This document shows positions 1 to 64,000 of a stretch of DNA of 64,000 bases, piece after piece. The notes beneath the pieces were generated by a model. It was not told where the DNA came from, did not search any database, and saw nothing but the letters and a program-made list of their open reading frames with translations. Numbering within the stretch: position 1 is the stretch's first letter; each line of letters begins with the position of its first letter. The position numbers were made by a program, and so were the translations under genes. Where the stretch lies: contig JBKQUP010000037.1 in NCBI GenBank assembly GCA_052325545.1, positions 240,459 through 304,458 of the forward strand, given 5' to 3'. Source of the DNA: Thermoplasmata archaeon. GTDB taxonomy: Archaea > Thermoplasmatota > Thermoplasmata > Lutacidiplasmatales > UBA184.

Positions 1-83
1 CCCAGCACGGGCGTTTCCCCCCGTCGGGGTCCCCTCCCCGCTTCGGCGCGTCTGACCCTCGCGGGGTCGATCGAGGGGACCGA

Positions 84-902
84 CTAGAACCGCGCGATGC
101 TACCGGTAGAGAGCGCCCGCCGCTCGAACACCTTCCATAGACCGATCGCCGCCCCGAACGAGGCCACGGCCGCAATCCCGACGGCCCCCCAGAGGACCGC
201 GACGCTTCCCAGGGGCTCGCCGGCGACGGCCGCGCGGATGGCCGCAAGTCCCCACGTCAGCGGCAACACGTCTCCCGCCCACTGGAGGGGCACCGGCAGC
301 GAGGAGAGGGGGAAGTTCACTCCCGAGAGGAGGAGCCCGACGAAGAGGAAGATGTTCCCGAGGATGATCGACGTGCGGAGGTAGAGTGCGACGCCTCCGA
401 GGAGGAGGCCGAAGCCGACCATCGCGAACGCTGTCAGCACGATCGAGACGATGAGCGCCGGGAACACGGAGAGCGGGATCGAGACCCCATAGAGGAGCGC
501 CGCGTAGGTTAGACCGACCGCGACCGTGGCGAGGGAGATCAGGATCGGGATGAGACCGCGTCCGAAGTACAGCGCGAAACGGTTCGCGGGGGAGACGAGG
601 AGGTGCTCCATCGTCCCCTGCTGCTTCTCCGAATCGGTGGTCTGGCAGACGGAGAAGACGCTCGAGTACGTCACGGTCGCCACAGCATTCCCGACGGCCG
701 TGAACGCGATCTCGGAGGCGCCGCCACCACCGAGCTGGACGACGAACGCGAAGAAGACCATCTGGGTGAGCGGGACGATGAAAACCGTCCCGAGGACGAA
801 GTCCACGCGCATGAACCCGAGGCTGGTGCGCGGGGCCATGACCGCGTTCGTCCAGAATGTCCGCCAGAACGACGGTCGGTAGGTGAGCAGGGGAGTCGCC
901 AT
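84..902 (-). CDS. ABC-2 type transporter permease
   Basis: 272-aa strongly hydrophobic multi-pass ORF. It is the last gene of a minus-strand ATPase-permease-permease operon, a DrrB/ABC-2-like arrangement. Confidence 0.7.
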   Translation of the reverse strand: MATPLLTYRPSFWRTFWTNAVMAPRTSLGFMRVDFVLGTVFIVPLTQMVFFAFVVQLGGGGASEIAFTAVGNAVATVTYSSVFSVCQTTDSEKQQGTMEHLLVSPANRFALYFGRGLIPILISLATVAVGLTYAALLYGVSIPLSVFPALIVSIVLTAFAMVGFGLLLGGVALYLRTSIILGNIFLFVGLLLSGVNFPLSSLPVPLQWAGDVLPLTWGLAAIRAAVAGEPLGSVAVLWGAVGIAAVASFGAAIGLWKVFERRALSTGSIARF

Positions 903-920
903 GGAGATCGCACCGTCCGC

Positions 921-1727
921 TCAGTACTCGGACAGGTTCCCCTCCTCGAGGACATGCCGCTCGACACGGTGGAAGACGAGGCCCGCCACGGAAAGGTAGA
1001 CGAGCGTGGTGATGACGGCCCCCGCGAGGTCTCCCCAGAACCCCCACCCGAACCCTTGGTAGCCGGGGATCGACAGGTACCGGAGCGCGTCCAACCCCCA
1101 CGTCGGTGGGAAGGCGAGGGAGATCGGGTTCGTGACGAACGGGAGGAGGATGACCGGGAACATGCAGCCGGTCCCGATGTAGAAGGCGAACTCGCCGATG
1201 TTCTGGATGAACCCCGCGTAGCGGGTGTACACGTAGAAAGCGGCGAAGATCACCCCGACGCTCGCGAGCGTGATCATCACGAAGACGAACAGGAGCGCGA
1301 ATCCGACCGGGTTGGGCACGGTCGGTGGCCCTCCCGCGACAATCACGATCACCACGTAGACGATCGCCCCGCCGAACAGACCGGAGATCACGTTCCAAAG
1401 CACGCGGCCTACCACGACGTACAGGTACGGGGTCGGCGCCTGGATCGTCGGCTCGAGAGTACCGTACTCCCGGTCCATGCCGGTCGCCCACCCGCTCCCG
1501 TAGAGGGTCTGGCCCCACATGCTCATCATGCCGGCCCCGAGGATCGCGTACGTGAGGAAGTACGGCCCGGCGCCCCGGAACAGCTCGAAGGAAACGAGCG
1601 CGAAGACCACCGGGGCGATCATCGACGGGACGAGCCACTGGGGGTCGGCCAGGAACTGGAGGACGCTCAGCCGGAGCGAGGCATAGGTGGAGCGGGCCCG
1701 GGAGTATTGGGCTATGACCTCGGCCAT
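921..1727 (-). CDS. ABC-2 type transporter permease
   Basis: 268-aa multi-pass membrane ORF. Its start codon (1725-1727) directly abuts the stop of the upstream ABC ATPase gene (1728). Confidence 0.7.
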   Translation of the reverse strand: MAEVIAQYSRARSTYASLRLSVLQFLADPQWLVPSMIAPVVFALVSFELFRGAGPYFLTYAILGAGMMSMWGQTLYGSGWATGMDREYGTLEPTIQAPTPYLYVVVGRVLWNVISGLFGGAIVYVVIVIVAGGPPTVPNPVGFALLFVFVMITLASVGVIFAAFYVYTRYAGFIQNIGEFAFYIGTGCMFPVILLPFVTNPISLAFPPTWGLDALRYLSIPGYQGFGWGFWGDLAGAVITTLVYLSVAGLVFHRVERHVLEEGNLSEY

Positions 1728-2714
1728 CTATCGGGGCTCCTCCTCAACGAGGTCGAGGTAAACGTCCTCCATCGACGTGCGACGTTCGCGGACTGTCAGC
1801 TCCGGGTGGTTGGGCAGCGCCGCCCGGACCTGGTCGAGGCTGAGCTCGTTCGTCCTCATCCGCAACGTAATCCGGGAAACCGGTCCGAACTCCTCGGTGA
1901 GGAATCTCGAAACCCCCGGAAGATGGCGGAGTGACTCGAGCTCCCGGTCGTCGAACCCGTACGCTTCGACATCGACGGTCCGGTCGCCGCCGACCAGGTG
2001 ACGCAGGTTCGCTACCGTGTCCTGGGCCACGATGCGCCCTCTGGAGAGGACGGCGAGCTTGGGGCACAGCTCTTCGGCCTCGAACATGTAGTGGGTCGTG
2101 AGGAAGATCGTCACCCCGTCCGCGACGAGGGACCGGATCAACTTGCGGGTCTCGCGAGCGCTCTTTGGGTCGAGCCCGATCGTCGGCTCGTCGAGGAAGA
2201 GGATCTGGGGCCGATGGAGGATGCCCCGCGCGAGGTGGAGCTTCTGCTTCATGCCGCGCGAGTATTCTTCGACCCGACGGTCGGCCGCTTCCTGGAGGTC
2301 GACCCGGGAGAGTACCTCCTCGATCCTCCGCTCTCTGTCCGAATGAGGGATGCCGTAGAGGTCGGCAAAGTACCGCAGGTTCTCCCGGGCGCTGATCCGG
2401 GTGTACAGCCCCCGCTCTCCGCCGAGGACCAACCCCATGCGTGGACGAAGCCACTCCGCCTCGTGGACGACGTCGTGCCCGAGGACAAACGCCCGGCCCT
2501 GAGTGGGAAGGAGGAGCGTCGAGAGGATCTTCGTGAGGGTGGTCTTACCGGCGCCGTTCGGGCCTAGCAGGCCGAAGATGGCTCCCCGCTCGACGTTCAG
2601 GTCGATCCCCTTGAGGGCCTCGGTGTGCGTGACCTCCCGGAACAGGAAGCCCTTACGGGTGTCGAAGACCCGGGTGATCCCGTGGGTTTCGATGGCGAAC
2701 GAGTCGTTCGGCAT
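1728..2714 (-). CDS. ABC transporter ATP-binding protein (DrrA/CcmA-like)
   Basis: Walker A GPNGAGKTT, signature-like SRGMKQKL and Walker B ILFLDEPTIGLD. Confidence 0.9.
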   Translation of the reverse strand: MPNDSFAIETHGITRVFDTRKGFLFREVTHTEALKGIDLNVERGAIFGLLGPNGAGKTTLTKILSTLLLPTQGRAFVLGHDVVHEAEWLRPRMGLVLGGERGLYTRISARENLRYFADLYGIPHSDRERRIEEVLSRVDLQEAADRRVEEYSRGMKQKLHLARGILHRPQILFLDEPTIGLDPKSARETRKLIRSLVADGVTIFLTTHYMFEAEELCPKLAVLSRGRIVAQDTVANLRHLVGGDRTVDVEAYGFDDRELESLRHLPGVSRFLTEEFGPVSRITLRMRTNELSLDQVRAALPNHPELTVRERRTSMEDVYLDLVEEEPR

Positions 2715-2882
2715 GGTGTTGTGGAGGGGTCCCGCGCACGGCGGCGCCCATACTAATACTCAGCCGTTCGGGGCAACGGGTGCGGATCGGCCGGCAAGGG
2801 GGTTCTTCACATTCCGGTCGGCAGGACGAGCCGAGACCGCGGCCGCCGAAATTCGCTGTCGGGGCCGAACCCTCCCGGTACT

Positions 2883-3899
2883 CTACTCCAGCTCCCGGCC
2901 GGCTCTCTGTTGCTCCTCGGCCCTCTTGTCGTAGGGGTAGGTGACCTCCAGCTCGCTCGCCGCGCTCAGCGCCGCGACCTGGTCCGGGGTGAGCGACCAG
3001 CCGGTCGACCCCAGATTCTCCGAGAGTTGTTCGATGTTCCGGGCCCCGATGATCGGAGCGGTGACCGACGGACGGCTTAGGAGCCAGTTCAGGGCTACCT
3101 GGGACATGGTCTTGCCGGTTCCCTGGGCGACCGCCTCGACGGCCCGGACGATGCGGGTGGTCCGGTCGTTGTCGAATCGGCTGGTATAGAACTCGGGATC
3201 CTTGGAGTCAGCGATCCGGGTGCCGCTCGGGGCGTTCCGGATCCCGTTCTTGTACTTTCCGGAGAGGACGCCGCTCGCCAGCGGGCTCCAGGGAAGGACC
3301 GCGATGCTCTCCGCGAGGCACATCGGGATGAGCTCGAACTCGGTGGCCCGGGCGTACAGGCTGTACTGGGGCTGTAGGCTCACGGGCTCATGCCACCCCC
3401 GCGACCGGCACAGCTGCAAGGCCTTCTCGAACTGCCAGCCTCGGTAGTTGCTCACGCCCACGTACCGTACGGGTCCGTCCTCGACCAGAGTGTTCAGGGT
3501 ACCGAAGGTCTCCTCGAGAGGCGTCAACGGGTCCCAGGCGTGGACCTGCAGGAGGTCGACGTAATCGGTCTGCAGACGGCGAAGGCTCTCGTGGACCGCG
3601 TGGAGGAGATGTTTTCGGGATAGCCCTACGCTGTTCGCGCCATCGGCGGTTCGGAAGCGCGCCTTGGTCGCGACGACCACGTTTTGCCGGTCGTGATGGG
3701 AAAGCCACGTGCCGATGATCTCCTCGGACTTCCCCGACGAGTACACGTTCGAGGTGTCGAGGAAGTTGCCTCCCGCCTCGACATACCGGTCGAGCATGCG
3801 GTGACTGTTCTCCTCATCGACCTGCCAACCAAAGGTCATGGTGCCGAGGCAGAGCTCGCTCACCAGAGTACCGGTCCGTCCCAGCTTCTTGAGTTTCAT
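2883..3899 (-). CDS. aldo/keto reductase
   Basis: The N-terminal LGRTGTLVSELCLGTMTFG and GGNFLDTSNVYSSGKSEEIIG stretches are typical of the AKR family. Full length is 338 aa. Confidence 0.85.
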   Translation of the reverse strand: MKLKKLGRTGTLVSELCLGTMTFGWQVDEENSHRMLDRYVEAGGNFLDTSNVYSSGKSEEIIGTWLSHHDRQNVVVATKARFRTADGANSVGLSRKHLLHAVHESLRRLQTDYVDLLQVHAWDPLTPLEETFGTLNTLVEDGPVRYVGVSNYRGWQFEKALQLCRSRGWHEPVSLQPQYSLYARATEFELIPMCLAESIAVLPWSPLASGVLSGKYKNGIRNAPSGTRIADSKDPEFYTSRFDNDRTTRIVRAVEAVAQGTGKTMSQVALNWLLSRPSVTAPIIGARNIEQLSENLGSTGWSLTPDQVAALSAASELEVTYPYDKRAEEQQRAGRELE

Positions 3900-4109
3900 G
3901 AATCCCCGAACGTTCCTCGAATAATGACCCTTCCGACGCTCGTAACGACGTCGTCTCCCTCGACCGGCCGACGCCTTCGGAGGGGTCCCCGAAGTTCTCG
4001 AGGAGGGTCGGGGCCCGCCCTCCCTGACCGGTGGGGCCGGTTCGGTGGTCCCTCGGGGTGGACGGACTTATTCGGTGACCGATGCATACCGCTTCAGCGA
4101 CCCAGGGAT

Positions 4110-5069
4110 ATGGACAGCGTACACCAAGCCGCCGCGCAGAGCCATCCCAGCCTGCCCGCCCCGCGGACCCCGGTCGGTCTAGTGTTGAACATCATGCACT
4201 TCGCGCTCCACGACGGACCGGGCATTCGAACGACGGTGTTTCTCAAGGGCTGTCCCCTGCACTGCTGGTGGTGCCACAACCCCGAGAGCCAACGGCACGA
4301 GGCCGAAGTGATCTACTTTGAAGAGCGGTGTGTTCGCTCCGGCGACTGTGTACGCGCGTGTCCCCACGGCGCGCTTCATCTCGAGCAAGGGCAGCTTATC
4401 CATGACCCCCTTCGGTGCCAGCATTGCGCCGAATGTGTGAGCGCCTGCTCGACCTCGGCACGCGAGCTTGCCGGACGCTGGATGACGGTGCCGGACGTCA
4501 TGGCCGAGGTCTCGAAGGACCAGGTCTTCTTCGATGAGTCTGGTGGCGGCATCACCGTCTCGGGCGGAGAACCTCTGATGCAGGCCGGCTTCGTGGAATC
4601 CCTGCTCGCCGCCTGTCGGGCCCGGCGAATCCCCACCGTCCTTGACACCTGCGGCTGGGTGGACCCGAGCGTGCTGCTCCGGGTCCGCGAGAACGTCGAT
4701 CTGTTCTTCTATGACCTTAAGGTGATGGACCGCGAAAAGCACCACCACTTCACCGGCGTGCCGAACGATGTGATCCTGGAGAACCTGAGGATGCTGGCCG
4801 AACTCGGAAGCGCCGTGGTCGTCCGCGTCCCCGTTATCCCGGGAGTCAACGACGATACGGACAACATGGACGCGCTCTCCGGATTCCTGGCGCCCCTCGG
4901 CCTTCGACAGATCGACCTTCTCCCTTATCACCGGCTTGGAAGCGACAAATACCGCCGACTCCACTTGCCGTACGAAATGGAAGGAGTGGTCCCCCCGTCG
5001 GACGAGCAGATGGAAACCCTGGCGGCGCGCCTGCGACGGGACGGGTTCACCGTGCGGGTCGGGGGATGA
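4110..5069 (+). CDS. glycyl-radical enzyme activating enzyme (radical SAM)
   Basis: HDGPGIRTTVFLKGCPLHCWWCHNPE carries the CxxxCxxC radical-SAM motif. Auxiliary Cys clusters (CVRSGDCVRACP, CQHCAECVSAC) are typical of GRE activases. The start is set at in-frame ATG 4110 inside the 3684 ORF; 4182 and 4194 are alternatives. Confidence 0.85.
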   Translation: MDSVHQAAAQSHPSLPAPRTPVGLVLNIMHFALHDGPGIRTTVFLKGCPLHCWWCHNPESQRHEAEVIYFEERCVRSGDCVRACPHGALHLEQGQLIHDPLRCQHCAECVSACSTSARELAGRWMTVPDVMAEVSKDQVFFDESGGGITVSGGEPLMQAGFVESLLAACRARRIPTVLDTCGWVDPSVLLRVRENVDLFFYDLKVMDREKHHHFTGVPNDVILENLRMLAELGSAVVVRVPVIPGVNDDTDNMDALSGFLAPLGLRQIDLLPYHRLGSDKYRRLHLPYEMEGVVPPSDEQMETLAARLRRDGFTVRVGG

Positions 5070-5070
5070 C

Positions 5071-7458
5071 GTGAACGAACGCGTGACCCGACTGAGGCAG
5101 GCGACCCTCGAGGCGAGACCGCGACTCTCCATCGACCGTGCGGCGCTCATCACTGAGTTCTACCGTCAGGACAAGACCGCCTCCGTTCCCATCCGCCGGG
5201 CCCTCGCCCTCCAGTACCTGTTGGAGAACGAGAAGATCCACATCGGTCGGGTCGAACTGATCGTGGGCGAGCGTGGTCCCGAGCCCAAGGCGGCCCCCAC
5301 GTTCCCGGAGCTGTGCTGCCATAGCCTCAACGACTTCGAGGTCCTGAATTCGCGGGAGAAGATCCCCTACCTCGTGGATGACCGCGCCCGGCAGGTCCAG
5401 AATGAGGAGGTCATCCCCTACTGGCAGGGGCGCTCGATGCGCGACCTGATCTTCGCGGAGATGACCCCGGAATGGAAGGACGCGTACGAGGCAGGAATCT
5501 TCACCGAGTTCATGGAACAACGCGCCCCCGGGCACACGGTCCTGGGGGACGTCATCTACCGCAAGGGGCTTTTGGACCTGAAGACCGACGTGGCCAGCGC
5601 CTTGTCCCACTTGGACTGTTTCAACGACCCCGGGGCGTCCGCGAAACGGGATGAACTGCGGGCCATGGCGATCGCCGCCGACGCGGTGATCCGGTTCGCC
5701 GAACGCCACGCCGAGAAGGCGGAGGAACTCGCCCGGACGGAAACCGACCCCGGCCGTCGGGCGGAACTACACAAGATCGCCGAGGTGTGCCGCCACGTCC
5801 CGGCCCACGCTCCGAGGGATTTCTGGGAAGCGGTACAGGCCTACTGGTTCGTTCACCTCGGGGTGGTGACGGAGCTGAACACCTGGGATTCGTTCTGCCC
5901 GGGGCGCTTCGACCAGCATCTCGACCCCTTCTACCGGAAGGGCGTGCAAGAAGGCACGTTGACCCGGGACCAGGCCAAGGAGCTTCTCGAATGCTTGTGG
6001 GTCAAGTTCAACAACCAGCCGGCTCCCCCGAAGGTCGGCGTGACCAACGCGGAGAGCGGCACGTACACCGATTTCGCCAACATCAACAGCGGCGGGCTGA
6101 AGCGGGACGGGTCGGACGCCGTGAACGACGTCACCTACCTGGTCCTGGACGTGATCGACGAGATGCACCTGCTGCAGCCTTCCTCGAATCTCCAACTGAG
6201 CAAGAAGAACCCGGACGCGTTCCTGAAGCGCGGCCTGGAGATCGTGCGCCAAGGCTGGGGGCAGCCGTCGGTCTTCAACGCCGACATGGTCGTCGAGGAG
6301 ATGCTGCGCCAGGGAAAGGCCGTGGAGGACGCGCGGTGCGGCGGCACTTCCGGATGCGTCGAGACCGGCGCGTTCGGGAAGGAGGCCTACATCCTGACGG
6401 GTTACTTCAACCTCCCCAAGGTGCTGGAGGTCACCCTCAATAACGGCGTGGACCCGCGCACCGGTAAGAAGGTCGGTATCGAGACTGGGGACCCGCGTGC
6501 GTTCTCGTCCTACGACGAGCTGTTCGCGGCGTTCCGTCGGCAGCTCCACTACCTCATCGACGTCAAGGTGCGGGGCAACCAGGCCATCGAACGGTTGTAC
6601 GCGATGTACATGCCGGCCCCGTTCCTCTCCCTCCTCGTCGACGACTGCATCGCCCAGGGAAAGGACTACAACGACGGTGGCCCGCGCTACAACACCACCT
6701 ACATCATGGGAGTGGCGCCGGCGACCTGCACCGACAGCCTCTCCGCGATCAAATACCACGTCTTCGACCGCAAGACCGTGACGGTCGAGGAGCTGCTCGC
6801 TGCGTTGGCCAGCAACTTCGAGGGTCACGAGAAGCTGCGCTTGCGGTTGTGGAACAAGACGCCGAAGTTCGGCAATGACGATGACTACGCGGATGCCCTC
6901 CTCGTGGAAGTGTTCAACGCCTTCTTCGATGAGGTCGACGGGCGGAAGAACACGAAAGGGGGACAGTACCGAGTGAACTATCTCTCGACGACCTGCCATG
7001 TCTACTTCGGCTCGGTGACCGGCGCCACCGCGGACGGGCGCCGCGCCGGGGAGCCTCTGTCGGACGGCATCTCACCTGTTCAGGGCGCGGACCGCAACGG
7101 ACCCACCGCCGTCGTCAAGTCCGCGGCCAAGATGGACCACGCCCGTACCGGCGGAACCTTGCTCAACCAGAAGTTCACGCCCCAGTTGCTGAAAGGGGAG
7201 GAGGGACTCGGCAAAGTGGCGGGACTGGTCCGCTCCTACTTCCGTCTCGGGGGACATCACATCCAGTTCAACGTCGTCACTGCGGCCACCCTGCGGGCCG
7301 CGCAGGCCGAACCCGAGAAGTACCGCGACCTGATCGTACGGGTCGCCGGGTACAGCGATTACTTCTGTGACCTGACCCGCGCCCTGCAGGACGACATCAT
7401 CGCGCGGACCGAGCACGGAGCCTTCGAGCTCGCCCCGACGGAGACGACCGCGGTTTGA
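5071..7458 (+). CDS. glycyl radical enzyme, PFL2/glycerol-dehydratase-like family (substrate unknown)
   Basis: C-terminal glycyl-radical fingerprint IVRVAGYSDYF, thiyl loop GGTSGCVETG and ATADGRRAGEPLSDGISP. The GTG start at 5071 lies 1 nt after the activase stop, giving about 796 aa. Confidence 0.9.
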   Translation: MNERVTRLRQATLEARPRLSIDRAALITEFYRQDKTASVPIRRALALQYLLENEKIHIGRVELIVGERGPEPKAAPTFPELCCHSLNDFEVLNSREKIPYLVDDRARQVQNEEVIPYWQGRSMRDLIFAEMTPEWKDAYEAGIFTEFMEQRAPGHTVLGDVIYRKGLLDLKTDVASALSHLDCFNDPGASAKRDELRAMAIAADAVIRFAERHAEKAEELARTETDPGRRAELHKIAEVCRHVPAHAPRDFWEAVQAYWFVHLGVVTELNTWDSFCPGRFDQHLDPFYRKGVQEGTLTRDQAKELLECLWVKFNNQPAPPKVGVTNAESGTYTDFANINSGGLKRDGSDAVNDVTYLVLDVIDEMHLLQPSSNLQLSKKNPDAFLKRGLEIVRQGWGQPSVFNADMVVEEMLRQGKAVEDARCGGTSGCVETGAFGKEAYILTGYFNLPKVLEVTLNNGVDPRTGKKVGIETGDPRAFSSYDELFAAFRRQLHYLIDVKVRGNQAIERLYAMYMPAPFLSLLVDDCIAQGKDYNDGGPRYNTTYIMGVAPATCTDSLSAIKYHVFDRKTVTVEELLAALASNFEGHEKLRLRLWNKTPKFGNDDDYADALLVEVFNAFFDEVDGRKNTKGGQYRVNYLSTTCHVYFGSVTGATADGRRAGEPLSDGISPVQGADRNGPTAVVKSAAKMDHARTGGTLLNQKFTPQLLKGEEGLGKVAGLVRSYFRLGGHHIQFNVVTAATLRAAQAEPEKYRDLIVRVAGYSDYFCDLTRALQDDIIARTEHGAFELAPTETTAV

Positions 7459-7495
7459 AAGGACTCGCGTCCGCAGCATTCGAGACCAGGGGGAG

Positions 7496-8935
7496 TTGAT
7501 GCCGGACCGTCCCCCCGGGCCCCCACCCGCCGCGTCCGCGCCACGGACGCGGCCCTCACTCTCGGATGCGCCCCTCCGTCGCCTTGGGAAGGTCGAGCTG
7601 CTGGGGGCGGGAGCGGCGTTTGTCGCTCCGGCGTTCAGCCTCGCGGCGATCTTTACGCTCCTGGCCCTGAAGGGAGGGCGCTACGCCTGGGTCGGCGTCG
7701 TGCTCGGCTTGCTCGCGGTCCTTCTGACCGGGGTGTGCTTCGCCCGAATGACCGCTCGCCATCCGAAAGCGGGGGGCGCGTACGCGCTGGTCGGCGCCGA
7801 GCTCTCCCTCCCCGTGGGGTTCATCGCCGGGTGGGCACTCTGCCTCCTGTACCTGCTCGGACCCGCGATCCCACTGCTTCTCTTCGTCACGCTCCTCGAG
7901 GTGTTCCTGCCTCAGACCGCCGGGGCCCTGATCCCCATCGCCGCAGTGGTGGCGGTCGGGGTGTTCGGGCTGAACGCGCTGGGACTGCGTCCCTCGAGCC
8001 GGGTCGCCCTCGCCGTCTTCGTGGCCGAAGCAGCGATCCTTCTCGGAGTGGCCGCCGCACTGTTCCTGCAGCCCGCCGCCGCGCTTCCCGCGCCGCCGGC
8101 GACCCCTCTCGATACGTTGATCGCCCTCGGCGGGAGCGGCGGGGCGGCCGTGTTTCTGTTCCTAGGGTTCGAGTCGGTCTCCGCCTACGCGGAGGAGGCT
8201 CGGCTCCCGGCTCGGGATATCGCATGGGGGACCGGGGCGACGATCCTCGCCACGGGCGTTGTCTACGTCGTCTCCGCGCTCGCCTACCTGCATGCGATCC
8301 CGGCCTCTCAGTGGGGGTCGACGGGCGCATCGCTCCCCACGGCCGTGGGGAGCGTGCTGGGCACCAATGGCGGGAGACTCGTCACGGCGGTGATCATCGT
8401 CAGCTCCCTCGGCGCCATGATCTGCGTGGAGAACGCGTGCGCCCGGGTGCTGTTCGCCATGGGCCGAGACCGCGTTCTCCCCTACCCCTTGGCCCGTCTG
8501 TTCGGCCGTGAGAAGGCACCGTGGCCCGCGCTCGCCGTATCCGCGGTGGCGGCCTTCGGCCTCGTCTGGTGGTCCACCGTGTCCATGGGGGTCCTGTCTG
8601 CCCCGCCCGCGTTCCTGCTGGTCCTGCTCCCGGAACTGCTGGTATTCGGGGCCCTCGTGGCGTACGCGCTCCTGAGCCTCGCCTACCTCGTGGCTCTCGT
8701 GCGGGAGGGGGTCGCGCGGTCCGCCCCATGGCGTCTCGCGGTCCCATTGGCCTCGCTCGGCGTTACCGGCACCCTCCTCGTGCTGCAGGTCCTCCCGGGC
8801 ACGCCGGGGTGGAACGACGTACTCGTCTGGGGAACCGCGTGGCTTCTGGTGGGATTCGGAGTCTGGGGAGCGACCTGGTTCTCCTCACGAACGAACCCGA
8901 CGCGGTCCGCGGGCGAGCCGAGCGGCGAAAGTTAG
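7496..8935 (+). CDS. APC-family amino acid/polyamine/organocation permease
   Basis: About 12 hydrophobic segments and a GGAYALVGAELSLPVGFIAGW N-terminal signature. Same strand, 38 nt after the GRE. Start is TTG 7496 or ATG 7499. Confidence 0.75.
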   Translation: MMPDRPPGPPPAASAPRTRPSLSDAPLRRLGKVELLGAGAAFVAPAFSLAAIFTLLALKGGRYAWVGVVLGLLAVLLTGVCFARMTARHPKAGGAYALVGAELSLPVGFIAGWALCLLYLLGPAIPLLLFVTLLEVFLPQTAGALIPIAAVVAVGVFGLNALGLRPSSRVALAVFVAEAAILLGVAAALFLQPAAALPAPPATPLDTLIALGGSGGAAVFLFLGFESVSAYAEEARLPARDIAWGTGATILATGVVYVVSALAYLHAIPASQWGSTGASLPTAVGSVLGTNGGRLVTAVIIVSSLGAMICVENACARVLFAMGRDRVLPYPLARLFGREKAPWPALAVSAVAAFGLVWWSTVSMGVLSAPPAFLLVLLPELLVFGALVAYALLSLAYLVALVREGVARSAPWRLAVPLASLGVTGTLLVLQVLPGTPGWNDVLVWGTAWLLVGFGVWGATWFSSRTNPTRSAGEPSGES

Positions 8936-9056
8936 CGCGGCGTCGCAGGCCACGTCGCCAAGCGCCTTCGTCGCACCGGGTCCGGAACGCCCCGACGAAT
9001 GGGACGTTCGGCCGTGGTTGATTTATTCGGGAGGGCAGTGCCCCGCCGATTCTGGA

Positions 9057-10547
9057 ATGGCCGAAACGCGCTCCTCACCGCGCTGGATCCTGTTCGTCGT
9101 CATTCTCGGAACCCTGATGGCATCGGTCGACACCACGATCGTGCTCCTGGCGTTTCCGACGATCGCCGGGAACCTGCACGCGAGTCTGTCGACGGTCCTC
9201 TGGACGATCCTGATCTACCTGCTCCTCGTGTCGGTTCTGACCACCCAGGCCGGCCGCATCAGCGACCTGTTCGGGCACGGCCGCCTTTACAACGTGGGGT
9301 TCGTGGTCTTCACCGTCGGCTCGGCGCTCTGTGGCTTCGCACCGACGGCGGAAAGCCTCGTCGCGTTCCGTGGGGTCCAGGCGGTCGGTGGGGCCTTCAT
9401 GGTCGCGACCGGGACGGCCATCCTCGCCGACACCTTTCCCCCGGCGGTCCGGGGCCGGGTCTTTGGCTTCACCGCCATGGGCTGGAACGTCGGGGCCACG
9501 CTCGGCATCGTCCTCGGGGGTGTGCTGACGACCTTCGTCGGCTGGCGCTACATCTTCTTCATCAACGTCCCCATCGGGATCGTCGCGGTGGTCCTTGGCT
9601 ACCGGGTCCTCGGGGTGGGGAACCGCACGAAGGCGCGGCTGGACCTCATCGGGATGCTCCTGCTCGCGGCCGTCCTCGGGCTCATCGTCTACGGGGCGAC
9701 CGACTTCGCCTCCTACGGCGCCTCGACGTGGAACATGAGCCTCATCGCGCTCGGCGCGGTGATGGCCGTGCCGTTCCTCTGGTGGGAACGACGCGCGGTC
9801 AGCCCGACCATCAACCTCCTGCTGTTCCGCTCTCGGCTGCTCTCGCGGTCCCTCGCCGCGTCGTTCCTCCAAAGCCTCGGGTACCTCGCCACCGTCTTCC
9901 TGCTGATCATGTACCTTCAGGGGATCCGGGCGCTCACTCCGCTCGACGCGTCGTTGCTTCTCGTCCCGGGGTACGTTCTCTCCTCAGGGCTCGCGCCAGT
10001 GGCGGGCCGATGGGCCGACCGCTGGGGACCCGCGCGCCTCGCGACGCTCGGGATCGCGTTCATGCTCGTGGGCGTGCTTCTTTACGCCCAGATCGGACTG
10101 ACGACCCCGATCCTGGAAGTGGCGCTCATCTCCCTGGTCACGGGGATCGGCGGCGCGCTGTTCTGGCCCTCGAACAACAAGGCGGTGATGCACGACGTTC
10201 CGCCGGGATACTACGGGTCGGTGTCGGGGCTTCTTCGAACCCTGTCCAACCTGGGGACCATCGGGAGCTACACCCTCGTGATCACCGTTGCCTCGTTGGC
10301 GATCCCCCGAGCCCTGGCGTTCGAGGTGTTCGTGGGTGGCCGAGGCGTGATCGGCTCGGTATCGACCGAGTTCCTCACGGCGATCCACGCGGCGTTCTAT
10401 GTCATGGCCGCGATCCTGGTGGTGGCGGCCGTGCTCTCGGCGACCCGCTTGGGACATGACGGCGCCTCCGGGATGGACGGCCCGTCGCCCGTGGTCTCGG
10501 ACGGCCGACCCGCGACCGACGGGTCGAAGAACCCGAAGCTCCCGTGA
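9057..10547 (+). CDS. MFS transporter, DHA2 (EmrB/QacA-like) drug:H+ antiporter family
   Basis: 14-TM-like profile with FVVILGTLMASVDTTIVLLAFPTI and SDLFGHGRLY motifs. ATG 9057 was chosen inside the 9018 ORF. Confidence 0.8.
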   Translation: MAETRSSPRWILFVVILGTLMASVDTTIVLLAFPTIAGNLHASLSTVLWTILIYLLLVSVLTTQAGRISDLFGHGRLYNVGFVVFTVGSALCGFAPTAESLVAFRGVQAVGGAFMVATGTAILADTFPPAVRGRVFGFTAMGWNVGATLGIVLGGVLTTFVGWRYIFFINVPIGIVAVVLGYRVLGVGNRTKARLDLIGMLLLAAVLGLIVYGATDFASYGASTWNMSLIALGAVMAVPFLWWERRAVSPTINLLLFRSRLLSRSLAASFLQSLGYLATVFLLIMYLQGIRALTPLDASLLLVPGYVLSSGLAPVAGRWADRWGPARLATLGIAFMLVGVLLYAQIGLTTPILEVALISLVTGIGGALFWPSNNKAVMHDVPPGYYGSVSGLLRTLSNLGTIGSYTLVITVASLAIPRALAFEVFVGGRGVIGSVSTEFLTAIHAAFYVMAAILVVAAVLSATRLGHDGASGMDGPSPVVSDGRPATDGSKNPKLP

Positions 10548-10613
10548 ACCTCCGCACGGACGGGGCCCCGGGTTGAGTTGGGCGGGCTCGGGGCGATCCT
10601 TCCCGCCCGACCC

Positions 10614-11348
10614 TTATCGGCGCTTGGTTCCGATGAGCAGCCCGCGATCGGCCATCAGCCCGTCGGACACGAACCGGGACCGGAACCCTGCCGCATCCAT
10701 GAGCTCCAAGAGGCGCGCACGGGAGACCAACAAACCGACGTCGGTGACCTCGGCGTGACGGATGCCTCGGCCCGGTTCCGCGATGAGGTAGTGGTACCGG
10801 ATGACCGAGTGGTTCCCGCGGCGCGAGGAGAAGGCAACGCGGGCCACCTGGACGGTGGGATCGTCGGACGTGCGGACGTGGACCATGGACGACCGGAACT
10901 TCGAAGGGTCGATCCAGGGCTCCACGATTGCGACGCCGCCCGGGTTCAGGTGGCGGGAGAGGTTGACGAACGTGGTCTGAAGGTCGCGCTCCGTCCCCAA
11001 GTGGCCGATAGCGCTGAAGAGACAGCTCACGACGTCGAACCGCTCGTCCAACCGGAACGTGCGCATGTCCGCGAGCACGAGGCGGACCCGGGGCAGGCGA
11101 CGGCGGGCAATTCGAAGCATCTCGCGGCTCGCGTCGACGCCGACGACCGGGTGCTTTTGCCGCAGGAACTCGAGGTGCCGGCCGGTCCCGCACGCCACGT
11201 CCAGCCAGGTCGTCCTCCCCGGTCGGCCGTAACGCCGGGCGATCGCTTCGAGGCGCCGGGCCTCGGCGCGGTAGTCCTTCCACGCGTTCAGGCCGTCGTA
11301 GTACCGGGCGAGGTCCCCGTAGAACTGGGAGGGTTTCGGACCGGTCAT
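10614..11348 (-). CDS. class I SAM-dependent methyltransferase
   Basis: Motif I WLDVACGTGRHLEFL. Start set at ATG 11348 (MTGPKPSQFYGDLARYYD) within the longer 11444 ORF. Confidence 0.8.
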   Translation of the reverse strand: MTGPKPSQFYGDLARYYDGLNAWKDYRAEARRLEAIARRYGRPGRTTWLDVACGTGRHLEFLRQKHPVVGVDASREMLRIARRRLPRVRLVLADMRTFRLDERFDVVSCLFSAIGHLGTERDLQTTFVNLSRHLNPGGVAIVEPWIDPSKFRSSMVHVRTSDDPTVQVARVAFSSRRGNHSVIRYHYLIAEPGRGIRHAEVTDVGLLVSRARLLELMDAAGFRSRFVSDGLMADRGLLIGTKRR

Positions 11349-11376
11349 GGCGACACATCGCTCCGGTCGGGCGCCT

Positions 11377-11796
11377 CTAGGAGAGCTCGCTTCGCTTCGG
11401 GCGCCGGCCGAGGGTGATCCAGATCCCATCCGGGTCGGTGACACTCGCCATCCAGCCCCCGGTCGTGGAGGGGCCGTAGCCGGTAGGCTTGGCCCCGTGC
11501 TTCAGAAGGCGGCGATAGACGCGTTCGAGTTCCTTTCGGGGCACTACCCCGAGCGTGAAGTCGAGATGGTCCACAGCGTCGCCGGTGCGATACGGACCCG
11601 AGAATAGCGACCCCTTGGGGTACCAGTTCAGCTCGACCTTCCGGCGCGAGCGGGGGTCCTCGAGGAGGACCCAGATGCCCCCGCCCCATCTACGGGTGTC
11701 CCCCCGGCGGACCTCCCGGAAACCGAGCGCCTTGGTGTAGAAGCGGAGCGACCGCGGAAGCTGGGTCACTCGCAGCCCGACGTTCTCGAATCGCAT
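11377..11796 (-). CDS. VOC family protein (glyoxalase/bleomycin-resistance fold)
   Basis: 139 aa. The pattern MRFENVGLRVTQLPRSLRFYTKALGF...DHLDF...DPDGIWITL is typical of glyoxalase-I-like proteins. Confidence 0.75.
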   Translation of the reverse strand: MRFENVGLRVTQLPRSLRFYTKALGFREVRRGDTRRWGGGIWVLLEDPRSRRKVELNWYPKGSLFSGPYRTGDAVDHLDFTLGVVPRKELERVYRRLLKHGAKPTGYGPSTTGGWMASVTDPDGIWITLGRRPKRSELS

Positions 11797-11921
11797 GCCG
11801 AAGGGAGGCGAAGGGGAGTCTATACCCCTGACGCCACGGCGTCGGAGCGAAAGGAGCCGCGAAGGAATCGACCGGGCGTCCTCCCCATATACGGACTCCT
11901 AGTGGCCCGCCCCGGACCCGA

Positions 11922-12710
11922 ATGGCGACCGAGGACGTGATCCGGGATTTCGACACGCTCTCGGCGGTCTACGACGAGACGCGCCAGCCGCTCGACCCGG
12001 TCACGGTCCAAAACCTCGAAGAGTACCTCCACGAACACGGTTGGAGCGAGGTCCTCGAGGTCGGTGTCGGAACCGGACGGATCGCGCGGCCGCTCGTCGA
12101 CCGGGGCGTCCGGGTCGTGGGGGTGGACGCCTCCCGGGGGATGCTCGGGCGCGCCGCGGCCAAGGGTCTCCCGTACCTGGTGCGGGGAAACGCCTACCAC
12201 CTCCCGTTCTCGGACGGCTCGTTCGACGTCGCCCTCTTCGTCCATGTCCTGCACATACTGGACCGGCCCGAGCTCGGCCTTCGCGAGGCCGCCCGTGTGG
12301 GCCGGCACGGGGCTCTTGCAATCCTGGACCTGCCCCCCCAGGGGGAACGCCCCGACCGGCCCCTGGAAGAGGAACCGCGGCGGATCGTCCGGGAGATCCT
12401 GGCGGAGGCCGGCTACCCCAACCTCCTTCGCGCGGGTCCCCGCGCGAAAGAACAGGAGCTCCTGCGTACGTACCCGCCGACGGAGCTCCGAGTGCTGAGC
12501 GACCGGGAGGTCTCCGAGCCGCTCGCACGGCGGCTCGACGCGCTCGAGAAGCGAGCGTACCGCCACGTCCTGCGGGTCCCCCCCGACATTCTCGCGCGGG
12601 CCGTCGCTACGGCGCGCGCGCAGGTCGGGACCCGAACCGTCACCTACCGACGAACCGAAGCGGTCGCGTGGTGGACGAGCGTGGCAGGGACCCCGGTCCC
12701 GTCACGGTAA
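11922..12710 (+). CDS. class I SAM-dependent methyltransferase
   Basis: Motif I VLEVGVGTGRIARPL, followed by VVGVDASRGML and FDVALFVHVLH. Confidence 0.8.
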   Translation: MATEDVIRDFDTLSAVYDETRQPLDPVTVQNLEEYLHEHGWSEVLEVGVGTGRIARPLVDRGVRVVGVDASRGMLGRAAAKGLPYLVRGNAYHLPFSDGSFDVALFVHVLHILDRPELGLREAARVGRHGALAILDLPPQGERPDRPLEEEPRRIVREILAEAGYPNLLRAGPRAKEQELLRTYPPTELRVLSDREVSEPLARRLDALEKRAYRHVLRVPPDILARAVATARAQVGTRTVTYRRTEAVAWWTSVAGTPVPSR

Positions 12711-12731
12711 CGCGGCCCGTGCGGCCACGAC

Positions 12732-15416
12732 CTACTTCGTGAACCGGTGGTCCATGACGTACGGAAGGACGCCGCCGGCCCGGTAGTACTCGAGCTCGGT
12801 GGTCGAGTTCAATCGACACGAGACGGTGAACGAACGAACCGTGCCATCGTCCGCCCGGGCGAGGACCTCGACGGGGCTCCCCGGACCGAAGGACGTCCCG
12901 GCAGGAAGACGCAGGGTGAACGATTCCCGACCCGTGAGGCCGAGCTGTTTCCAGCCTTCGCCCGGCCGGAACGCGAGGGGGAGGACCCCCATCTCGATCA
13001 GGTTCGTCCGGTGGATCCGCTCGTAGCTCTCGGCGATGATGGCACCGACCCCGAGCAACCGCGGTCCCTTGGCCGCCCAGTCGCGCGAGCTTCCCTGACC
13101 GTAGCTCTTTCCGGCCAGGACGATCAACGGGGTCTTCTCGGCGCGGTACCGCTCGGACGTCTCGAAAATGGTCGACTCCGCGCCCGACGGGACATGGACC
13201 GTGTACCCCCCTTCCTTTCCGCCGGCGAGCTGGTTCTTCAGCCGCACGTTCGCGAACGTGCCTCGCACCATGACCTCGTGATGCCCTCGTCGGGCGCCGT
13301 ACGTGTTGAACTCTCGTACCGGGACCCCGTGGGCGAGGAGGTACCTCCCCGCGGCGGAATCCTCGGGGATCTCCCCCGCGGGGGAGATGTGGTCGGTCGA
13401 GACCCGGTCGCCCAGGAGGACGAGCGCTCGCGCTCCCTCGGCGAGGACCCCGTCCTTCGGAAGCCACGGCGCGGTAAGGTCGAGATACGGAGCCACCGCA
13501 AGGTAGGTGGAGCCGGGGGACCAGCCGTACTGGGCACCCGTGGGCGGGTCGAGGGATTCCCAGTGGTGGTCTCCCACCTCGATCTGGCGGTACTTCTCCG
13601 CGAACAGGGACGGGTCGAGGCTCGCGTCGACGATCCTCCGCACCTCCTCCGCCGACGGCCACAGGTCGCGCAAGTAGACCGGCGAGCCGTCCGGCCCCCG
13701 TCCGAGAGGGTCGCGGGTGAGGTCGAGGTCGACCCTTCCGGCGAGGGCGTAGGCGACCACGAGCATCGGCGAGGCGAGGTAGTTCGCGCGGACCTCGTTG
13801 TGGACCCGCGCCTCGAAGTTGCGGTTGCCGCTCAGGACGGCCGCGACGAAGAGGTCCTGGTCGCGGACCTGCTGGCTTACGGGCGGGGGGAGCGGACCCG
13901 AGTTGCCGATGCACGTGGTGCAGCCGTACCCCACGACGTCGAAGCCCAGCCGGTTGAGGTACGGGAGGAGACCCGAACGCTCGAGATAGGCCGTCACGAC
14001 CTTCGAGCCGGGCGCGAGGGACGTCTTGACGTGCGGCGGGACCTTGAGGCCGAGCTCGGAGGCTCGCTTCGCGATCAGCCCGGCCCCCACCATCACGCTC
14101 GGGTTCGAGGTGTTCGTGCAGCTCGTGATGGCCGCGATGACCACCGAGCCGTCCTCCACCGGCGGAGCGAGGGAGCCCGACGCGGAGGCCCCGGGTCGGG
14201 GACGGGTCTTCCGGTAGGATTCGAGCGCGGTGCGGAAGGAAGCCGGTGCGTCGCCGAGCGGGACGGCCTCCTCCGGGTTCCTCGGTCCCGAGACCATCGG
14301 GACGATCGACCCGAGGTCGACCGCGAGGAGGTCGTCATAGTCGACCGACCCTGGGGCCGGCGAGCCCCAGAGCCCCTGGGCCCGGGCGTACGCCTCGACC
14401 CGGGCGACGACCTCGGGGCTTCGGCCCGTGCCGCGAAGGTACGCGACGGTGGCTTCGTCGATCGGGAAGAGCGCGGCGGTCGCGCCGTACTCCGGGCACA
14501 TGTTCGAGACGGTCGCACGGTCGGGCACGGAGAGATGGCCGACGCCCGGCCCGAAGAACTCCACGAACTTGTCGACGACCCCCTTCTCTCGGAGACGGCG
14601 GGTGACGGTCAGGACGAGGTCGGTCGCGGTCGCGCCCTCGGGAAGCGACCCCGTGAGCTCCACGCCCACGACCACCGGCGGGGCGAGGAAGTACGGTTCA
14701 CCGAGCATGACGGCCTCGGCCTCGATCCCGCCGACCCCCCAGCTGAGGACCGAGAGCCCGTTCACCATGGTCGTGTGGGAATCGGTCCCGATGACGGTGT
14801 CCGGGAACCCGACCCGGCTCCCGTCCGGCCCGCGGGCGTCGACCACCGTGGAGAGGTGCTCGAGGTTGACCTGGTGGCAGATCCCGTTCCCCGGAGGGAC
14901 GATGCGCACGTTCGTGAACGCGCCCTTGGCCCAGCGGAGGAAGCGGTAGCGCTCTGCGTTGCGTTCGTACTCCCGGTCGAGGTTGATCCCGAGCGAGCGG
15001 GGGGAGCCGAAGCTGTCGACCTGGACCGAGTGGTCGATGACGAGGTCGACCGGGACGACCGGGTTCACGCGGGTCGGGTCGACCCCGCGGCGCACGGCCG
15101 CGCTGCGGAGCGTGGAAAGGTCGACGATCACCGGCACTCCGGTGAAGTCCTGGAGGAGGACACGTTCCGGGAAGTAGGCGAACTCGGTCCCCTCGGCGAC
15201 GGCGTCCCCGTTCGCGAGGGCCACGAGGGCCTTCAGGTCCGTTACGCGGGCGTCAAAGTGACGCAGGACGTTCTCGAGGAGGATCCGGGTCGTTCTCGGG
15301 CGGCGGGCGAACCGGTTCGGGTCGACCCCGGCGAGGCGTTCCGGACGGTAGATCGTAGCGCGCTCGGAGCCCCAGGTCAGCGAGTCGGTCACGCGAAGCG
15401 GGTCGGACGAGCCCAT
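12732..15416 (-). CDS. acnA: aconitate hydratase (AcnA type)
   Basis: 894 aa from ATG 15416 (MGSSDPLRV...). Contains IGTDSHTTMVNGL, the Fe-S ligand region SCTNTSNP and GCTTCIGNSG, and a swivel domain with GKSYGQGSSRDWAAKG. The upstream part of the 1063-aa ORF is an artefact. Confidence 0.92.
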   Translation of the reverse strand: MGSSDPLRVTDSLTWGSERATIYRPERLAGVDPNRFARRPRTTRILLENVLRHFDARVTDLKALVALANGDAVAEGTEFAYFPERVLLQDFTGVPVIVDLSTLRSAAVRRGVDPTRVNPVVPVDLVIDHSVQVDSFGSPRSLGINLDREYERNAERYRFLRWAKGAFTNVRIVPPGNGICHQVNLEHLSTVVDARGPDGSRVGFPDTVIGTDSHTTMVNGLSVLSWGVGGIEAEAVMLGEPYFLAPPVVVGVELTGSLPEGATATDLVLTVTRRLREKGVVDKFVEFFGPGVGHLSVPDRATVSNMCPEYGATAALFPIDEATVAYLRGTGRSPEVVARVEAYARAQGLWGSPAPGSVDYDDLLAVDLGSIVPMVSGPRNPEEAVPLGDAPASFRTALESYRKTRPRPGASASGSLAPPVEDGSVVIAAITSCTNTSNPSVMVGAGLIAKRASELGLKVPPHVKTSLAPGSKVVTAYLERSGLLPYLNRLGFDVVGYGCTTCIGNSGPLPPPVSQQVRDQDLFVAAVLSGNRNFEARVHNEVRANYLASPMLVVAYALAGRVDLDLTRDPLGRGPDGSPVYLRDLWPSAEEVRRIVDASLDPSLFAEKYRQIEVGDHHWESLDPPTGAQYGWSPGSTYLAVAPYLDLTAPWLPKDGVLAEGARALVLLGDRVSTDHISPAGEIPEDSAAGRYLLAHGVPVREFNTYGARRGHHEVMVRGTFANVRLKNQLAGGKEGGYTVHVPSGAESTIFETSERYRAEKTPLIVLAGKSYGQGSSRDWAAKGPRLLGVGAIIAESYERIHRTNLIEMGVLPLAFRPGEGWKQLGLTGRESFTLRLPAGTSFGPGSPVEVLARADDGTVRSFTVSCRLNSTTELEYYRAGGVLPYVMDHRFTK

Positions 15417-15462
15417 GACGGGACAGGCGGCGGGTGCTTTTGGGCTCTTTGGCCGCGTCGGG

Positions 15463-16428
15463 CTAGTCCGGAGCCAGCGCGACCGACCGTTCCCACCCGA
15501 GGCGAAGGTGGGTTCCCGGTGGGGGGACGGCGACGGTCGTCCGGAGCTCGAGCCGTTGCCCGTCGTCGGTACGCAGGACCACCTGGTTCTCCCGACCGAC
15601 GGGGCCTGCGACAAGGACGGTAGCTCCCAGACCGTCGGCGCCGGCCGAAAGGAGTTGCAGGTCGGTCGGCAGGACCCCAACGAGCCCCGCCGGGCCGGTG
15701 AGGACGTTGTACCCCAGGAACCGGGCCGCCCGGACCGTTCCGGGATTGCCGAAGACGTCGGACGGCCGACCGAGGGCGTGAAGCCCTCCATCGAAGAGGA
15801 GGCCGACCCGGTCCCCGAGGAAGAGTCCCTCCTCCCGGTCGTGGGTGACGTGGATCGCGGAGGTGCCGGACGCGCGGAGGACCTGCCGGAACTCCGAGCG
15901 GAGCTCGGCCTTGAGCTCGACATCGATCGAGGCGAACGGTTCGTCCAGGAGGACGAGGCGGGGACGGGCGGCGAGCGTGCGCGCGAGGGCGACGCGCTGG
16001 AGCTCCCCGCCCGAGAGCTGGTCCGGCCGCCGGTCCTCGAACCCGGAGAGGTGGAGGAGGTCGATGAGCCGCGCGACCTCCTCTTTCACCTCGGCGGCCG
16101 GGCGGTGCTTCAGGAACGGGGCGTAGGCGATGTTCTCGTAGACCGACCGGTGGGGGAAGAGTGCCGGGTCCTGGAACATTAGGACGATCCCCCGCTCGTG
16201 GGGGGGACGGCGCGTGACGTCCACGCCGTCCAGGAGGACCGTCCCGCCGGTGGGGCGCTCGAGGCCGGCGAGGCAGCGGAGGAGCGTCGTCTTGCCGCAG
16301 CCGTTCGGTCCGAGGAGGACGAGGAACTCGCCCTCGGGGAGGCCGAACGAGACGTCCCGGAAGACCGGTACGCCGTCCCACGCGGCGGAGAGGTTCCGGA
16401 CCTCGAGGAGCGACCTAGAGCTCGACAC
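15463..16428 (-). CDS. ABC importer ATP-binding protein (FbpC/PotA-like, with C-terminal TOBE-like tail)
   Basis: Walker A GPNGCGKTT, signature LSGGELQRV and Walker B LVLLDEPFASID. Overlaps the permease stop by 14 nt. Confidence 0.88.
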   Translation of the reverse strand: MSSSRSLLEVRNLSAAWDGVPVFRDVSFGLPEGEFLVLLGPNGCGKTTLLRCLAGLERPTGGTVLLDGVDVTRRPPHERGIVLMFQDPALFPHRSVYENIAYAPFLKHRPAAEVKEEVARLIDLLHLSGFEDRRPDQLSGGELQRVALARTLAARPRLVLLDEPFASIDVELKAELRSEFRQVLRASGTSAIHVTHDREEGLFLGDRVGLLFDGGLHALGRPSDVFGNPGTVRAARFLGYNVLTGPAGLVGVLPTDLQLLSAGADGLGATVLVAGPVGRENQVVLRTDDGQRLELRTTVAVPPPGTHLRLGWERSVALAPD

Positions 16429-18043
16429 GATGGCCTCCGACCGCGATCACGGCGAACACCGCCAGGCTGAGCATGAGGAGGAGGCCCGCCGCCGCGTCCG
16501 CGACCGGGAAGAGCCGGACCTCGGAGAGCGCGTACAGCGCTACGGGCAGGGTGGTGAGCTGGGGAGGTACGAGGAAGTTCGTCGCGGTGAACTCGCCCAG
16601 GCCGAAGGCGAAGGAGAACATCCCCACCGTGACGAGCCCGTCCTGGACCCGCGGAAGGTCGGCGTCCAGGAACGCGCCGAACGAGGTGGCCCCGAGCGTT
16701 CGAGCGGTGTCCCGGGCGGCCGCGGAGAGACCCGCGAGCGGTATCTCGAGGCTCTGGAGGGCGAACGGGAGGGCCAGGATCGCCTGGCTCACGATCACGA
16801 GGGTCCAGACGTTCGACCCCGTGCCGACGAACGGCCGCCAGAAGGAGGAGAGCGCGAACGCGAGCACGACCGGCGACAGGAGGAGCGGGACGAACAGGAG
16901 GAGGCCGAGCGCCACGGCCCGGTCCGGTCGGCGCACGACCGCGTAGCCGCTCGCGACGCACAGGAGCAGCGCGAGGAGGGCGGCGACCACGGCGAAGAAG
17001 AGCGTGTTCCCGACCGCCCCGACCGCGGAGACCCCGAGGTGGGCCGTGGTCGAGGAGGAGAACAGCTCCGCCCACGCCGCCCCGGCGCCGTAGCGTCCGG
17101 TCGGAGCCACCGTCCGATAGAGAACGGCGCCGAGGAGCGCCGCCTCCGAGGCGAGCACGAGCGCGGTCTCGAGCGCCAACGCCAGGGTCGATGGGGCTCG
17201 CCAGTCGACCGGGCGGGGCTCGGCGCGCCGACGTCCCGGGTTGGCCCTCAGGCGGCTCACGAGGGCGAGGTACACCGCGGTGGGCAGGAGCAAGAGGAGC
17301 ACCATCGCGAGCGCGAGGACGGCAGCGGCGTTGGGTTCCAGGAACGTCTGGTCGAGCGCGTACACTTGAGCTTCGAGCGTGTAGCAGCGGGAGCTCGCCC
17401 CGCAGAGAAGGAGCGGGGGGGCGAACGAGAGGGCGGAGAAGAGGAACGTCAGAAGTCCGCCGGCGGCCGCGCCGACCCACGTCGGTCGCGCCCAGACCTC
17501 GCGGTACGCCCGGAGCGGAGAACCTCCCAGGGTGGCGACCGTCTCCTCGAGCTCGACCGACGACCCCTCGCATCCGGTCGCAGTGAGGAGGAGGACGATC
17601 GGGACGTTGAAGAAGAGGTTCGCGGCGATGATCGCCGGGATCCCGCTCCCGAACCAAGCGGTGAACGGAACGGCGGTCGAGACGACCCCGGAGGGGCCGA
17701 AGAGGTCGAGCACCCCGAGGACGACCACGAGGCTCGGCAGGAGGAACGGGACGAGGAGGAGGGAGCGGAGGAGCGACCGACCCCGGAACGAGTACCGACC
17801 CACGAACACACCGGCCGGGTATCCCAGGCCTACGGCGAGGGCGGCCGAAAGCGCTCCCTGCTCGAGGGAATTGTCGAGGGAACGGAGGTTTCGCGTCGCC
17901 GAAACGACCGAGACGAACCCGTTCGTCCCGCCCACCTGGAGGAGCGCGTTCCCGAACAGGATGGCCACGGGAAGGAGCGCGAACAGCGCGACGAACGCGA
18001 CCACGGGGACCAGGAACCCGATCCCTTCGCGAGGGCCCTTCAT
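16415..18043 (-). CDS. ABC importer permease, duplicated (two-module) iron(III)/thiamine-type
   Basis: 543 aa from ATG 18043 (MKGPREGIGFLVPVV...), with about 12 TM segments. The size and duplication resemble FbpB/ThiP. Start is 2 nt after the SBP gene stop. Confidence 0.75.
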   Translation of the reverse strand: MKGPREGIGFLVPVVAFVALFALLPVAILFGNALLQVGGTNGFVSVVSATRNLRSLDNSLEQGALSAALAVGLGYPAGVFVGRYSFRGRSLLRSLLLVPFLLPSLVVVLGVLDLFGPSGVVSTAVPFTAWFGSGIPAIIAANLFFNVPIVLLLTATGCEGSSVELEETVATLGGSPLRAYREVWARPTWVGAAAGGLLTFLFSALSFAPPLLLCGASSRCYTLEAQVYALDQTFLEPNAAAVLALAMVLLLLLPTAVYLALVSRLRANPGRRRAEPRPVDWRAPSTLALALETALVLASEAALLGAVLYRTVAPTGRYGAGAAWAELFSSSTTAHLGVSAVGAVGNTLFFAVVAALLALLLCVASGYAVVRRPDRAVALGLLLFVPLLLSPVVLAFALSSFWRPFVGTGSNVWTLVIVSQAILALPFALQSLEIPLAGLSAAARDTARTLGATSFGAFLDADLPRVQDGLVTVGMFSFAFGLGEFTATNFLVPPQLTTLPVALYALSEVRLFPVADAAAGLLLMLSLAVFAVIAVGGHRVEL

Positions 18044-18045
18044 CC

Positions 18046-19233
18046 TCAGCCTCCCGCGAGCGACTGCCACGTGTCGAGCCAGCCCCCGGGCTCCGTGAGG
18101 TTCGTGGCGAGCTCCGACGGGGTCGTCGCGTTGTTCAGCGCGACGACCGTCGCAGGGTCGATCGCCGCGGAGAAGACCCCGGGAAGCGCCACCGTCTCGT
18201 TGGCCGGGTACTCCCACTCGTTCTCGGGCAGGTACGACTGGAAGGTGCCGTTCAGGACCCAATCCTCGAGCGCCCGGGCGAGCGCGACGTGCCGGGAGCC
18301 CTGGACCACGCCCACCCCGTAGATGGTCCGCCAGCCGTACGCCGTCCCGTTCCACCACGAGACGGTCGAGTTCAGGGTTCCCGCCGCCCCGTTCGCGACC
18401 GCATAGGCGGGGTCGGTGGCGTAGCTGACGACGAGCTGGTTCGTCCCCGCGGGAGTATTGAACTCACCGAACGCGGTCGCCCAGTCGGTGGCCGGGTTCG
18501 GGTGGGTCTCCGGGAAGAACTTCTGCCAGAACTCCTGCCAGGGCTGGTGCAACACCGTCTCGTAGTACTCGACCTCCCAGGCGAGGAACTCCTCGCCGGT
18601 GATGTCGTAGACCGGGTTCTCGGTGACGAACTGAGCGGCCCAGCTCGAGTTGTCCACGAACTCCGGCATCGTGGCGTTGGCCACCGCGCCGGCCGTCTGG
18701 TTCCAGAAGCTGGGCGTGTAATCGACCGCGAGGAAGCCGTACTCGTACGGCACGACCCCATGGTCCGGGCTCAGCTCCGCGACGAGCCAGGGCGGAATGG
18801 TCGCGAGGTCGGGGGGAGAGTACGGAGCCAGCAGTCCGAGCGATTCCGCCTCCGGCGCGGTGACCTCGTCGAGGCCCAGCACGAGGTCGGCGGCGGGGAG
18901 GCCGTAGCCCGAGGGGTCTTGAAGGGCGCTCACGAGGTTGCCGGACGGGCAAACGAGGTCGACGTGAACCCCGTGCGCTTGCTCGAACTCCCCGAGAAGC
19001 ATCGATAGGTTCGCCGCGCCCGCGCCACAGTTCCCGTTGAAGAGGGCCGAGTAGGTGTACACGACGAGGGTCGTGCCGCCGGACGCCTGTCCCGACTCGT
19101 AGTACTCGTAGGTTCCGAAGGTCGCCACGACCACGAGCAGGGCGATGGCGACGGCGAGCAATGCCCGCCCGACCCGGCCGGGGCGGCGCATCCGTCGGGG
19201 GGTCGGACCGATAGGGGTCCCGGGGCCTGTCAC
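18046..19233 (-). CDS. ABC transporter substrate-binding protein (Fe3+/thiamine family), N-terminally membrane-anchored
   Basis: Basic N-terminus plus one TM helix ([17 protein letters not shown]), then an extracytoplasmic type-2 binding-protein-like domain. First gene of the SBP-permease-ATPase operon. Carries 10 N-x-S/T sequons. Confidence 0.65.
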
Positions 19234-19461
19234 GTCCTCCGCGGGCCGGCGGAGAGTTGCCTCAAGTTTCGCATCGCGTTCCCTTCGCGGGCATTATCCC
19301 GTGCAGGTTCGTGGGGTCGACGAGGTTCCCCTCGTCCTCTCAGCCGGTGCCCAGCTCCCCCTGCCGAGCCTCCCGAAGACATGGCTCGGATTAAGATTTC
19401 GGGACGCGAGGAGCCGTCCGTATTATACGCACGTCGGTTCTGGCTCGAACGGAATCAACGT

Positions 19462-20406
19462 ATGAGCGAGCCCATCATGAAGCTCCAATTCGGTTCGGAG
19501 CTGGTCAAGCGCGGCTTCGCCCGCATGCAGCAGGGCGGGGTCATTATGGACGTGACCACGGCCGACCAGGCCGCCATCGCGGAGGAAGCGGGGGCGGTCG
19601 CGGTGATGGCGCTCGAGCGGGTTCCCGCCGACATTCGAGCGGCCGGAGGGGTGGCCCGCATGGCCGACCCCGTCAAGGTCCGCGAAATCAAGGAACGCGT
19701 CTCGATCCCTGTCATGGCGAAGTGCCGGATCGGCCACACGGCCGAGGCCCGGATCCTCCAGGCGCTCGCCGTCGACATGATCGACGAGTCCGAGGTCCTC
19801 ACTCCCGCGGACCCGTTCCAGCACGTCGACAAGAAGGCGTTCAAGATCCCGTTCGTCTGCGGCGCCCGGAACCTCGGGGAAGCCCTTCGCCGGATCGAGG
19901 AAGGCGCGGCGATGATCCGAACGAAAGGCGAGGCCGGCACCGGTAACGTGGTCGAGGCGGTCCGGCACATCCGCCAGATGAACTACGATGTGGCCGAGGT
20001 TCGGAAGCTGGCGAAGAAGGACGTCGGCGCGTGGGCGAAGAAGGAGCGGGTCTCGGAGTCAATCGTCAACGAGGTCCGGACGCTCGGTCGACTTCCGGTC
20101 GTGAACTTCGCGGCCGGCGGGATCGCCACTCCGGCGGACGCCGCGCTCTGCCGCCTGCTCGGGGTGGACGGGGTGTTCGTGGGCAGCGGGATCTTCAAGG
20201 CACAACACCCGATGAAAGTCGCCCGGGCCATCGTCGAGGCATCCCTCCATTACGAGGACGCGGACGTGCTCGCGCGCGTCTCGTCGGGGCTCGGAGAGGC
20301 GATGAAGGGGCTAGAGATCGCCACGATCCCCGCCGATGAGCGGCTGCAGACGCGCGAGTCGGAGCCGATCTCGATGTCCCCCCGGCGCGTCTATCCCGAG
20401 ACCTGA
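19462..20406 (+). CDS. pdxS: pyridoxal 5'-phosphate synthase lyase subunit PdxS
   Basis: [46 protein letters not shown] and [13 protein letters not shown] motifs. Start set at ATG 19462. Confidence 0.92.
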
Positions 20407-20465
20407 GCGCGGCAGCGGACCCCTCGGCGATGGCCGTAAAGGGGGGGTCGCCCTAGGGCGACCCC

Positions 20466-21599
20466 GTGCGGATCGTCCAGGTCTCGCCGTTCTTCCACCC
20501 CCACGCGGGCGGCGTGGAGTCTCACGTCCGCGGGATCGTGCGCGAGCTCGCCCGCGAAGGTCACGAGGTCACGGTCGTCACCTCGCATTATAACCGGCGC
20601 CTCCCGGCCGAGGAGGAGACCGAAGGCTACCGCATCCTTCGGACCCGGACCCTCGGGGTCCTACTCGACACGCCCCTCGACGTCGGCACCGGACGCACCC
20701 TTCGCGCGCTCGCGCCGGACGTGTTCCATCTGCACTACCCCCCGCCGTTGACCTCCTACTTCGCGACCCGCGGGCTGGCCCGGCGAAAGGTCCCGGTCTG
20801 CCTCACGTACCACTGCGACCTCTACCTCCCCGGCGCCGCGGGGAGGCTGCTCGCGGGGATCTACCAGACGGTCTTCTTGCCCTCCACCCTCGAGCGCACG
20901 GACCGGATTGTCGTCCACACGAAGAGCTACGGCATCACCTCCGCGATGCTGCGGGGACGGGACCTCACAGTGATCCCGTCCGCGGTGGACCTCGAGCGGT
21001 TCCGCCCGGGTCTGGATGCGAGCGGCCTGCGGGCGGACCTTCACCTCGAGGGAAAGCGGGTCGCGGCCTTCACGGGGCGACTGGTCCCGCACAAAGGGGT
21101 AGACGTCATCTTGCAGGCCCTCGCCCAGCTGCCCCGGGACGTGGTGCTCGTCGTGATCGGAGCCGGTCCTCGTCTCCCGAGCCTGGTCGGGCTCGCGCGG
21201 AGGCTCGGCGTGGGCGACCGCGTCCGGTTCTGCCCTGCGGTCTCCGACGAGGAGCTGCCCCGTTTCCTGGCGCTCGCCGACGTGTTCGTCTTCCCGTCCC
21301 AGAACCGTCTCGAGGGGTTCGGCCTCGCGGTCGCCGAAGCGATGGCGGCCGGGCTGCCGGTCGTGGTCGCCGATATGCCCGGCGTACGGGAGGTCATCGA
21401 GCCGGGACGCGAAGGCCTCCTCGCGGAGCCCCTGATCGCGAGCGACCTCGCGGAGAAGGTCCGGACCATCTTGGACGACCCCCTTCTCGCGAAGCGGATG
21501 GGCCGTGCGGGCCGGGACCGTGCCGAAGCCCGCTACGCGCTGCCGGTGGTCGCTCGCGCGCTCGTCAGCCTGTACGAAGGCCTGCGCGCAACTGGTTGA
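20466..21599 (+). CDS. glycosyltransferase family 4 (GT-B fold)
   Basis: N-terminal MRIVQVSPFFHPHAGGVESHV, plus the C-terminal EGFGLAVAEAMAAGLPVVVAD E-x7-E region. Confidence 0.82.
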   Translation: MRIVQVSPFFHPHAGGVESHVRGIVRELAREGHEVTVVTSHYNRRLPAEEETEGYRILRTRTLGVLLDTPLDVGTGRTLRALAPDVFHLHYPPPLTSYFATRGLARRKVPVCLTYHCDLYLPGAAGRLLAGIYQTVFLPSTLERTDRIVVHTKSYGITSAMLRGRDLTVIPSAVDLERFRPGLDASGLRADLHLEGKRVAAFTGRLVPHKGVDVILQALAQLPRDVVLVVIGAGPRLPSLVGLARRLGVGDRVRFCPAVSDEELPRFLALADVFVFPSQNRLEGFGLAVAEAMAAGLPVVVADMPGVREVIEPGREGLLAEPLIASDLAEKVRTILDDPLLAKRMGRAGRDRAEARYALPVVARALVSLYEGLRATG

Positions 21600-22407
21600 T
21601 CTGGACCTTCAGGCGCTCGGCCTCCGCGCCCGCCGCCTTCTTCCAGTCGGGCCCGGACGAGGCGTAGAGGATGCTGCGCGAGGCGTTCACGAGGAGGGCG
21701 CGGCCGTGGGCATCGACCCCTTCGCGGACCGCGGTGGCGAGCGAACCCCCCTGCGCCCCGACCCCCGGGACGAGGATGGGGATCCCGTTGCCGAGGGTGG
21801 CGCGCGCGGCATGGAACGCGTCCGAGAACGTCGCGCCGAGCACCACCCCGACGTTCCCGTGGGCGTGGGCGAACCGGCGGACCTCCCCGACCACCGCGAG
21901 CCAGAGGGGGCCCCGCGGGGTGGGGATCTCCTGGAAATCGAGCGAGCCGGGATTGGAGGAGTGGGCGATGACGAACACGCCGTGGGCCGGGTCGTCCAAG
22001 AACGGCTGGAGGGTCTCCCAGCCGAGCCACGGAGTGAACGTGAGCGCGTCGAAGCCGAACTGGCGGAAGGCACCCTCTCGCACCATCCTCAAGGAGTTGG
22101 GGATATCGTTCGCCTTGAGGTCCAGGATGCGGATCCGAGTCGGGCCGATCGCCCGGCAGAGGCGAGAGAGGACCTCGATCCCGGGCACGCCGTACTGGAG
22201 GTAGGCGCCGAACTGCATCTTGTAGGCGGCGGCGTGCGGGTAGGTCGCCCGGATGATCCCGTTCACGAACCGGTCGAGCTGTTCGCGCGGGGCGAGACGA
22301 CGCAAGCCCTTGGGCATCGACGCCGGGTCCGGGTCGAGACCCACGCAGACGAGCGAGTCCCTCGCGACCAGGATCCGGTCGACCTTTTGGGAGAACTTCA
22401 GCACCAC
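21565..22407 (-). CDS. pyrF: orotidine 5'-phosphate decarboxylase (type 2)
   Basis: LVCVGLDPD, ILDLKANDIPNS and GVGAQGG motifs in 280 aa. Convergent 35-nt overlap with the GT4 gene. Confidence 0.82.
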   Translation of the reverse strand: MVLKFSQKVDRILVARDSLVCVGLDPDPASMPKGLRRLAPREQLDRFVNGIIRATYPHAAAYKMQFGAYLQYGVPGIEVLSRLCRAIGPTRIRILDLKANDIPNSLRMVREGAFRQFGFDALTFTPWLGWETLQPFLDDPAHGVFVIAHSSNPGSLDFQEIPTPRGPLWLAVVGEVRRFAHAHGNVGVVLGATFSDAFHAARATLGNGIPILVPGVGAQGGSLATAVREGVDAHGRALLVNASRSILYASSGPDWKKAAGAEAERLKVQINQLRAGLRTG

Positions 22408-22543
22408 GGCTCGCGAGGCATGACCCTCGGGGGAAAAGGATTATGCCCGAGGGTTCGCCCGCCGCCGTTCGAGAGCGACCGTTCCTGTCGGATCGCGCCG
22501 TTCACCCACCATTGACGGCGGGGCGCTTTTATGACCGGGCGAG

Positions 22544-23734
22544 GTGGCCGAGAGTGCATCCTCGCCCATGACCGCGGAACCGACCCCTTCCACCCCCATC
22601 GAAACGCGCCTTCGGGACCTTCGGCCCACTTCGTCGCCCGTCGAATTCGTGGCCCGTGTGGTCACCTGCGAGAGACGCGATGTCACGCGGAAATCGGACG
22701 GAAGCCGCCGGCCGCTGCTCTCGGGTCTCCTCAGCGACGGGACGGCGACCGTACGGTTCACCTGGTGGGACCCGCCGCGCGAGGGGGTCGAACGGGGCGT
22801 GGTTCTTCGGGCCGTGGGCGCGGAGGTGCGAGAGTTCCGCGGACGGCCGGAGGTCACGTTCAGCTGGAAGACCCGGGTAGGTCCGGCGAGCCCGGCCGAG
22901 CTCCCGCGGGTCGACGCCGACGAGGTCCCGTTCCGCACGGTCGAGGAGCTCCGTCCCGCGGAGGAGGGGTTCCGCATCGAATTGCGGGTGGTCCGCATCT
23001 CGGCCAAAAGCGTGACCGTCGGAACGGAGCGGCGGGTCGTTCACGAGGGGCTCGTCGCCGACCGCTCCGGGGCGATCGCTCTGTCGGCCTGGAGCGACTT
23101 TGGCCTCAAGGCCGGCGAAGCCGTTCGGGTCGCCGGGGGATACGTCCGGGGCTTCCGAGGACGTCCGCAGCTCGTCCTGGACGAGCGTTCCATCGTCGTC
23201 CGGGTGGAGGGGAACGACCTCCCGGACCCCGCGCAACTCCTAGCGGCTCCCCCCCGCTCCATCGCCGAGGTCGAGGACGCCGGAGGCGGGGAGGCGGTCG
23301 CCGTGGAAGGGGTCGTCGTGGGCCTCCTTCCCCCGAGCGGGCTCGTCTTCCGGTGCCCGACCTGTCAACGCTCGGTCCGCAGCGGGATCTGTCGGGTGCA
23401 CGGACAGGTCGACGGTCAGTCCGACCTCCGCGCCCGGATCGTGCTGGACGACGGAACCGGGGCGCTCACGGTGAACGCGAACCGGGCCGATACCGAGAGG
23501 CTCTGGGGCGTGACGCTCGAGGAAGCCCAGGCACGGCTCCGCCATCAACCGGACCCGAGCCTGCTCGAGGAACAGCTGCTCGAGGCCCTTCTCGGCCGCC
23601 GACTGCGCGTCCGAGGGGTCGGAACGAACGACGAGTTCGGCGTGACGCTCGCCCCGGAGTCGATCGAACGGGTGGATATCGACCTGGACGCCGCGGCCGA
23701 GGAGCTCTTGGCTCGCATCGGAGACCGGCGCTGA
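22544..23734 (+). CDS. rpa: replication protein A (single-stranded DNA-binding protein, OB folds plus zinc ribbon)
   Basis: Repeated OB-fold-like modules (VEFVARVV...GLLSDGTATVRFTWW; IELRVVRISAK...GLVADRSGAIALSAW). Zinc ribbon FRCPTCQRSVRSGICRVHG. Start is GTG 22544 or ATG 22568. Confidence 0.7.
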   Translation: MAESASSPMTAEPTPSTPIETRLRDLRPTSSPVEFVARVVTCERRDVTRKSDGSRRPLLSGLLSDGTATVRFTWWDPPREGVERGVVLRAVGAEVREFRGRPEVTFSWKTRVGPASPAELPRVDADEVPFRTVEELRPAEEGFRIELRVVRISAKSVTVGTERRVVHEGLVADRSGAIALSAWSDFGLKAGEAVRVAGGYVRGFRGRPQLVLDERSIVVRVEGNDLPDPAQLLAAPPRSIAEVEDAGGGEAVAVEGVVVGLLPPSGLVFRCPTCQRSVRSGICRVHGQVDGQSDLRARIVLDDGTGALTVNANRADTERLWGVTLEEAQARLRHQPDPSLLEEQLLEALLGRRLRVRGVGTNDEFGVTLAPESIERVDIDLDAAAEELLARIGDRR

Positions 23735-24654
23735 TGTCGCTACGGGAGCCGGCCTGGCGCGTCACGGCCCGGGAGCTCGAGAGCTCGCTCGAGGAGGAGA
23801 AGGGCGAGGGCGAGCGGCCGGCCACGTACCTCCTTTCTCCGTTCGCCGCCCGGATGAATCGGGTCCTCTTGGCCGGGAGCCTATCGCCGGCCGAATCGAT
23901 CGGTCGGGACGAGGCCCAGGCGTTCTGGCGAGCGCGGTTGAGCGACCCCACGGGGGCGGTAGCGGTCACGGCCGGCTCCTTCCAACCTCGCGCGATGGCC
24001 CAGCTGCGCTCCGCTTCCGCGCCGCGCCCCGCGATCGTGGTCGGCAAGCTCCACCTCTTCCGAGGGCGGGACGGCGTCGGGTACGTCTCCGTCCGGGCGG
24101 AGGCCGTTCGCTCGGTCGCCGAGGCGGAGGAACGAGCCGCTCTGGCGGACATCGTTCGGCAGACCCTCGACCGCCTCGACCTGTTGGAACGCGTCGAGAA
24201 GGAGCCGGGGCTCTCCGAGGAGGCGCTCCGGACGGAGGGGATACCCGCGGCGTGGCTGCGCGCCGCGAAGGAGTCCCGGAGCCGGTACCCGAACGTCGAC
24301 CGCGCCGCCTTCCGGCGCGAGCTCGGGAACGCCGTGCGCCGCGTGGCGGGCGAGAGCGGGCCTTCCCGCGCCACCCTACCGACGCCGCCGACGGTCACGG
24401 TGACCCGCGCCCCGCCGCATCGACCCCCCTCTCCCGCCCCGTCGGCGGCCGAACGGGCGGAGGAGTCGCTGTTCCTGGACCAGCTCGACGAGGTCGCGGA
24501 CGTCTCCGCGGACGGCTACGCGGACCTCAAGGAGGTCCTCTCCCGCGTCTCGGCGCATGGGCTCGTCGAGGAGAAGGCCGAGACGATCCTCAACCGGCTC
24601 GAGGAGGACGGCGTCATCGAGGAGCCGATCGTGGGCAAGCTACGCCGCGCCTGA
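23734..24654 (+). CDS. RPA-associated OB-fold protein (RPAP/RPA32-like)
   Basis: ATG 23734 overlaps the RPA stop (ATGA). N-terminal OB-like segment (MNRVLLAGSL...ARLSDPTGAVAVTAGSF...IVVGKLHLFRG). The operon arrangement resembles euryarchaeal rpa-rpap pairs. Confidence 0.5.
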   Translation: MSLREPAWRVTARELESSLEEEKGEGERPATYLLSPFAARMNRVLLAGSLSPAESIGRDEAQAFWRARLSDPTGAVAVTAGSFQPRAMAQLRSASAPRPAIVVGKLHLFRGRDGVGYVSVRAEAVRSVAEAEERAALADIVRQTLDRLDLLERVEKEPGLSEEALRTEGIPAAWLRAAKESRSRYPNVDRAAFRRELGNAVRRVAGESGPSRATLPTPPTVTVTRAPPHRPPSPAPSAAERAEESLFLDQLDEVADVSADGYADLKEVLSRVSAHGLVEEKAETILNRLEEDGVIEEPIVGKLRRA

Positions 24655-24781
24655 CGACCCCCTCCGAGGGTTTATATCGGGTCCCTCCTCGGGGGCGCGG
24701 GGGAATGAGGAACACCTGTCTCTCCGAACCGATGACGAGACCAGCGACGAGCTGACCCCCACTCTCCGTTCTTTGTAACCC

Positions 24782-25705
24782 ATGGCGACCCAGCAACCCT
24801 CCCGCATCCTGATGGTCGTGGTCGTCGTCGTCGTCCTCGTGGTCGCCGGAGTGGGGGCGGCGCTGGTCTACGAGTTCAACAAGATGAAGTCGGCCTCGCC
24901 GATGCTCACCGTCCAGGCGGGCGGCAACGTGACCGTCAACTACGTCGGCACGTTCGGAAGCGGGGCCCAGGTAGGACGTGTTTTCGACACCTCGATCTAC
25001 TCGGTGGCGACGAACAACCTGTCGTACCAGAAGTCGCTCGAGTACACCCCCCGCGGGCCCGTGACGGCGTACACTCCGCTCGCGGTCCATGTCGGTGCGA
25101 CCGCCCCGCAGAGCGGGTACGTCATCGGGAACCTCACGTTCAGCACGGTCGTCACCGGGTTCTGGCAAGGCCTCCTCGGCCTTCCGGGCAACCAGACCCG
25201 CCACATCGTGATCCCCCCCAACCTCGGATACGGCCCCCTGAACACGAGCTGCCTCGCCACCTCGCCGCTCGTCTACACGGTCCCGGTCCTGACGTTCGTG
25301 TCGCTCCGGGAGTTCGCGACCCTTTACCCCGGCGTCAACGCGACGGTCGGGGTCGTGTTCCCGGACCCGACGTACGGCTGGAACGACTCCGTGTTCGCCG
25401 TGAACACCACGACCATCGCGGTCGAGGCGCTCGCGACCCTGGGCACGACCGCCAACCCGAACGGACTTCCGTTCGTGGTATCGAGCCTCAACGCGACCAC
25501 GATCACGCTCTCGAGCGAGCTCACCCCCGCGAACGCCGGGCTCGTCCTGGGCCACGTCACGAGCGGGGGACTCTGCGGGAAGACGAAGTTCATCGTCAGC
25601 GCGGTCGACCTCTCGACCGGCACGTTCACCGAGAACTACAACTCCGAAGTCCAAGGCGAGACCCTCGACTTCGCCGTGACGGTGGTCGATATCTTCCCGG
25701 CGTGA
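24782..25705 (+). CDS. membrane-anchored FKBP-type peptidyl-prolyl cis-trans isomerase domain protein
   Basis: N-terminal TM helix ILMVVVVVVVLVVAGVGAALV. FKBP pattern GGNVTVNYVGTFGSGAQVGRVFDTS ... VVTGFWQGLLGLPGNQTRHIVIPPNLGYG. Carries 9 N-x-S/T sequons. Confidence 0.6.
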   Translation: MATQQPSRILMVVVVVVVLVVAGVGAALVYEFNKMKSASPMLTVQAGGNVTVNYVGTFGSGAQVGRVFDTSIYSVATNNLSYQKSLEYTPRGPVTAYTPLAVHVGATAPQSGYVIGNLTFSTVVTGFWQGLLGLPGNQTRHIVIPPNLGYGPLNTSCLATSPLVYTVPVLTFVSLREFATLYPGVNATVGVVFPDPTYGWNDSVFAVNTTTIAVEALATLGTTANPNGLPFVVSSLNATTITLSSELTPANAGLVLGHVTSGGLCGKTKFIVSAVDLSTGTFTENYNSEVQGETLDFAVTVVDIFPA

Positions 25706-25712
25706 GCGGAGC

Positions 25713-26615
25713 TCACCCTCCGAGGGTGACCTTCCCGCGCTTCAGCAGCTCCTCGAGCTGCGCCTCCGCGGCATTGGCGAGGAGCTCCTCGGACGGAGGG
25801 CCTCGGGTGTGGGAATAGGTGCGGAGCATGCGACGCGCCTGCTCGCGCCGCGACCGGGACTTCGCGAGGAGCTGGCGGGCCTCGTGCTCGAGGTCGTTCA
25901 TCTCGCGGCTCAAGGCGTCGATCTTCGCGATGGCTTCGGCCCGCGCCCGCCCCTTCTCCCGCAGCGAAGCGATGAGCCCCCCCGCGACCTCGAGCTTCTC
26001 CCGGACGGCGGTCATCTTCGAGTCCCGCTCGGTCTTCGCCGTGCTCAGCTCTTTGGTGCGAAGGGTGAACTCCTCCCGCGTGGCCGCGAGGGCGGCCTCG
26101 GCGTCCTTGAGCTTCTGCAGATGCGCCGCGGCGACCGCGGTCCGCGCCTCGGCCTTCTTCAGCTCCTGCGTCCGCTGGCGCAAGAGCGCGATGAGCGCGT
26201 TCTCCTCGTCGAGCGGTAGGGCGCGAGTCTGCTGGCGAAGCTCGAGGTCGGCGATCTCCTTGCGGATCTGGTCCGGGCGCACCCGCTCCCCGGGAGCGAT
26301 GGTGAGCCGCACCTCCCGCACCTGGACGATCGCCTCCTCCACCTTCTTGCGAGCCGCCTCACGGGCGTTGCGGAGCTCGGCGATGCGCCGCCCGAGCGCG
26401 TGGTGCTCCTCGTAGAGGCGCTCGACCTCGGCCTGGGGGACCTGGCGGCGGTCGTAGATCGCCTTCTGCTCGGAGGAGATGTGTCGGACCTCGACGATCA
26501 GGTCCTCCCGACGGTCGAACAGGGACCGGAGCTTCCCGTCGAGCGAGCGAAGCCGCTCCCGGTCGTCCCGGTCCTCGCGTTCTTCCTCGTCGGAGAGCAG
26601 GGCGCGCGGAGGCAC
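25713..26615 (-). CDS. archaeal coiled-coil protein (COG1340-like), function unknown
   Basis: 300 aa, rich in E/R/K/A/L with heptad character throughout and no enzymatic motif. Confidence 0.5.
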   Translation of the reverse strand: MPPRALLSDEEEREDRDDRERLRSLDGKLRSLFDRREDLIVEVRHISSEQKAIYDRRQVPQAEVERLYEEHHALGRRIAELRNAREAARKKVEEAIVQVREVRLTIAPGERVRPDQIRKEIADLELRQQTRALPLDEENALIALLRQRTQELKKAEARTAVAAAHLQKLKDAEAALAATREEFTLRTKELSTAKTERDSKMTAVREKLEVAGGLIASLREKGRARAEAIAKIDALSREMNDLEHEARQLLAKSRSRREQARRMLRTYSHTRGPPSEELLANAAEAQLEELLKRGKVTLGG

Positions 26616-26696
26616 GGCCTACCGAGGAGCCGAACCTCTCAAAAGCCCTTCCCTCAGGCTCGCGCCCGCCGGAAGAATTGTCGGCGGCCCCAGGAG

Positions 26697-27476
26697 CTAC
26701 GTGCGTCGCCCTCGGAGGCGGGGCGACCGCCGCCCCGGCCGCTCCGCGAACCGCTGAGCGGCGAAGAGCGCCGCGGGAACCGCCGCATCGATGTTGACCA
26801 CCGCGAGGGGGGCACAGGATTGCAGCATGGCGTTGAGGGCGGCCTCGCCGCGACCCCCCCGGCCGTAGCCGACCGAGGTGGGAACGCCCACGACGGGGGC
26901 CCGAACGAGGCCGGCGACGATCGTGGGAAGCGCCCCCTCCCGTCCCGCGAAGACGAGGTACACCTCGGGCCGGCGCGCTTCCAGCCGCTCCACGGCCGAG
27001 AGGAGCCGGTGGAGCCCGGCGACACCAACGTCGTACGCCCGGACGACCCCGATCCCGAGCTCGAGAAGGATGGCCCGGGCTTCCTCCGCGAGCGGCACGT
27101 CGCTCGTGCCTCCGGTGAGGATCCCCACGACCCCCTTGCGGTACTGGAGACCGAGCGGTCCCGGGACCCGAACGAGACGGTCGCCCGCCAGGAACTTGAG
27201 GCGTCCGCCCGTTCCCGCCGCGGGCCGCCCGGTCCGAAGCGCTCGGAGCTGGGCGGGCGTGGGCCGGGAGATCAGGGCCCCGAGCCCCCGCTCGGAAAGG
27301 GCCTTCACGATGCCGAGCAGGTGCTCGACGGTCTTTCCCTCGCCGAGAATGACCTCGGGAACGCCGACGCGCCGAGCGCGGTCTCGGTCCAGTTTCGCGA
27401 AATGGCGGACCCGGAGCGCCCTCGGTTCCCGGCGCGGACGAGAGCCCGACCTCCTCGACGCCACGCCGACGACCAC
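26697..27476 (-). CDS. larB: nickel-pincer cofactor biosynthesis protein LarB (PurE-like carboxylase/hydrolase)
   Basis: AKLDRDRARRVGVPEVILGEGKT, GILTGGTSDVPLAEEA and FAGREGALPTIVAGLVRAPVVGVPTSVGYG are typical of the LarB/COG1691 family. Confidence 0.72.
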   Translation of the reverse strand: MVVGVASRRSGSRPRREPRALRVRHFAKLDRDRARRVGVPEVILGEGKTVEHLLGIVKALSERGLGALISRPTPAQLRALRTGRPAAGTGGRLKFLAGDRLVRVPGPLGLQYRKGVVGILTGGTSDVPLAEEARAILLELGIGVVRAYDVGVAGLHRLLSAVERLEARRPEVYLVFAGREGALPTIVAGLVRAPVVGVPTSVGYGRGGRGEAALNAMLQSCAPLAVVNIDAAVPAALFAAQRFAERPGRRSPRLRGRRT

Positions 27477-27523
27477 CCAAGCCGTGATATAGCGGATTCC
27501 GCTACACGGCTCTCTCGCGGTTC

Positions 27524-28672
27524 ATGCCGGATTTCTCGCTAACCCCGGAGCAGGAAAGCCTTCGGGACCTCGCACGGAAGTTCGCCCGGACCGAGATGGC
27601 TCCGCACGCGGCCGAGTGCGACCGAGTCTCCCGGTTCCCCGAGGAGATCTACCGGAAGGCGTTCGACCTGGGCCTCCTGAACCTCAACGTCCCCGCCGAC
27701 TACGGGGGCAGCGGCCTCGGATTGTTCGACCAGTGCCTCATCGTCGAGGAGCTCGCCTACGGCTGCGGCGGGATGACGACCACCGTCATCGCACACTGTC
27801 TGGCGCTCGCGCCGATCCTGCTCGACGGTTCCCCCGAGCAGAAGGAGCGGTTCCTGAAGCCGCACTGCGCGGAGTATCACCTCGCGTCGTTCGCCCTCAC
27901 GGAACCATCGGGCGGCTCCGACCCGGGGTCGATGCGGACCCTGGCACGGAAGGACGGGGACGACTACGTCCTCTCCGGGGAGAAGTGTTTCATCTCGAAC
28001 GCCCCCCAGGCGTCCCTCATCGTCGTCTTCGCCAACACCGACCCGAGCCTCCGGCACAAGGGAGTGACGGCGTTCGTGGTTCCGCGGTCGGCGGAAGGGG
28101 TCTCGGTGGGCCCGGACGATGAGAAGATGGGGCACCGGGCGTCGTCCACGGCCACGATCCGGTTCGACGACGTGCGGGTCCCCGCCTCCGACCGCCTCGG
28201 TGCGGAGGGCACCGGGTTCTCGCTCGCCATGCGGACCCTCGACCAGACGCGGACGCCGATCGGCGCCCTCGCCACCGGGATCGCCCAAGCGGCGCTCGAC
28301 CACGCGGCCTCCTACTCGCTGAAGCGCGAGACGTTCGGGAAACCGATCTCCGAGCACCAGGCGATCCAGATCAAGCTTGCGAACATGGCCCTGGCCGTCC
28401 ACGCCGCCCGCCTCCTCACCTGGCGCGCAGCCTGGCTCATCGACCGCGGTCAGAAAGGGACGCTCGAGTCCTCGATCGCGAAGTGCTTCGCCTCCGACGC
28501 CGCCTTCGACGTGGCGGACGAGGCGATCCAGACCTTTGGGGGGTACGGCTACATGCGGGAGTATCCGGTCGAGAAGCTCCTTCGCGACGCCAAGCTCACC
28601 CAGATCTACGAGGGTGCGAACGAGATCCAGCGGATCGTCATCGCGCGCGAGCTCCTGCGGGGATACGGCTAG
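27524..28672 (+). CDS. acyl-CoA dehydrogenase
   Basis: 382 aa with [22 protein letters not shown] and the C-terminal [19 protein letters not shown]. Confidence 0.9.
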
Positions 28673-28687
28673 ACCGGGGGCGGGATC

Positions 28688-29470
28688 GTGGAGATCGTCG
28701 TCTGTGTCAAGCCGGTCCCGGACGCGGAGACCCGGCTGCGTACGGCCCCCGACGGCACGACCCTCGACATCGAGGCCGTGAAGTTCGTCCTCACGGGCTA
28801 CGACGAGTCCGCGGTCGAACAGGCGCTCCTGCTGAAGGAGGCGAACCCCGGCTCGAAGGTGCATGTCGTTTCCGCCGGGCCGCCGCCGAGAGCGGAAGAG
28901 GCCCTTCGTGCATCGCTCGCCCTGGGCTGCGACCTCGCCACCTGGGTCGAGACGCCCGCCGGGGTCTCCCCCGACCCGGTCTCCGCGGCCCGGGCCCTCG
29001 CCCGCGCGGTATCGGCGGTCCCGCACGACCTGGTGCTGTGCGGCAAGAACGCGGGGGACGACGAGGCCGGGGTCGTCGCGGGGGCGCTCGCCGAGCTCCT
29101 CGGGGTCCCGGACTATAGCGCGGTCCTCGACCTGCGCTGGGACGCCGGCGCTTCCCGGCTCCGATTCCAACGGTCGACCGAGGCCGGGGTGGAGAAGTGG
29201 GAGGCTCCCCTTCCGTGCGTCGTCGCGCTGCAGCAGGCCTGGAACGACCCGCGTACCGCCAAGCTCCCCGCGATCCTGAAGTCGCGCCGGTCCCCGATCG
29301 CCAAGGTCGCTTCGGAGGCGGCCGCGCCGAATGCGGGCACGACCCGACCGACGAAGTTCGAGCTTCCGCCCCCTCGAACGGGAGCGAAGCTGATCGAGTT
29401 CAAGACTCCCGAAGAGGCGGCCCAGAGGCTGGTTAAGGTCCTCCAGGAGGAGGCGAAGGTCTTCCCATGA
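28688..29470 (+). CDS. etfB: electron transfer flavoprotein beta subunit
   Basis: N-terminal EIVVCVKPVPD in 260 aa. Followed by etfA with an ATGA overlap. Confidence 0.85.
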   Translation: MEIVVCVKPVPDAETRLRTAPDGTTLDIEAVKFVLTGYDESAVEQALLLKEANPGSKVHVVSAGPPPRAEEALRASLALGCDLATWVETPAGVSPDPVSAARALARAVSAVPHDLVLCGKNAGDDEAGVVAGALAELLGVPDYSAVLDLRWDAGASRLRFQRSTEAGVEKWEAPLPCVVALQQAWNDPRTAKLPAILKSRRSPIAKVASEAAAPNAGTTRPTKFELPPPRTGAKLIEFKTPEEAAQRLVKVLQEEAKVFP

Positions 29471-30450
29471 CGGGACCCACGTTGGTCGTCGGGGAGCTCC
29501 ACGACGGGGGCCTCTCCGACGCGACGAAGGAGGCGGTGAGCGCCGCCCAGAGCGTCTCTGGGAAGGAGAACGTCGTCGGCTTCCTGGCCGGCGGCTCGCC
29601 CCGCGGCCCCGCCACCGGCTTCGGCCGCTGCGGCGTCGCCCGCGCGTTCGTTGCCGAAGACCCCCGGTTGGACGGGGCCGTCGGAGCGGTCGTGGCCCAC
29701 CTCGTGGTGTCGGTCGCCGATTCGATCGGGGCGGAGCTCGTGATCGTGGGAGGCTCGATCTCGGGTCGGGACCTCGTGGCTCGTCTCGGAGTCCGCTGGA
29801 ACGCCGCGGTCGCCACCGGGGTGACGAGCCTAACGCGGAACGGCGCCACGTTCGAGGTCCGACGACCGGTCTTCGGAGGGCGCGCTACGGAGACCCGGCA
29901 GCTCGAAGGGGCCCACGCGGCAGTCGCGCTGCGTCCCCATGCATCCACGGCCCCCCCCGATTCTCCCGGGGAGGTGGCCCTGACCGCCGTCCCCCTCGAC
30001 GGGATCCCGCCCTCGTTCTGGGCTCCGAAGCGGTTGAGCGTCGAGGTCGTCGGCCGGGGCGCGGGGCCGAGCCTGACCGACGCGTCGATCATCGTCTCGG
30101 GCGGCCGCGGGGTCCGAGCGGCCGAGAACTTCCGGCTCATCGACGAGCTCGCGGCGTCCCTCGGCGCCGCGGTCGGGGCCTCGCGTGCGGTCACGGACGC
30201 CGGCTGGCGGCCCGAGAACTATCAGGTCGGGCAGACGGGAAAACAGGTCTCCCCGCAGCTCTACGTCGCCGTGGGGATCTCGGGGGCGATCCAGCACCTG
30301 ATGGGGATGATCAGCTCGCGGGTCATCGTCGCAATCAACTCCGATTCCACCGCTCCGATCTTCAAGGTCGCGGACTACGGCATCGTCGGAGACCTCTTCC
30401 AGATCGTCCCGGCGCTCACCCAAGAGGTCAAGCGCGCGCGCGGAAAGTAA
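29467..30450 (+). CDS. etfA: electron transfer flavoprotein alpha subunit
   Basis: C-terminal FAD-binding region [43 protein letters not shown]. Confidence 0.85.
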
Positions 30451-30526
30451 GCTCCTCGCAGGAAGGGACGCCGCATCGTTCGGCGCCCCCGCCGCACCGC
30501 TCGGTCCCGGGGCCTGAGCGTTCGGT

Positions 30527-31828
30527 CTACAGGTCCCAGGCGATCTCTACGCCGTCGCGGATCAACGACGTGATCTTGACGCCCGCGGACTTCTGGGCCG
30601 CGCGCAGGAGCTTGCGCGCCGACCTCTTCGGGGACCCGCTCTCGGCCATCATCGAGCGCAGGAGCTCCGTGGCGAACCTCGGGTACACGGAGTATATCCG
30701 AGGGTTCCACTTGACCCGGTCGAGGCGGGCGAAATCCCGGAAGTCCGGGAGGATCCCGGTCGCCTCGAGCCGTCGGTCGTACTCCGCGAGCTTGGCGGCG
30801 GAGGGGTCGCCCGCGGCCTTGGACGCGAGCGCGGTCTCGGCGGCCTCGATGCCGGAGCGGATGGCGTAGTTCATGCCTTGGATCATGATCCCGTTCGAGA
30901 AGACGAAGCCCGCCGCATCCCCGGCGACCATCCACCCATCGCCGTGGAACGCCGCCGGTCGACCGGCCCAACCGCCCGGGACGAGCCTCGCGCCGTACTC
31001 GACGAGCTCGGCGCCCTTCAGCCGGTTCGCGATCGCCGGGTGGAGCTTGAACCGCTCGATGAGCTCGTGGGCGTAGGCGTTGCGGCCGTAGAGCGACTGG
31101 ATGCTCACGATGATCCCGAGGGAAAGGGTGTCGCGGTTCGTGTAAAGGAACCCCCCGCCCATCACGCCGGGCGGGAAGAGGCCCCCGACCCATTCCTCCG
31201 AGTGCCCCTCGTTCCCGGTGACGTGAAAACGGTCCTCGATGACCGACGGGGCGACCCGGAACACCTCCTTGATCCCGAGCTCGGTCGTCTCGGGGGAGAG
31301 CCGGGCGTTCGGACGGATGGGGGTTCCGAGCGACAGCCGGGAATTCGCCCCGTCCGCCAGGATCGTGACCGGGGCGGTCATCGTCTCCCCGCCCTGAACG
31401 ATCCCGTGCACTCGCGTCCCCTCCCAGTTCAGGCGGTCCACGGGGACGGACGGGACGACCGTGGCTCCGACCTCCTCGGCCTTCTTGGCGAGCCAGCTGT
31501 CGGTGCGAGAGCGAAGGACGGAGTGCGCGACGTACGGTTCGTGGTTCCAACTGCCTTCCTGGAGGTCGAACGAGACCGCGCTATCGGCTGTGAGGATGCC
31601 GAACCGCTTGCGGATGAGATGCCGTTCGACCGGCATCTCGCGCCACCAGTTGGGCAGGATGCGCGAGAGGTCGTTGCCCCAGAGGATGCCGCCGGAGAGG
31701 CTCTTCTGGCCGACCTCGGCCCCCCGCTCCACGAGGAGCACGTTCGCTCCCCCCTGGGCGAGGCGGATCGCGGCCGGGCCGCCGGCCATGCCGGCACCGA
31801 CCACGATGACGTCAAAATCGTCGGCCAT
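30527..31828 (-). CDS. fixC: FAD-dependent ETF-quinone/ferredoxin oxidoreductase (FixC-like)
   Basis: N-terminal FDVIVVGAGMAGGPAAIRLAQGG dinucleotide fold in 433 aa. Convergent with etfBA. Confidence 0.78.
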   Translation of the reverse strand: MADDFDVIVVGAGMAGGPAAIRLAQGGANVLLVERGAEVGQKSLSGGILWGNDLSRILPNWWREMPVERHLIRKRFGILTADSAVSFDLQEGSWNHEPYVAHSVLRSRTDSWLAKKAEEVGATVVPSVPVDRLNWEGTRVHGIVQGGETMTAPVTILADGANSRLSLGTPIRPNARLSPETTELGIKEVFRVAPSVIEDRFHVTGNEGHSEEWVGGLFPPGVMGGGFLYTNRDTLSLGIIVSIQSLYGRNAYAHELIERFKLHPAIANRLKGAELVEYGARLVPGGWAGRPAAFHGDGWMVAGDAAGFVFSNGIMIQGMNYAIRSGIEAAETALASKAAGDPSAAKLAEYDRRLEATGILPDFRDFARLDRVKWNPRIYSVYPRFATELLRSMMAESGSPKRSARKLLRAAQKSAGVKITSLIRDGVEIAWDL

Positions 31829-31882
31829 GGGCTTTTCGCCCGACGCGGCCGGTTCGATTTAAGGTGCCCGCCCGGGGTCGCG

Positions 31883-32524
31883 TCAGCGCGGCGGGCCGGT
31901 CCACTGGACGGGGCCCGGCGACGTCTGCGTGTTCTGGGTCGCGTTCTCGATCAGCTTCTGGAAACGGAAGGGCTTCGGTATCCCCTTCCAGTCCTCGTTC
32001 CCGAGGCTCTTCCCGCCCTCGGAGCTGACGCGCACCGTCCCGTATCCCAGGAGGCGCTGGCCGAACCTCTGGTGGACGTCGACGCCCCGGACCTGAGTCA
32101 CGGGGATCTCGTCGAAGTCCTTCCCGAGGATCCCCCGCTGGATGATCACCCGGCGCGAGGTGACCGCGTACACCGTGGTGATCCAGCGGAAGTACCGGAT
32201 GAGGAGCCAGAGCAGGCCGATGAGGAAGAGCAGGAACCAGAAGTACGCGAGGTACATCTGCACGGTCGACGAGAAGTAGTTCGAGAGGGTCAGCCACTGG
32301 AGAAGGGTCGCCGATAGCTTGGGCACGGCCGAGGTGATCGCCGGCGCCGAGAACAGCGCGAGCAGACCGAAGACGACGGTCCACAGGATCGGTCCGGGGA
32401 AGTAGAACAGCTTCGTGGCCCGAGTCTCCTCGAGCAGGCTCTCCTGGTCCGCGAGGTACGTCGCCTTGAGGAGTTTCGGCATCTTCCGAGGGGTGGTCGA
32501 CATAGGAACCGTTCCGAGGGGCAT
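31883..32524 (-). CDS. membrane protein with bacterial-type PH domain (YdbS/bPH_2-like)
   Basis: Two TM helices followed by TTVYAVTSRRVIIQRGILGKDFDEIPVTQVRGVDVHQRFGQRLLGYGTVRVSS. The start is uncertain (ATG 32524, 32503 or 32482). Confidence 0.6.
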   Translation of the reverse strand: MPLGTVPMSTTPRKMPKLLKATYLADQESLLEETRATKLFYFPGPILWTVVFGLLALFSAPAITSAVPKLSATLLQWLTLSNYFSSTVQMYLAYFWFLLFLIGLLWLLIRYFRWITTVYAVTSRRVIIQRGILGKDFDEIPVTQVRGVDVHQRFGQRLLGYGTVRVSSEGGKSLGNEDWKGIPKPFRFQKLIENATQNTQTSPGPVQWTGPPR

Positions 32525-32653
32525 GGGTTCGGTCGGGAGATAAACCCTCGGCTGATTCGGAGGGGGCGCCTCCTCCGTTCCTCGAGGAGAATCCGGTCCG
32601 CGGGTTCCCCCGCCGGGCGCCCTCTTGAAATACTGTGACCGACTCGCATTGTC

Positions 32654-33067
32654 GTGACCGAGACCCCCGAGCACCCCGAGGAGGCTCCGACCCCTCCGAC
32701 CGAGGAGGAGCCGACGCCGACCATCGAGGTCGTCGAGGGGGGACAGGACCTCGGACGTCTCCCGCTCCCTCGGCGCAGCCGCGGCGAGGTGTTCGGGATC
32801 GCGAACCAGCTCCTCGGGGCGGCCCGTATCCGCGTGATGTGCGAGGACAACCTCTCACGGATGGGGCGCATCACCGGGAAGATGAAGAAGAAAATGTGGA
32901 TCCGGGAGGGCGACCTCCTGATCCTGCGACCCTGGGGCTTCCAGGAAGGAAAGGCGGACATCCTCTTCCGCTACAGCCGGACCCAGGCCCAGTACCTCGC
33001 GCGCAAGAACATCCTGCCGGCGTCGGTCAATATCTTCCAGACCGCGGAGTCCCCGTCCCCCTCCTAA
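32654..33067 (+). CDS. eif1a: translation initiation factor aIF-1A
   Basis: S1/OB core GEVFGIANQLLGAARIRVMCEDNLSRMGRITGKMKKKMWIREGDLLILRPW. GTG start, with an acidic/Pro-rich N-terminal extension. Confidence 0.88.
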   Translation: MTETPEHPEEAPTPPTEEEPTPTIEVVEGGQDLGRLPLPRRSRGEVFGIANQLLGAARIRVMCEDNLSRMGRITGKMKKKMWIREGDLLILRPWGFQEGKADILFRYSRTQAQYLARKNILPASVNIFQTAESPSPS

Positions 33068-33075
33068 GAGGCAGG

Positions 33076-34572
33076 ATGTGGGCCTCCTCCCAACGTCCGC
33101 TGTCGTCCCTTGAAATGGCGGTCGTCGAACAGAACGCGGTCGCCCTCGGCGTCACGATCGACGCCCTCATGGAGAACGCCGGACGTGCCACCGCCGAGGA
33201 AACGACCCGCCATCTTCCCTCCCCCCCCGCCCGTGTCGCAGTGGTCGCGGGGACCGGGAACAACGGCGGGGACGGGACCTGCGCCGCGTTCTACCTCTTG
33301 CAGTGGGGCTACTCCCCCGAGATCTGGCTCGTCCACCCGCCCGTGGAGATCCGTTCCCGGGCGGCCCAGCGCTGCTTTGACCGGGTCAAGAACCGGGTTC
33401 CCATCCGGGTCGGGGTGCCCCGGCCCGAGGAGCTTGCGACGATGCCGCTCGTCGTGGATGCCCTGCTCGGCACCGGCCAGTCCGGACGGCTCCGGCCGCC
33501 GATCCGGGAGGCGGTCGCGGCCATCCGGGCGAGCGGTGCCCCCGTCCTCTCGGTCGACGTTCCCACGGGGATTACTGACCCCGAGGGCCTGTCGCCGTCG
33601 TGGACCGTCACGTTCACGATCCGCAAGGAGGAGATGGAGGGAGGAAAGGTCGGAGAGCTCACGGTCCGGGACATCGGTATGCCCCCGAACGCGTGGCGGC
33701 AGACCGGCCCCGGGGATTTCCACCTCTTCCCCGCGCCGAAGGAGTCGCGAGGTCGCAGCGGCCGACTGGTCGTGATCGGCGGGGGTCCGTACACCGGCGC
33801 CCCTGCGCTCGCGGCCTTGGCAGCGATGCGCTCCGGGGCCGAACGGGCCACGGTCGTGACCCCCGAGGTCGCGGCGGGAGCGGTCCGCGCGTTCAGTCCG
33901 AACCTGATCGTCCGGCCGGTCGGGTCGGACCGGTTCCGCCCCCACGACGTCCCCGCCATCCTGGAGACCGTTCGTTCCGCTCCCCCCGGCGCCGTCGTCC
34001 TCGGCATGGGCGCCGGCGCACACCCCGAGACGGTCGAAGCCCTCCGTGCCATCATCACTGCCCTCGCCCCCGAACTGCCACTCGTCGTGGACGCCGATGG
34101 CCTCTCGGCCCTCTCTGAGGGCCCCGCAGGGTCCGGCGCGGCCCCGACCTATGGCCTCGTCGCGACCCCGAACGCCGGCGAGTTCGAGCGGGTGTTCCAT
34201 GGACCTTCCTCCGGATCCTTCGAGGAGCGGTGCGCCGCCGCCGAGCGCATCGCCGGGGAGCGTCACCTCACCCTCGTCGTGAAAGGGTCGCCGGACATAC
34301 TGACGGACGGGGCGACCACCATCGGGAACACGCACCATCACCTCGCCATGACGGTGGGAGGGGTGGGCGACGTGCTCGGCGGCGTGCTGGGGAGCCTCCT
34401 CGCCCAGGGAGTCCGTCCCCTGCATGCCGCCCGTCTCGCGACGTATTGGACGGGAGAGGCCGGTCTGCGGGCGGCCGCCCATCGCGGTTTCGGGATCCTC
34501 GCGACCGACGTGATCGAGGAGCTTCCGGCGGCCCTGGTCGTCGGCCTTCAACGGGTCGAGCGGGCGTTCTAG
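33076..34572 (+). CDS. nnr: bifunctional NAD(P)H-hydrate repair enzyme Nnr (epimerase/ADP-dependent dehydratase)
   Basis: YjeF_N motif VAGTGNNGGDG. C-terminal kinase-like domain with IGGGPYTGAPALAALAAMRSGA and MTVGGVGDVLGG. Start at ATG 33076 within the 645-aa ORF. Confidence 0.85.
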   Translation: MWASSQRPLSSLEMAVVEQNAVALGVTIDALMENAGRATAEETTRHLPSPPARVAVVAGTGNNGGDGTCAAFYLLQWGYSPEIWLVHPPVEIRSRAAQRCFDRVKNRVPIRVGVPRPEELATMPLVVDALLGTGQSGRLRPPIREAVAAIRASGAPVLSVDVPTGITDPEGLSPSWTVTFTIRKEEMEGGKVGELTVRDIGMPPNAWRQTGPGDFHLFPAPKESRGRSGRLVVIGGGPYTGAPALAALAAMRSGAERATVVTPEVAAGAVRAFSPNLIVRPVGSDRFRPHDVPAILETVRSAPPGAVVLGMGAGAHPETVEALRAIITALAPELPLVVDADGLSALSEGPAGSGAAPTYGLVATPNAGEFERVFHGPSSGSFEERCAAAERIAGERHLTLVVKGSPDILTDGATTIGNTHHHLAMTVGGVGDVLGGVLGSLLAQGVRPLHAARLATYWTGEAGLRAAAHRGFGILATDVIEELPAALVVGLQRVERAF

Positions 34573-34591
34573 GGATTACCGCTCGCGGTCC

Positions 34592-35248
34592 TCACGCGTA
34601 CCGAACGCGGCCTCGGATCACTTTCGCGCGGGCTCGTACGTCCTTGGCCCCCGCGGGGTTCCCGTCCGTGTATCCCTCGTGGAACGCTCGAACGAGAGCG
34701 TCCGACCTCGCGCTGATGGCCTTCAGGTCCTCCTCCACGAGGTGCAGGTCGATCCCGAGCTCTTCGAGGCCCGGGCTACGGGTCCCCATCGATAGGTCGA
34801 GGAACGCCGGGGCCCCCCGGGGGCCGTCCGGGAAGAGCACGTTCGAGCTCGTGAGGTCCCCGTGGGCGATCGAACCGGCGTGGAGAACGCCGAGCGCGTG
34901 ACCGAACGCGCGGACGGCCACCGGGAGGTCGTCGGGCGGAACGTTCGGGTCCTCCAAGATCTGCCGAAGGGTCGGACCCGGGAGCTCCTCGAGGGTCAAC
35001 CGGTGACGGGGAAGGTCGATGTCGTAGATCATCGGTGTTCGGACCCCGAGCCGACGGGCGTCGACCAGCAGGCGGGCCTCGTTGCGGGTCCTCTCCCGCC
35101 GGATCCGGTCGTCGAGCGCTTTCGGCCGGTAGGTCTTGAGGTCCCGTTCCTTGAGGAGGGACGGAAACCCCCACCAGTCGACCTTGCGGAGCGACGCCTC
35201 GGCTCCGCGCGAGACGGGAGGACCCTCGGGAGTCGGCTCGGCGGCCAT
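34592..35248 (-). CDS. bud32: KEOPS complex kinase Bud32 (RIO-type Ser/Thr kinase)
   Basis: RIRRERTRNEARLL and the catalytic loop IAHGDLTSSNVLF in 218 aa. Confidence 0.75.
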   Translation of the reverse strand: MAAEPTPEGPPVSRGAEASLRKVDWWGFPSLLKERDLKTYRPKALDDRIRRERTRNEARLLVDARRLGVRTPMIYDIDLPRHRLTLEELPGPTLRQILEDPNVPPDDLPVAVRAFGHALGVLHAGSIAHGDLTSSNVLFPDGPRGAPAFLDLSMGTRSPGLEELGIDLHLVEEDLKAISARSDALVRAFHEGYTDGNPAGAKDVRARAKVIRGRVRYA

Positions 35249-35261
35249 CTTCCGACCGGGC

Positions 35262-36137
35262 CTACCGCCCTTTGCGCGCGACGACGCTTCGCACGATCGC
35301 CTCGCGTGCGAGGCGCGCCGCGAGGAGGCTCGTGTTCCCCGAATCGTAGTGGGGGCTGACCTCCATGATGTCGAGGCCCGCGAGGCGCGGTGCGGCTTGT
35401 CCGATGATGTACTTCACGTCCCGAGGCGTGAGGCCGAACGGCTCGGGAGTCCCGGTCGCTCCCGCGTAGGCGGGGTCGATCGCATCGATGTCGAGCGAGA
35501 TGTAGATCCGCTCGGTCTTCAGCATGTTGAGCGCTTGGTGGACCGCCGCTTCGATCCCGTCCCGCGCGATCTCGGCGGTGGTCACATACGACATCCCGAT
35601 CGTGCGGTTGTCGTCCATCTCCTCCCGGGAGACCGAACGGACCCCGAGCACGACGATGTTGCGGACGCCGACCTTCTCCAGGATCCGGCGGGACGAGCAA
35701 CCGTGGCTCCGGCGGTCCCCGAGGTAGCTCGCGCGGAAGTCCATGTGCGCGTCCAGGTACAGGACCCCGACGCTGGGCGCGGAATCAGGGTACGCCTCGA
35801 CGACCGGAGGCGAGCAGGCGTGGTCCCCGCCGAGGACGATCGGTACCTTGCCCGCGGCGTAGATCGGACGGATCTCCTCGCGGAGCGAACGCGCCATCTC
35901 CTCGGAGGATCCGAACTCCTCGGTGTTCCCGAGGTCGTGGACCGGGACCTCGGAAAGGTCGACCCCGGTCTCGAGGTCGTAGGACTCGAAGTTCCACGAG
36001 TGCATACGGATCGAATCGGGACCGAACCGCGCTCCGGGGCGGAAGGAGGTCGTCCGGTCGAACGGGACGCCGACGATGACGAACTCGGCGTCCTCGAACG
36101 AAGCGCCAGCGTCCGCGAAGGTGGTCGGCCGTTGCAC
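35262..36137 (-). CDS. speB: agmatinase (ureohydrolase family)
   Basis: Mn-ligand motifs GGDHACS, LDAHMDF and SLDIDAIDPAYAGATGTPEPFG. Confidence 0.82.
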   Translation of the reverse strand: MQRPTTFADAGASFEDAEFVIVGVPFDRTTSFRPGARFGPDSIRMHSWNFESYDLETGVDLSEVPVHDLGNTEEFGSSEEMARSLREEIRPIYAAGKVPIVLGGDHACSPPVVEAYPDSAPSVGVLYLDAHMDFRASYLGDRRSHGCSSRRILEKVGVRNIVVLGVRSVSREEMDDNRTIGMSYVTTAEIARDGIEAAVHQALNMLKTERIYISLDIDAIDPAYAGATGTPEPFGLTPRDVKYIIGQAAPRLAGLDIMEVSPHYDSGNTSLLAARLAREAIVRSVVARKGR

Positions 36138-36185
36138 GCCGGTCGAACGACGGTGCTCTATAAGACGGTGCCTTTGGCCCTCGCG

Positions 36186-37367
36186 TCAGCCGGCGCTGCC
36201 CTCGGCCGGAGCGCGTTGGAGGCGCGCCCGGATGCCCATCTCCCCGTAGAGGATCTCCATCACGGCGAGCGAGATCGCGGTCGTTCCGATTGCCATGACG
36301 AAGAGGCCGAAGTACCCGTAGAGTTCGATCGCGATCGCGCCCACGAGAGGTCCCACGCTCCACAGGGAGGAGTTGATGAGCGCGAACACGCCGAGGTACT
36401 CGGCCCGCTGGCCGGCGGGCGCCATCCGCGCGACCCACGCGTTCATGCCGGGACCGAGGAAGGATAGCCCGCCGTTGCGGACCGCCTGGGCGGGAACCGT
36501 CTCGGTCCACGTCGTGGAGAACATGAATATCCCGTACGAGGCCAGCGTCAGCACGGTGCCGTACCAGATCCCCCGGATCTCGCCCATCCGGTCGATCGCT
36601 CGGCCGAGCGGTATCCCGGTCACGGCGCCGGTAACGAGACCCGCGATCGCGACGATGCTCACCTCGATGTTGTTGGCGCCGAGACTGGCCGCCAGGAACC
36701 CGTAGAACGCCGCGACCGCGCCTGACCCGATCGCCCGGATCGACACGGCGAACGAGAAGTTCACCACGTTCCGCATCTCGCGCAGGGGCCGGCGTTCGTG
36801 CGGGATCTCGACCCGGATGTCCGGGACGAGGAACAGGACCACTCCGAGCGTCCCGACCATCATCACGACCACGAACGGGAACAGCGCTTGCAGACCGTAC
36901 CAGTAGGTAACGACGCCCGCGAGGACGAATCCGACCACCGCCCCCGCGTTCGAGGTGGCGTTGAGGAGGCCGTACCCTTCTCCGCGCTCGTTGGTCCGGG
37001 TCACGTCCGCGACGAACGCGTTGTACGCGGGGCTTCCGATGGCAAGCGCGAGCTCGGCCGCGATGAACAGACCGCCCGCGACCACGTAGCCCGGAGCGAA
37101 GACGATCGCGAGGAAGAGGGGGAACGCGGCGGCCTCCCCGAGGAGCAGGAACGGCTTGCGCCGGCCCACGCGGTCGGAGAGCCGGCCCACCCATGGGCCG
37201 ATCAGGCTCGCCGGCAACCACGCGAGGGTCAGGATGGTAAGGGCCACCGGAAGGGAGGCGCCCTTGACCTCGACCAGGTAGAGCGGAAGGAAGACGATGA
37301 ACAGCCCGCCGCGGTTGCTCGCGAGGAGCGAGTAGAGGGAGAGCGATAGGAGCTCCCGAGAGGGCAT
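36186..37367 (-). CDS. MFS transporter
   Basis: 393 aa with about 12 TM segments and a GRLSDRVGRRKPF loop motif. Confidence 0.75.
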   Translation of the reverse strand: MPSRELLSLSLYSLLASNRGGLFIVFLPLYLVEVKGASLPVALTILTLAWLPASLIGPWVGRLSDRVGRRKPFLLLGEAAAFPLFLAIVFAPGYVVAGGLFIAAELALAIGSPAYNAFVADVTRTNERGEGYGLLNATSNAGAVVGFVLAGVVTYWYGLQALFPFVVVMMVGTLGVVLFLVPDIRVEIPHERRPLREMRNVVNFSFAVSIRAIGSGAVAAFYGFLAASLGANNIEVSIVAIAGLVTGAVTGIPLGRAIDRMGEIRGIWYGTVLTLASYGIFMFSTTWTETVPAQAVRNGGLSFLGPGMNAWVARMAPAGQRAEYLGVFALINSSLWSVGPLVGAIAIELYGYFGLFVMAIGTTAISLAVMEILYGEMGIRARLQRAPAEGSAG

Positions 37368-37529
37368 CGGCGCGCCACTACGACCGATTACTTACCGTTG
37401 AGCGCCGAAACGGACGCGCGGCCGCCGGAGCGAAGAAGGACTCGCGGGGGCCACGAACTACGAGGGGAGAGCAATACCCAAGGTCGCGTCCTCATGGTCC
37501 ACCGCGCCGCCCGCGGTCGTTCGAGTTCG

Positions 37530-39239
37530 TCAGTTCTTCGGAGTGTACGGGGAAGCCGTCGCGGCCTCCGCCCGAAGCACGCGCCGGAGCACCTTCTGAG
37601 CCCCGCTTCGGGGAAGTTCGTCGCGGAATTCGACGCGTCGGGGCGCCTTGTAGCGGGCGACCCGCTCGCGGACGAACCCGATGAGCTCTTCGGCGGTGAC
37701 GGAGACCCCGGGCTTCCGCACGACGAACGCCACCACCGACTCGCCGCGCTCCGGGTCGGGGGCCCCGACGACCGCCACGTCCGCCACCGCGCTATGCTGG
37801 AAGAGCACCTCCTCCACCTCCCTCGGATAGACCTTCATCCCGCTGACGTTGACCATGTCCTTCTTGCGGTCGACGAGGTAGGCGAACCCGTCCGGGTCGA
37901 GCCGAACGACGTCCCCCGTTCGGAACCAGCCGTCCTTCAGGACGAGGGCGGTCTCCTCGGGTTGCCGGTAATAGCCCAGCATCACCTGCGGCCCACGCAC
38001 CGAGAGCTCCCCGACCTCTCCGACGCCGAGGACCCGGGTGCCGGTCTCGAGGTCGACGACCCGCTGGTCGGTCTCGGGGACGGGAACTCCGATCGAGCCC
38101 ATCCGTCGCTCGCCGGAGAGGGGGTTCTCGTGCGTGATCGGCGACGTTTCAGAGAGGCCGTACCCTTCCACGAGCCGCGCGCCCGTGAGCTCCTCGAATC
38201 GCCGTTGGACCTCGAACGGGAGCGGCGCCGAACCGCTGAGGCAGTATCGGATCGAGCGGACCCGGTGCTTCGCGAGGTCCGGTTGGCGGTTGAACGCCTG
38301 GTATAGCGCGGGAACCCCGGGGAACTGAGTGGGCTGGTATCGGTCGATGAGCTGGAGGAGCTCCCGGATCTCGGGTCGGGTCTGGAGGACGATGGTCCCC
38401 CCGGCCGCGAATCCCATCAGCAGCGCGACCGTGAGCCCGTAGATGTGGGATAGGGGGATCGCCGCCATCACGACCTCCGCGCCGGGCTCGAGCCAGATGT
38501 TCCACGCGTTCCCCTGGACGACGTTCGCGACGAGGTTGCGATGCGTCAGTATGGCGGCCTTGGGAACCCCGGTCGTTCCGCCGGTGTACTGGAGGACCGC
38601 CGCGCTGGTCCGGGGGTCCGACCTCACGAGGGGGACCGAACCCGGGGTCGCGACCGCCGTCTTCCACGACCGTACTGAGGGACCTCTCGGGAACGCCCGC
38701 GAAGGTTCCTGGCCCCGAGGGCGGGGCCCGACGAACAGCCGACGATACCACGGGTAGAACTCCCGCAACCGTGCCACGAAGACGGCGGGCACGGCGTACT
38801 CGCCCGGGACCTTCGCGAGGTTGGGATACAGGGTCTCCAGCGTGACGAGCGCCTTCGGGGTCGAGTCCTGCAGCACGCGGGCGAGGTCCTGCCCGAGGTA
38901 GAGGGGGCTCACGGGCACGACGATGGCCCCGAGACGTAGGACGGCGAAGAACGCGATCGGGTAGGCCGGGCAATTGGGCAGATAGAGGGCGACCCGGTCC
39001 CCGGGCCCGACGTGGTCTCGGGCGAGGGAGGCGGCCAACCGCTCGCTCTCCTGCCAGAACCGTCGGTAGCTCCACTTCGCCCCGTAGTACACGATTGCAG
39101 TGCGGTCAGGCCAGCGTCGGACGCTCTCCTCCACCAGTTCGGTCAGGAGCTGGTCCGGGATGGCGAGGTGTCGGGGCACTTTCGGAGGATACTGCCGGAC
39201 CCAGACCGGGTCTTCGGCCCCGATAGGTGTCGTCGCCAT
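37530..39239 (-). CDS. long-chain fatty-acid--CoA ligase (AMP-dependent synthetase)
   Basis: AMP-binding motif LQYTGGTTGVPKAAILTHRNL, plus GYGLSETSP, TGDVVRLDPDGFAYLVDRKKD and the terminal PRSGAQKVLRR. Confidence 0.88.
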   Translation of the reverse strand: MATTPIGAEDPVWVRQYPPKVPRHLAIPDQLLTELVEESVRRWPDRTAIVYYGAKWSYRRFWQESERLAASLARDHVGPGDRVALYLPNCPAYPIAFFAVLRLGAIVVPVSPLYLGQDLARVLQDSTPKALVTLETLYPNLAKVPGEYAVPAVFVARLREFYPWYRRLFVGPRPRGQEPSRAFPRGPSVRSWKTAVATPGSVPLVRSDPRTSAAVLQYTGGTTGVPKAAILTHRNLVANVVQGNAWNIWLEPGAEVVMAAIPLSHIYGLTVALLMGFAAGGTIVLQTRPEIRELLQLIDRYQPTQFPGVPALYQAFNRQPDLAKHRVRSIRYCLSGSAPLPFEVQRRFEELTGARLVEGYGLSETSPITHENPLSGERRMGSIGVPVPETDQRVVDLETGTRVLGVGEVGELSVRGPQVMLGYYRQPEETALVLKDGWFRTGDVVRLDPDGFAYLVDRKKDMVNVSGMKVYPREVEEVLFQHSAVADVAVVGAPDPERGESVVAFVVRKPGVSVTAEELIGFVRERVARYKAPRRVEFRDELPRSGAQKVLRRVLRAEAATASPYTPKN

Positions 39240-39246
39240 CGGTCGT

Positions 39247-39552
39247 CTACTCGGGGCCGACGCTCGGATCGGTCGGCCTCGGTTCCATGGCCGGCAGACC
39301 GAGCAAGGTTCTCAGCCGTTCGAACGCGCCCTCGGCGACCTCCGGGTCCCGCGTCTTGAACAGGAGCCGGCCCGCGCGACTGATGGTGACCTCCGGATCG
39401 AGCGACACGATCAGCATCACGCGGGCGTCGATGACCGGGATGCCCTCCTTCTCGAGCACCGCCTTCACCGTACCGAGGTCGAGCGAGTTCGGAGGCTCGG
39501 CGAGGGCCTCGTACCCCCCGTGGTTCGAACAGAGCCGCAAGCGCCGGTACAT
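39247..39552 (-). CDS. hypothetical small protein (101 aa)
   Basis: ORF 7 nt upstream of the acyl-CoA ligase start, on the same strand. Codon third positions are G/C-rich like neighbouring genes. No motif recognised. Confidence 0.4.
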   Translation of the reverse strand: MYRRLRLCSNHGGYEALAEPPNSLDLGTVKAVLEKEGIPVIDARVMLIVSLDPEVTISRAGRLLFKTRDPEVAEGAFERLRTLLGLPAMEPRPTDPSVGPE

Positions 39553-39685
39553 GCCGTTCGGGCAGGGTGCCCCCCGGGCAGATAGCGCTTCTCGGGAGCA
39601 CGACCTTCGTTCCGCGCGGTCTCCAACGGAAGATTGGGCCGCAGGACCGGCGAAGGGACCCCGCGATGCGCGCCCGGGGTCCGTC

Positions 39686-40312
39686 CTAAAGGATGACCGC
39701 TTTCCGGATGCAGTCGTCGATCATCTCGTCCACGTCGATCCGCTCCTCTTCCCGGAGGATCTGGACGAGGTTCGAGCGAGTGGCGGGTCGGTCCGGGACC
39801 GCCTGGCAGCAGACCCCCGGACGGGTCGAGATGGCGTAGGTCCCGATCGACTTCGCGACGGTCTCGATCTCGTTCTTGTCGAACCCGATGAGCGGCCGGA
39901 CGATCGGAAGCCCGACCGCGGCGGTCGCGGTCCGCATGTTCGACAACGTCTGGGAGGCGACCTGACCGAGCGCTTCGCCGGTCGCGAGGAACGTAGCCCC
40001 CTCGCGGGATGCGACCTTCTCCGCCGACCGCCACATGAACCGCCGGCAGAGGACGCACCCGAAGTGCCGGTCGGTCGACCGCATCAAGGTGACCTGGGTC
40101 GGGCCGTGGGGCAGGAGGTACATCGGGATCGGCTGGTGGTAGCGCTCCCTCAGGATCGCGAGGTGGTCGACGGTCTTCGCGAGGGGGGAATCGTCGGTGA
40201 ACGGTCGGTTGTCCATGTGAACGGCCACCATCTCGTGGCCCTGACGGAGCATGTAGTGGAGCGCGACCGGGGAATCGATCCCCCCGCTCATCAGCATCAC
40301 GCCCCGCGCCAT
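39686..40312 (-). CDS. PP-loop ATP pyrophosphatase, ThiI-like sulfurtransferase domain without THUMP or rhodanese domains
   Basis: Begins directly with the PP-loop MLMSGGIDSPVA. Contains ATGEALGQVASQT and the Cys motifs GCVLC and PGVCC. Start at ATG 40312; the rest of the 579-aa ORF is an artefact. Confidence 0.7.
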   Translation of the reverse strand: MARGVMLMSGGIDSPVALHYMLRQGHEMVAVHMDNRPFTDDSPLAKTVDHLAILRERYHQPIPMYLLPHGPTQVTLMRSTDRHFGCVLCRRFMWRSAEKVASREGATFLATGEALGQVASQTLSNMRTATAAVGLPIVRPLIGFDKNEIETVAKSIGTYAISTRPGVCCQAVPDRPATRSNLVQILREEERIDVDEMIDDCIRKAVIL

Positions 40313-40405
40313 CGCCCGCTTCCACTCGGTGGCCGTATTTAGGGGTGCCTTCGTGCGTGCAATTCTTCCGCGAGAGGTAAATAGCGAACCCTGGTCCAAT
40401 CCTCG

Positions 40406-41224
40406 ATGCCCGAGGAAGCGGCCGCTCCTCCGACCGAACTCGAGTGCCGGGTCGAAGGATGCGGTCCCGCGGTCCTCCTCCTGCACGGGGTCGGAGGGAA
40501 CCACACCGTCTGGAACGACATGATATCGGGACTGGCCAAGGAGTTCCGGGTCCTCGCGCCGAACCTGCGCGGTCACGGCCGGACCCGCGCGCCTTCCGAA
40601 TCCCACTTCACCTTTGCCGAGATGATCGGGGACGTGGTGCACCTCCTGGACGAACAGGGCGTTCCTTCGGCCCACTGGGTCGGCCTGAGCGGAGGCGCCC
40701 AGCTCGCACTTCGAGCCACGCTCGAGCGACCCGAACGCGTTCGCAGCCTCACCATGGTGAGCGGGGCCGCCTACACCGACTCCCACACTCGCGCCGTAGC
40801 CGACCGATGGGCGGAGACCTACACGAAGCAGGGACCCGACCGGTTCGCGCTCCGCCTCCTCAAGGACCTCTACTACCCGGACTGGGTCGAAGCGAACCTC
40901 GATTTCGCGGACGCCGTTCGGGAGCAGGTGAGGCACCAGGATTTCGCGCCCGTCGCCCGCTGGGCGAAGTCGATGGCCTCGTTCGACGAACGCAGCCGCA
41001 TCGCCAACGTCGCCCGACCTACGCTGATCGTTCAGGCGATGAACGATGCGGTGGTCGATGCGTCCCACGGTCGCATCCTGCGCCAGTCGATCCCGGGCGC
41101 CCAGATCCGGATCCTCGCGGAGACCGGTCATGTGGTTCCGGTCGAGCGACCCCAGGAGCTCCTCGCCGCGATCGTCGGCTTCGTCCGGTCGGTCGAATCT
41201 TCGAAGCGCACCGCCGCTCCGTGA
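40406..41224 (+). CDS. alpha/beta hydrolase (3-oxoadipate enol-lactonase-like)
   Basis: LLLHGVGGNHTVW, nucleophile elbow VGLSGGAQ and a C-terminal ETGHV histidine. Confidence 0.8.
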   Translation: MPEEAAAPPTELECRVEGCGPAVLLLHGVGGNHTVWNDMISGLAKEFRVLAPNLRGHGRTRAPSESHFTFAEMIGDVVHLLDEQGVPSAHWVGLSGGAQLALRATLERPERVRSLTMVSGAAYTDSHTRAVADRWAETYTKQGPDRFALRLLKDLYYPDWVEANLDFADAVREQVRHQDFAPVARWAKSMASFDERSRIANVARPTLIVQAMNDAVVDASHGRILRQSIPGAQIRILAETGHVVPVERPQELLAAIVGFVRSVESSKRTAAP

Positions 41225-41254
41225 GCGAGGGACCGCCCGGCGGACCGTGAGCTT

Positions 41255-41455
41255 ATGAGCCCCGGACCGAATCCCGGGACGATGTCGCCTTCCGAGGCCA
41301 CGGACCTCGCCGCCCGCCTCGCCCAGGCCGAACGAGACCTCAAGGAACTGCGGCAGCGCGTGGTCGCTCTCGAGCGGATGCTGGGCGCCGGAGAGCTGCA
41401 TCCGGCCGACTCTTCGACCGTTCAACGGAAAGTCTCGTACGACTGGCAGAAATGA
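41255..41455 (+). CDS. hypothetical small coiled-coil protein (66 aa)
   Basis: Helical heptad stretch ATDLAARLAQAERDLKELRQRVVALERML. Its stop overlaps the ATG of the Nudix gene (ATGA at 41452-41455). Confidence 0.4.
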   Translation: MSPGPNPGTMSPSEATDLAARLAQAERDLKELRQRVVALERMLGAGELHPADSSTVQRKVSYDWQK

Positions 41456-42102
41456 GCTCGTCCGGGTCCGCGGGACAGATTCCCGGGACCGCGCCCCAGA
41501 GCCTCTCCGACCTGCTCTCGCGGTTCCCCGCCCTCACGCCCCCCGTCTCCACTGCCGGCGCGGCGGTCACGCTCGTCCTGCGGGAGGGTCGTTCGGAGGT
41601 CGAGACGTTGCTCATCGAACGCGCCGAGCGGCCCGAGGACCCCGCCTCGGGGCAGGTCGCGTTCCCCGGGGGCCACGTGGCGGAAGGCGACGGCTCGCTC
41701 GCCGTGACGGCCCTGCGCGAGCTCGATGAGGAGGTCGGGCTCAGCCGGGCGGACCTCGCCGGAGAGCTCCGCTACGTCAGCACCGTGCTCGCCATTCGCT
41801 TCGGCCTCAAGGTGGCGGTGTTCGCGAGCGCCCTGTCCGCGGACGCCCACCCTCCGACCGCTCGAAGCGTCGAGGAGGTCGCTCATGTCTTCTGGCTCCC
41901 GCGTTCGGCGTTGGCCGCGTCCCGCCCGATCGAGCGCGAGACGAGCCGGGGACTGGCCGAGGTCCGGGCCACGGTCTTCGAGGGACACGTCCTGTGGGGG
42001 TTCTCGAGGAGGGTGCTTTGCCAATTCTTCGGGGTCGCGAACGAGGACGAGCTCATCGGACCCGTTTTCGCCCCTCGCCTGCCCGCCGCTCCGGAAGGCT
42101 GA
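41452..42102 (+). CDS. NUDIX hydrolase (CoA pyrophosphatase-like)
   Basis: Nudix box GGHVAEGDGSLAVTALRELDEEVGL. Confidence 0.8.
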   Translation: MSSSGSAGQIPGTAPQSLSDLLSRFPALTPPVSTAGAAVTLVLREGRSEVETLLIERAERPEDPASGQVAFPGGHVAEGDGSLAVTALRELDEEVGLSRADLAGELRYVSTVLAIRFGLKVAVFASALSADAHPPTARSVEEVAHVFWLPRSALAASRPIERETSRGLAEVRATVFEGHVLWGFSRRVLCQFFGVANEDELIGPVFAPRLPAAPEG

Positions 42103-42152
42103 CGGCGGAGGGATTCCCGCGGAGGACGGACTGAGCCGGGGCGCTCGGAGGG

Positions 42153-42620
42153 ATGGAAATGTGGACCCGAAGGTTGCTCTGTCCCCACTGCCACGGAGAG
42201 TTCGACTACGAGTTCGTTCCGGGGGGGTCGCTCACGGCGGTCCGTCTCGGGACCTCCCGGTACATGCGGTGCCCGCTCTGCCATCGGTTCGGCATGTTTC
42301 GACTGTTCGGGTCCAAGACCGATGCGGGCGGGTCGGCGACCGGTGCGACGACCCCACCGTCGCGAGGGGCCGACACCGGTGGAACCGGGGGCGCGCTTCG
42401 CCCGGAGGCCGTTCAAGCGTCGCCTCGTTTCAGCGACCGGCGATCCCTGGTCCGCTGGAGCGCCCTGCTCATCGTGCCGGCGACGGTCCTGATCCTGTCC
42501 GGGGTGCTGTTCCACCTCCCCACTGCGACCGAACTGGTCCTGGCCGGAGCGGGAGCAGTCGTGCTGTGCGTCGGAGCGGCGCTGTTGATCGGATTCTCCC
42601 TGCCCGACCGCGTCCCCTGA
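42153..42620 (+). CDS. hypothetical zinc-ribbon membrane protein
   Basis: N-terminal CPHC...(27 aa)...CPLC four-Cys ribbon and a C-terminal pair of hydrophobic helices. No family recognised. Confidence 0.45.
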   Translation: MEMWTRRLLCPHCHGEFDYEFVPGGSLTAVRLGTSRYMRCPLCHRFGMFRLFGSKTDAGGSATGATTPPSRGADTGGTGGALRPEAVQASPRFSDRRSLVRWSALLIVPATVLILSGVLFHLPTATELVLAGAGAVVLCVGAALLIGFSLPDRVP

Positions 42621-42715
42621 GCTCCCCCCACCCGCTCCGGTCGCGTCGGACGGCTGCATGTCGTCTCCTCCTCGGAACTCGGGACGTTTCCGAAACCCGT
42701 GCATTTAAATAGTGG

Positions 42716-42723
42716 TTTAAATA
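42716..42723 (+). promoter_or_regulatory. TATA box of the tbp gene (TTTAAATA)
   Basis: TTTAAATA is centred about 25 nt upstream of ATG 42744, the spacing expected for a leaderless or near-leaderless archaeal transcript. It sits in an otherwise G+C-rich sequence. Confidence 0.6.
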
Positions 42724-42743
42724 CTCACGGCGCGGGGATTTAA

Positions 42744-43292
42744 ATGGTCAAGATTCGCATCGAGAACGTCGTCGCGTCCACCTCCCTCGGGGACGAACTC
42801 GACCTCCAGTCGATCGCGCTCGGCCTCGACGGCGCCGAGTACGAGCCCGAGCAGTTCCCCGGCCTCATCTATCGGCTGAAGCAACCGAAGACCGCAATCC
42901 TGCTCTTCCGGTCCGGGAAGGTCGTCTGCACCGGCGCGAAGAGCATGCACGAGGTCGAGGAATCGATCCAGACGGTCGCGGCGCAGATCAAGAAGGGCGG
43001 CCAGAAGATCAACATGCACCCGAAGATCGAGGTCCAGAACATCGTCGCGAGCTCGGACCTCGAGAGCGAGATCAACCTCAACGCGATCGCCGTCACGCTG
43101 GGACTCGACCGGGTGGAGTACGAACCCGAGCAGTTCCCCGGCCTCGTCTGCCGGATCGACGAGCCGCGCGTCGTGGTCCTCCTCTTCGGCAGCGGCAAAC
43201 TCGTCTGCACGGGGGCGCGAAAGCCCTCGGACGTCGAGGTCGCCGTCAAGAAGATCACGAAAGAGCTCCAGGGCGCGGGTCTCCTGCGCTAA
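42744..43292 (+). CDS. tbp: TATA-box binding protein
   Basis: 182 aa with two direct repeats (IENVVASTSLGDELDL / VQNIVASSDLESEINL) and FPGLIYRL / FPGLVCRI. Confidence 0.95.
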   Translation: MVKIRIENVVASTSLGDELDLQSIALGLDGAEYEPEQFPGLIYRLKQPKTAILLFRSGKVVCTGAKSMHEVEESIQTVAAQIKKGGQKINMHPKIEVQNIVASSDLESEINLNAIAVTLGLDRVEYEPEQFPGLVCRIDEPRVVVLLFGSGKLVCTGARKPSDVEVAVKKITKELQGAGLLR

Positions 43293-43315
43293 GCGACGCC
43301 CCGGAGGGAGCCGGG

Positions 43316-44191
43316 ATGCCCCTGCCACGAGGTCTCCCGGTCGTCGACCACCACTGCCACCTCTCGTGGAAGGGGGACGGGGTCCGGGCGGTCGAACGGT
43401 TCCGGGCGGCGGGCGGGACCCATCTGTTCCTCGCGACCCAGAACTACGAAGGGACCGTCCCGCTCTCCATCGAAGCGTACACCCGCCAGTTCGAGGCGAC
43501 CTGGGAGCTGGCGGAGAAGGTGCGCAAGGAGGTCGGCGTTCGTGCCTATCCGGTCCTCGCCCCGTATCCCATCGACCTCGTAGAGGCCTCGGCGAAGCTG
43601 GGACCCCGGGCGGCGGTCGAGCTCCACTGCTCCGCCCTCGACCTCGCCGGCCGTTGGGTCCGGGAGAAGAGGGCGGTTGCCCTCGGAGAGGTGGGTCGTC
43701 CCCACTTCCCTGTGAGCGAGGAGGTGACCGCGGCTGCGGAGGAGGCGTTCCGACACGCCCTTTTGGTCGCGCGGGACTCCGACTGCCCTGTGGTCGTACA
43801 CTCGGCCGACCTGACCGCCGATGGCCTCCTCGCGCTGGCCACCCTGGCCCGCGAGGCCGGACTGCGTCCGGACCGGGTCATCAAGCACTACGCCCGGAGC
43901 CGGTTCGCCCCGGGGCCGGCCAGCGGGGTCGTCCCGTCGTACCTGGCCCGTCGGGAGCTCGTTCGCGAGGTCTCGAAGGACCCGGGGCCCTGGTTCCTCG
44001 AAACGGACTATCTCGATGACCCGAAACGTCCCGGCGCTGTCCTCGACCTCGCGACCGTCCCGCGTCGGGCGACCGCGATCGCGGACGACCCGGCGCAGGG
44101 GCCGGAGCGGCTCTGGGTCCCGTTCGTGGAGTCGGTCGAGCGCGTGTACGGCTGGCGTCCCGAGGTCGGCCCGGAGGGAGCCGCTGTATGA
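43316..44191 (+). CDS. TatD-family metal-dependent hydrolase
   Basis: N-terminal VVDHHCHL metal-ligand motif, internal GEVGRPHF and VVVHSAD. Confidence 0.6.
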   Translation: MPLPRGLPVVDHHCHLSWKGDGVRAVERFRAAGGTHLFLATQNYEGTVPLSIEAYTRQFEATWELAEKVRKEVGVRAYPVLAPYPIDLVEASAKLGPRAAVELHCSALDLAGRWVREKRAVALGEVGRPHFPVSEEVTAAAEEAFRHALLVARDSDCPVVVHSADLTADGLLALATLAREAGLRPDRVIKHYARSRFAPGPASGVVPSYLARRELVREVSKDPGPWFLETDYLDDPKRPGAVLDLATVPRRATAIADDPAQGPERLWVPFVESVERVYGWRPEVGPEGAAV

Positions 44192-44820
44192 CCGGTCGGG
44201 GTCGGGGGACCTTCTTGGTCCTCGAGGGGATCGATGGCGTGGGAAAGTCCACCCTCCTCCGGACGCTCGCCCGGGCGCTTCGACGTCGCGGGCTCTCGGT
44301 CGCCGTCCGTCGGGAGCCGGCCGACCCGCGCCTCGGAGCGCTGGCCCAATCGGCCGCGGCCGAGGACCCGTGGACGGGCGCGGTGTACTTCACGGTGGAC
44401 CGCCAGATCGCGTTCCCCGACCTGGAACGGGACCTCCGCGAGCATGATGTGGTCCTCCAGGACCGCTCGTTCTATTCGACGCTCGCCTACCAGGGAAGCG
44501 CGCTCCCGCCCCGTGACCGCCGACGCCTCACGGAGCTTCAGCGGGCGGCGACGCGAGCGCCGGATCGGGTCGTTCTCCTCGACCTCGACCCCGCGGAGGC
44601 CGTCCGCCGCCTCGGCGGCCGGGCCCTAGAGCGCGGCCCCCTCGAGCGGTTGCGGACCCTCCGACGGGTCGCCCGGGCCTACCGAGCCCTGGCGCGGTCG
44701 CATCGATGGCAGGTCCTGGACGCGCGAGCCGCTCCGCGCGAGCTGCTCCGACAGGTCCTTGACGGGCTCGACCTCCCCGCCTCGCCGCCGCGGAGACGCC
44801 CCGTCCGACGGCGAAGATGA
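44188..44820 (+). CDS. tmk: thymidylate kinase
   Basis: P-loop LVLEGIDGVGKST, a DRSFYSTLAYQG region and a 4-nt overlap with the tatD-like gene. Confidence 0.82.
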   Translation: MTGRGRGTFLVLEGIDGVGKSTLLRTLARALRRRGLSVAVRREPADPRLGALAQSAAAEDPWTGAVYFTVDRQIAFPDLERDLREHDVVLQDRSFYSTLAYQGSALPPRDRRRLTELQRAATRAPDRVVLLDLDPAEAVRRLGGRALERGPLERLRTLRRVARAYRALARSHRWQVLDARAAPRELLRQVLDGLDLPASPPRRRPVRRRR

Positions 44821-44851
44821 TAAGCCCGACCCGGGTCCCCTCGCTCCAGCG

Positions 44852-46009
44852 ATGAATCGCACATCCCCCATCCTCGTTCGGGAGGAGACCCTCGACCCGT
44901 CGTACCTTCCGGCCCGCCTCGTTCGTCGCGACACCGAGCTCGAACTGCTCCGCCGTCGCTACCGCGAGTCGCTCGGGAAGGGGCTTCCGTTCCATCTCAT
45001 GCTCACCGGCGGCGTGGGCAGCGGGAAGACGGCGCTCGTGCGCCGGCTCGCGTCGGACCTCGAACGGGGCGGACGGCTCGGAGGCTTCCCCGTGAAGGCC
45101 GCCTACGTGAACTGCTGGCGGCGGGCGAGCGACCGAACGGTCATGCTCGACCTATTGCGCATGGTACAGGTTTCTCTCCCCGACCGGGGCTACTCCCTCT
45201 CGGAGATGCTCGATGTCTTCGAGCAGGGGATCCGAAAGAACCCCTCCCACCTCCTCGTCCTCCTCGACGAGGCCTCGAGCCTCGTCCGGCAGGAGACGAA
45301 GCTCGTCTACCTCCTCTCTCGCTCCCGCGAGGTCGAGCTCGGCTCGATCTCCCTGGTCCTGGTGACCTCCGAGGACCTCTTCCCGTTCCTCGACCCGGCG
45401 AGCCGCTCGAGCTTCGGCGTGACGCACCGTCTTTCCCTCGCCCCGTACGACCGGGCCGCGCTCACCGACATCCTCGAGTCGCGAGCGGAGCTCGCCCTCC
45501 GTCCCGGGAGCATCGACCGGGAGGTCCTCGACCAGATCGCCCGCATCGCCGCTCCCAACGGGGACGCCCGCTTCGCGCTCGAGGTCCTCTCGGGCGCCGC
45601 GCATGCCGCGGAGGAGGCGGGGGCCGATTCGGTCGGGGCCGAGCACGTCCGTCGTGCCAAGGGCTCGCTCCTTCCCACCGTGTCCGAGACCCAGCTCGAG
45701 TCGCTCTCGACGCACGAGCTCGGGGTGCTCCTCGCGCTCTCCCGGACGCTGAAGCGACGCGGCGCGTCCACCACGAGCCAGAAGCTCCGGGCGAACCACA
45801 CCGCCCTCCTCGAGGAGCTGGGGGCCGAACCGATGAGCCGGACGACGTTCTGGCGCACCTTGAAGGAGCTCGAGCGGGACGGTCTCGTCGTGCTCGAGAT
45901 GGGGTCGTCGGGAGAGTCGAACAATGTCTCGATGGACGAGCTCCCCGCGAGCCTTCTCACGACCCTCCTCGAAGAGCGGGTCGGCCGCCCCCGCTCTCGC
46001 AAAGCCTAA
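44852..46009 (+). CDS. cdc6: Orc1/Cdc6 replication initiation protein
   Basis: REETLDPSYLPARLVRRDTELELL, Walker A GGVGSGKT, Walker B LLVLLDEAS, sensor region NGDARFALEVL and a C-terminal winged helix. Start at ATG 44852. Confidence 0.9.
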   Translation: MNRTSPILVREETLDPSYLPARLVRRDTELELLRRRYRESLGKGLPFHLMLTGGVGSGKTALVRRLASDLERGGRLGGFPVKAAYVNCWRRASDRTVMLDLLRMVQVSLPDRGYSLSEMLDVFEQGIRKNPSHLLVLLDEASSLVRQETKLVYLLSRSREVELGSISLVLVTSEDLFPFLDPASRSSFGVTHRLSLAPYDRAALTDILESRAELALRPGSIDREVLDQIARIAAPNGDARFALEVLSGAAHAAEEAGADSVGAEHVRRAKGSLLPTVSETQLESLSTHELGVLLALSRTLKRRGASTTSQKLRANHTALLEELGAEPMSRTTFWRTLKELERDGLVVLEMGSSGESNNVSMDELPASLLTTLLEERVGRPRSRKA

Positions 46010-46033
46010 AGCGGGCGCGCGGGTCGGACCGAC

Positions 46034-46948
46034 GTGGCCAGCTCTTCCGTGCCCACTCTCGTGACGGAACCCCTCGCTCTGCCCGAGTGGATCCGGGTTC
46101 GCCCCCCCCGCGGGGCGGCGTACCCCGAGGTCAAAGGGATCCTCGGAGAGCTCGATCTCGACACCGTGTGCCGGGAGGCTCGCTGCCCGAACCTGTCGGA
46201 ATGCTGGTCGGCCGGCGCGGCCACCCTGATGCTGCTCGGGACCGAATGCACGCGCCGCTGCACGTTCTGCGCCGTCACGACCCACTGGCCTCGGGGCGTG
46301 GTCGACCGCACGGAGCCGGCGCGCATCGCCGAGGCGGTCCATCGATGGGGGCTGCGGTACGTGGTCCTGACCCAGGTCTGCCGGGACGACCTCGCGGATG
46401 GGGGAGCCGCGGTACTGGCCGAGACCGTCCGTCGGATCCGGGCCGAATCCCCGCACACCCTGGTCGAGCTCCTCATCGGGGACCTCGGGGGAGAGGAGGA
46501 TGCGCTACGGCCGCTCCTCGAGTCGCCCCCGGATGTCCTCGCGCATAACCTGGAAACGGTCCGGTCGCTCAGCTCCGAAGTCCGCGACCCGCGCGCCGGC
46601 TACGACCGGTCGCTCGGCGTCCTGCGGGGGGCCCGCCGGCTCGGACCCCCGGAGCTGGTCACCAAGAGCTCCCTCATGCTGGGGCTCGGTGAGACGGACC
46701 CCGAGCTCGAGACCGCGCTCCGCGACCTTCGGTCGGCGGAGGTGGACCTGCTCACGCTCGGGCAGTACCTGCGTCCGGACGCGACCCACCGGCCGGTCCA
46801 CCGCTACGTCCCGCCGGACGAGTTCTCCCGCTGGCAGGCGACCGCGCTCGCCCTCGGCTTCCGGGGTGCCGCGTGCGGTCCCCTCGTTCGAAGCTCCTAC
46901 CGTGCCGAAGAGCTCTACCGGCGCGCCCGTGCCGCTCGGGGAGGCTGA
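46034..46948 (+). CDS. lipA: lipoyl synthase
   Basis: The auxiliary-cluster and radical-SAM cysteines lie in CREARCPNLSECW ... GTECTRRCTFCAV. GTG start. Confidence 0.9.
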   Translation: MASSSVPTLVTEPLALPEWIRVRPPRGAAYPEVKGILGELDLDTVCREARCPNLSECWSAGAATLMLLGTECTRRCTFCAVTTHWPRGVVDRTEPARIAEAVHRWGLRYVVLTQVCRDDLADGGAAVLAETVRRIRAESPHTLVELLIGDLGGEEDALRPLLESPPDVLAHNLETVRSLSSEVRDPRAGYDRSLGVLRGARRLGPPELVTKSSLMLGLGETDPELETALRDLRSAEVDLLTLGQYLRPDATHRPVHRYVPPDEFSRWQATALALGFRGAACGPLVRSSYRAEELYRRARAARGG

Positions 46949-46951
46949 GCG

Positions 46952-47317
46952 ATGGCGAAGAAGGTCCGCCGCAAGCCGGAGGAAGAACAGGCCCCGGCCT
47001 TCGAGTTCCCGGTCTTTGACGAGGTCGCGTTCGTGAGCAAGGAGTACGAGATGACCTATGCGCTCGCGTTGGCCGCCGGCTTCACCGTCCTCGTCGGGGT
47101 CCTATCGTGGGCGCTGTCGGTGATGGGCCTTCTCTGGTACATGGTGTTCCCCCTCGGGGTCGTTCTCATCGCCCTCATCCCGTTCCTGATCCGGCGCCTT
47201 CGGTCCCGGTCGTCGATCTACACGAAAGGGGATTGGGCAGGCCTGGTCGCCCTCGAGTTCTTCGGGTGGCTCGCGCTCTGGTTCGTCCTTCAGAACCTGT
47301 CGCCGCACGCCGTCTAG
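46952..47317 (+). CDS. hypothetical small membrane protein
   Basis: 121 aa with a basic N-terminus and three hydrophobic helices. Begins 3 nt after lipA. Confidence 0.5.
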   Translation: MAKKVRRKPEEEQAPAFEFPVFDEVAFVSKEYEMTYALALAAGFTVLVGVLSWALSVMGLLWYMVFPLGVVLIALIPFLIRRLRSRSSIYTKGDWAGLVALEFFGWLALWFVLQNLSPHAV

Positions 47318-47321
47318 TGGG

Positions 47322-48734
47322 TCACGGTTCGTCGAGCCAGGGGAGCCGCTTCCCGAGCAGCTCTCGAAGCGCCTCGGAAAGCGCCGGGGTCTCGGCGGCC
47401 TCGCTGAGGGTTCTCACATCGCACGGTCCCGAACCTTTGGGCGTGAGGTCCTTCCCGAGGGAAAGGCGCGGGAACGCCGCGCGCAGCACGGCCTCGGCAT
47501 CCCGCTCGGCGCGGCGGGCGTCGACCCCCAGGCTCCCGTCGGGGCGGACGTACGGGCCTTGGAGGACCTGTTCGCTCTTCGTCCCCCACTTCTCGAGGAA
47601 GTGCCCGACCCGGTCGATGCCCGCGGGGGGGCCGTCCTGCACCCGGACCTGAGGACGTCGGGGATGCGCCAGCTCGACCACGATGACGACCGAGCTCGGG
47701 TCGGCGGCGCTCGCCTCCCCGAGGACCGCGAAGTCGGAGCGGGAGAGCTCGTCCGCGACCGCGCGCGCGGCCTTGCGGACCTGGGGGTAGAGCGTGTCGT
47801 CCACGAGGTCCGGTCGGGGAAGGACGGCGACGGTGACGTGGGTGCCCCGCGTATGGGCGAGGGATAGCGCCGCCTCCTTCGAGAGCGACGCGTCCGCGCG
47901 CACCTCGAAGAATCGCTCGCTCGGCCGGTCCAGGTACGCCCCGGCGGCGAGGACGAAGAGCCCGAGGTTCCTCCGCGAGAGCGCGCTCGCCACATTGCGG
48001 TTCGGGTCGACGGGGTCGGCGAGCACGAGCGCCACCTCGGCCGGCAGCCTCGGGGGTTCCTTACCGGGTTTGGCGAGGCGGACGGGAACCCGCCAGTCCC
48101 GGGCCGCGACGAGGAGTTGGCGCAACGAGCCGAATTGGATCACGAGGAGCTCGACCAGGTAGCCCGAGAAGCCCTCGGTCCTCGCCTCGGACCCGTACAC
48201 GCCGAGCGACCGGGAGAACTGCTTCGTGAGGCGGACCTGCCCGACGATCTCGGGGGTCTCCCGGGTCGTGAGGTACTCCTGGTGGAACGGCGTCCGGTCG
48301 ACCGGCGAAAGAGGATGGGAGGGGTCGGTGATCGCGAACCCCGGGACGGCGTCGACCGTGAACCCTTCGAACTTCCCTCGCAGGTACGGGTGCTCGGCGT
48401 ACCGCGTCTCCGGCTCCGAAAGGACCGCGTTCCCCAGGGCGAGCCCTTCCTCGCGCAACCGGTCTCGGGAGAGGTCGGGCGGGAACAGGAGGAACAGGTC
48501 GACGTCCAGCCGGTCCTGCAGGAACGTGCCGCGGGCCGCGCTGCCGGCGACGAGCGCCCGGACGAGTGGGCTTGACCGCGCCTTGGCGGCCGCGGTCACC
48601 CGCTCGACCAGCGCGTCCCGCACCCGGGAAACGCGGTCCATGAACTCGGCGGAAGGGGTGATCCGGGCGCCTACCTCACGCTCGACCGCGTCGGCCTGGG
48701 CGGCCTGCGCGGGACCTCCACCGGCTCCCGTCAT
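47322..48734 (-). CDS. cca: CCA-adding enzyme (archaeal class I tRNA nucleotidyltransferase)
   Basis: VAGSAARGTFLQDRLDVDLFLLFP nucleotidyltransferase motif, followed by YAEHPYLRG. 471 aa from ATG 48734. Confidence 0.82.
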   Translation of the reverse strand: MTGAGGGPAQAAQADAVEREVGARITPSAEFMDRVSRVRDALVERVTAAAKARSSPLVRALVAGSAARGTFLQDRLDVDLFLLFPPDLSRDRLREEGLALGNAVLSEPETRYAEHPYLRGKFEGFTVDAVPGFAITDPSHPLSPVDRTPFHQEYLTTRETPEIVGQVRLTKQFSRSLGVYGSEARTEGFSGYLVELLVIQFGSLRQLLVAARDWRVPVRLAKPGKEPPRLPAEVALVLADPVDPNRNVASALSRRNLGLFVLAAGAYLDRPSERFFEVRADASLSKEAALSLAHTRGTHVTVAVLPRPDLVDDTLYPQVRKAARAVADELSRSDFAVLGEASAADPSSVVIVVELAHPRRPQVRVQDGPPAGIDRVGHFLEKWGTKSEQVLQGPYVRPDGSLGVDARRAERDAEAVLRAAFPRLSLGKDLTPKGSGPCDVRTLSEAAETPALSEALRELLGKRLPWLDEP

Positions 48735-48837
48735 CGACGGTCCGGGGACGTTCCGGCACAGATGAACCTTCGGCTCGAGGCGCCGGCACGGGACGACGCT
48801 TATCGGTCGGCGGCGCCTCTTACCGGAGAGAGAGCTC

Positions 48838-49905
48838 ATGCCGTCCACGCTCGGGCATACCGCCACCCTCTTCGAGCCGGCCCCCGACCGGAAGGTGCGA
48901 TGCACCGCCTGCGCCCGGTACTGCACGATCCCCGACGGGTCGCACGGGTTCTGCTTCGTCCGCAAGAACGTGGGGGGTCGCCTCGTCCTCCTCAGCTACG
49001 GCAAGGCCTCCGCGGCGCAGGTCGACCCTATCGAGAAGAAACCCCTCTCTCACTTCCATCCGGGGACCCGGGTCTACTCGATCGGCACGGTCGGGTGCAA
49101 CTGGCGCTGCGCGTACTGCCAGAACGCCGAGATCTCTCAGGAACATGAGGTGGTGGGACGGTCCCTGCCCCCGCACGTCGCCGTAGCGGAAGCGAGGAGG
49201 TTCGGCTGCAGCGGGGTGACGTTCACCTACAACGAGCCTTCGATCTTCGCCGAGTACGCCCTCGACGTGATGCGGGAGGCGCACGAGGTCGGCCTCTTCG
49301 CGAACTTCGTGACGAACGGGTACATGACCCCCGAGGCGGTCGCGCTGATCGGCCCGCATCTCGACGCGGTGAGCGTCGATTTCAAAGGGAGCGGGGAACC
49401 CGGGTTCCTTCGGAAGTACGTCGCCGCCACGGGGCCGGAGCCGATCTTCGAATCCGCGGTGGACCTGAAGAAGCGAGGCGTGCACGTCGAGATCACCGAC
49501 CTCATCGTCCCGGAGGTCGGGGAGTCGGTCGAAGCGACCCAGAAACTCGCCCGGTTCGTACGGGACGAACTGGGTCCTTCCACCCCGTTCCATCTCCTGC
49601 GATTTCACCCCGATTACCGGATGATGGACCTTCCCGAAACCCCGGTGGCGACCCTCGAGAAGCTGCACCGGGTCGTGAAGGCGGAAGGTCTCGACTACGT
49701 CTACCTCGGGAACGTCTGGGGGCACCCGCTCGAGCACACCTACTGTCCGGGCTGTGGGTCCATCGCGGTCCGCCGGCTCGGATTCACGATAAAGTCCTGG
49801 CGCCTGGACCCGGAGAACTGCTGCCGGAAGTGCGGGATGAAGATCCCGATCGTGGGACGGCTGCCCGAGGACTACGTGCCGTCCTTCGCGACCCCGGTCA
49901 CGTAG
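48838..49905 (+). CDS. AmmeMemoRadiSam system radical SAM enzyme
   Basis: N-terminal Cys-rich VRCTACARYCTIPDGSHGFCFVR, IEKKPLSHFHPG and the radical-SAM motif GCNWRCAYCQN. Confidence 0.8.
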   Translation: MPSTLGHTATLFEPAPDRKVRCTACARYCTIPDGSHGFCFVRKNVGGRLVLLSYGKASAAQVDPIEKKPLSHFHPGTRVYSIGTVGCNWRCAYCQNAEISQEHEVVGRSLPPHVAVAEARRFGCSGVTFTYNEPSIFAEYALDVMREAHEVGLFANFVTNGYMTPEAVALIGPHLDAVSVDFKGSGEPGFLRKYVAATGPEPIFESAVDLKKRGVHVEITDLIVPEVGESVEATQKLARFVRDELGPSTPFHLLRFHPDYRMMDLPETPVATLEKLHRVVKAEGLDYVYLGNVWGHPLEHTYCPGCGSIAVRRLGFTIKSWRLDPENCCRKCGMKIPIVGRLPEDYVPSFATPVT

Positions 49906-50136
49906 CTCAAGACCTACGGCCTCGGAGACGCGGCTCCGGACGCGGGCGTTCTCCCGCGAGCCCGGTCGCTCGCAATGGCGGTCACCGTCAACCGAGACCG
50001 ACGGGGGTACCATATACGCGGCGGACGCCCGAACCAGTGAGGAGGTCCCGGAGTGCGGAGAACCCCCCCCCGGACAGCACCGTCCCGACCGAGGGCCCAT
50101 GGCCACGTGGCCCCGGAGCCCGACGAGCCCCTTCCG

Positions 50137-50802
50137 ATGGTCGAGATCGTGCTCAACGGGGTCGCCGGAGACGAATGGGTGACGGAGAGCCTGAGGTCCC
50201 AAGGCGTGGCCATCCGCCTGCTCGCTTGCCGTCCCACCCACCGAGGGCGACTTCTCCGGCTCTTTGAGGTCCAGACGAACGGGGACGGGATCGCCCCCGT
50301 GATCCGTCGTCTCCGTACCCGCTTGGCCGCTCGCGACATCGCCACGGCCAGCCTCGGCCCCGACCGGGCGCTCCTGCGAGTGTCAGTGCCGATGCCCGCG
50401 GTCTGCTCGGCCGCGTTCGACCTGGGCGACTTTTGCATCAGTTGTCCGTTCCTCGGAGAGGACGATGGCACCGGGTCGGGCTCCTGGAAGGTACTGGTCC
50501 CGCAGATCGTCGATGCGCGTCGTCTCCTCAAGGCGGCCGCGCGAAGCGGAGGACCGCGGCCGTCCCTGGTCCGGGCGGGGGCGTACCGGAGGCGCTGGAG
50601 CCTCACGGGACGTCAAGAAAGAGCGCTCCGTGTGGCGTTCCAGATCGGCTACTTTGACTACCCGCGCAAAGCCTCCCTCTCCACCCTCGCCGCCCGGCTC
50701 GGTGTCGGTCGGTCGACCGCGCTCGAGCTCCTCCGTAAGGCCACCACGAAGCTGGCGGCCGAGAGGTTCCTCGCCGAGCCACCGGTCGACCGCCCTCCCT
50801 AG
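50137..50802 (+). CDS. HTH_10 (bacterio-opsin activator-type) transcriptional regulator
   Basis: C-terminal LTGRQERALRVAFQIGYFDYPRKASLSTLAARLGVGRSTALELLRKA. Start at ATG 50137. Confidence 0.7.
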   Translation: MVEIVLNGVAGDEWVTESLRSQGVAIRLLACRPTHRGRLLRLFEVQTNGDGIAPVIRRLRTRLAARDIATASLGPDRALLRVSVPMPAVCSAAFDLGDFCISCPFLGEDDGTGSGSWKVLVPQIVDARRLLKAAARSGGPRPSLVRAGAYRRRWSLTGRQERALRVAFQIGYFDYPRKASLSTLAARLGVGRSTALELLRKATTKLAAERFLAEPPVDRPP

Positions 50803-50853
50803 GGGGACCGCGCGGGGTTCGGCAGGGGCCGACGCGCAGACCGACCGGGTCCG

Positions 50854-51264
50854 TCACGACCGGGTCGGCGACCTCGGGTGAGCCCGCGCGCTCGGCTTCC
50901 GACGTGAGGGAGGTCGACTCCGAACTCGGTCCGTCTTCTTGGAGTCGGTCGATGCCGCCTTCCGAGGGAGGGTCCGGTTCTCCGTCACGAAGCGGTCTTT
51001 TCCGGCTTCCACGACCGCGCGAAAGATCGTCCGCATCCGCGCGGGCGACAGACCGGCCTGCTCGGCCCAGCCCTGGGCCCGAGCGATGACCCGCCGTTCC
51101 TGCGCCGGGTCCGACACCCTCCCGTTTCCTTCGCAACGGAGACGGATCGCCGCGCCAGCGGCTTCCACGCGGGCGGCCACCAGGAGGACGATGGCCCGGT
51201 CGATCTCCTCGAGGTCACGGCGGACCGAGAGCAGCGACGGAGCGACTTTCCCACGGGCGACCAT
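50854..51264 (-). CDS. chorismate mutase-like (AroQ/CM_2) domain protein with basic C-terminal tail
   Basis: LLSVRRDLEEIDRAIVLLVAARVEAAGAAIRLR...DPAQERRVIARA...MRTIFRAVVEAG follows the AroQ three-helix pattern. Some canonical catalytic positions appear substituted. Start at ATG 51264. Confidence 0.55.
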   Translation of the reverse strand: MVARGKVAPSLLSVRRDLEEIDRAIVLLVAARVEAAGAAIRLRCEGNGRVSDPAQERRVIARAQGWAEQAGLSPARMRTIFRAVVEAGKDRFVTENRTLPRKAASTDSKKTDRVRSRPPSRRKPSARAHPRSPTRS

Positions 51265-51353
51265 GCCGGCCGTCAGAGCCCGACGTGGGCCATGTTCCTT
51301 CGACCGCACTGGTGCGGGGGCCGGCTCACATACCGCTCGCCGTGTCCGGGTCG

Positions 51354-52505
51354 ATGGAAATCGTCCTGGCCTCCAATTTCGATGACCGGCTGGTCGAGGA
51401 GACCGCCGATCTCCCGGTCTCCACGTTCTTCGGTGGGTTCCCGGTGCAATTGACCGGAGGCGGCCGACCGCCCCAGATCCTCCCCCCGGTCGACCGGGAA
51501 CGGTTCCGCGCCCATCTCGAGGTGGTCCACCGGCATTCCCGTCAGTTCTTCGCCACGCTCAACAGCAACGACCTCGGGCTGAAGGAGTACGGACCGGGGT
51601 ACGTCGGTCGCCTCCTGCGAGAGGTCGGTGACCTGGTCGACCTCGGAGTGGACGGGTTCGTGATCGCCCTGCCGGCCCTGATCGAAGCGATCCGGACCGA
51701 ATGGCCGGACGTGCCCATCACGGTCTCCACGTTCGCTCGGATCCGGACCGTGACCCAGGCGGAGTACTTCCTGAAGCTCGGAGCGCGGACGATCATCCTC
51801 GAGGAGGCGAATCGGGACTTCCGGCTGATCCGCGGCCTCGTACGGCTGGGAGCGGAGGTCGAGATCCTCGTCAACCAGAGCTGCCTTCCGTCCTGCCCGT
51901 ACCGGGGCCATCACCTGAACACGAGCTCTCTCGCTTCTCAGCCGGGCGCTCCGCCCCTGGCGTTCGAGTACCCGATTCTCGAGTGCGGCCTCGAGTACGT
52001 CCGGGACCCCGCGAAAATCATCTCGGGGATCTTCGTCCGCCCCGAGGACCTCGAGGTGTTCGAAGAGGTCGGGGTCACTCGTTTCAAGGTATCCGGTCGG
52101 AACCGCTCGACCGACTGGCTGGTACGGTCCGCCCGGGCCTACGCGCAGAGGTCATATCCGGGAGACCTCGCGGATATCCTGAGCCTGGTTCAGGTGAAGG
52201 GACCCTCGGCGGCCCTGAAGCGGCTGGGAGATGGCCCGCACGGCGAGGAGGCCCGTACGCTCGCTCGGGCGTTCGCCCCGCTCTCGGAGCTGACGATCGA
52301 CAATCGGGAGTTCCCTGCGGACTTCCTCCGCCACATCGCCTCCGTGGATTGCGAACACACGACCTGCGAGGTCTGCGGGTACTGCCGCGGCGTCGCCCAG
52401 AAAGTGCTCCGGGTCTCCGGCCGCCCGGTGTCGGAGTACTCTCCGCCGTCCGACCTGCCTGCCGCGATCCGGGTCCTCCCTCAGCTCGGCGCCACCTCGA
52501 AGTGA
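51354..52505 (+). CDS. peptidase U32 family protein (RlhA/TrhP/UbiU-like putative Fe-S enzyme)
   Basis: FGGFPVQLTGGGRPPQILPPV, FFATLNSN, VNQSCLPSCPYRGHHLN and a C-terminal DCEHTTCEVCGYC. The layout matches U32 proteins of anaerobes as I recall them. Start at ATG 51354. Confidence 0.65.
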   Translation: MEIVLASNFDDRLVEETADLPVSTFFGGFPVQLTGGGRPPQILPPVDRERFRAHLEVVHRHSRQFFATLNSNDLGLKEYGPGYVGRLLREVGDLVDLGVDGFVIALPALIEAIRTEWPDVPITVSTFARIRTVTQAEYFLKLGARTIILEEANRDFRLIRGLVRLGAEVEILVNQSCLPSCPYRGHHLNTSSLASQPGAPPLAFEYPILECGLEYVRDPAKIISGIFVRPEDLEVFEEVGVTRFKVSGRNRSTDWLVRSARAYAQRSYPGDLADILSLVQVKGPSAALKRLGDGPHGEEARTLARAFAPLSELTIDNREFPADFLRHIASVDCEHTTCEVCGYCRGVAQKVLRVSGRPVSEYSPPSDLPAAIRVLPQLGATSK

Positions 52506-52646
52506 AGGACCTCGCCGTCGCCCGGTGTCGGAAAGTGCGGCAAAGGTAGCGCCCCGGAGGCGGGCTTCGGGGGCGAGATCTCGAGTTCGCCCGTCCACCT
52601 CCGGTTCCGCGTCCGGTGGGCAAGTGATCGGGCGATGCTCACCGGG

Positions 52647-53150
52647 TCACCGCGAGTCGCCGCGCCGGGAGATCCGGTGCGCAGGGGCCTGCCGGCCGAC
52701 GATGAACTGACGGACCTTCTGGGGGACGAACTCCTCGATTCCCTCCAGCCGTGCTCCGTCGGGACCCACCAGGAGGGGCAGCACGTCGTTCGGGCCGACC
52801 CATCGGTCCACGAGGCCCTGCGGCGCGGTCGCTCGGTTGGTGTCGACGACGGTGACCCTTCTCCGCTCACGACCGGCGATCCTGAGCACCATGTCAACGC
52901 ATCGAAGCTGCTGGCGGGGAAGGTGCCACGGACGGTCGACGGACTCCGAGGGTGGGGCCTCGCCCAAGCCCGGCGCGATGGCCCCTGGGGGATTCGATGT
53001 GCGAGATATGGGCATCCGCCCCCCGAACGGGAGGGCCGCGTCCACGAAACGGCCGACCACGGTGCTCTTCGTTTTCTGCAACGAGTCGACGCCCGAATCT
53101 GGCTCTCCGGCGACGAATAGCAGAAAATCGTCTTCACCGGCGGAGGACAT
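52647..53150 (-). CDS. hypothetical protein (possible thioredoxin-like fold, no CxxC)
   Basis: 167-aa ORF whose codon third positions are mostly G/C. Competing ORFs in other frames (52481..53230, 52635..53120) look less protein-like. No motif recognised. Confidence 0.35.
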   Translation of the reverse strand: MSSAGEDDFLLFVAGEPDSGVDSLQKTKSTVVGRFVDAALPFGGRMPISRTSNPPGAIAPGLGEAPPSESVDRPWHLPRQQLRCVDMVLRIAGRERRRVTVVDTNRATAPQGLVDRWVGPNDVLPLLVGPDGARLEGIEEFVPQKVRQFIVGRQAPAHRISRRGDSR

Positions 53151-53272
53151 CGTCCCAGAATCGGCCCCAGTGGCTTAAACCTCGCGGCGGAACAGATTCC
53201 GCGCACGGGGGGAATGCGAACCCGCTCCATCGCTTCGACCTGGGCCGGAACGTAGGTTCCGGCATCCGACCC

Positions 53273-53851
53273 TTATCGAAGGGCCTCTAGGATCTCGTCC
53301 GTCGTCCGTATGCGGCCGATCCGCCTGAACGCGATGTTGATCGCGGCGTGATGCATCTCCGCGGAGCTGGAGGACATCGCATCTTCGGCGAACACCTGCT
53401 GGAAACCGTACTCATAGGCGAACCGGGCCGTGCTCTCAACCCCATAGTTCGTCGATATGCCGCAGAGCACGATCGTCCTCATTCCCCGTCGTCTCAACTG
53501 CAGCTCGAGCTCGGTTCCGTAGAACGCCCCCCACTGCTTCTTCGCGATCGTTAGGTCGCCCTCTTTGGGTCCGATCTCCGGTACAAAATCCGATGCGTCG
53601 GCCGGAAGGGGGCCGCTCGGCCGCCAACCCGGGTCGTCGGATACCACATCGAGACGTTCCGCCGGTGTCGACACCACATGCACCAGGAAAACCGGCATGC
53701 CGTTCTTCCGGAACGCCTCGGCCAGCTTGGCCGCATTCTGCACCACGACCTCAGTGCTGTGCGGCGCGAACGTTCTCCCCGAGGACGCGATGCCCTTCTG
53801 AAGGTCGATCACCACCAATGCCGTGGTCTTCTTGTCTAGGTCCAACGCCAT
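53273..53851 (-). CDS. isochorismatase-family cysteine hydrolase
   Basis: TALVVIDLQKG, the catalytic-Cys region IVLCGISTNYGVESTAR, 192 aa. Confidence 0.8.
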   Translation of the reverse strand: MALDLDKKTTALVVIDLQKGIASSGRTFAPHSTEVVVQNAAKLAEAFRKNGMPVFLVHVVSTPAERLDVVSDDPGWRPSGPLPADASDFVPEIGPKEGDLTIAKKQWGAFYGTELELQLRRRGMRTIVLCGISTNYGVESTARFAYEYGFQQVFAEDAMSSSSAEMHHAAINIAFRRIGRIRTTDEILEALR

Positions 53852-54062
53852 GGGATCCTTTCCTTGCTCATTCCAGGGGATAGATATCCCGCTTTATGGC
53901 CTGGCGGCCCGCCGGTACGATTAGGGTTCGCGCGAGGCACTGGTCCGATCCGGCCCCTGGGACCGACCGAACAGCGCGAGCGGTTTGTTTCCGATTGGGT
54001 TTCAAGGAGGGGTGCATGGCGCAGCGGGGGATCACGGGCCGGATAGCCCTGGTCGTGTTCGC

Positions 54063-55265
54063 ATGACGTCGACCGGGAAGGAGGACGGATTCCTCGGGTT
54101 CTCTCGGACCATCTACCTCCTCGGGGCCTCCAACCTGGTCATGTCGGCGGGCCGTTCGGCCGCCTGGCTCTTCCTCCCCATTCTCCTGTACACCTCCTAT
54201 CATCTCTCCTTCCTCTACGTCGGCGTCCTGGTTTCCCTCGTCATCCCGGTCTCCCTTCTCGCGGCGATCGTGGGCGGCGCGGCCTCGGACCGGTACGGGC
54301 GCCGGGCCTTCCTGGCGTATCCTCCTCTCGCCTACGCCCTCGTCTCCTTCCTCCTCTATGAATTCTGGAGCCAGGGGCTCGTGGTCGTCATGGGTCTCTG
54401 GGCGGCCAACATGTTCCTGGGGAACATCGGGTCGGGCGCCCAGAACGCGCTGATGACCGATGTCTCGATAGAGACCCGTCGGATGCGCGTCTTCAGTCTT
54501 TTGCGGATCTTCGGCAACGTCGGGTTCGCGATCGCTCCCGCCCTGGGCGGACTCCTCGCGAGCCAGTTCGGGATCCCCGTGGTCTTCCTGGTGGCGTGCG
54601 TCGCCGCCCTCGGTGGCGGTCTGCTCCTCACGCTCTTCCTCGAAGAGACCCGGCCGGTGAGCACCTCGTCCGTTCGGCCGATGCGGGAAACCGCGTCGTT
54701 TCCGTTCCACGACTCGATGTTCCTGGCGCTGGGAGTCCTCGGGATCGGCCTCACGCTCGCGGCCGGACAGTTCGGGACCGCGCTCACCTTGTTCTCCGTG
54801 GGGGTCCGTCATTTCTCCTACGAGCAGGTGGGGTGGCTCTACTCGCTGAACGGCATCATCGTGGTGACATTGCAGATGCCGGTCGCCTGGGGCCTCCGAC
54901 GTCAACACCTCATCTGGATGGCCGTCGGGACGCTCTGCTACGGTGCCGCGTACATGCTCTTCTACGTCGGAACCGCCTACGCCGTGTTCCTAGTGGCCAT
55001 GGGCATCTTGACGATCGGGGAGAACGTGGTGAGCCCGCTCCAGAACACCATCGTGGCCGCGCTGGCCACCGAGGACACCCGAGGAAGCTACTTCGGTGCG
55101 TATGCCGCCATCACGAACGGCGCCAACGTCTTCGCCCCTTCCCTGGGAACGCTGCTCCTCGGCACCGGGAACCCGCTCATGCTGTGGGGCAGCTTCGCCA
55201 TCCTCACCGTGATCGTTGCCGTGGGGTACTTGGCGCTTCGAAGGAAGATGCCCCACCTGCCATAG
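54063..55265 (+). CDS. MFS transporter
   Basis: 400 aa from ATG 54063 with about 12 TM segments and an ASDRYGRRAF loop motif. Confidence 0.75.
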   Translation: MTSTGKEDGFLGFSRTIYLLGASNLVMSAGRSAAWLFLPILLYTSYHLSFLYVGVLVSLVIPVSLLAAIVGGAASDRYGRRAFLAYPPLAYALVSFLLYEFWSQGLVVVMGLWAANMFLGNIGSGAQNALMTDVSIETRRMRVFSLLRIFGNVGFAIAPALGGLLASQFGIPVVFLVACVAALGGGLLLTLFLEETRPVSTSSVRPMRETASFPFHDSMFLALGVLGIGLTLAAGQFGTALTLFSVGVRHFSYEQVGWLYSLNGIIVVTLQMPVAWGLRRQHLIWMAVGTLCYGAAYMLFYVGTAYAVFLVAMGILTIGENVVSPLQNTIVAALATEDTRGSYFGAYAAITNGANVFAPSLGTLLLGTGNPLMLWGSFAILTVIVAVGYLALRRKMPHLP

Positions 55266-55479
55266 GCCCGATGGACGGGCGGTGAGACTCGCCGGGTCCT
55301 TACCCGCGACCCGCTGAGAACCGGCCGGGGTCATCTCACGGGACGGAGCCCCGCCCAGCGAGACCGACAGGAAACGAACCTTGCTTCGACAATCGTTGCT
55401 AACTGCGCAGAATGTTTCAAATAACCCTCTCCGCGAAGGTATCCCGACTTCCTGAGCGGCCGTGGGGAGGAAACGGGCA

Positions 55480-56106
55480 ATGAACGTCTTGGCAGTGAAC
55501 TCGCGACGCAGGAGAGCGGCGGGGAAACGCGGAGTGTCGCCGATCATTGCGACGATCTTGCTCGTCGCCATTAGCGTCGTACTGGCCGCCGTGCTGTATG
55601 CGCTGATCTCGGGATTGACGGGGGGCGGTGTGGGGTCTCGGCCGATCGGGTCGGCGTTCGACGCCGGCAGTCCGATGGCGTCGAAGTGCACGGCGTCTTA
55701 CGCCTACGCGGCGAACGGCTGCCAGGGCGGCGATTACGTCTACAACCTGACCGTGGAGACGACCGGCCCCACGTTCGCGAGCGTCCTGTTCGAGGTCCGG
55801 ACATCGGCCGGGGCGGTCTTCACGACGGGCGGGGTCGGCGGGTTCACGATCCTGACCATCACCGGCAAGGTCGCCGCCCAGATGACCACGGCGACCGCGG
55901 CTCTCGCCATGACGTCCACCTTCGGGACGTACGGAGCCTCGCCCATTTGCAATGGAGTCGCTTGCAACCCGTCGACCTCTTTCTCGAGCGCGTACACGAT
56001 CGAGATCGACATGGGCACGACCAATCCCAATGGCCTGGGCTTTCAGTTCGTGGCGATCGGGACGGGGTCGTACTCCGGGACAACTCCGCCGGTCACTCTG
56101 CAATAG
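55480..56106 (+). CDS. archaeal type IV pilin-like protein (class III signal peptide, DUF1628-like)
   Basis: KRGVSPIIATILLVAISVVLAAVLYALISGL is a typical prepilin-peptidase substrate N-terminus. GGAGG lies 10 nt upstream of ATG 55480. Confidence 0.65.
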   Translation: MNVLAVNSRRRRAAGKRGVSPIIATILLVAISVVLAAVLYALISGLTGGGVGSRPIGSAFDAGSPMASKCTASYAYAANGCQGGDYVYNLTVETTGPTFASVLFEVRTSAGAVFTTGGVGGFTILTITGKVAAQMTTATAALAMTSTFGTYGASPICNGVACNPSTSFSSAYTIEIDMGTTNPNGLGFQFVAIGTGSYSGTTPPVTLQ

Positions 56107-56400
56107 AGTTCGGAATGGAGCCGGGACCACGCAGGGAACGAACCTTCCGAGTCCGCACGGAAGGGACGGGGGCTCCCGTAGCGAGGGGGATACGATACCC
56201 AACGTGGTCTCGGAGGGACAGCCTGCGGGCTGACGGAAGCTCCCGTGCGAGGGAACCGCATTACCCATTTCACAACCCGGTCGCTGGCATGGAGGCGGTC
56301 TGCGACGTCCCACCACACCTGTCGACGGGCGCATCGTCCCGGGGGCTCATGTCAAGAGAACGTGACCCGTGCCTTAACTAGCATCGGTGCGGGTTAGGCG

Positions 56401-56658
56401 GTGATGGCGAGCACGGTGGCCACCGAGGTTCAGAAATCGCGGGTCGTCGTGGATGCGGAACGCTGCAAAGGCTGCGACCTCTGCGTGGTGGCGTGCCCGC
56501 AGCAGAACCTCCACCTCTCCGGTGCCCTGAACCGGAGCGGCTACCACCCGGCCGTGTTCGATTATCACGGTAAGAAGGGAGCCTGCACGGCGTGCGGTAT
56601 CTGTTATTGGGTCTGTCCGGACTTCGCGATCACCGAGGTCTTGAGGTGGAAGGCATGA
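56401..56658 (+). CDS. korD: 2-oxoacid:ferredoxin oxidoreductase delta subunit (2x[4Fe-4S] ferredoxin)
   Basis: CKGCDLCVVACP and CTACGICYWVCP. Start is GTG 56401 or ATG 56404. The stop overlaps the alpha-subunit ATG. Confidence 0.8.
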   Translation: MMASTVATEVQKSRVVVDAERCKGCDLCVVACPQQNLHLSGALNRSGYHPAVFDYHGKKGACTACGICYWVCPDFAITEVLRWKA

Positions 56659-57722
56659 CCACGGCGCGCGACTTCCTCAAGGGAAACGAGGCGCTGGCCT
56701 ACGGGGCCCTCCGGACGGGGCTCAATGCGTTTTTCGGGTATCCGATCACGCCCTCGAGCGAGATACCGGAAACCCTCGCGGTCGAGTTCGGCAACCCGCA
56801 GTACCCTGCGTTCAAGGTCTTTCTCCAGGCGGCGAGCGAGATCGAGGCCATCAACATGGTCATCGGAGCGGCCGCGACGGGGGCGAAGGTGATGGCCGCC
56901 ACCTCCGGTCCCGGGTTCAGCCTCAAGCAGGAAGGGATCTCCTTCGCTTCGGGGATGGAGCTCCCGATGCTCATCGTCGATGTGAATCGAGGGGGGCCGG
57001 GCCTCGGAAACCTCGGACCGGAGCAGACGGACTACTTCCAGGCCACCAAGGGAGGGGGGCATGGCGGATACCGCAACATCGTTCTCGCCCCGAGCTCGGT
57101 GCCCGAGATGGCGGCCTTCCCCGCGATCGGGTTCTCTCTCGCCTTCAAGCATCGAACCCCGGTGATCATCCTCACCGACGCCTTCCTGGGCCAGCTCAAG
57201 GAGGACCTCATGTTCCCCGACGTCCCGTCCATGGAGTTCGACACCTCCTGGGCGACCACCGGAGCCCGAGGTCCCGAGCGGCACGTCATCAGCTCCATGC
57301 ATCTCGACCTCCCCGAGTTGAGCCGCCATTCCGAGCATCTCCGGTCCAAGTTCGAGGAGATCGAGCGCACGGAGCAGAGGTCCGAGAAGTTCGAGACCGA
57401 GGACGCGGACATCATCCTCGTCGCCTACGGGATCTGCGCGCGCCTATGCCAGCGCGCGGTCGGTGTGCTCCGCGCGAAGGGGGTCCGAGCCGGGCTCCTG
57501 CGACCGATCACGCTCTCTCCCTTCCCGAAGGGGGAGCTTGCGGCGTTCGTCGAGCGCGGGGTCCAGATGTTCCTCGTGGTCGAGCTCAACACAGGCCAGA
57601 TGATACAGGATGTGCAACTCGCGACCGGCGGCCGAACCCGGATCGGGTCGCTCCAACGGGTAGGAGGACTGTTTCCTTCGCCCTCGGAGATCGTTCGCGA
57701 GGTGGAGGGGATGGCCCGATGA
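56655..57722 (+). CDS. korA: 2-oxoacid:ferredoxin oxidoreductase alpha subunit
   Basis: GNEALAYGALRTGLNAFFGYPITPSSEI. The delta-alpha-beta-gamma gene order favours the 2-oxoglutarate type. Confidence 0.85.
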   Translation: MTTARDFLKGNEALAYGALRTGLNAFFGYPITPSSEIPETLAVEFGNPQYPAFKVFLQAASEIEAINMVIGAAATGAKVMAATSGPGFSLKQEGISFASGMELPMLIVDVNRGGPGLGNLGPEQTDYFQATKGGGHGGYRNIVLAPSSVPEMAAFPAIGFSLAFKHRTPVIILTDAFLGQLKEDLMFPDVPSMEFDTSWATTGARGPERHVISSMHLDLPELSRHSEHLRSKFEEIERTEQRSEKFETEDADIILVAYGICARLCQRAVGVLRAKGVRAGLLRPITLSPFPKGELAAFVERGVQMFLVVELNTGQMIQDVQLATGGRTRIGSLQRVGGLFPSPSEIVREVEGMAR

Positions 57723-58519
57723 TCGAGATCGAAGGACACTACGAGGTCAAGCTCGGGCCGCTGCCCACACTCACCGGCAAGCCCACCCACTATTGCGCGG
57801 GTTGCGAACACGGGACCTTGACGCGGCTCATCGCGTCCGCCCTCCACGAAATGGGCGCGAGGGAACGAACGGTTCTGGTCGACTCGGTCGGCTGCAGCGT
57901 CCTCGCTCACGAGTATCTGAACGTCGACGCCATCCAGTCCCCCCACGGGCGGGCGCCGGCCGTGATGACGGGCATCAAGCGGATGCACCCCGAGCTCCTG
58001 GTCTTCGCGGTCCAGGGGGACGGGGACGCGGTCTCCATCGGGCTCTCCGAGCTCATCTACGCGGCGAACCGGGGCGAGCCGATCACCATCTTCCTGGTCA
58101 ACAACGGGATCTACGGCATGACCGGGGGCCAGATGGCTCCCACCACACCGGAGGGCATGGTCACGATGACGACACCGCACGGGAGGGATATCGCCGTCAC
58201 CGGGGCCCCGATCGACGCGTCGAAACTCCTCGCGACCCTCGAGGCCCCGGCCTACGTGAAGCGGGTCCTTTTGCCCGTGACACCGACCCCGGCGGCCGAC
58301 TTCTACAATGCCCGCGGGTCGATCGAAGGCGCCCGGACCGTCCGGAACGCCTTCCGGGTCCAGGAGATGGGCGGTTTCTCCTTCGTCGAGTTCGTCAGCA
58401 CCTGCAACGTCAACTGGAAGATGTCGATCCTCAAGTCGAAGCAGTACGCAGCCGAAGTGTTGGCGAAGGTCTTCCCGCCGGGGCTCTTCAAGGACAAGTT
58501 CGGGGTGGAGAAGCGATGA
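57719..58519 (+). CDS. korB: 2-oxoacid:ferredoxin oxidoreductase beta subunit (TPP-binding)
   Basis: YCAGCEHG, GCS...HGRAPAVMTGIK and AVQGDGDAVSIG (TPP motif). ATGA overlap with the alpha subunit. Confidence 0.85.
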   Translation: MIEIEGHYEVKLGPLPTLTGKPTHYCAGCEHGTLTRLIASALHEMGARERTVLVDSVGCSVLAHEYLNVDAIQSPHGRAPAVMTGIKRMHPELLVFAVQGDGDAVSIGLSELIYAANRGEPITIFLVNNGIYGMTGGQMAPTTPEGMVTMTTPHGRDIAVTGAPIDASKLLATLEAPAYVKRVLLPVTPTPAADFYNARGSIEGARTVRNAFRVQEMGGFSFVEFVSTCNVNWKMSILKSKQYAAEVLAKVFPPGLFKDKFGVEKR

Positions 58520-59145
58520 AGATCGAGACGATCCTCGCCGGCCACGGAGGCCAAGGGGTCCTGGAGCTCGCGAACTGGCTCGCCTACTTCAACCTCGTCC
58601 GAGGGCGGCACGTCGCCTACACACCGTCCTACGGTCCCGAGACCCGCGGAGGGAAGGTGAAGTGTTATGTCGTCAGCTCCGAGGAGCGGATCGATTCCCC
58701 CATCGTCGAGGACCCGGACATCCTGGTCGTGATGAACCGCCCCTCGCTGGACTTCCTTCCCCTGCTGAAGGCGGGGGGGACCCTCTTGGTCAACAGCTCG
58801 CTCGTGAAGGAAATCCCCCGACGCGACGATGTGACGGTCGTGGAGGTACCCGCGACCGAGCTCGCCGGTGGGCTGCGCGAGTACAGCCCGGAGAAAGGGA
58901 AGGACACGGTGATCGCGGCGAACAGCGTGATGTTCGGGGCCTGCCTCGCGGTCAGCGGCGAGAACCTCCGAGCGGAGCTCGAGGGGATTCGGGAGGTCTT
59001 CGGTCACTTCTTGACCGGACGCAAGGCCGTGTACATCCCCCTGAACGTGAAGGCCGTTGAGGAGGGGTTCGAGCATGTGACCCGCACGCGCTCGGCAGAA
59101 CCGTCTCCCAAGAGCTCGGTCCCCCCCACCGGAATCGCTCCCTGA
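58516..59145 (+). CDS. korG: 2-oxoacid:ferredoxin oxidoreductase gamma subunit
   Basis: ILAGHGGQGVLELANWL ... YGPETRGGKV. ATGA overlap with the beta subunit. Confidence 0.82.
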   Translation: MKIETILAGHGGQGVLELANWLAYFNLVRGRHVAYTPSYGPETRGGKVKCYVVSSEERIDSPIVEDPDILVVMNRPSLDFLPLLKAGGTLLVNSSLVKEIPRRDDVTVVEVPATELAGGLREYSPEKGKDTVIAANSVMFGACLAVSGENLRAELEGIREVFGHFLTGRKAVYIPLNVKAVEEGFEHVTRTRSAEPSPKSSVPPTGIAP

Positions 59146-59397
59146 CTTCTCTTCCGGGCGTCCGATCGCCGGCACCGGGATGGTGCTCCGGGGTCTCACA
59201 AGCGTGGGAGGGGCCGACCCACCGCGCGGCGTGCCCCGGCGATCGGGGTTCTTGCGAGTCGACCGAGCCCAGCGCTACCCTCGTGGAGGGGGCCCCACCG
59301 GAGATGTTCGGCAAAGGGCGGGTTTCGAACGAGCTGGCGCTCCCGGCCCGCGGACCTCAGGGTTTATCCGTGATCTTCGTATTTCGCGCGACCGGCG

Positions 59398-60117
59398 ATG
59401 ACCGCTCCTGCGGGCGAGGAGTTCTTTCCCGGAGGGCTCCGGAGTCCATCCTCGGTTTTGTTCACAGGGACTAGCCGGTCGTTGCTGAAGTGGGTCGCCT
59501 TCGCCGCTCTCGCCCCCTACGCGTCGCGGGTCTATTGGACGGACCTCCGTTTGCCGGGCGAGATCCTCGACCCGCTCGACCCGATGGCCCGCCATGCCAT
59601 CCCGGAGGACGTGGTCCAGGTTGTCCTGCCCGGAGACCTTCGACCCGAGGAACAGGAGGCCCGCCTTGCGGAGGCGGCCTCAGCGACCATGTTCCCGTCC
59701 GACGAGGCGCCCGAATCGGTCCGTGGAATCATCGAGTTCATCCGCATGCCCTGGCATACGCAGCAGCGGATCTCGGCGACCTTCCGGCCGGGAGAGCCAA
59801 CTATCCTCGTTTGTGCGAGCGCCGACCGCCTCGTCGGGGTGTTCCCGAACGAGGGCGCCCCTGCACTGATCCGTTCGATCGTGGAGGCGGGGGTGGTCAT
59901 AGTCGGCCTCTGGGGCGATGCCGCATGTCCCTTCGAATCGGTGTTCGACGTGACGTTTCACGTGGAGGGCGTCGGCCCGGCGGACTGGCGAGATGCGACC
60001 ATCAAGTGCGAGAAAGGCATCTCCTCTGGGCCGCTCGCGGCCGGACCGGCGCACCGCCTGGCGGGCCTGGGCCCCATCGCCATGATCCTCGATAAACTGA
60101 TTCCTACCATCCCTTAG
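59398..60117 (+). CDS. hypothetical protein (possibly a degenerate RecA/KaiC-like fold lacking a P-loop)
   Basis: 239-aa ORF with G/C-rich third positions and a TATA-like GTTTATCC about 32 nt upstream. SVLFTGTSRS sits where a Walker A would be, and ILVCASADRL resembles a Walker-B strand. No firm family call. Confidence 0.4.
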   Translation: MTAPAGEEFFPGGLRSPSSVLFTGTSRSLLKWVAFAALAPYASRVYWTDLRLPGEILDPLDPMARHAIPEDVVQVVLPGDLRPEEQEARLAEAASATMFPSDEAPESVRGIIEFIRMPWHTQQRISATFRPGEPTILVCASADRLVGVFPNEGAPALIRSIVEAGVVIVGLWGDAACPFESVFDVTFHVEGVGPADWRDATIKCEKGISSGPLAAGPAHRLAGLGPIAMILDKLIPTIP

Positions 60118-60432
60118 AACTCGGTCGCGACCCGACCGGCTCCCCCGCGGCAGGGGTCCCTCCGCGGGAGACCCGAGCCACATTTCTCTGACGGGAGACC
60201 CGCTCTTGACGAACTCGGGGGAGGGTTCTTCCCCGGTGCAATGCGCGCTCCTCTACCCGCGCCAGGTCGATCGCACCCGCCGCTTCTCGGAGGAATCTGC
60301 CGGGGCCACGCATAGGACAAGTCTTTCGACTCTATGCCAAGCGTTCCGGCCGCAGAACAAGTCCCTTTCGAATCCGTCAACGCTGGCGATCTGGGGACCG
60401 GGGCTTAATCTAACGGAGGCGGTTTTCGGGTC

Positions 60433-62427
60433 GTGGCCGCGACCCGGCGGCTCGCCGCCATCATGTTCACCGACCTGGTGGGATTCACCGCGTCGGCGCA
60501 GTCGGACGAGGCGGTTGCCCTGGCTCGAGTGCAGGAACAAGCCTCCCTTGCCCGGCCGCTCTTCGCCTCGTACGGAGGGCGGGTCATCAAATCCACGGGA
60601 GACGGGTTTCTCGTCGAGTTCGACAGTGCGTTGAAGGCGGCCCAATGCGCCATCGAGATTCAACGCCAATTGCGAGAACGGAACGCCCGGTCTCTTGCCG
60701 CTCCCCTCCTGTTGCGGGTCGGAATTCACCTGGGGGACGTGGAGGAGGTAGACGGCGACATTCTGGGCGACACGGTGAACCTGGCCTCACGGATCGTTCC
60801 GTTGGCGCTGCCGGGCGGCGTGTGCCTGTCGGAACCGGTCGCGGACCAGATTCGGGGGAAGCTCCCCTACGGGCTAGAGCGTCTCGCCCCGAAACGCCTC
60901 AAGGGGGTTCGGGAGCCGTTGGTCACCTATCGGGTCGTTCTCCCCGGTACCGAGCGCGAGCCTCCGGCCGAGGGTACCCCACTCCCGCGCCTCGCCGTCC
61001 TGCCCCTCACCAACATCAGCTCGGATCCCAAGGACGAGTACTTCTCGGACGGGTTGACGGAGGAGCTGATCTCGGTCCTCTCGAAGATCCGGGGACTCCG
61101 GGTGATCGCCCGGACCTCGGTCGCTCAGTACAAGGGCACGGCGAAACCGATCGCCCAGATCGGGGCCGAACTGGGAGTGACCGCGGTGCTCGAGGGGAGC
61201 GTCCGAAAGGCGGGCGATGAACTGCGCATCTCCGTCCAGCTAGTCGATGTCCGCACCGAAGAGCATCGGTGGGCCCAGAGCTACGACCGAAAGCTCGAGA
61301 ACGTCTTCGCCATCCAGGCCGAGGTAGCCGAACAGACCGCTAGCGCATTGAAACTCGAGATGATGGGGTCGGACCGGAACGCGGTCCGAGCGAGGCCGAC
61401 CTCCAACCTCGTGGCCTACGACCTCTACCTTCGAGGAGTCCAGGCATCGCGACGGTTCACCCCCGGGGTAGGCCAGCACATGCAGCCCGGGAGGGACGCC
61501 ACGGGGTACTTCGAGGACGCAATCCGACAGGACCCTCAGTTCTCCGCCGCCCACTCGTCGTTGGCCAACCATCTCCTCGCCATCGGTGGCGTGACTCAGG
61601 AAGGCCAGGAGGCGTTCTCGAACGCGCGGCAGCACGTCAACCGGGCTCTCGAGATCGACCCGCGATCGTCGGACGCACACACCGCTCGGGGGAACCTCTT
61701 GATGCAGGCGGATTTCGACTGGCCGGGTGCCGAGTCAGAGCTCCGGCAAGCCCTCGAACTGAATCCCAACAACTCCACGGCGCACTTCTGGTACCGGTCG
61801 CTACTCACCGTCTTGCAGCGGTACGCTGAGGCCAAAGGTCAGCTCGACGCAGGGTTCGAATTGGACCCTCTCTGGTTTCTCGCGAAACGACAGGGGGTCA
61901 CATTGCTCGCCCTCCGCGGGGACTGGGACGAGGCCGTTCGCCTCGCCGAAGGGTTGGTCGAGAACGTTCAAGGGGACCCTCGCAACGAGTTGGAGTCACG
62001 GAGCCTTCTTGCGTGGGTCTACGCCTACGTGGGGCGTCCGTTGGATGCGGAGCGCGTGGATCGGGAAACCCGCCCCCCGTCGGACCCGAACTCCCGCCTC
62101 GCCCATTCTATTTTCCTCGGCTGGCTCGGGAAGCCCCGGGGAATCCCAGCCAGCCTGAAGGCCTGGGAGCAGCGGGCGAAGTCGGAGTACCTGTCGCCGT
62201 TGCCGGTGGTCCAAGCGTACGCGCAGCTGGGCCGGCCCGAGGAAGCTCTCTCGCGGCTGGAGGAGGACATCCAGAACGGCGAGTCGTACCTCTGGGCGCA
62301 CTACCAACTCCCCTACTTCGACCCGATTCGAGACCACCCTCGGTTCATCGCGGCGCTCGAGCGCTTCCATCTCCCCACGACGCAGAGCTGGCGTCGACCT
62401 GCGTTGAGACCCCGACAGACTCGGTAG
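60433..62427 (+). CDS. class III adenylate/guanylate cyclase domain protein with TolB-N-like and TPR domains
   Basis: Cyclase core AIMFTDLVGFT, VIKSTGDGFLVEF and GDTVNLASRI. This is followed by LAVLPLTNISSDPKDEYFSDGLTEELI and C-terminal TPR-like repeats. GTG start. Confidence 0.85.
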   Translation: MAATRRLAAIMFTDLVGFTASAQSDEAVALARVQEQASLARPLFASYGGRVIKSTGDGFLVEFDSALKAAQCAIEIQRQLRERNARSLAAPLLLRVGIHLGDVEEVDGDILGDTVNLASRIVPLALPGGVCLSEPVADQIRGKLPYGLERLAPKRLKGVREPLVTYRVVLPGTEREPPAEGTPLPRLAVLPLTNISSDPKDEYFSDGLTEELISVLSKIRGLRVIARTSVAQYKGTAKPIAQIGAELGVTAVLEGSVRKAGDELRISVQLVDVRTEEHRWAQSYDRKLENVFAIQAEVAEQTASALKLEMMGSDRNAVRARPTSNLVAYDLYLRGVQASRRFTPGVGQHMQPGRDATGYFEDAIRQDPQFSAAHSSLANHLLAIGGVTQEGQEAFSNARQHVNRALEIDPRSSDAHTARGNLLMQADFDWPGAESELRQALELNPNNSTAHFWYRSLLTVLQRYAEAKGQLDAGFELDPLWFLAKRQGVTLLALRGDWDEAVRLAEGLVENVQGDPRNELESRSLLAWVYAYVGRPLDAERVDRETRPPSDPNSRLAHSIFLGWLGKPRGIPASLKAWEQRAKSEYLSPLPVVQAYAQLGRPEEALSRLEEDIQNGESYLWAHYQLPYFDPIRDHPRFIAALERFHLPTTQSWRRPALRPRQTR

Positions 62428-62577
62428 CGCATTGCCGGGCGGCCTTGGCGGTCCAATTCCCGTTTCTGCCAGGTACCGTGTTCCGGACCAAAACGCTGCG
62501 AGTCCGGCCGTAGGTCAGAGCCCGGCGCCTTTCAGCTCAGACTAACCCGTTTATCGCCGGACCGCTTCCCGGAAGCG

Positions 62578-62847
62578 ATGTCGGAATCCTCGAAACTCGC
62601 GGCGTTTCTCCTCGCCCTACAGACATCCCCCAGCGCACAGAACCGATTCAAGGAAGACCCGGAAGGGGAGTTGAAGCGGTTCGACCTATCGACCAGCACC
62701 ATCAAGGCCATCAATGACGGAAATGCGGAGGCCCTCTGGCTGATTCTGACCCGTGTGCCCGGCCATGTTGGGGTCGTGATCAGCCACGTCGGGGTCGTGA
62801 CCGCGCGCGAGCGGCGTGGTCGTCGGCGCAAGAAGAAGGCGACCTAA
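62578..62847 (+). CDS. putative split-borosin RiPP precursor peptide (SonA-like helical domain plus V/G/I/H-rich core plus polybasic tail)
   Basis: 89 aa. The N-terminal roughly 55 aa are helical (KLAAFLLALQTSPSAQNRFKEDPEGELKRFDLSTSTIKAINDGNAEAL), followed by the core VPGHVGVVISHVGVVTA and the tail RERRGRRRKKKAT. It lies 44 nt upstream of the methyltransferase on the same strand. Confidence 0.65.
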   Translation: MSESSKLAAFLLALQTSPSAQNRFKEDPEGELKRFDLSTSTIKAINDGNAEALWLILTRVPGHVGVVISHVGVVTARERRGRRRKKKAT

Positions 62848-62891
62848 ATCGGGCGACCGACTCCAACGGGTCCCGCTTCCGAGGAGATGGG

Positions 62892-63743
62892 TTGAGGCGC
62901 CGGGGTCGACCGCCCGGCACGCCCCGGCGCCGCGGCAGGGGATCTCTTGTCATCGTAGGGACCGGGCTGAAAGCCGCGTTGCACACCACTCCCGAGGCGC
63001 GCGATGAGATCTCCCGCTCCGAGAGGGTCTTCTATCTGATCTCGGACCCGCTTTCGGAGAGATGGATCAAGAATCTTCGCCCTACCGCGAGGTCGCTCGA
63101 GCCCTGCTACGTCCCGGGCGGACGGCGTATGGCCGCGTACCAGCGAATGATCGACCGAATTCTCGCTCCGGTTCGCGCCGGCCACAGGGTCTGTGTGGCG
63201 TTCTATGGCCACCCGGGGGTGTTCGTCTTCCCTTCCCATGAGGCCATCCGACGGGCGAGAGAGGAAGGCTTCGATGCCCGGATGCTCCCCGGAATCTCCG
63301 CGGAGGACTGCCTATTTTCCGAGCTCGGCATCGATCCATCGCGTTCCGGATGCCAGAGCTACGAGGCCACTGACTTCCTGGTCTACCGCCGGAGATTCGA
63401 CCCCTCCAGCGCGTTGGTGCTCTGGCAGGTCGGGGTCGTCGGGAATCTCAACTACGGACAACGGCCGGCACGATCCGGTCTCCGCGTGCTCGCTCGACGC
63501 CTTGCGCGCGTCTACGGCGGGAAGCATGAAGTGGTGCTCTACGAGGCAAGCCTCCTCCCGGTCCTCCCGTCCATCATCCGTTCAACCACCATCGAGGAAC
63601 TCCCGTCTGCTGGGGTCACGGGCAGCATGACCCTCTTTGTTCCGCCTCGGCCGCACTCCCCGGATCCCCGGAGTTTGCGTTTGCTCGGTCTTCGAGCTTC
63701 GGACCTGGTGGCGGTTCCCTCCTGCTGGAAGCCGGGTGCGTGA
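62892..63743 (+). CDS. borosin-type peptide alpha-N-methyltransferase homologue (OphMA/SonM-like, tetrapyrrole-methylase fold)
   Basis: GSLVIVGTG, RVFYLISDP, VAFYGHPGVFVFPSHEAIRRAREEGFDARMLPGISAEDCLFSELGIDPS, YEATDFLVY and LVLWQVGVVG. These follow the OphMA methyltransferase domain almost position by position, as I recall that sequence. TTG 62892 is the only in-frame start. Confidence 0.8.
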   Translation: MRRRGRPPGTPRRRGRGSLVIVGTGLKAALHTTPEARDEISRSERVFYLISDPLSERWIKNLRPTARSLEPCYVPGGRRMAAYQRMIDRILAPVRAGHRVCVAFYGHPGVFVFPSHEAIRRAREEGFDARMLPGISAEDCLFSELGIDPSRSGCQSYEATDFLVYRRRFDPSSALVLWQVGVVGNLNYGQRPARSGLRVLARRLARVYGGKHEVVLYEASLLPVLPSIIRSTTIEELPSAGVTGSMTLFVPPRPHSPDPRSLRLLGLRASDLVAVPSCWKPGA

Positions 63744-63837
63744 GTGAATCCTGCCGATTGGACGGTTGTCGGCGTGATTTCGTCGACTGCAAGGTCGGAG
63801 GCCGCAATCTAGAACACACCCTTTTCCGGACAGGAAC

Positions 63838-63858
63838 GGGGCCTTGGTACCAGGCCCC
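63838..63858 (+). terminator. possible transcript-end hairpin after the methyltransferase gene
   Basis: GGGGCCT/AGGCCCC 7-bp stem with a 7-nt loop, preceded by a CTTTTCC T-run at 63821-63827, about 95 nt after the stop at 63743. Confidence 0.25.
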
Positions 63859-64000
63859 TTGGCCGGGAGGGGACAGTGCAAAGGGGTCCGTGTCGGAGCC
63901 ACGCCTGGAACGAATGTTCGGATTCTATGCTAGTGTAACGCCTAATCCGCAACCACCACCGTTTTCTGGGATTCGAACCAAATAACAATGCCCTGACCAG

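Follow-up and report, generated by a model that had tools for sequence, protein, structure and literature searches.

A predicted trans-4-hydroxy-L-proline dehydratase and its activase in a soil Thermoplasmata archaeon, most likely acquired from bacteria

Introduction

What does a glycyl-radical enzyme (GRE) do in a soil archaeon, how did it get there, and where does its product go? These questions are raised by the stretch of archaeal DNA analyzed here (64,000 nucleotides, hereafter the window), which carries a GRE gene between genes for a radical-SAM activase and an APC permease. The source genome is a metagenome bin estimated to be 89% complete. The original prediction placed the three genes in one operon around an archaeal PFL2-type enzyme with no assigned substrate, and sought clues to that substrate in the neighboring genes. 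We compared the enzymes with family models and solved structures, placed the GRE in a phylogeny, and surveyed gene neighborhoods in related loci and genomes. We find that the GRE belongs to a characterized family, that it most likely came from bacteria together with its activase, and that the permease is a local neighbor.

Results

The locus lies on an archaeal contig

The host of this locus is an archaeon, a soil Thermoplasmata. An Orc1/Cdc6 gene (44759-46009) and a gene for an archaeal class-I CCA-adding enzyme (47322-48965) lie within the window, the 16S rRNA of the assembly scores 1481 bits against the archaeal model vs 1067 bits against the bacterial model, and G+C content is 68% both on the 306-kb contig and elsewhere in the bin. 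These markers agree with the original description of an archaeal GRE locus. The activase and GRE genes have a G+C content of 64%, slightly below the contig mean.

The activase gene (4110-5069, + strand) runs from an ATG at 4110 to a TGA at 5067-5069 and encodes 319 aa. Its stop is followed after one base by the GTG start of the GRE gene (5071-7458, + strand), which encodes 795 aa with Pfam PFL-like and Gly_radical domains. The permease gene (7499-8935, + strand) encodes 478 aa and matches Pfam AA_permease_2 and AA_permease (E 1e-19). The three same-strand genes are packed as first described, and the coordinates and motifs given for the GRE and the activase all check out. For the permease, the reading frame stands but the start moves: an identical 478-aa database protein fixes it at the ATG at 7499, not the TTG at 7496, which leaves a gap of 40 nt after the GRE stop instead of 38 nt and puts the motif GGGGGAG just upstream. 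Divergent from the activase is an aldo/keto reductase gene (2883-3899, - strand), as originally reported and as Pfam agrees, and downstream of the permease is a DHA2/EmrB-type MFS efflux gene (9018-10547). The 210 bp between the reductase and the activase (3900-4109) are the presumed promoter region of the cassette. The sole A+T-rich patch in this region, ACTTATTC, lies at about 4066-4073, some 37 nt 5' of the activase ATG; we infer that it could be a putative TATA box.

The GRE is predicted to be a hydroxyproline dehydratase

Against the NCBIfam equivalog model for HypD (NF043068), the GRE scored 1305.8 bits, above the cut-off of 1100, with residues 2-782 covering profile positions 1-782 of 784; a genome-level search with the same model gave 1305.5 bits for HypD. 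Among solved structures, the best match was the crystal structure of C. difficile HypD (PDB 6VXC), to which 780 residues align at 58% identity for a score of 1099 bits. The second-best was glycerol dehydratase at 552 bits, and no other solved GRE exceeded that score, including the other GREs that act on hydroxyprolines (HpyG 8ID1, 474 bits; HpzG 8IOF, 477 bits; HplG 7VUA, 414 bits) and A. fulgidus PFL2 (2F3O, 454 bits). With glycerol dehydratase as the root of a tree, the ingroup contained the window protein as well as the C. difficile enzyme. The idea of an unassigned archaeal PFL2-type enzyme does not survive these comparisons: the protein passes the HypD model and sits within HypD, inside a Terriglobales clade, and is not an orphan.

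The residues that matter for catalysis are also in place. The Gly loop RVAGYSDYF holds G760, and the Cys loop GCVETG holds C429 and E431; these align with G765, C434, and E436 of the C. difficile enzyme. The earlier assignment to the Cys-x-Glu eliminase branch is supported. Roles for HypD residues come from mutagenesis and structure (PMC7077986), which define a HypD-specific set of H160, D278, D339, S334, F340, Y450, and T645, plus F152, W277, R156, and K326 (C. difficile numbering). Together with C434, E436, and G765, these make 14 catalytic or Hyp-binding positions, where Hyp is trans-4-hydroxy-L-proline. All 14 are identical in the window protein, and they are invariant across 80 orthologues bar two positions, R156 among them, in one sequence. 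Glycerol dehydratase has a different residue at 10 of the 14.

We predict with high confidence, on the strength of these family matches and pocket residues, that the GRE is a trans-4-hydroxy-L-proline dehydratase (HypD). The original prediction had guessed that the substrate might be an amino acid and had listed hydroxyproline among its candidates, and in this it was right. It had also held that a pocket conserved with a characterized family would make the enzyme ordinary, and by that measure it is ordinary: the enzyme was already known and the host is what is new, with the interest, which is moderate, lying there.

By analogy with the C. difficile enzyme, the activase would, under anoxia, put a radical on the Gly of the RVAGY motif (Gly760 here, Gly765 in C. 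difficile), from which the radical would move to Cys429 of the GCVE loop. Cys429 would then take the C5 hydrogen from free Hyp, and the 4-OH would leave as water, aided by Asp273, His155, and Glu431, yielding delta-1-pyrroline-5-carboxylate (P5C). This dehydration of Hyp to P5C is the predicted activity of the window enzyme.

A predicted HypD activase precedes HypD

In the activase, the radical-SAM cysteines are spaced as C48-x3-C52-x2-C55, and a ferredoxin-like insert contributes two auxiliary-cluster motifs, C74/C80/C84 and C103-x2-C106-x2-C109-x3-C113. The protein matches Pfam Radical_SAM, Fer4_12, and several Fer4 families, in line with the auxiliary Cys clusters reported earlier. Its top NCBIfam match is the trans-4-hydroxy-L-proline dehydratase activase model, NF043069, but its score of 378.5 bits does not reach the equivalog cut-off of 425 bits; it is well above the cut-off of the GRE activating protein model TIGR02494 (352.4 bits vs 174). 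Because the NF043069 cut-off is missed, its assignment as the HypD activase rests on conserved adjacency, the activase adjoining HypD in 70 of 80 loci. It lies directly 5' of HypD in the two closest syntenic HypD loci (L004 and L095, with activase identities of 83% and 80%) and in the Acidobacteriota locus L005 (71%). We conclude that 4110-5069 and 5071-7458 form a two-gene cassette, predicted to encode HypD and its dedicated radical-SAM activase.

The cassette most likely came from Acidobacteriota

The nearest non-archaeal relatives of the cassette are in Acidobacteriota, where HypD identities are 76-86% and activase identities reach 71%, and these bacteria have the same bare activase-HypD pair. 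In the tree, four archaeal copies, that of the window and three from the same archaeal group, form one clade (support 100/98), which is nested among five Terriglobales sequences (support 100/100). The enclosing clade has 23 rows, mostly Acidobacteriota, and quick trees gave the same Terriglobales placement. An AU test rejected an Acidobacteriota-only clade with p = 5e-5, for a group that was defined post hoc from the tree and includes a row sister to a Bathyarchaeia sequence. Within the host genus, HypD is present in 2 of 37 species genomes, and one of the two copies (in G012) is frameshifted. Given the nesting in the Terriglobales clade and this sparse distribution, on which the proposed direction of transfer rests, the activase-HypD pair was most likely acquired from bacteria. 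To look for an empty site, we also traced the downstream MFS gene to its orthologues in two HypD-less congeners (G004 and G007); synteny was not kept there, and no clean site was found.

Two other archaeal HypD orthologues group elsewhere. One from Bathyarchaeia (L024), 70% identical to the window HypD, pairs with an Acidiferrales bacterium, and one from the same class as the host (G054), which passes the NF043068 cut-off, pairs with Aminicenantes. Since both group apart from the window HypD, the tree calls for three or more independent origins in archaea, and HypD appears to have been gained by archaea no fewer than three times.

Among the archaeal copies, HypD has a dN/dS of about 0.10 and the activase one of 0.13, which shows that purifying selection has maintained the cassette. 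Its GC3 is 0.88, which is host-like, and that of the closest Acidobacteriota is 0.64-0.69. The cassette would have entered an ancestor within the Thermoplasmata genus from a Terriglobales-type donor sharing its soil or peat habitat, and would then have adjusted to host codon G+C while being held by purifying selection.

P5C is likely to be converted to glutamate

We found no match to P5CR_dimer, the domain of P5C reductase (proC), in this roughly 89% complete bin, and matches occurred in only 2 of 28 genus genomes, a count that includes the window genome, itself without a match. The gene thus appears to be missing from almost the whole genus, although the incompleteness of bins limits what absence from a single genome can say. 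With no proC adjacent to HypD and none found in the genome, a Stickland-type conversion of Hyp to proline is unlikely.

The gene for a P5C dehydrogenase (C13:237833-239485; TIGR01236, 751 bits, cut-off 614) and that for HypD lie on different contigs. The dehydrogenase gene adjoins SoxA/SoxB-like genes that probably encode a proline dehydrogenase of archaeal type, their best solved relative being chain B of 1Y56, the P. horikoshii L-proline dehydrogenase complex. The genome also has a glutamate dehydrogenase; no haem-copper oxidase was found in the bin, again at about 89% completeness. Most likely, the P5C formed from Hyp would be oxidized to glutamate by the host's own L-glutamate gamma-semialdehyde (P5C) dehydrogenase, and glutamate dehydrogenase would yield 2-oxoglutarate and ammonium. 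Hyp from sources such as plant hydroxyproline-rich glycoproteins would in this way feed an existing archaeal proline catabolism.

Discussion

Alternative readings of the locus

Taken together, our main reading is that the locus is a HypD-activase cassette acquired from Terriglobales-type Acidobacteriota, whose product P5C would, in a last and inferred step, go to glutamate; we give it a probability of roughly 85%. The original prediction, in contrast, saw in the activase, GRE, and permease a dedicated uptake and catabolism operon in which the permease is the specific importer, its co-transcription a clue to the substrate, and the aldo/keto reductase the only candidate for processing the product. 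The shared strand, the 40-nt gap with no obvious T-run, and the GGGGGAG before the permease ATG all fit a three-gene operon, as does an amino-acid permease next to an enzyme for an amino acid, and the HypD-permease adjacency recurs in one other metagenomic strain, which is diverged (L095/L096; permease identity 89-91%). That strain, however, is the only other place where the permease adjoins HypD: it was not found next to HypD in L004, in G012, or in the other 79 HypD loci. No permease homologue flanked HypD in 80 related loci, and none was found in 60 related archaeal genomes. Among six close metagenomic homologues examined, one is next to HypD and five are in unrelated contexts (other contexts include L092-094, L097, L106, L107, and L108). 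No NCBIfam model reaches its cut-off for the permease, so its family does not give its specificity. The reductase, for its part, is missing from both of the closest syntenic loci and is not known to act on P5C, for which the P5C dehydrogenase on another contig is the likelier consumer. What is conserved in the neighborhood is the activase-HypD pair, and not the permease or the reductase, and we consider a dedicated three-gene operon possible but unlikely. The MFS gene, which lies 3' of HypD in L004 and L095, was tried as a conserved transporter partner and set aside, as it belongs to the DHA2/EmrB efflux family and neither the bacterial loci nor G012 have it. We regard both this efflux gene and the aldo/keto reductase as unrelated neighbors. 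The permease, possibly co-transcribed with HypD, looks like a lineage-specific neighbor outside the conserved unit, and may be a candidate Hyp importer added locally.

The remaining alternatives concern the substrate, the purpose, and the reality of the cassette. A reductase divergent from the activase and 210 bp away, NAD(P)H-dependent, could in principle turn P5C into proline without ProC, and in a genus that almost entirely lacks ProC another source of proline would be useful. Yet the two closest HypD-bearing relatives do without this reductase, the proline dehydrogenase-like pair beside the P5C dehydrogenase points to proline breakdown, and aldo/keto reductases are not known to reduce P5C; a cassette for proline supply strikes us as improbable. 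GREs do exist for N-methyl-cis-4-hydroxyproline isomers and for trans-4-hydroxy-D-proline, which might suggest that this HypD-family enzyme acts on 3-hydroxyproline, an N-methylated Hyp, or a different isomer of Hyp. The window protein, though, matches 6VXE at each of the 14 positions that touch trans-4-hydroxy-L-proline or act on it, its HypD score is more than twice those of HpyG, HpzG, and HplG, and it clears the equivalog cut-off by 200 bits, making a different substrate very improbable. Finally, bacterial nearest relatives outside the genus, the frameshift that splits the G012 copy, and the lower G+C of the two genes could be taken as signs of a mis-assembled or mis-binned bacterial fragment or of a decaying, non-functional relic. 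Against this, the cassette is found at 4-7 kb in a window with archaeal marker genes on a 306-kb contig, it recurs with archaeal flanks (TBP, ABC transporter, MFS, aconitase) on independent assemblies, and it has host-like GC3, two intact full-length frames, and dN/dS of about 0.1. The contig G+C, the marker genes, and the recurring flanks led us to reject a mis-binned bacterial contig, and we give an artefact or relic of any kind almost no credence.

Significance

Our preferred reading, a transferred HypD-activase cassette, gives a predicted substrate to an archaeal GRE that had looked like an orphan, and so shortens the list of unknowns. It also describes a well-supported transfer of an oxygen-sensitive radical enzyme from bacteria to archaea, between partners that share acidic soil and peat. 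The result suggests that soil Thermoplasmata use Hyp, probably derived from plant cell-wall glycoproteins, as an anoxic source of carbon and nitrogen, and the likely route would be the one to glutamate and not the clostridial one to proline. A bolder version, in which the cassette is wired into a new anaerobic route from Hyp via P5C to glutamate, using the native proline-dehydrogenase/P5C-dehydrogenase module of a host without proC, and an APC permease that is not otherwise linked to HypD has been recruited as a new type of Hyp importer, seems doubtful to us. If true, it would be the first case of a PFL-like GRE in archaea for which substrate, transporter, and downstream pathway are all defined.

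Comparison with known systems

The nearest characterized system is HypD of C. difficile with its activase, HypD-AE (6VXC/6VXE; NF043068/NF043069; PMC7077986, PMC6219649). The window HypD shares its length, its domain order, its Gly and Cys-Val-Glu loops, and all its Hyp-binding and acid/base residues, and both have an activase with a ferredoxin-like insert immediately 5'. The window system differs in its archaeal host, in having no adjacent proC, with P5C probably going to glutamate, and in an activase below the NF043069 cut-off. Only a subset of HypD genomes has a neighboring proC (PMC6219649).

Closer in sequence are the HypD loci of Terriglobales from soil and peat (L005-L009), with HypD 80-86% and activase 59-71% identical, and with the same bare two-gene cassette of overlapping or abutting genes. 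They belong to the other domain, their GC3 tracks each host, and their flanking genes are different. Archaeal HypD has been reported as a clade near thermophilic bacteria (PMC6219649); the window HypD stands apart from the Bathyarchaeia and same-class orthologues described above.

HpyG, HpzG, HplG, and the B12-independent glycerol dehydratase (1R8W) share the Cys-x-Glu branch, the fold, and the mode of radical installation with the window enzyme, but their scores to it, 414-552 bits, are far below the 1099 bits of HypD. Glycerol dehydratase moreover differs at HypD-specific residues (D278H, S334F, D339M, F340Y, and Y450F). A. fulgidus PFL2 shares with the window enzyme an archaeal host and a place in the eliminase-like group of PFL-like GREs, but at less than half the HypD score it is not the nearest family, and its function is still debated (PMC13450708). 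According to a 2026 review, all PFL-like GREs of known function are bacterial (PMC13450708), so an archaeal HypD, with a substrate that can be predicted confidently, offers a convenient starting point for biochemical work on such enzymes in an archaeal host.

A predicted hydroxyproline dehydratase in an archaeal genome

The glycyl radical enzyme (GRE) gene (GTG 5071 to 7458; 795 aa; Pfam PFL-like and Gly_radical) is preceded by an activase gene (ATG 4110 to TGA 5067-5069; 319 aa; Radical_SAM and Fer4) and followed by an APC-type permease gene (7499-8935; 478 aa; AA_permease), all on the forward strand. As the original prediction stated, the three genes are co-directional and one base separates the activase stop from the GRE GTG. 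Translation and Pfam likewise bear out the GRE loops RVAGYSDYF and GCVETG and the cysteine clusters of the activase, C48-x3-C52-x2-C55 and a ferredoxin-like insert (C74/C80/C84 and C103-x2-C106-x2-C109-x3-C113). The permease does follow on the same strand, but the gap is 40 nt rather than 38, its start being ATG 7499, as taken from an identical 478-aa database protein; GGGGGAG precedes this ATG.

The locus is archaeal, as had been proposed. The 306-kb contig holding the window has the same G+C as all other contigs of the bin (1.68 Mb, estimated 89% complete), the 16S rRNA of the bin scores 1481 bits against the archaeal model versus 1067 against the bacterial one, and genes for Orc1/Cdc6 and for an archaeal CCA-adding enzyme (class I) lie in the window itself. 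Among named sequences, the locus is closest to L004, from a 'Thermoplasmata archaeon' soil MAG, whose flanking MFS, methyltransferase and aconitase genes are 85-93% identical to those of the window. For the aconitase gene (12732-15923, reverse strand), the longest ORF has 1063 aa; its first in-frame start is probably not the true one, since it resembles the L004 orthologue only from residue 47 onwards and the ORF called in L004 has 894 aa.

The original prediction treated the GRE as an archaeal enzyme with no assigned substrate. [quoted passage not shown] Among solved structures, C. difficile HypD (6VXC/6VXE) scores 1099 bits with 58% identity, against 552 bits for glycerol dehydratase, 414-477 bits for the other hydroxyproline-acting GREs HpyG (8ID1), HpzG (8IOF) and HplG (7VUA), and 454 bits for A. 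fulgidus PFL2. In C. difficile HypD, Hyp is bound through its carboxylate by Ser334, Tyr450 and Thr645, and Phe340, Phe152 and Trp277 pack against its ring; Glu436, Asp278, His160 and Asp339 provide the acid/base chemistry, and Arg156 and Lys326 balance charge (eLife structure paper, PMC7077986). Our alignment shows the window protein to be identical at all of these residues and at Cys434 and Gly765, an outcome that the original prediction had called ordinary. In 80 orthologues the same 14 positions never vary, apart from a single Ignavibacterium sequence that departs at two of them; in glycerol dehydratase, 10 are different. The GRE is thus predicted to be a known, well-characterised enzyme, HypD, in a new host lineage. 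The exceptional sequence (L039, Ignavibacterium album MAG, 1630-3984) has Asp for the radical glycine G765 and Cys for R156; either this copy is inactive or its sequence contains an error.

The best family for the activase is NF043069, the HypD activase, at 378.5 bits, under the cut-off of 425; it passes the general GRE-activase model. We assign it as the putative HypD activase because its adjacency to HypD is conserved, with an activase directly upstream in 70 of 80 related loci.

Probable transfer of the activase-HypD pair from Acidobacteriota

Among 185,579 species genomes, the closest HypD proteins after that of L004 (90% identity) belong to soil and peat Acidobacteriota (Sulfotelmatobacter, Acidobacteriaceae, Terracidiphilus and Bryobacteraceae; 76-86%), and the activase ranks its relatives in the same order (71%, 69% and 65%). 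In two HypD trees, one quick and one careful, whose results agree, the window copy forms an archaeal clade (support 100/98) with L004, the metagenome contig L095 and a frameshifted copy from G012, another species of the genus. These four nest among five Terriglobales sequences (100/100), within a mostly Acidobacteriota clade of 23 rows (96/97). Constraining Acidobacteriota to a clade of their own was 291 log-likelihood units worse (AU p = 5e-5); the group tested was defined with the tree already in view and takes in a sequence whose partner is from Bathyarchaeia. HypD occurs in just 2 of the 37 species genomes of the archaeal genus, and in Acidobacteriota the unit is likewise the bare activase-HypD pair, with otherwise unrelated genes around it. 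A single transfer, from Terriglobales to this genus of Thermoplasmata, explains these data most economically.

This exchange is not a very recent one, since GC3 has moved to host level (0.88 versus 0.64-0.69 in the closest Acidobacteriota) and dS to the closest Acidobacteriota sequences is saturated (1.5-2.2). Values of dN/dS among the archaeal copies (0.10 for HypD, 0.13 for the activase) indicate that function has been maintained. The G012 HypD (G012:C4:118601-120947; about 10566-12951 of its locus, reverse strand) is broken into two overlapping frames near residues 651-663, the two parts being 85% and 93% identical to the window protein and the activase intact (75%); it is either a decaying pseudogene or an assembly frameshift.

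HypD has previously been noted in several archaea (PMC6219649), and archaeal copies require at least three origins on our tree. A Bathyarchaeia MAG from SPRUCE peat (L024/L100, 8001-10358) encodes a HypD, with 70% identity to that of the window, that pairs with one from 'Candidatus Acidiferrales' (Acidobacteriota; 100/100), which looks like a second, separate Acidobacteriota-archaea exchange, in peat. A genome from another family of the same class encodes a full-length HypD (G054:C1:180067-182421; 1142 bits, 54% identity) whose long branch and grouping with Aminicenantes suggest a third archaeal origin.

The permease is a local neighbour

The original prediction took presumed co-transcription with the permease as a sign of a small imported substrate, an argument that conservation in related archaea does not back. 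In none of the 80 loci searched, L004 included, is HypD accompanied by a permease homologue within 8 kb, none occurs at E below 1e-20 in 60 related genomes, and the source genome has no paralogue. Close homologues (70-89% identity) exist on archaeal-looking metagenome contigs; of six examined, one adjoins HypD, in a sister strain (L095/L096) with the same order of ABC transporter, activase, HypD, permease and MFS genes. The permease is not a conserved partner of HypD, and their adjacency is therefore a local arrangement common to two strains. Co-transcription and a role in Hyp uptake are possible, but conservation does not support them. No transporter model reached its cut-off in a family scan of the permease.

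In L004 an MFS gene directly follows HypD, and the G012 context is different; the MFS gene of the window belongs to the DHA2/EmrB-type efflux family. The divergent aldo/keto reductase gene (2883-3899; Aldo_ket_red), once put forward as a downstream enzyme, lost that standing, being missing from both L095 and L004; in L095 an ABC ATPase gene abuts the activase across a 240-bp spacer. On metagenome contigs L097, L106 and L107, close permease homologues repeatedly come after genes for a giant surface protein with Flg_new_2 domains and a small glyoxalase-family protein, and before an iron-siderophore-type ABC importer (Peripla_BP_2/FecCD); the permease family may originally have had this setting.

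A likely oxidative fate for the product

HypD would convert Hyp to delta-1-pyrroline-5-carboxylate (P5C). We found no P5C reductase in the source genome or in nearly the whole genus, which makes conversion of Hyp to proline by the clostridial route unlikely. One of the five aldehyde dehydrogenases of the genome passes TIGR01236, the L-glutamate gamma-semialdehyde (P5C) dehydrogenase equivalog (751 bits, cut-off 614), and a glutamate dehydrogenase is also encoded. The native P5C dehydrogenase would therefore be the likely consumer of P5C, yielding glutamate, from which 2-oxoglutarate and ammonium would be formed. For organisms with HypD and without proC, such oxidation of P5C has been proposed earlier (PMC6219649). 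Haem-copper oxidase subunit I was searched for in the genome and not found, in keeping with a life without oxygen, as would suit a GRE. An Acidobacteriaceae MAG (L099) carries an X-Pro dipeptidyl-peptidase gene (1-1718; Peptidase_S15/PepX_C) some 6 kb upstream of its activase-HypD pair, which hints at Hyp or Pro freed from peptides.

The P5C dehydrogenase gene lies outside the window, head-to-head with genes for SoxA-like (697 aa) and SoxB-like (390 aa) proteins (source genome, G000 C13:234521-239485). The best solved relative of this pair is 1Y56 chain B (E = 4e-44); 1Y56 is the P. horikoshii L-proline dehydrogenase complex, which the pair resembles. Beyond a known enzyme, the locus adds a well-supported transfer of HypD from bacteria to archaea and, probably, a connection with proline catabolism in archaea.

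Follow-up and report, generated by a model that had tools for sequence, protein, structure and literature searches.

A small chorismate-mutase (CM)-like gene and a gene for a divergent U32-family Fe-S protein, adjoined by a gene for an HTH_10 transcription regulator, seem to constitute in a Lutacidiplasmatales archaeon a self-supplied module in which an iron-sulfur enzyme consumes prephenate, probably for an O2-independent hydroxylation; we give this reading a probability of about 60%. It is built on the family and fold assignments of the two proteins, on the adjacency and strict co-occurrence of their genes, on the missing usual consumers of prephenate and on a conserved cis-element. The window, i.e., the whole stretch of 64,000 nucleotides that was analysed, contains the following features:

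50137..50802, plus strand: HTH_10 transcription regulator with an N-terminal four-Cys domain (Pfam HTH_10, 63.6 bits)
50854..51264, minus strand: small AroQ-type chorismate-mutase-like gene, 136 aa (Pfam CM_2)
51265..51353, no strand: divergent spacer of 89 bp with both promoters (from the sequence; 20 orthologous spacers aligned)
51304..51317, no strand: palindromic candidate operator CCGCACTGGTGCGG (consensus CCGCACCGGTGCGG), 14 bp (conserved spacer block)
51354..52505, plus strand: gene for a divergent U32-family Fe-S protein, 383 aa (Pfam Peptidase_U32)

The CM-like protein and the U32 protein

The CM-like ORF extends from an ATG at 51264 to a stop codon at 50854. A preliminary description of this DNA had the coordinates and strands, the 383 aa of the U32 protein and the 89-bp spacer right, but its 137 aa for the CM-like protein are 137 codons including the stop, and the protein has 136 aa. 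Both start codons are supported, since homologues begin at the same Met residues. The CM-like protein consists of a three-helix core of about 95 aa and a disordered tail of about 40 aa rich in S, P, R, and K. Its CM_2 score of 46.6 bits passes the curated Pfam threshold of 27, and it stays under the cut-off of every NCBIfam equivalog, the top one being TIGR01791 (34.5 versus 66.95). The AlphaFold2 (AF2) model has the three-helix AroQ fold (helices 11-45, 53-69, and 74-97; pLDDT >90 for residues 11-97), and every one of the top 50 Foldseek matches of this model is the structure of a CM or of PchB (target-normalised TM-scores up to about 0.8). PchB, an isochorismate-pyruvate lyase, is among the top matches by both sequence and fold. 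No other CM_2 match occurs in the whole genome. With the U32 protein at 45.1 bits for Peptidase_U32 (cut-off 22.4) and AF2 folds in agreement, the earlier assignment of the two proteins to the AroQ/CM_2 and U32 families is confirmed.

The active-site substitutions that had been suspected in the CM-like protein are real and are conserved among 66 members of its subfamily, whose signature is R15, R32, R/K43, D52, Q55-E56, and G88-K89. The carboxylate-binding residues Arg11' and Arg28 of the E. coli enzyme (EcCM) are retained as R15 (64/66) and R32 (65/66), as are the equivalents of D48 and E52. At the position of EcCM K39 (residue 43), 41 members have R and 25 have K. The position of R51 is occupied by Q in 63 of the 66 members and that of S84 by G in 60, followed by a near-invariant K, and at the position of Q88 residues F, A, or Y are found, with Q just once. 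An alignment with the Pyrococcus CM is consistent with these substitutions. The replacement of K39 by R, pointed out as an oddity in the preliminary description, is no inactivating one, because the subfamily alternates between K and R and because the catalytic cationic residue of the Mycobacterium tuberculosis CM (MtCM) is Arg46 (PMC9910054). Since the site lacks the EcCM contacts R51, S84, and Q88, the chorismate mutase activity of this altered site is putative.

MtCM, an AroQ-delta enzyme acting with DAHP synthase, is likewise a small AroQ protein whose catalytic cationic residue is Arg, and it sets a precedent for an Arg-type, partner-dependent AroQ. In contrast to the CM-like protein, which has Gln at the R51 position and G-K for S84-V85, MtCM still has the fourth Arg, Arg58, which corresponds to R51, and it serves amino-acid biosynthesis, whereas the presumed partner of the CM-like protein is the U32 enzyme. 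The bifunctional PheA and TyrA share their CM domain family with the CM-like protein.

The tail, 42 aa long in this organism, is basic (14 K/R versus 3 D/E) and predicted to be disordered (pLDDT <50), so that the earlier remark on its basic character is correct. A disordered tail is present in all 66 members, with 18% K+R and 8% D+E overall, but many tails are neutral or acidic. We therefore reject the tail, which had been likened to those that bind nucleic acid, as a conserved element of this function: it is basic in some lineages only, and such a role is weakly founded.

The U32 protein is encoded by the sole U32 gene of the genome. It aligns with positions 8-66 of the 233 positions of the Peptidase_U32 profile only, and remoter members of its subfamily align across positions 3-231. 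Its AF2 model is a TIM-like barrel (pTM 0.80) in which the Cys loop 176-211 is modelled poorly, and the top PDB match of this model is 5D88, the U32 protein Mk0906 (E 1.6e-7). The protein carries C177-x3-C181...C211, an invariant H187, K245-x2-G-R249, and a C-terminal C333-x4-C-x2-C-x2-C344. Its seven Cys are invariant in a family alignment at 28% identity, as is the segment FKVSGR (residues 244-249), which aligns with KIEGR in TrhP and RlhA and represents the K-[IV]-x-G-R motif found late in the U32 barrel. The classical U32 signature (PROSITE) reads E-x-F-x2-G-[SA]-[LIVM]-C-x4-G-x-C, and the four-Cys 4Fe-4S motif of UbiU, TrhP, and RlhA reads C-x6-C-x15-C-x3-C. Both are absent from the U32 protein, which has E170-x-L-x3-S-C177-x3-C181...C211 at the equivalent place, i.e., only three core Cys, spaced unlike those of UbiU, TrhP, and RlhA. 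A fourth cluster ligand might be supplied by the C-terminal C-x4-C-x2-C-x2-C motif or by H187.

Comparison with single E. coli sequences by hhalign gives a probability of 94.7% for TrhP (residues 46-150 of the U32 protein), merely 47% for UbiU, and no similarity for UbiV. More informative are the scores of the U32 family HMM, which are 58 bits for TrhP, 34 for RlhA, in a match spanning the Cys region and the K-x2-G-R motif, and 24 for UbiU. The U32 protein reaches 29.6 against the NCBIfam TrhP equivalog, whose cut-off is 534, and has no NCBIfam match for UbiU, UbiV, or RlhA; Pfam detects no Peptidase_U32_C, DUF3656, or any extra domain in it. Its similarity to the characterised hydroxylases is limited to parts of its length. 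As judged from these alignments, the protein belongs to a separate seven-Cys subfamily, without orthology to UbiU, UbiV, TrhP, or RlhA. Its nearest named families are TrhP and UbiU. The subfamily of short proteins, recognisable by the seven invariant Cys with the C-terminal C-x4-C-x2-C-x2-C, is large and uncharacterised, comprising more than 450 sequence clusters from archaea, bacteria, and T4-like phages.

In the characterised U32 systems, prephenate is an oxygen donor or a requirement (PMC10990095, PMC5727448, PMC6599085). For UbiU-UbiV, which act with UbiT in the O2-independent hydroxylation of ubiquinone in E. coli and Pseudomonas, oxygen-18 labelling identified prephenate as the oxygen donor, and in vitro hydroxylation has not yet been shown for any U32 enzyme (PMC10990095). 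Like the U32 protein of the window, UbiU and UbiV are U32-family Fe-S proteins, and a role under low O2 is expected of both systems. In contrast, UbiU-UbiV is a heterodimer, has core Cys spaced C-x6-C and in E. coli obtains prephenate from the housekeeping PheA and TyrA, whereas the window encodes a single U32 protein, with C-x3-C and the extra C-terminal four-Cys motif, a dedicated CM next door and no adjoining UbiT gene. TrhP (YegQ; hydroxylation of tRNA U34) and RlhA (YdcP; ho5C2501 of 23S rRNA), both genetically dependent on prephenate (PMC5727448, PMC6599085), are the best named matches. However, they act on RNA, and the archaeal U32 gene has no RNA-related neighbour; furthermore, trhP orthologues are reported from bacteria only.

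Conservation of the gene pair and pathway context

Among 69 related loci from different Thermoplasmata MAGs, with U32 proteins 58-94% identical, 62 have the divergent CM-like/U32 pair, which stays together while the outer flanks vary. Genes for LipA, the CCA-adding enzyme, and the AmmeMemoRadiSam radical SAM protein are retained in the 15-17 closest loci only and are rejected as parts of the module. Downstream of the U32 gene, no gene is retained in more than about 7 loci; the isochorismatase-family gene at 53273-53851, encoding a YcaC/RutB-like hydrolase, occurs in 4 of the 69 and is rejected likewise. No informative conserved neighbour in the loci examined points to the substrate of the U32 protein.

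The seven-Cys U32 subfamily is present in 31 of 60 genomes of the order. Thirty of these 31 also encode the CM-like subfamily, which is found in none of the 29 others. In 27 of the 30 the two genes are adjacent (one pair being split by a contig end), and in three genomes, belonging to genus g2, they are unlinked; the g2 copies adjoin GNAT, K+ channel, PCNA, and KaiC-like genes, which are uninformative. A conservative Fisher test of this co-occurrence gives p ~1e-14, with counts that are not phylogenetically independent, since the 60 genomes are MAGs of which many come from one large genus. The pairing, conserved in 62 of the 69 related loci, is far beyond chance. In the literature searched, we found no mention of a chorismate mutase-U32 neighbourhood.

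The source genome encodes a shikimate pathway with an ADH-synthase-type aldolase, DHQ synthase II, DHQase-shikimate dehydrogenase, and chorismate synthase, the last of which occurs in 56 of the 60 genomes of the order. The search for consumers of chorismate and prephenate covered CM_2, prephenate dehydratase (PDT), prephenate dehydrogenase (PDH), and TrpE/TrpB. PDT is missing from all 60 genomes and present in 14 of 14 control genomes; PDH is not found in the source genome and is also missing in most members of the order. Neither TrpE nor TrpB is detected in the source genome by tblastn, nor any TrpE/MenF-family enzyme able to make isochorismate. Relatives that make tyrosine possess a separate, TyrA-like CM-PDH fusion with canonical S84 and Q88, in contrast to the small CM with its own signature, and have nevertheless kept the small CM next to their U32 gene (e.g., genomes G013, G017, G018, and G025). 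Whereas the presence of the small CM follows that of the U32 gene, the presence of the fusions does not depend on it. Because the usual routes from prephenate to Phe and Tyr are lost yet the CM is kept back-to-back with the U32 gene, it seems to feed prephenate to the U32 protein only. A CM dedicated to this supply, as proposed in the preliminary description, is strongly supported by neighbourhood, co-occurrence, and pathway context.

The anaerobic lifestyle proposed along with it is not borne out. The host is a soil archaeon that encodes cytochrome bd subunit I (321 bits), and Lutacidiplasmatales/TMEG are described as aerobic or facultative; it is thus a facultative, cytochrome-bd-bearing organism and not a strict anaerobe.

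Regulation and the wider U32 subfamily

Alignment of 20 orthologous spacers reveals one invariant block in otherwise diverged sequence. The palindrome CCGCACTGGTGCGG forms this block and precedes both ATGs, by 37-50 nt for the U32 gene and by 40-53 nt for the CM-like gene. In 42 of the 69 loci, its consensus CCGCACCGGTGCGG is found with at most one mismatch and equally far from the U32 start, and the palindrome does not vary among loci with U32 proteins of 64-94% identity. A wider regulon is rejected: the 12-bp inner core CGCACNGGTGCG occurs nowhere else in the 1.68-Mb genome, in which three further sites differ from the 14-mer at a single position. In genus g2, the palindrome is missing at both unlinked loci and therefore adds no evidence for co-regulation there.

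The HTH_10 gene, convergent with the CM-like gene, is listed as an ORF from a GTG at 50053, and its conserved part begins near Met29 at 50137. It adjoins the CM-U32 pair in 55 of the 69 loci, in two orientations, and C59, C118, C128, and C131 are invariant in these 55 orthologues, which are about 35-40% identical. Pfam matches only the HTH_10 region and no recognisable amino-acid-binding domain, and a PDB sequence search with the sensor domain yields nothing significant. The Cys4 regulator is plausibly a sensor of redox state, oxygen, or metal. The CM-like and U32 genes are probably both controlled from the one palindromic candidate operator by this regulator, the presumed partner of the site.

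The seven-Cys subfamily also includes proteins from Sulfolobales and proteins of the gp50 type of phage RB69. Members from Sulfolobales and Acidiplasma have no CM neighbour. Their neighbours comprise MBL-fold, radical SAM/SPASM, and heme-type genes: immediately downstream of the U32 gene comes an MBL-fold gene in all three genomes considered from these groups, upstream lies a divergent radical SAM gene in two of the three, and heme-type radical SAM genes resembling AhbC and AhbD (best NCBIfam match, below curated cut-offs) are near the U32 gene in M. sedula only. These neighbourhoods are rejected as a clue to the substrate, as the MBL-fold, radical SAM, and heme-type genes point nowhere clear.

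The RB69 gp50-type proteins of T4-like phages, labelled as peptidases, align with 92% of the U32 protein of the window at 25% identity and share its C-terminal Cys motif. They are encoded in a cytosine-nucleotide modification cluster associated with glycosylated 5-hydroxycytosine DNA, and in phage PSTCR6 the gene following that for the U32 protein encodes a mini AroQ CM (CM_2, 39.8 bits). The RB69-type phage genes are co-directional and overlapping and lie among genes for nucleotide and sugar enzymes, whereas the archaeal pair is divergent and has no nucleotide-metabolism neighbours. The 5-hydroxy-dCMP synthase of RB69, according to a 2026 paper, is an O2-dependent thymidylate-synthase homologue and differs from gp50, to which that paper assigns no function. 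Moreover, one subfamily member carries a fused UbiE-like methyltransferase, and a UbiE-like methyltransferase gene lies about 1.7 kb upstream of the S. tokodaii U32 gene. Taken as family context, the phage cluster, the fusion, and the S. tokodaii gene suggest that the substrate is a small molecule, aromatic or heterocyclic.

A dedicated prephenate supply and its alternatives

In the module that we favour, chorismate from the archaeal-type shikimate pathway would be turned into prephenate by the small AroQ CM, and the adjoining seven-Cys U32 iron-sulfur enzyme would consume this prephenate. By analogy with UbiU/UbiV, TrhP, and RlhA, the U32 enzyme would take oxygen from prephenate for an O2-independent hydroxylation and release phenylpyruvate. 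The Cys4 HTH_10 regulator would act on both genes through the single operator in their common spacer, and control responsive to redox state, oxygen, or metal would fit a facultative organism of waterlogged acid soils. More far-reaching, and tentative, is the combined reading in which the CM is the only recognisable consumer of chorismate in these Lutacidiplasmatales and prephenate, no longer an amino-acid precursor there, is a dedicated oxygen-donor co-substrate made on demand for one enzyme under a redox-sensing regulator, in which seven-Cys U32 proteins in general are prephenate-driven, O2-independent hydroxylases of small aromatics and heterocycles, and in which the CM is perhaps active only in a complex with the U32 protein, channelling prephenate to it; that all of this holds together we consider somewhat doubtful.

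The absence of PDT from all 60 genomes, the joint gain and loss of the two genes, and the mechanism proposed for U32 proteins, which frees phenylpyruvate from prephenate (PMC10990095), might also suggest that the pair replaces PheA non-orthologously, with the U32 protein acting mainly as a decarboxylating prephenate dehydratase that provides phenylpyruvate for Phe and with hydroxylation secondary or absent. This is unlikely, though worth considering: a simple dehydratase-decarboxylase would not call for seven invariant Cys at two putative Fe-S sites, half of the order is without the pair and would have no route to Phe, the local regulator has a Cys4 domain instead of a recognisable amino-acid-binding domain, and the members from Sulfolobales and T4-like phages have unrelated surroundings, either radical SAM, MBL-fold, and heme genes or a DNA-modification cluster. 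An equally small share of the probability falls to a CM-like protein that does not make prephenate at all but is a non-catalytic, chorismate- or prephenate-binding adaptor or a regulatory subunit of the U32 protein, comparable to the CM-like domain of the B. subtilis DAHP synthase, or that catalyses another pericyclic reaction, such as that of the isochorismate-pyruvate lyase PchB. In its favour, Q for R51, G for S84, and the lack of Q88 are fixed features of the subfamily, PchB is one of the best matches in both sequence and fold, the label isochorismate pyruvate lyase is given to members by some sources, and MtCM shows that a weak AroQ enzyme can rely on a partner. However, the two carboxylate-binding Arg, the cation at the K39 position, and the D48/E52 equivalents are retained, the genome has no detectable TrpE/MenF-family enzyme to make isochorismate, and it has no second CM_2 protein to provide prephenate.

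As the only CM_2 gene of the genome, the small CM might be an ordinary housekeeping mutase whose place beside the U32 gene is inherited synteny without functional link. This explanation is disfavoured and very improbable, as no PDT or PDH is there to consume the prephenate, the CM is gone wherever the U32 gene is gone (0/29) and is retained beside a separate CM-PDH in relatives, the pair is conserved although its outer flanks are not, and a conserved candidate operator is common to both genes. That the U32 protein is a collagenase-type protease without a tie to prephenate, as the JGI label of members ("collagenase-like PrtC family protease") and the like labels of many databases have it, is scarcely credible: the best-matching named families are TrhP and UbiU, the seven invariant Cys suggest Fe-S redox chemistry, and a link to CM in two independent lineages makes no sense for a protease.

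Prephenate was established as an organic oxygen donor only in 2024, and for UbiU/UbiV only, and the present locus bears on how general this chemistry is in the mostly uncharacterised U32 family. The order represents a natural genetic experiment, in which PDT occurs nowhere and PDH is mostly missing, and in which the small CM is kept only with the U32 gene and lost jointly with it; this joint retention and loss is independent evidence, drawn from evolution, that a distant archaeal U32 subfamily depends on prephenate. Since the subfamily reaches into the cultivable and genetically tractable Sulfolobales and the model phage RB69, the hypothesis is directly testable.

A conserved pair of chorismate mutase-like and U32 genes

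The small chorismate mutase (CM)-like gene and the U32 gene diverge from a common spacer and have a regulator gene as neighbour:

50053-50802, plus strand: HTH_10 regulator gene
50854-51264, minus strand: CM-like ORF, ATG start at 51264, 136 aa
51265-51353: divergent spacer of 89 bp between the CM-like and U32 ORFs
51304-51317: 14-bp palindrome within this spacer, consensus CCGCACCGGTGCGG
51354-52505, plus strand: U32 ORF, ATG start at 51354, 383 aa

Both start methionines are shared with homologues. The family assignments made in the preliminary description were borne out, the CM-like protein being a CM_2 member by Pfam (46.6 bits; cut-off 27) and the larger protein a member of Peptidase_U32 (45.1 bits; cut-off 22.4), with an alignment that covers just 59 profile residues. 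No equivalog-level NCBIfam match exists for either protein, and the best named NCBIfam match of the U32 protein is TrhP, at 29.6 bits versus a cut-off of 534. Predicted folds agree with both assignments. The CM-like protein is modelled as a three-helix AroQ unit (residues 11-97 with pLDDT >90) with a disordered tail behind it, and its best PDB matches are without exception either chorismate mutases or PchB, an isochorismate-pyruvate lyase, while the U32 model is a TIM-like barrel (pTM 0.80) with the U32 protein Mk0906 (5D88) as its best match. At 52506-53272, between the U32 gene and an isochorismatase-family gene, there are several overlapping long ORFs, e.g., 52647-53150 (minus strand, 167 aa), without Pfam or NCBIfam match.

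Scanning species-representative genomes with the U32 alignment yielded 69 loci, all from MAGs (U32 identity 58-94%), of which 68 are labelled Thermoplasmata or Thermoplasmatales and one 'bacterium'. The pairing is conserved in these relatives: a CM-like ORF recognised by the subfamily HMM lies directly upstream and divergent in 62 loci, and two of the other seven lack any upstream DNA. The sole other conserved neighbour is the HTH_10 regulator gene, which occurs in 55 of the 69 loci and takes two orientations. The flanking genes for LipA, the CCA-adding enzyme and the AmmeMemoRadiSam radical SAM protein are retained in the closest 15-17 loci only, and downstream of the U32 gene no neighbour is retained in more than about seven of the 69.

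Among 60 sampled genomes of the order searched for both subfamilies, 31 possess the U32 subfamily, and in 27 of these the CM-like gene adjoins the U32 gene, counting one genome (G022) whose contig stops within the U32 gene and another (G054) with a degenerate copy. In genus g2, its three genomes encode a clear CM-like subfamily member on another contig than the U32 gene, and the last U32-positive genome, where the U32 gene is represented by just a 70-aa fragment at the edge of a contig, is not judgeable. The subfamily CM is missing from all 29 genomes that lack the U32 gene; in six of these a CM_2 domain occurs only within a fusion of about 390 aa with prephenate dehydrogenase (CM-PDH), one of the six (G040) having also a small CM of another type. 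The co-occurrence statistics proposed in the preliminary description show the CM-like gene tracking the U32 gene (conservative Fisher test, p ~1e-14, with independence overstated as the genomes are related). Even within one genus the two genes have a patchy distribution, implying that they were repeatedly lost or gained together. The G054 MAG contains two U32 copies (loci L021 and L046), one next to a degenerate CM-like gene in which the Q-E and G-K motifs are missing, the other without CM-like neighbour; a duplicate that has decayed, or a mixed bin, may explain this.

Local regulation and the oxygen regime of the host

In the HTH_10 regulator, C59, C118, C128, and C131 are invariant within an otherwise poorly conserved N-terminal domain that has no Pfam, NCBIfam or PDB match and may constitute a new Fe-S, metal or redox sensor domain. 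The consensus CCGCACCGGTGCGG in the spacer is a perfect palindrome, of which the window copy carries one central mismatch. It is invariant among otherwise diverged spacers, in loci whose proteins are down to 64% identical, its distance to the U32 ATG is fixed at about 50 nt in 42 of 69 loci, and its 12-bp core has no second occurrence in the own genome. The palindrome is a candidate operator for the adjacent regulator, and we infer that the putative Cys4 sensor-regulator acts locally on both divergent promoters. For an organism of intermittently anoxic soil, a plausible signal would be redox state or O2.

The source MAG (1.68 Mb, 89% complete) shares the order LipA to U32 gene with the MAG UBA184 at about 80% identity, and the MAGs with close homologues are all Thermoplasmata from soil, peat or wetland. 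UBA184 is placed in the Lutacidiplasmatales/TMEG, dwellers of waterlogged acid soils with an aerobic to facultatively anaerobic lifestyle (PMC9287336). Cytochrome bd subunit I is encoded in the own genome (321 bits), indicating micro-aerobic quinol oxidation; together with a probable subunit II it occupies contig C26:18639-20973, with the shikimate genes clustered about 13 kb away. In view of this oxidase and of the lifestyle of its relatives, the host is not a strict anaerobe, and the earlier designation as an anaerobic archaeon has to be corrected in that sense.

The small mutase and the supply of prephenate

Active-site states were scored across 66 members of the CM-like subfamily.

Active-site positions of the CM-like subfamily (E. 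coli chorismate mutase numbering; n = 66)
Arg11': retained in 64
Arg28: retained in 65
Lys39: Arg in 41, Lys in 25
Asp48: mostly retained (57)
Arg51: Gln in 63
Glu52: retained in 64
Ser84: Gly in 60, the next position being a near-invariant Lys (62)
Gln88: Phe, Ala or Tyr

The substitutions of catalytic Lys and Arg noticed earlier are thus real, and the change at Lys39 is a conservative alternation. The Arg/Lys/Ser/Pro-rich tail described for the CM-like protein generalises in part: a disordered tail is found in all members (median 39 aa, 41% S/P/T/G), but its strong basic charge is limited to close relatives of the own genome and a few other lineages. An altered AroQ of this kind might serve as a binding or adaptor subunit or have another activity, which is one of two main rival explanations. 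Since the carboxylate clamps and a cationic residue survive, however, mutase activity is likely, perhaps in a partner-dependent manner. The key catalytic residue of M. tuberculosis CM is Arg46, and this enzyme, weak on its own, gains more than 100-fold in activity when a partner protein is present (PMC9910054).

Chorismate synthase is encoded in 56 of the 60 order genomes. In the own genome its gene neighbours encode an ADH-synthase-like aldolase of the DeoC family, DHQ synthase II, and a fusion of DHQase with shikimate dehydrogenase, i.e., an archaeal-type pathway, so that this organism makes chorismate. Searches of the own genome by tblastn with E. coli TrpE, TrpB, TrpA, and TrpC gave nothing, and, with CM_2 and these Trp enzymes covered, the small mutase is the sole chorismate user that we could recognise there; a futalosine-type quinone route might be another. 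Prephenate dehydratase (PF00800) was found in none of the 60 order genomes and in all 14 control genomes. Prephenate dehydrogenase was found in 15 of the 60, at least 12 of these matches lying within a CM-PDH fusion ORF, and not in the own genome; two more fusion-like ORFs gave no PDH_N match. Having neither of the two, the own genome seems to encode no known enzyme leading from prephenate to Phe or Tyr. The other main rival starts here, regarding the pair as a PheA replacement that makes phenylpyruvate for phenylalanine.

The TyrA-like CM-PDH fusion of about 390 aa, present in about one quarter of the order (e.g., L082:5590-6747 in genome G019 and L083:5284-6444 in genome G021), retains the canonical Ser84 and Gln88 and occurs independently of the U32 pair. 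Relatives with this fusion also retain the small CM next to the U32 gene, which argues that the small CM is not a housekeeping enzyme and disfavours simple synteny of the two genes.

A seven-cysteine U32 subfamily in archaea and phages

Residues 46-150 of the U32 protein align with E. coli TrhP (hhalign probability 94.7%), and a wider-family HMM scores TrhP, RlhA, and UbiU at 58, 34, and 24 bits, the RlhA match spanning the Cys region and the K-x2-G-R motif. Whereas canonical U32 proteins display the pattern C-x6-C-x15-C-x3-C, the window protein has C177-x3-C181 and C211, and an extra C-terminal C333-x4-C-x2-C-x2-C344. An exhaustive profile search recovered 451 clusters (50% identity) at E <1e-30 with near full-length alignment; all seven Cys are invariant in the subfamily alignment at a mean identity of 28%. 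Named members come from Saccharolobus, Sulfurisphaera, Metallosphaera, Acidianus, Stygiolobus, Acidiplasma, Nitrososphaeria, and some bacteria. A protease function is disfavoured. One subfamily member, the metagenomic protein P0287 (628 aa), combines its seven-Cys U32 part with a class I SAM methyltransferase (UbiE/MenG-like, DVU_1556 family) in a single chain, which would fit hydroxylation, then methylation, of a small molecule.

An overlapping MBL-fold gene directly follows the U32 gene in S. tokodaii (L087), M. sedula (L091:4636-9980), and Acidiplasma (L089), and none of these three loci has a CM neighbour. M. sedula and Acidiplasma have a divergent radical SAM/SPASM gene upstream of the U32 gene, S. 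tokodaii has a UbiE-like methyltransferase gene upstream, and in M. sedula radical SAM genes follow whose best matches, below cut-off, are AhbD/AhbC-type heme enzymes. In control searches S. acidocaldarius was positive for CM_2, prephenate dehydratase, and prephenate dehydrogenase; with such ordinary aromatic amino-acid pathways, housekeeping prephenate would be available in Sulfolobales.

Across 92% of its length, the window U32 protein aligns (25% identity, E 2e-19) with a 'peptidase' found in 223 records of T4-like phages (RB69 ORF050c type). This phage protein has the C-terminal Cys motif too and belongs to the same seven-Cys subfamily. Phage PSTCR6 (locus L094:4986-6595) encodes a mini CM_2 protein (39.8 bits) directly after the U32-type gene, and in phage PhAPEC2 (locus L093:4986-6382) the corresponding 79-aa ORF has no Pfam match. 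These genes are located in the cluster for glycosylated 5-hydroxycytosine DNA; a 2026 paper on this pathway showed its O2-dependent 5-hydroxy-dCMP synthase to be a thymidylate-synthase homologue and gave gp50 no role (PMC13326640). A small AroQ is linked to this U32 subfamily in two very distant settings, Thermoplasmata and phages, which strengthens the functional link to prephenate whether or not the pairing arose independently.

In the searchable literature, chorismate mutase and U32 genes are nowhere mentioned as neighbours. On entirely computational evidence from MAGs, the best-supported reading is a self-contained CM-U32 module under local control, and pairing, co-occurrence, and pathway context favour the dedicated prephenate supply proposed in the preliminary description, its hydroxylase part standing by analogy. 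A dedicated AroQ would convert chorismate to prephenate, which would be consumed by the seven-Cys U32 Fe-S enzyme; by analogy with the prephenate-linked UbiU/V, TrhP, and RlhA (PMC10990095, PMC6599085, PMC5727448), this enzyme would be an O2-independent hydroxylase with prephenate as oxygen donor.
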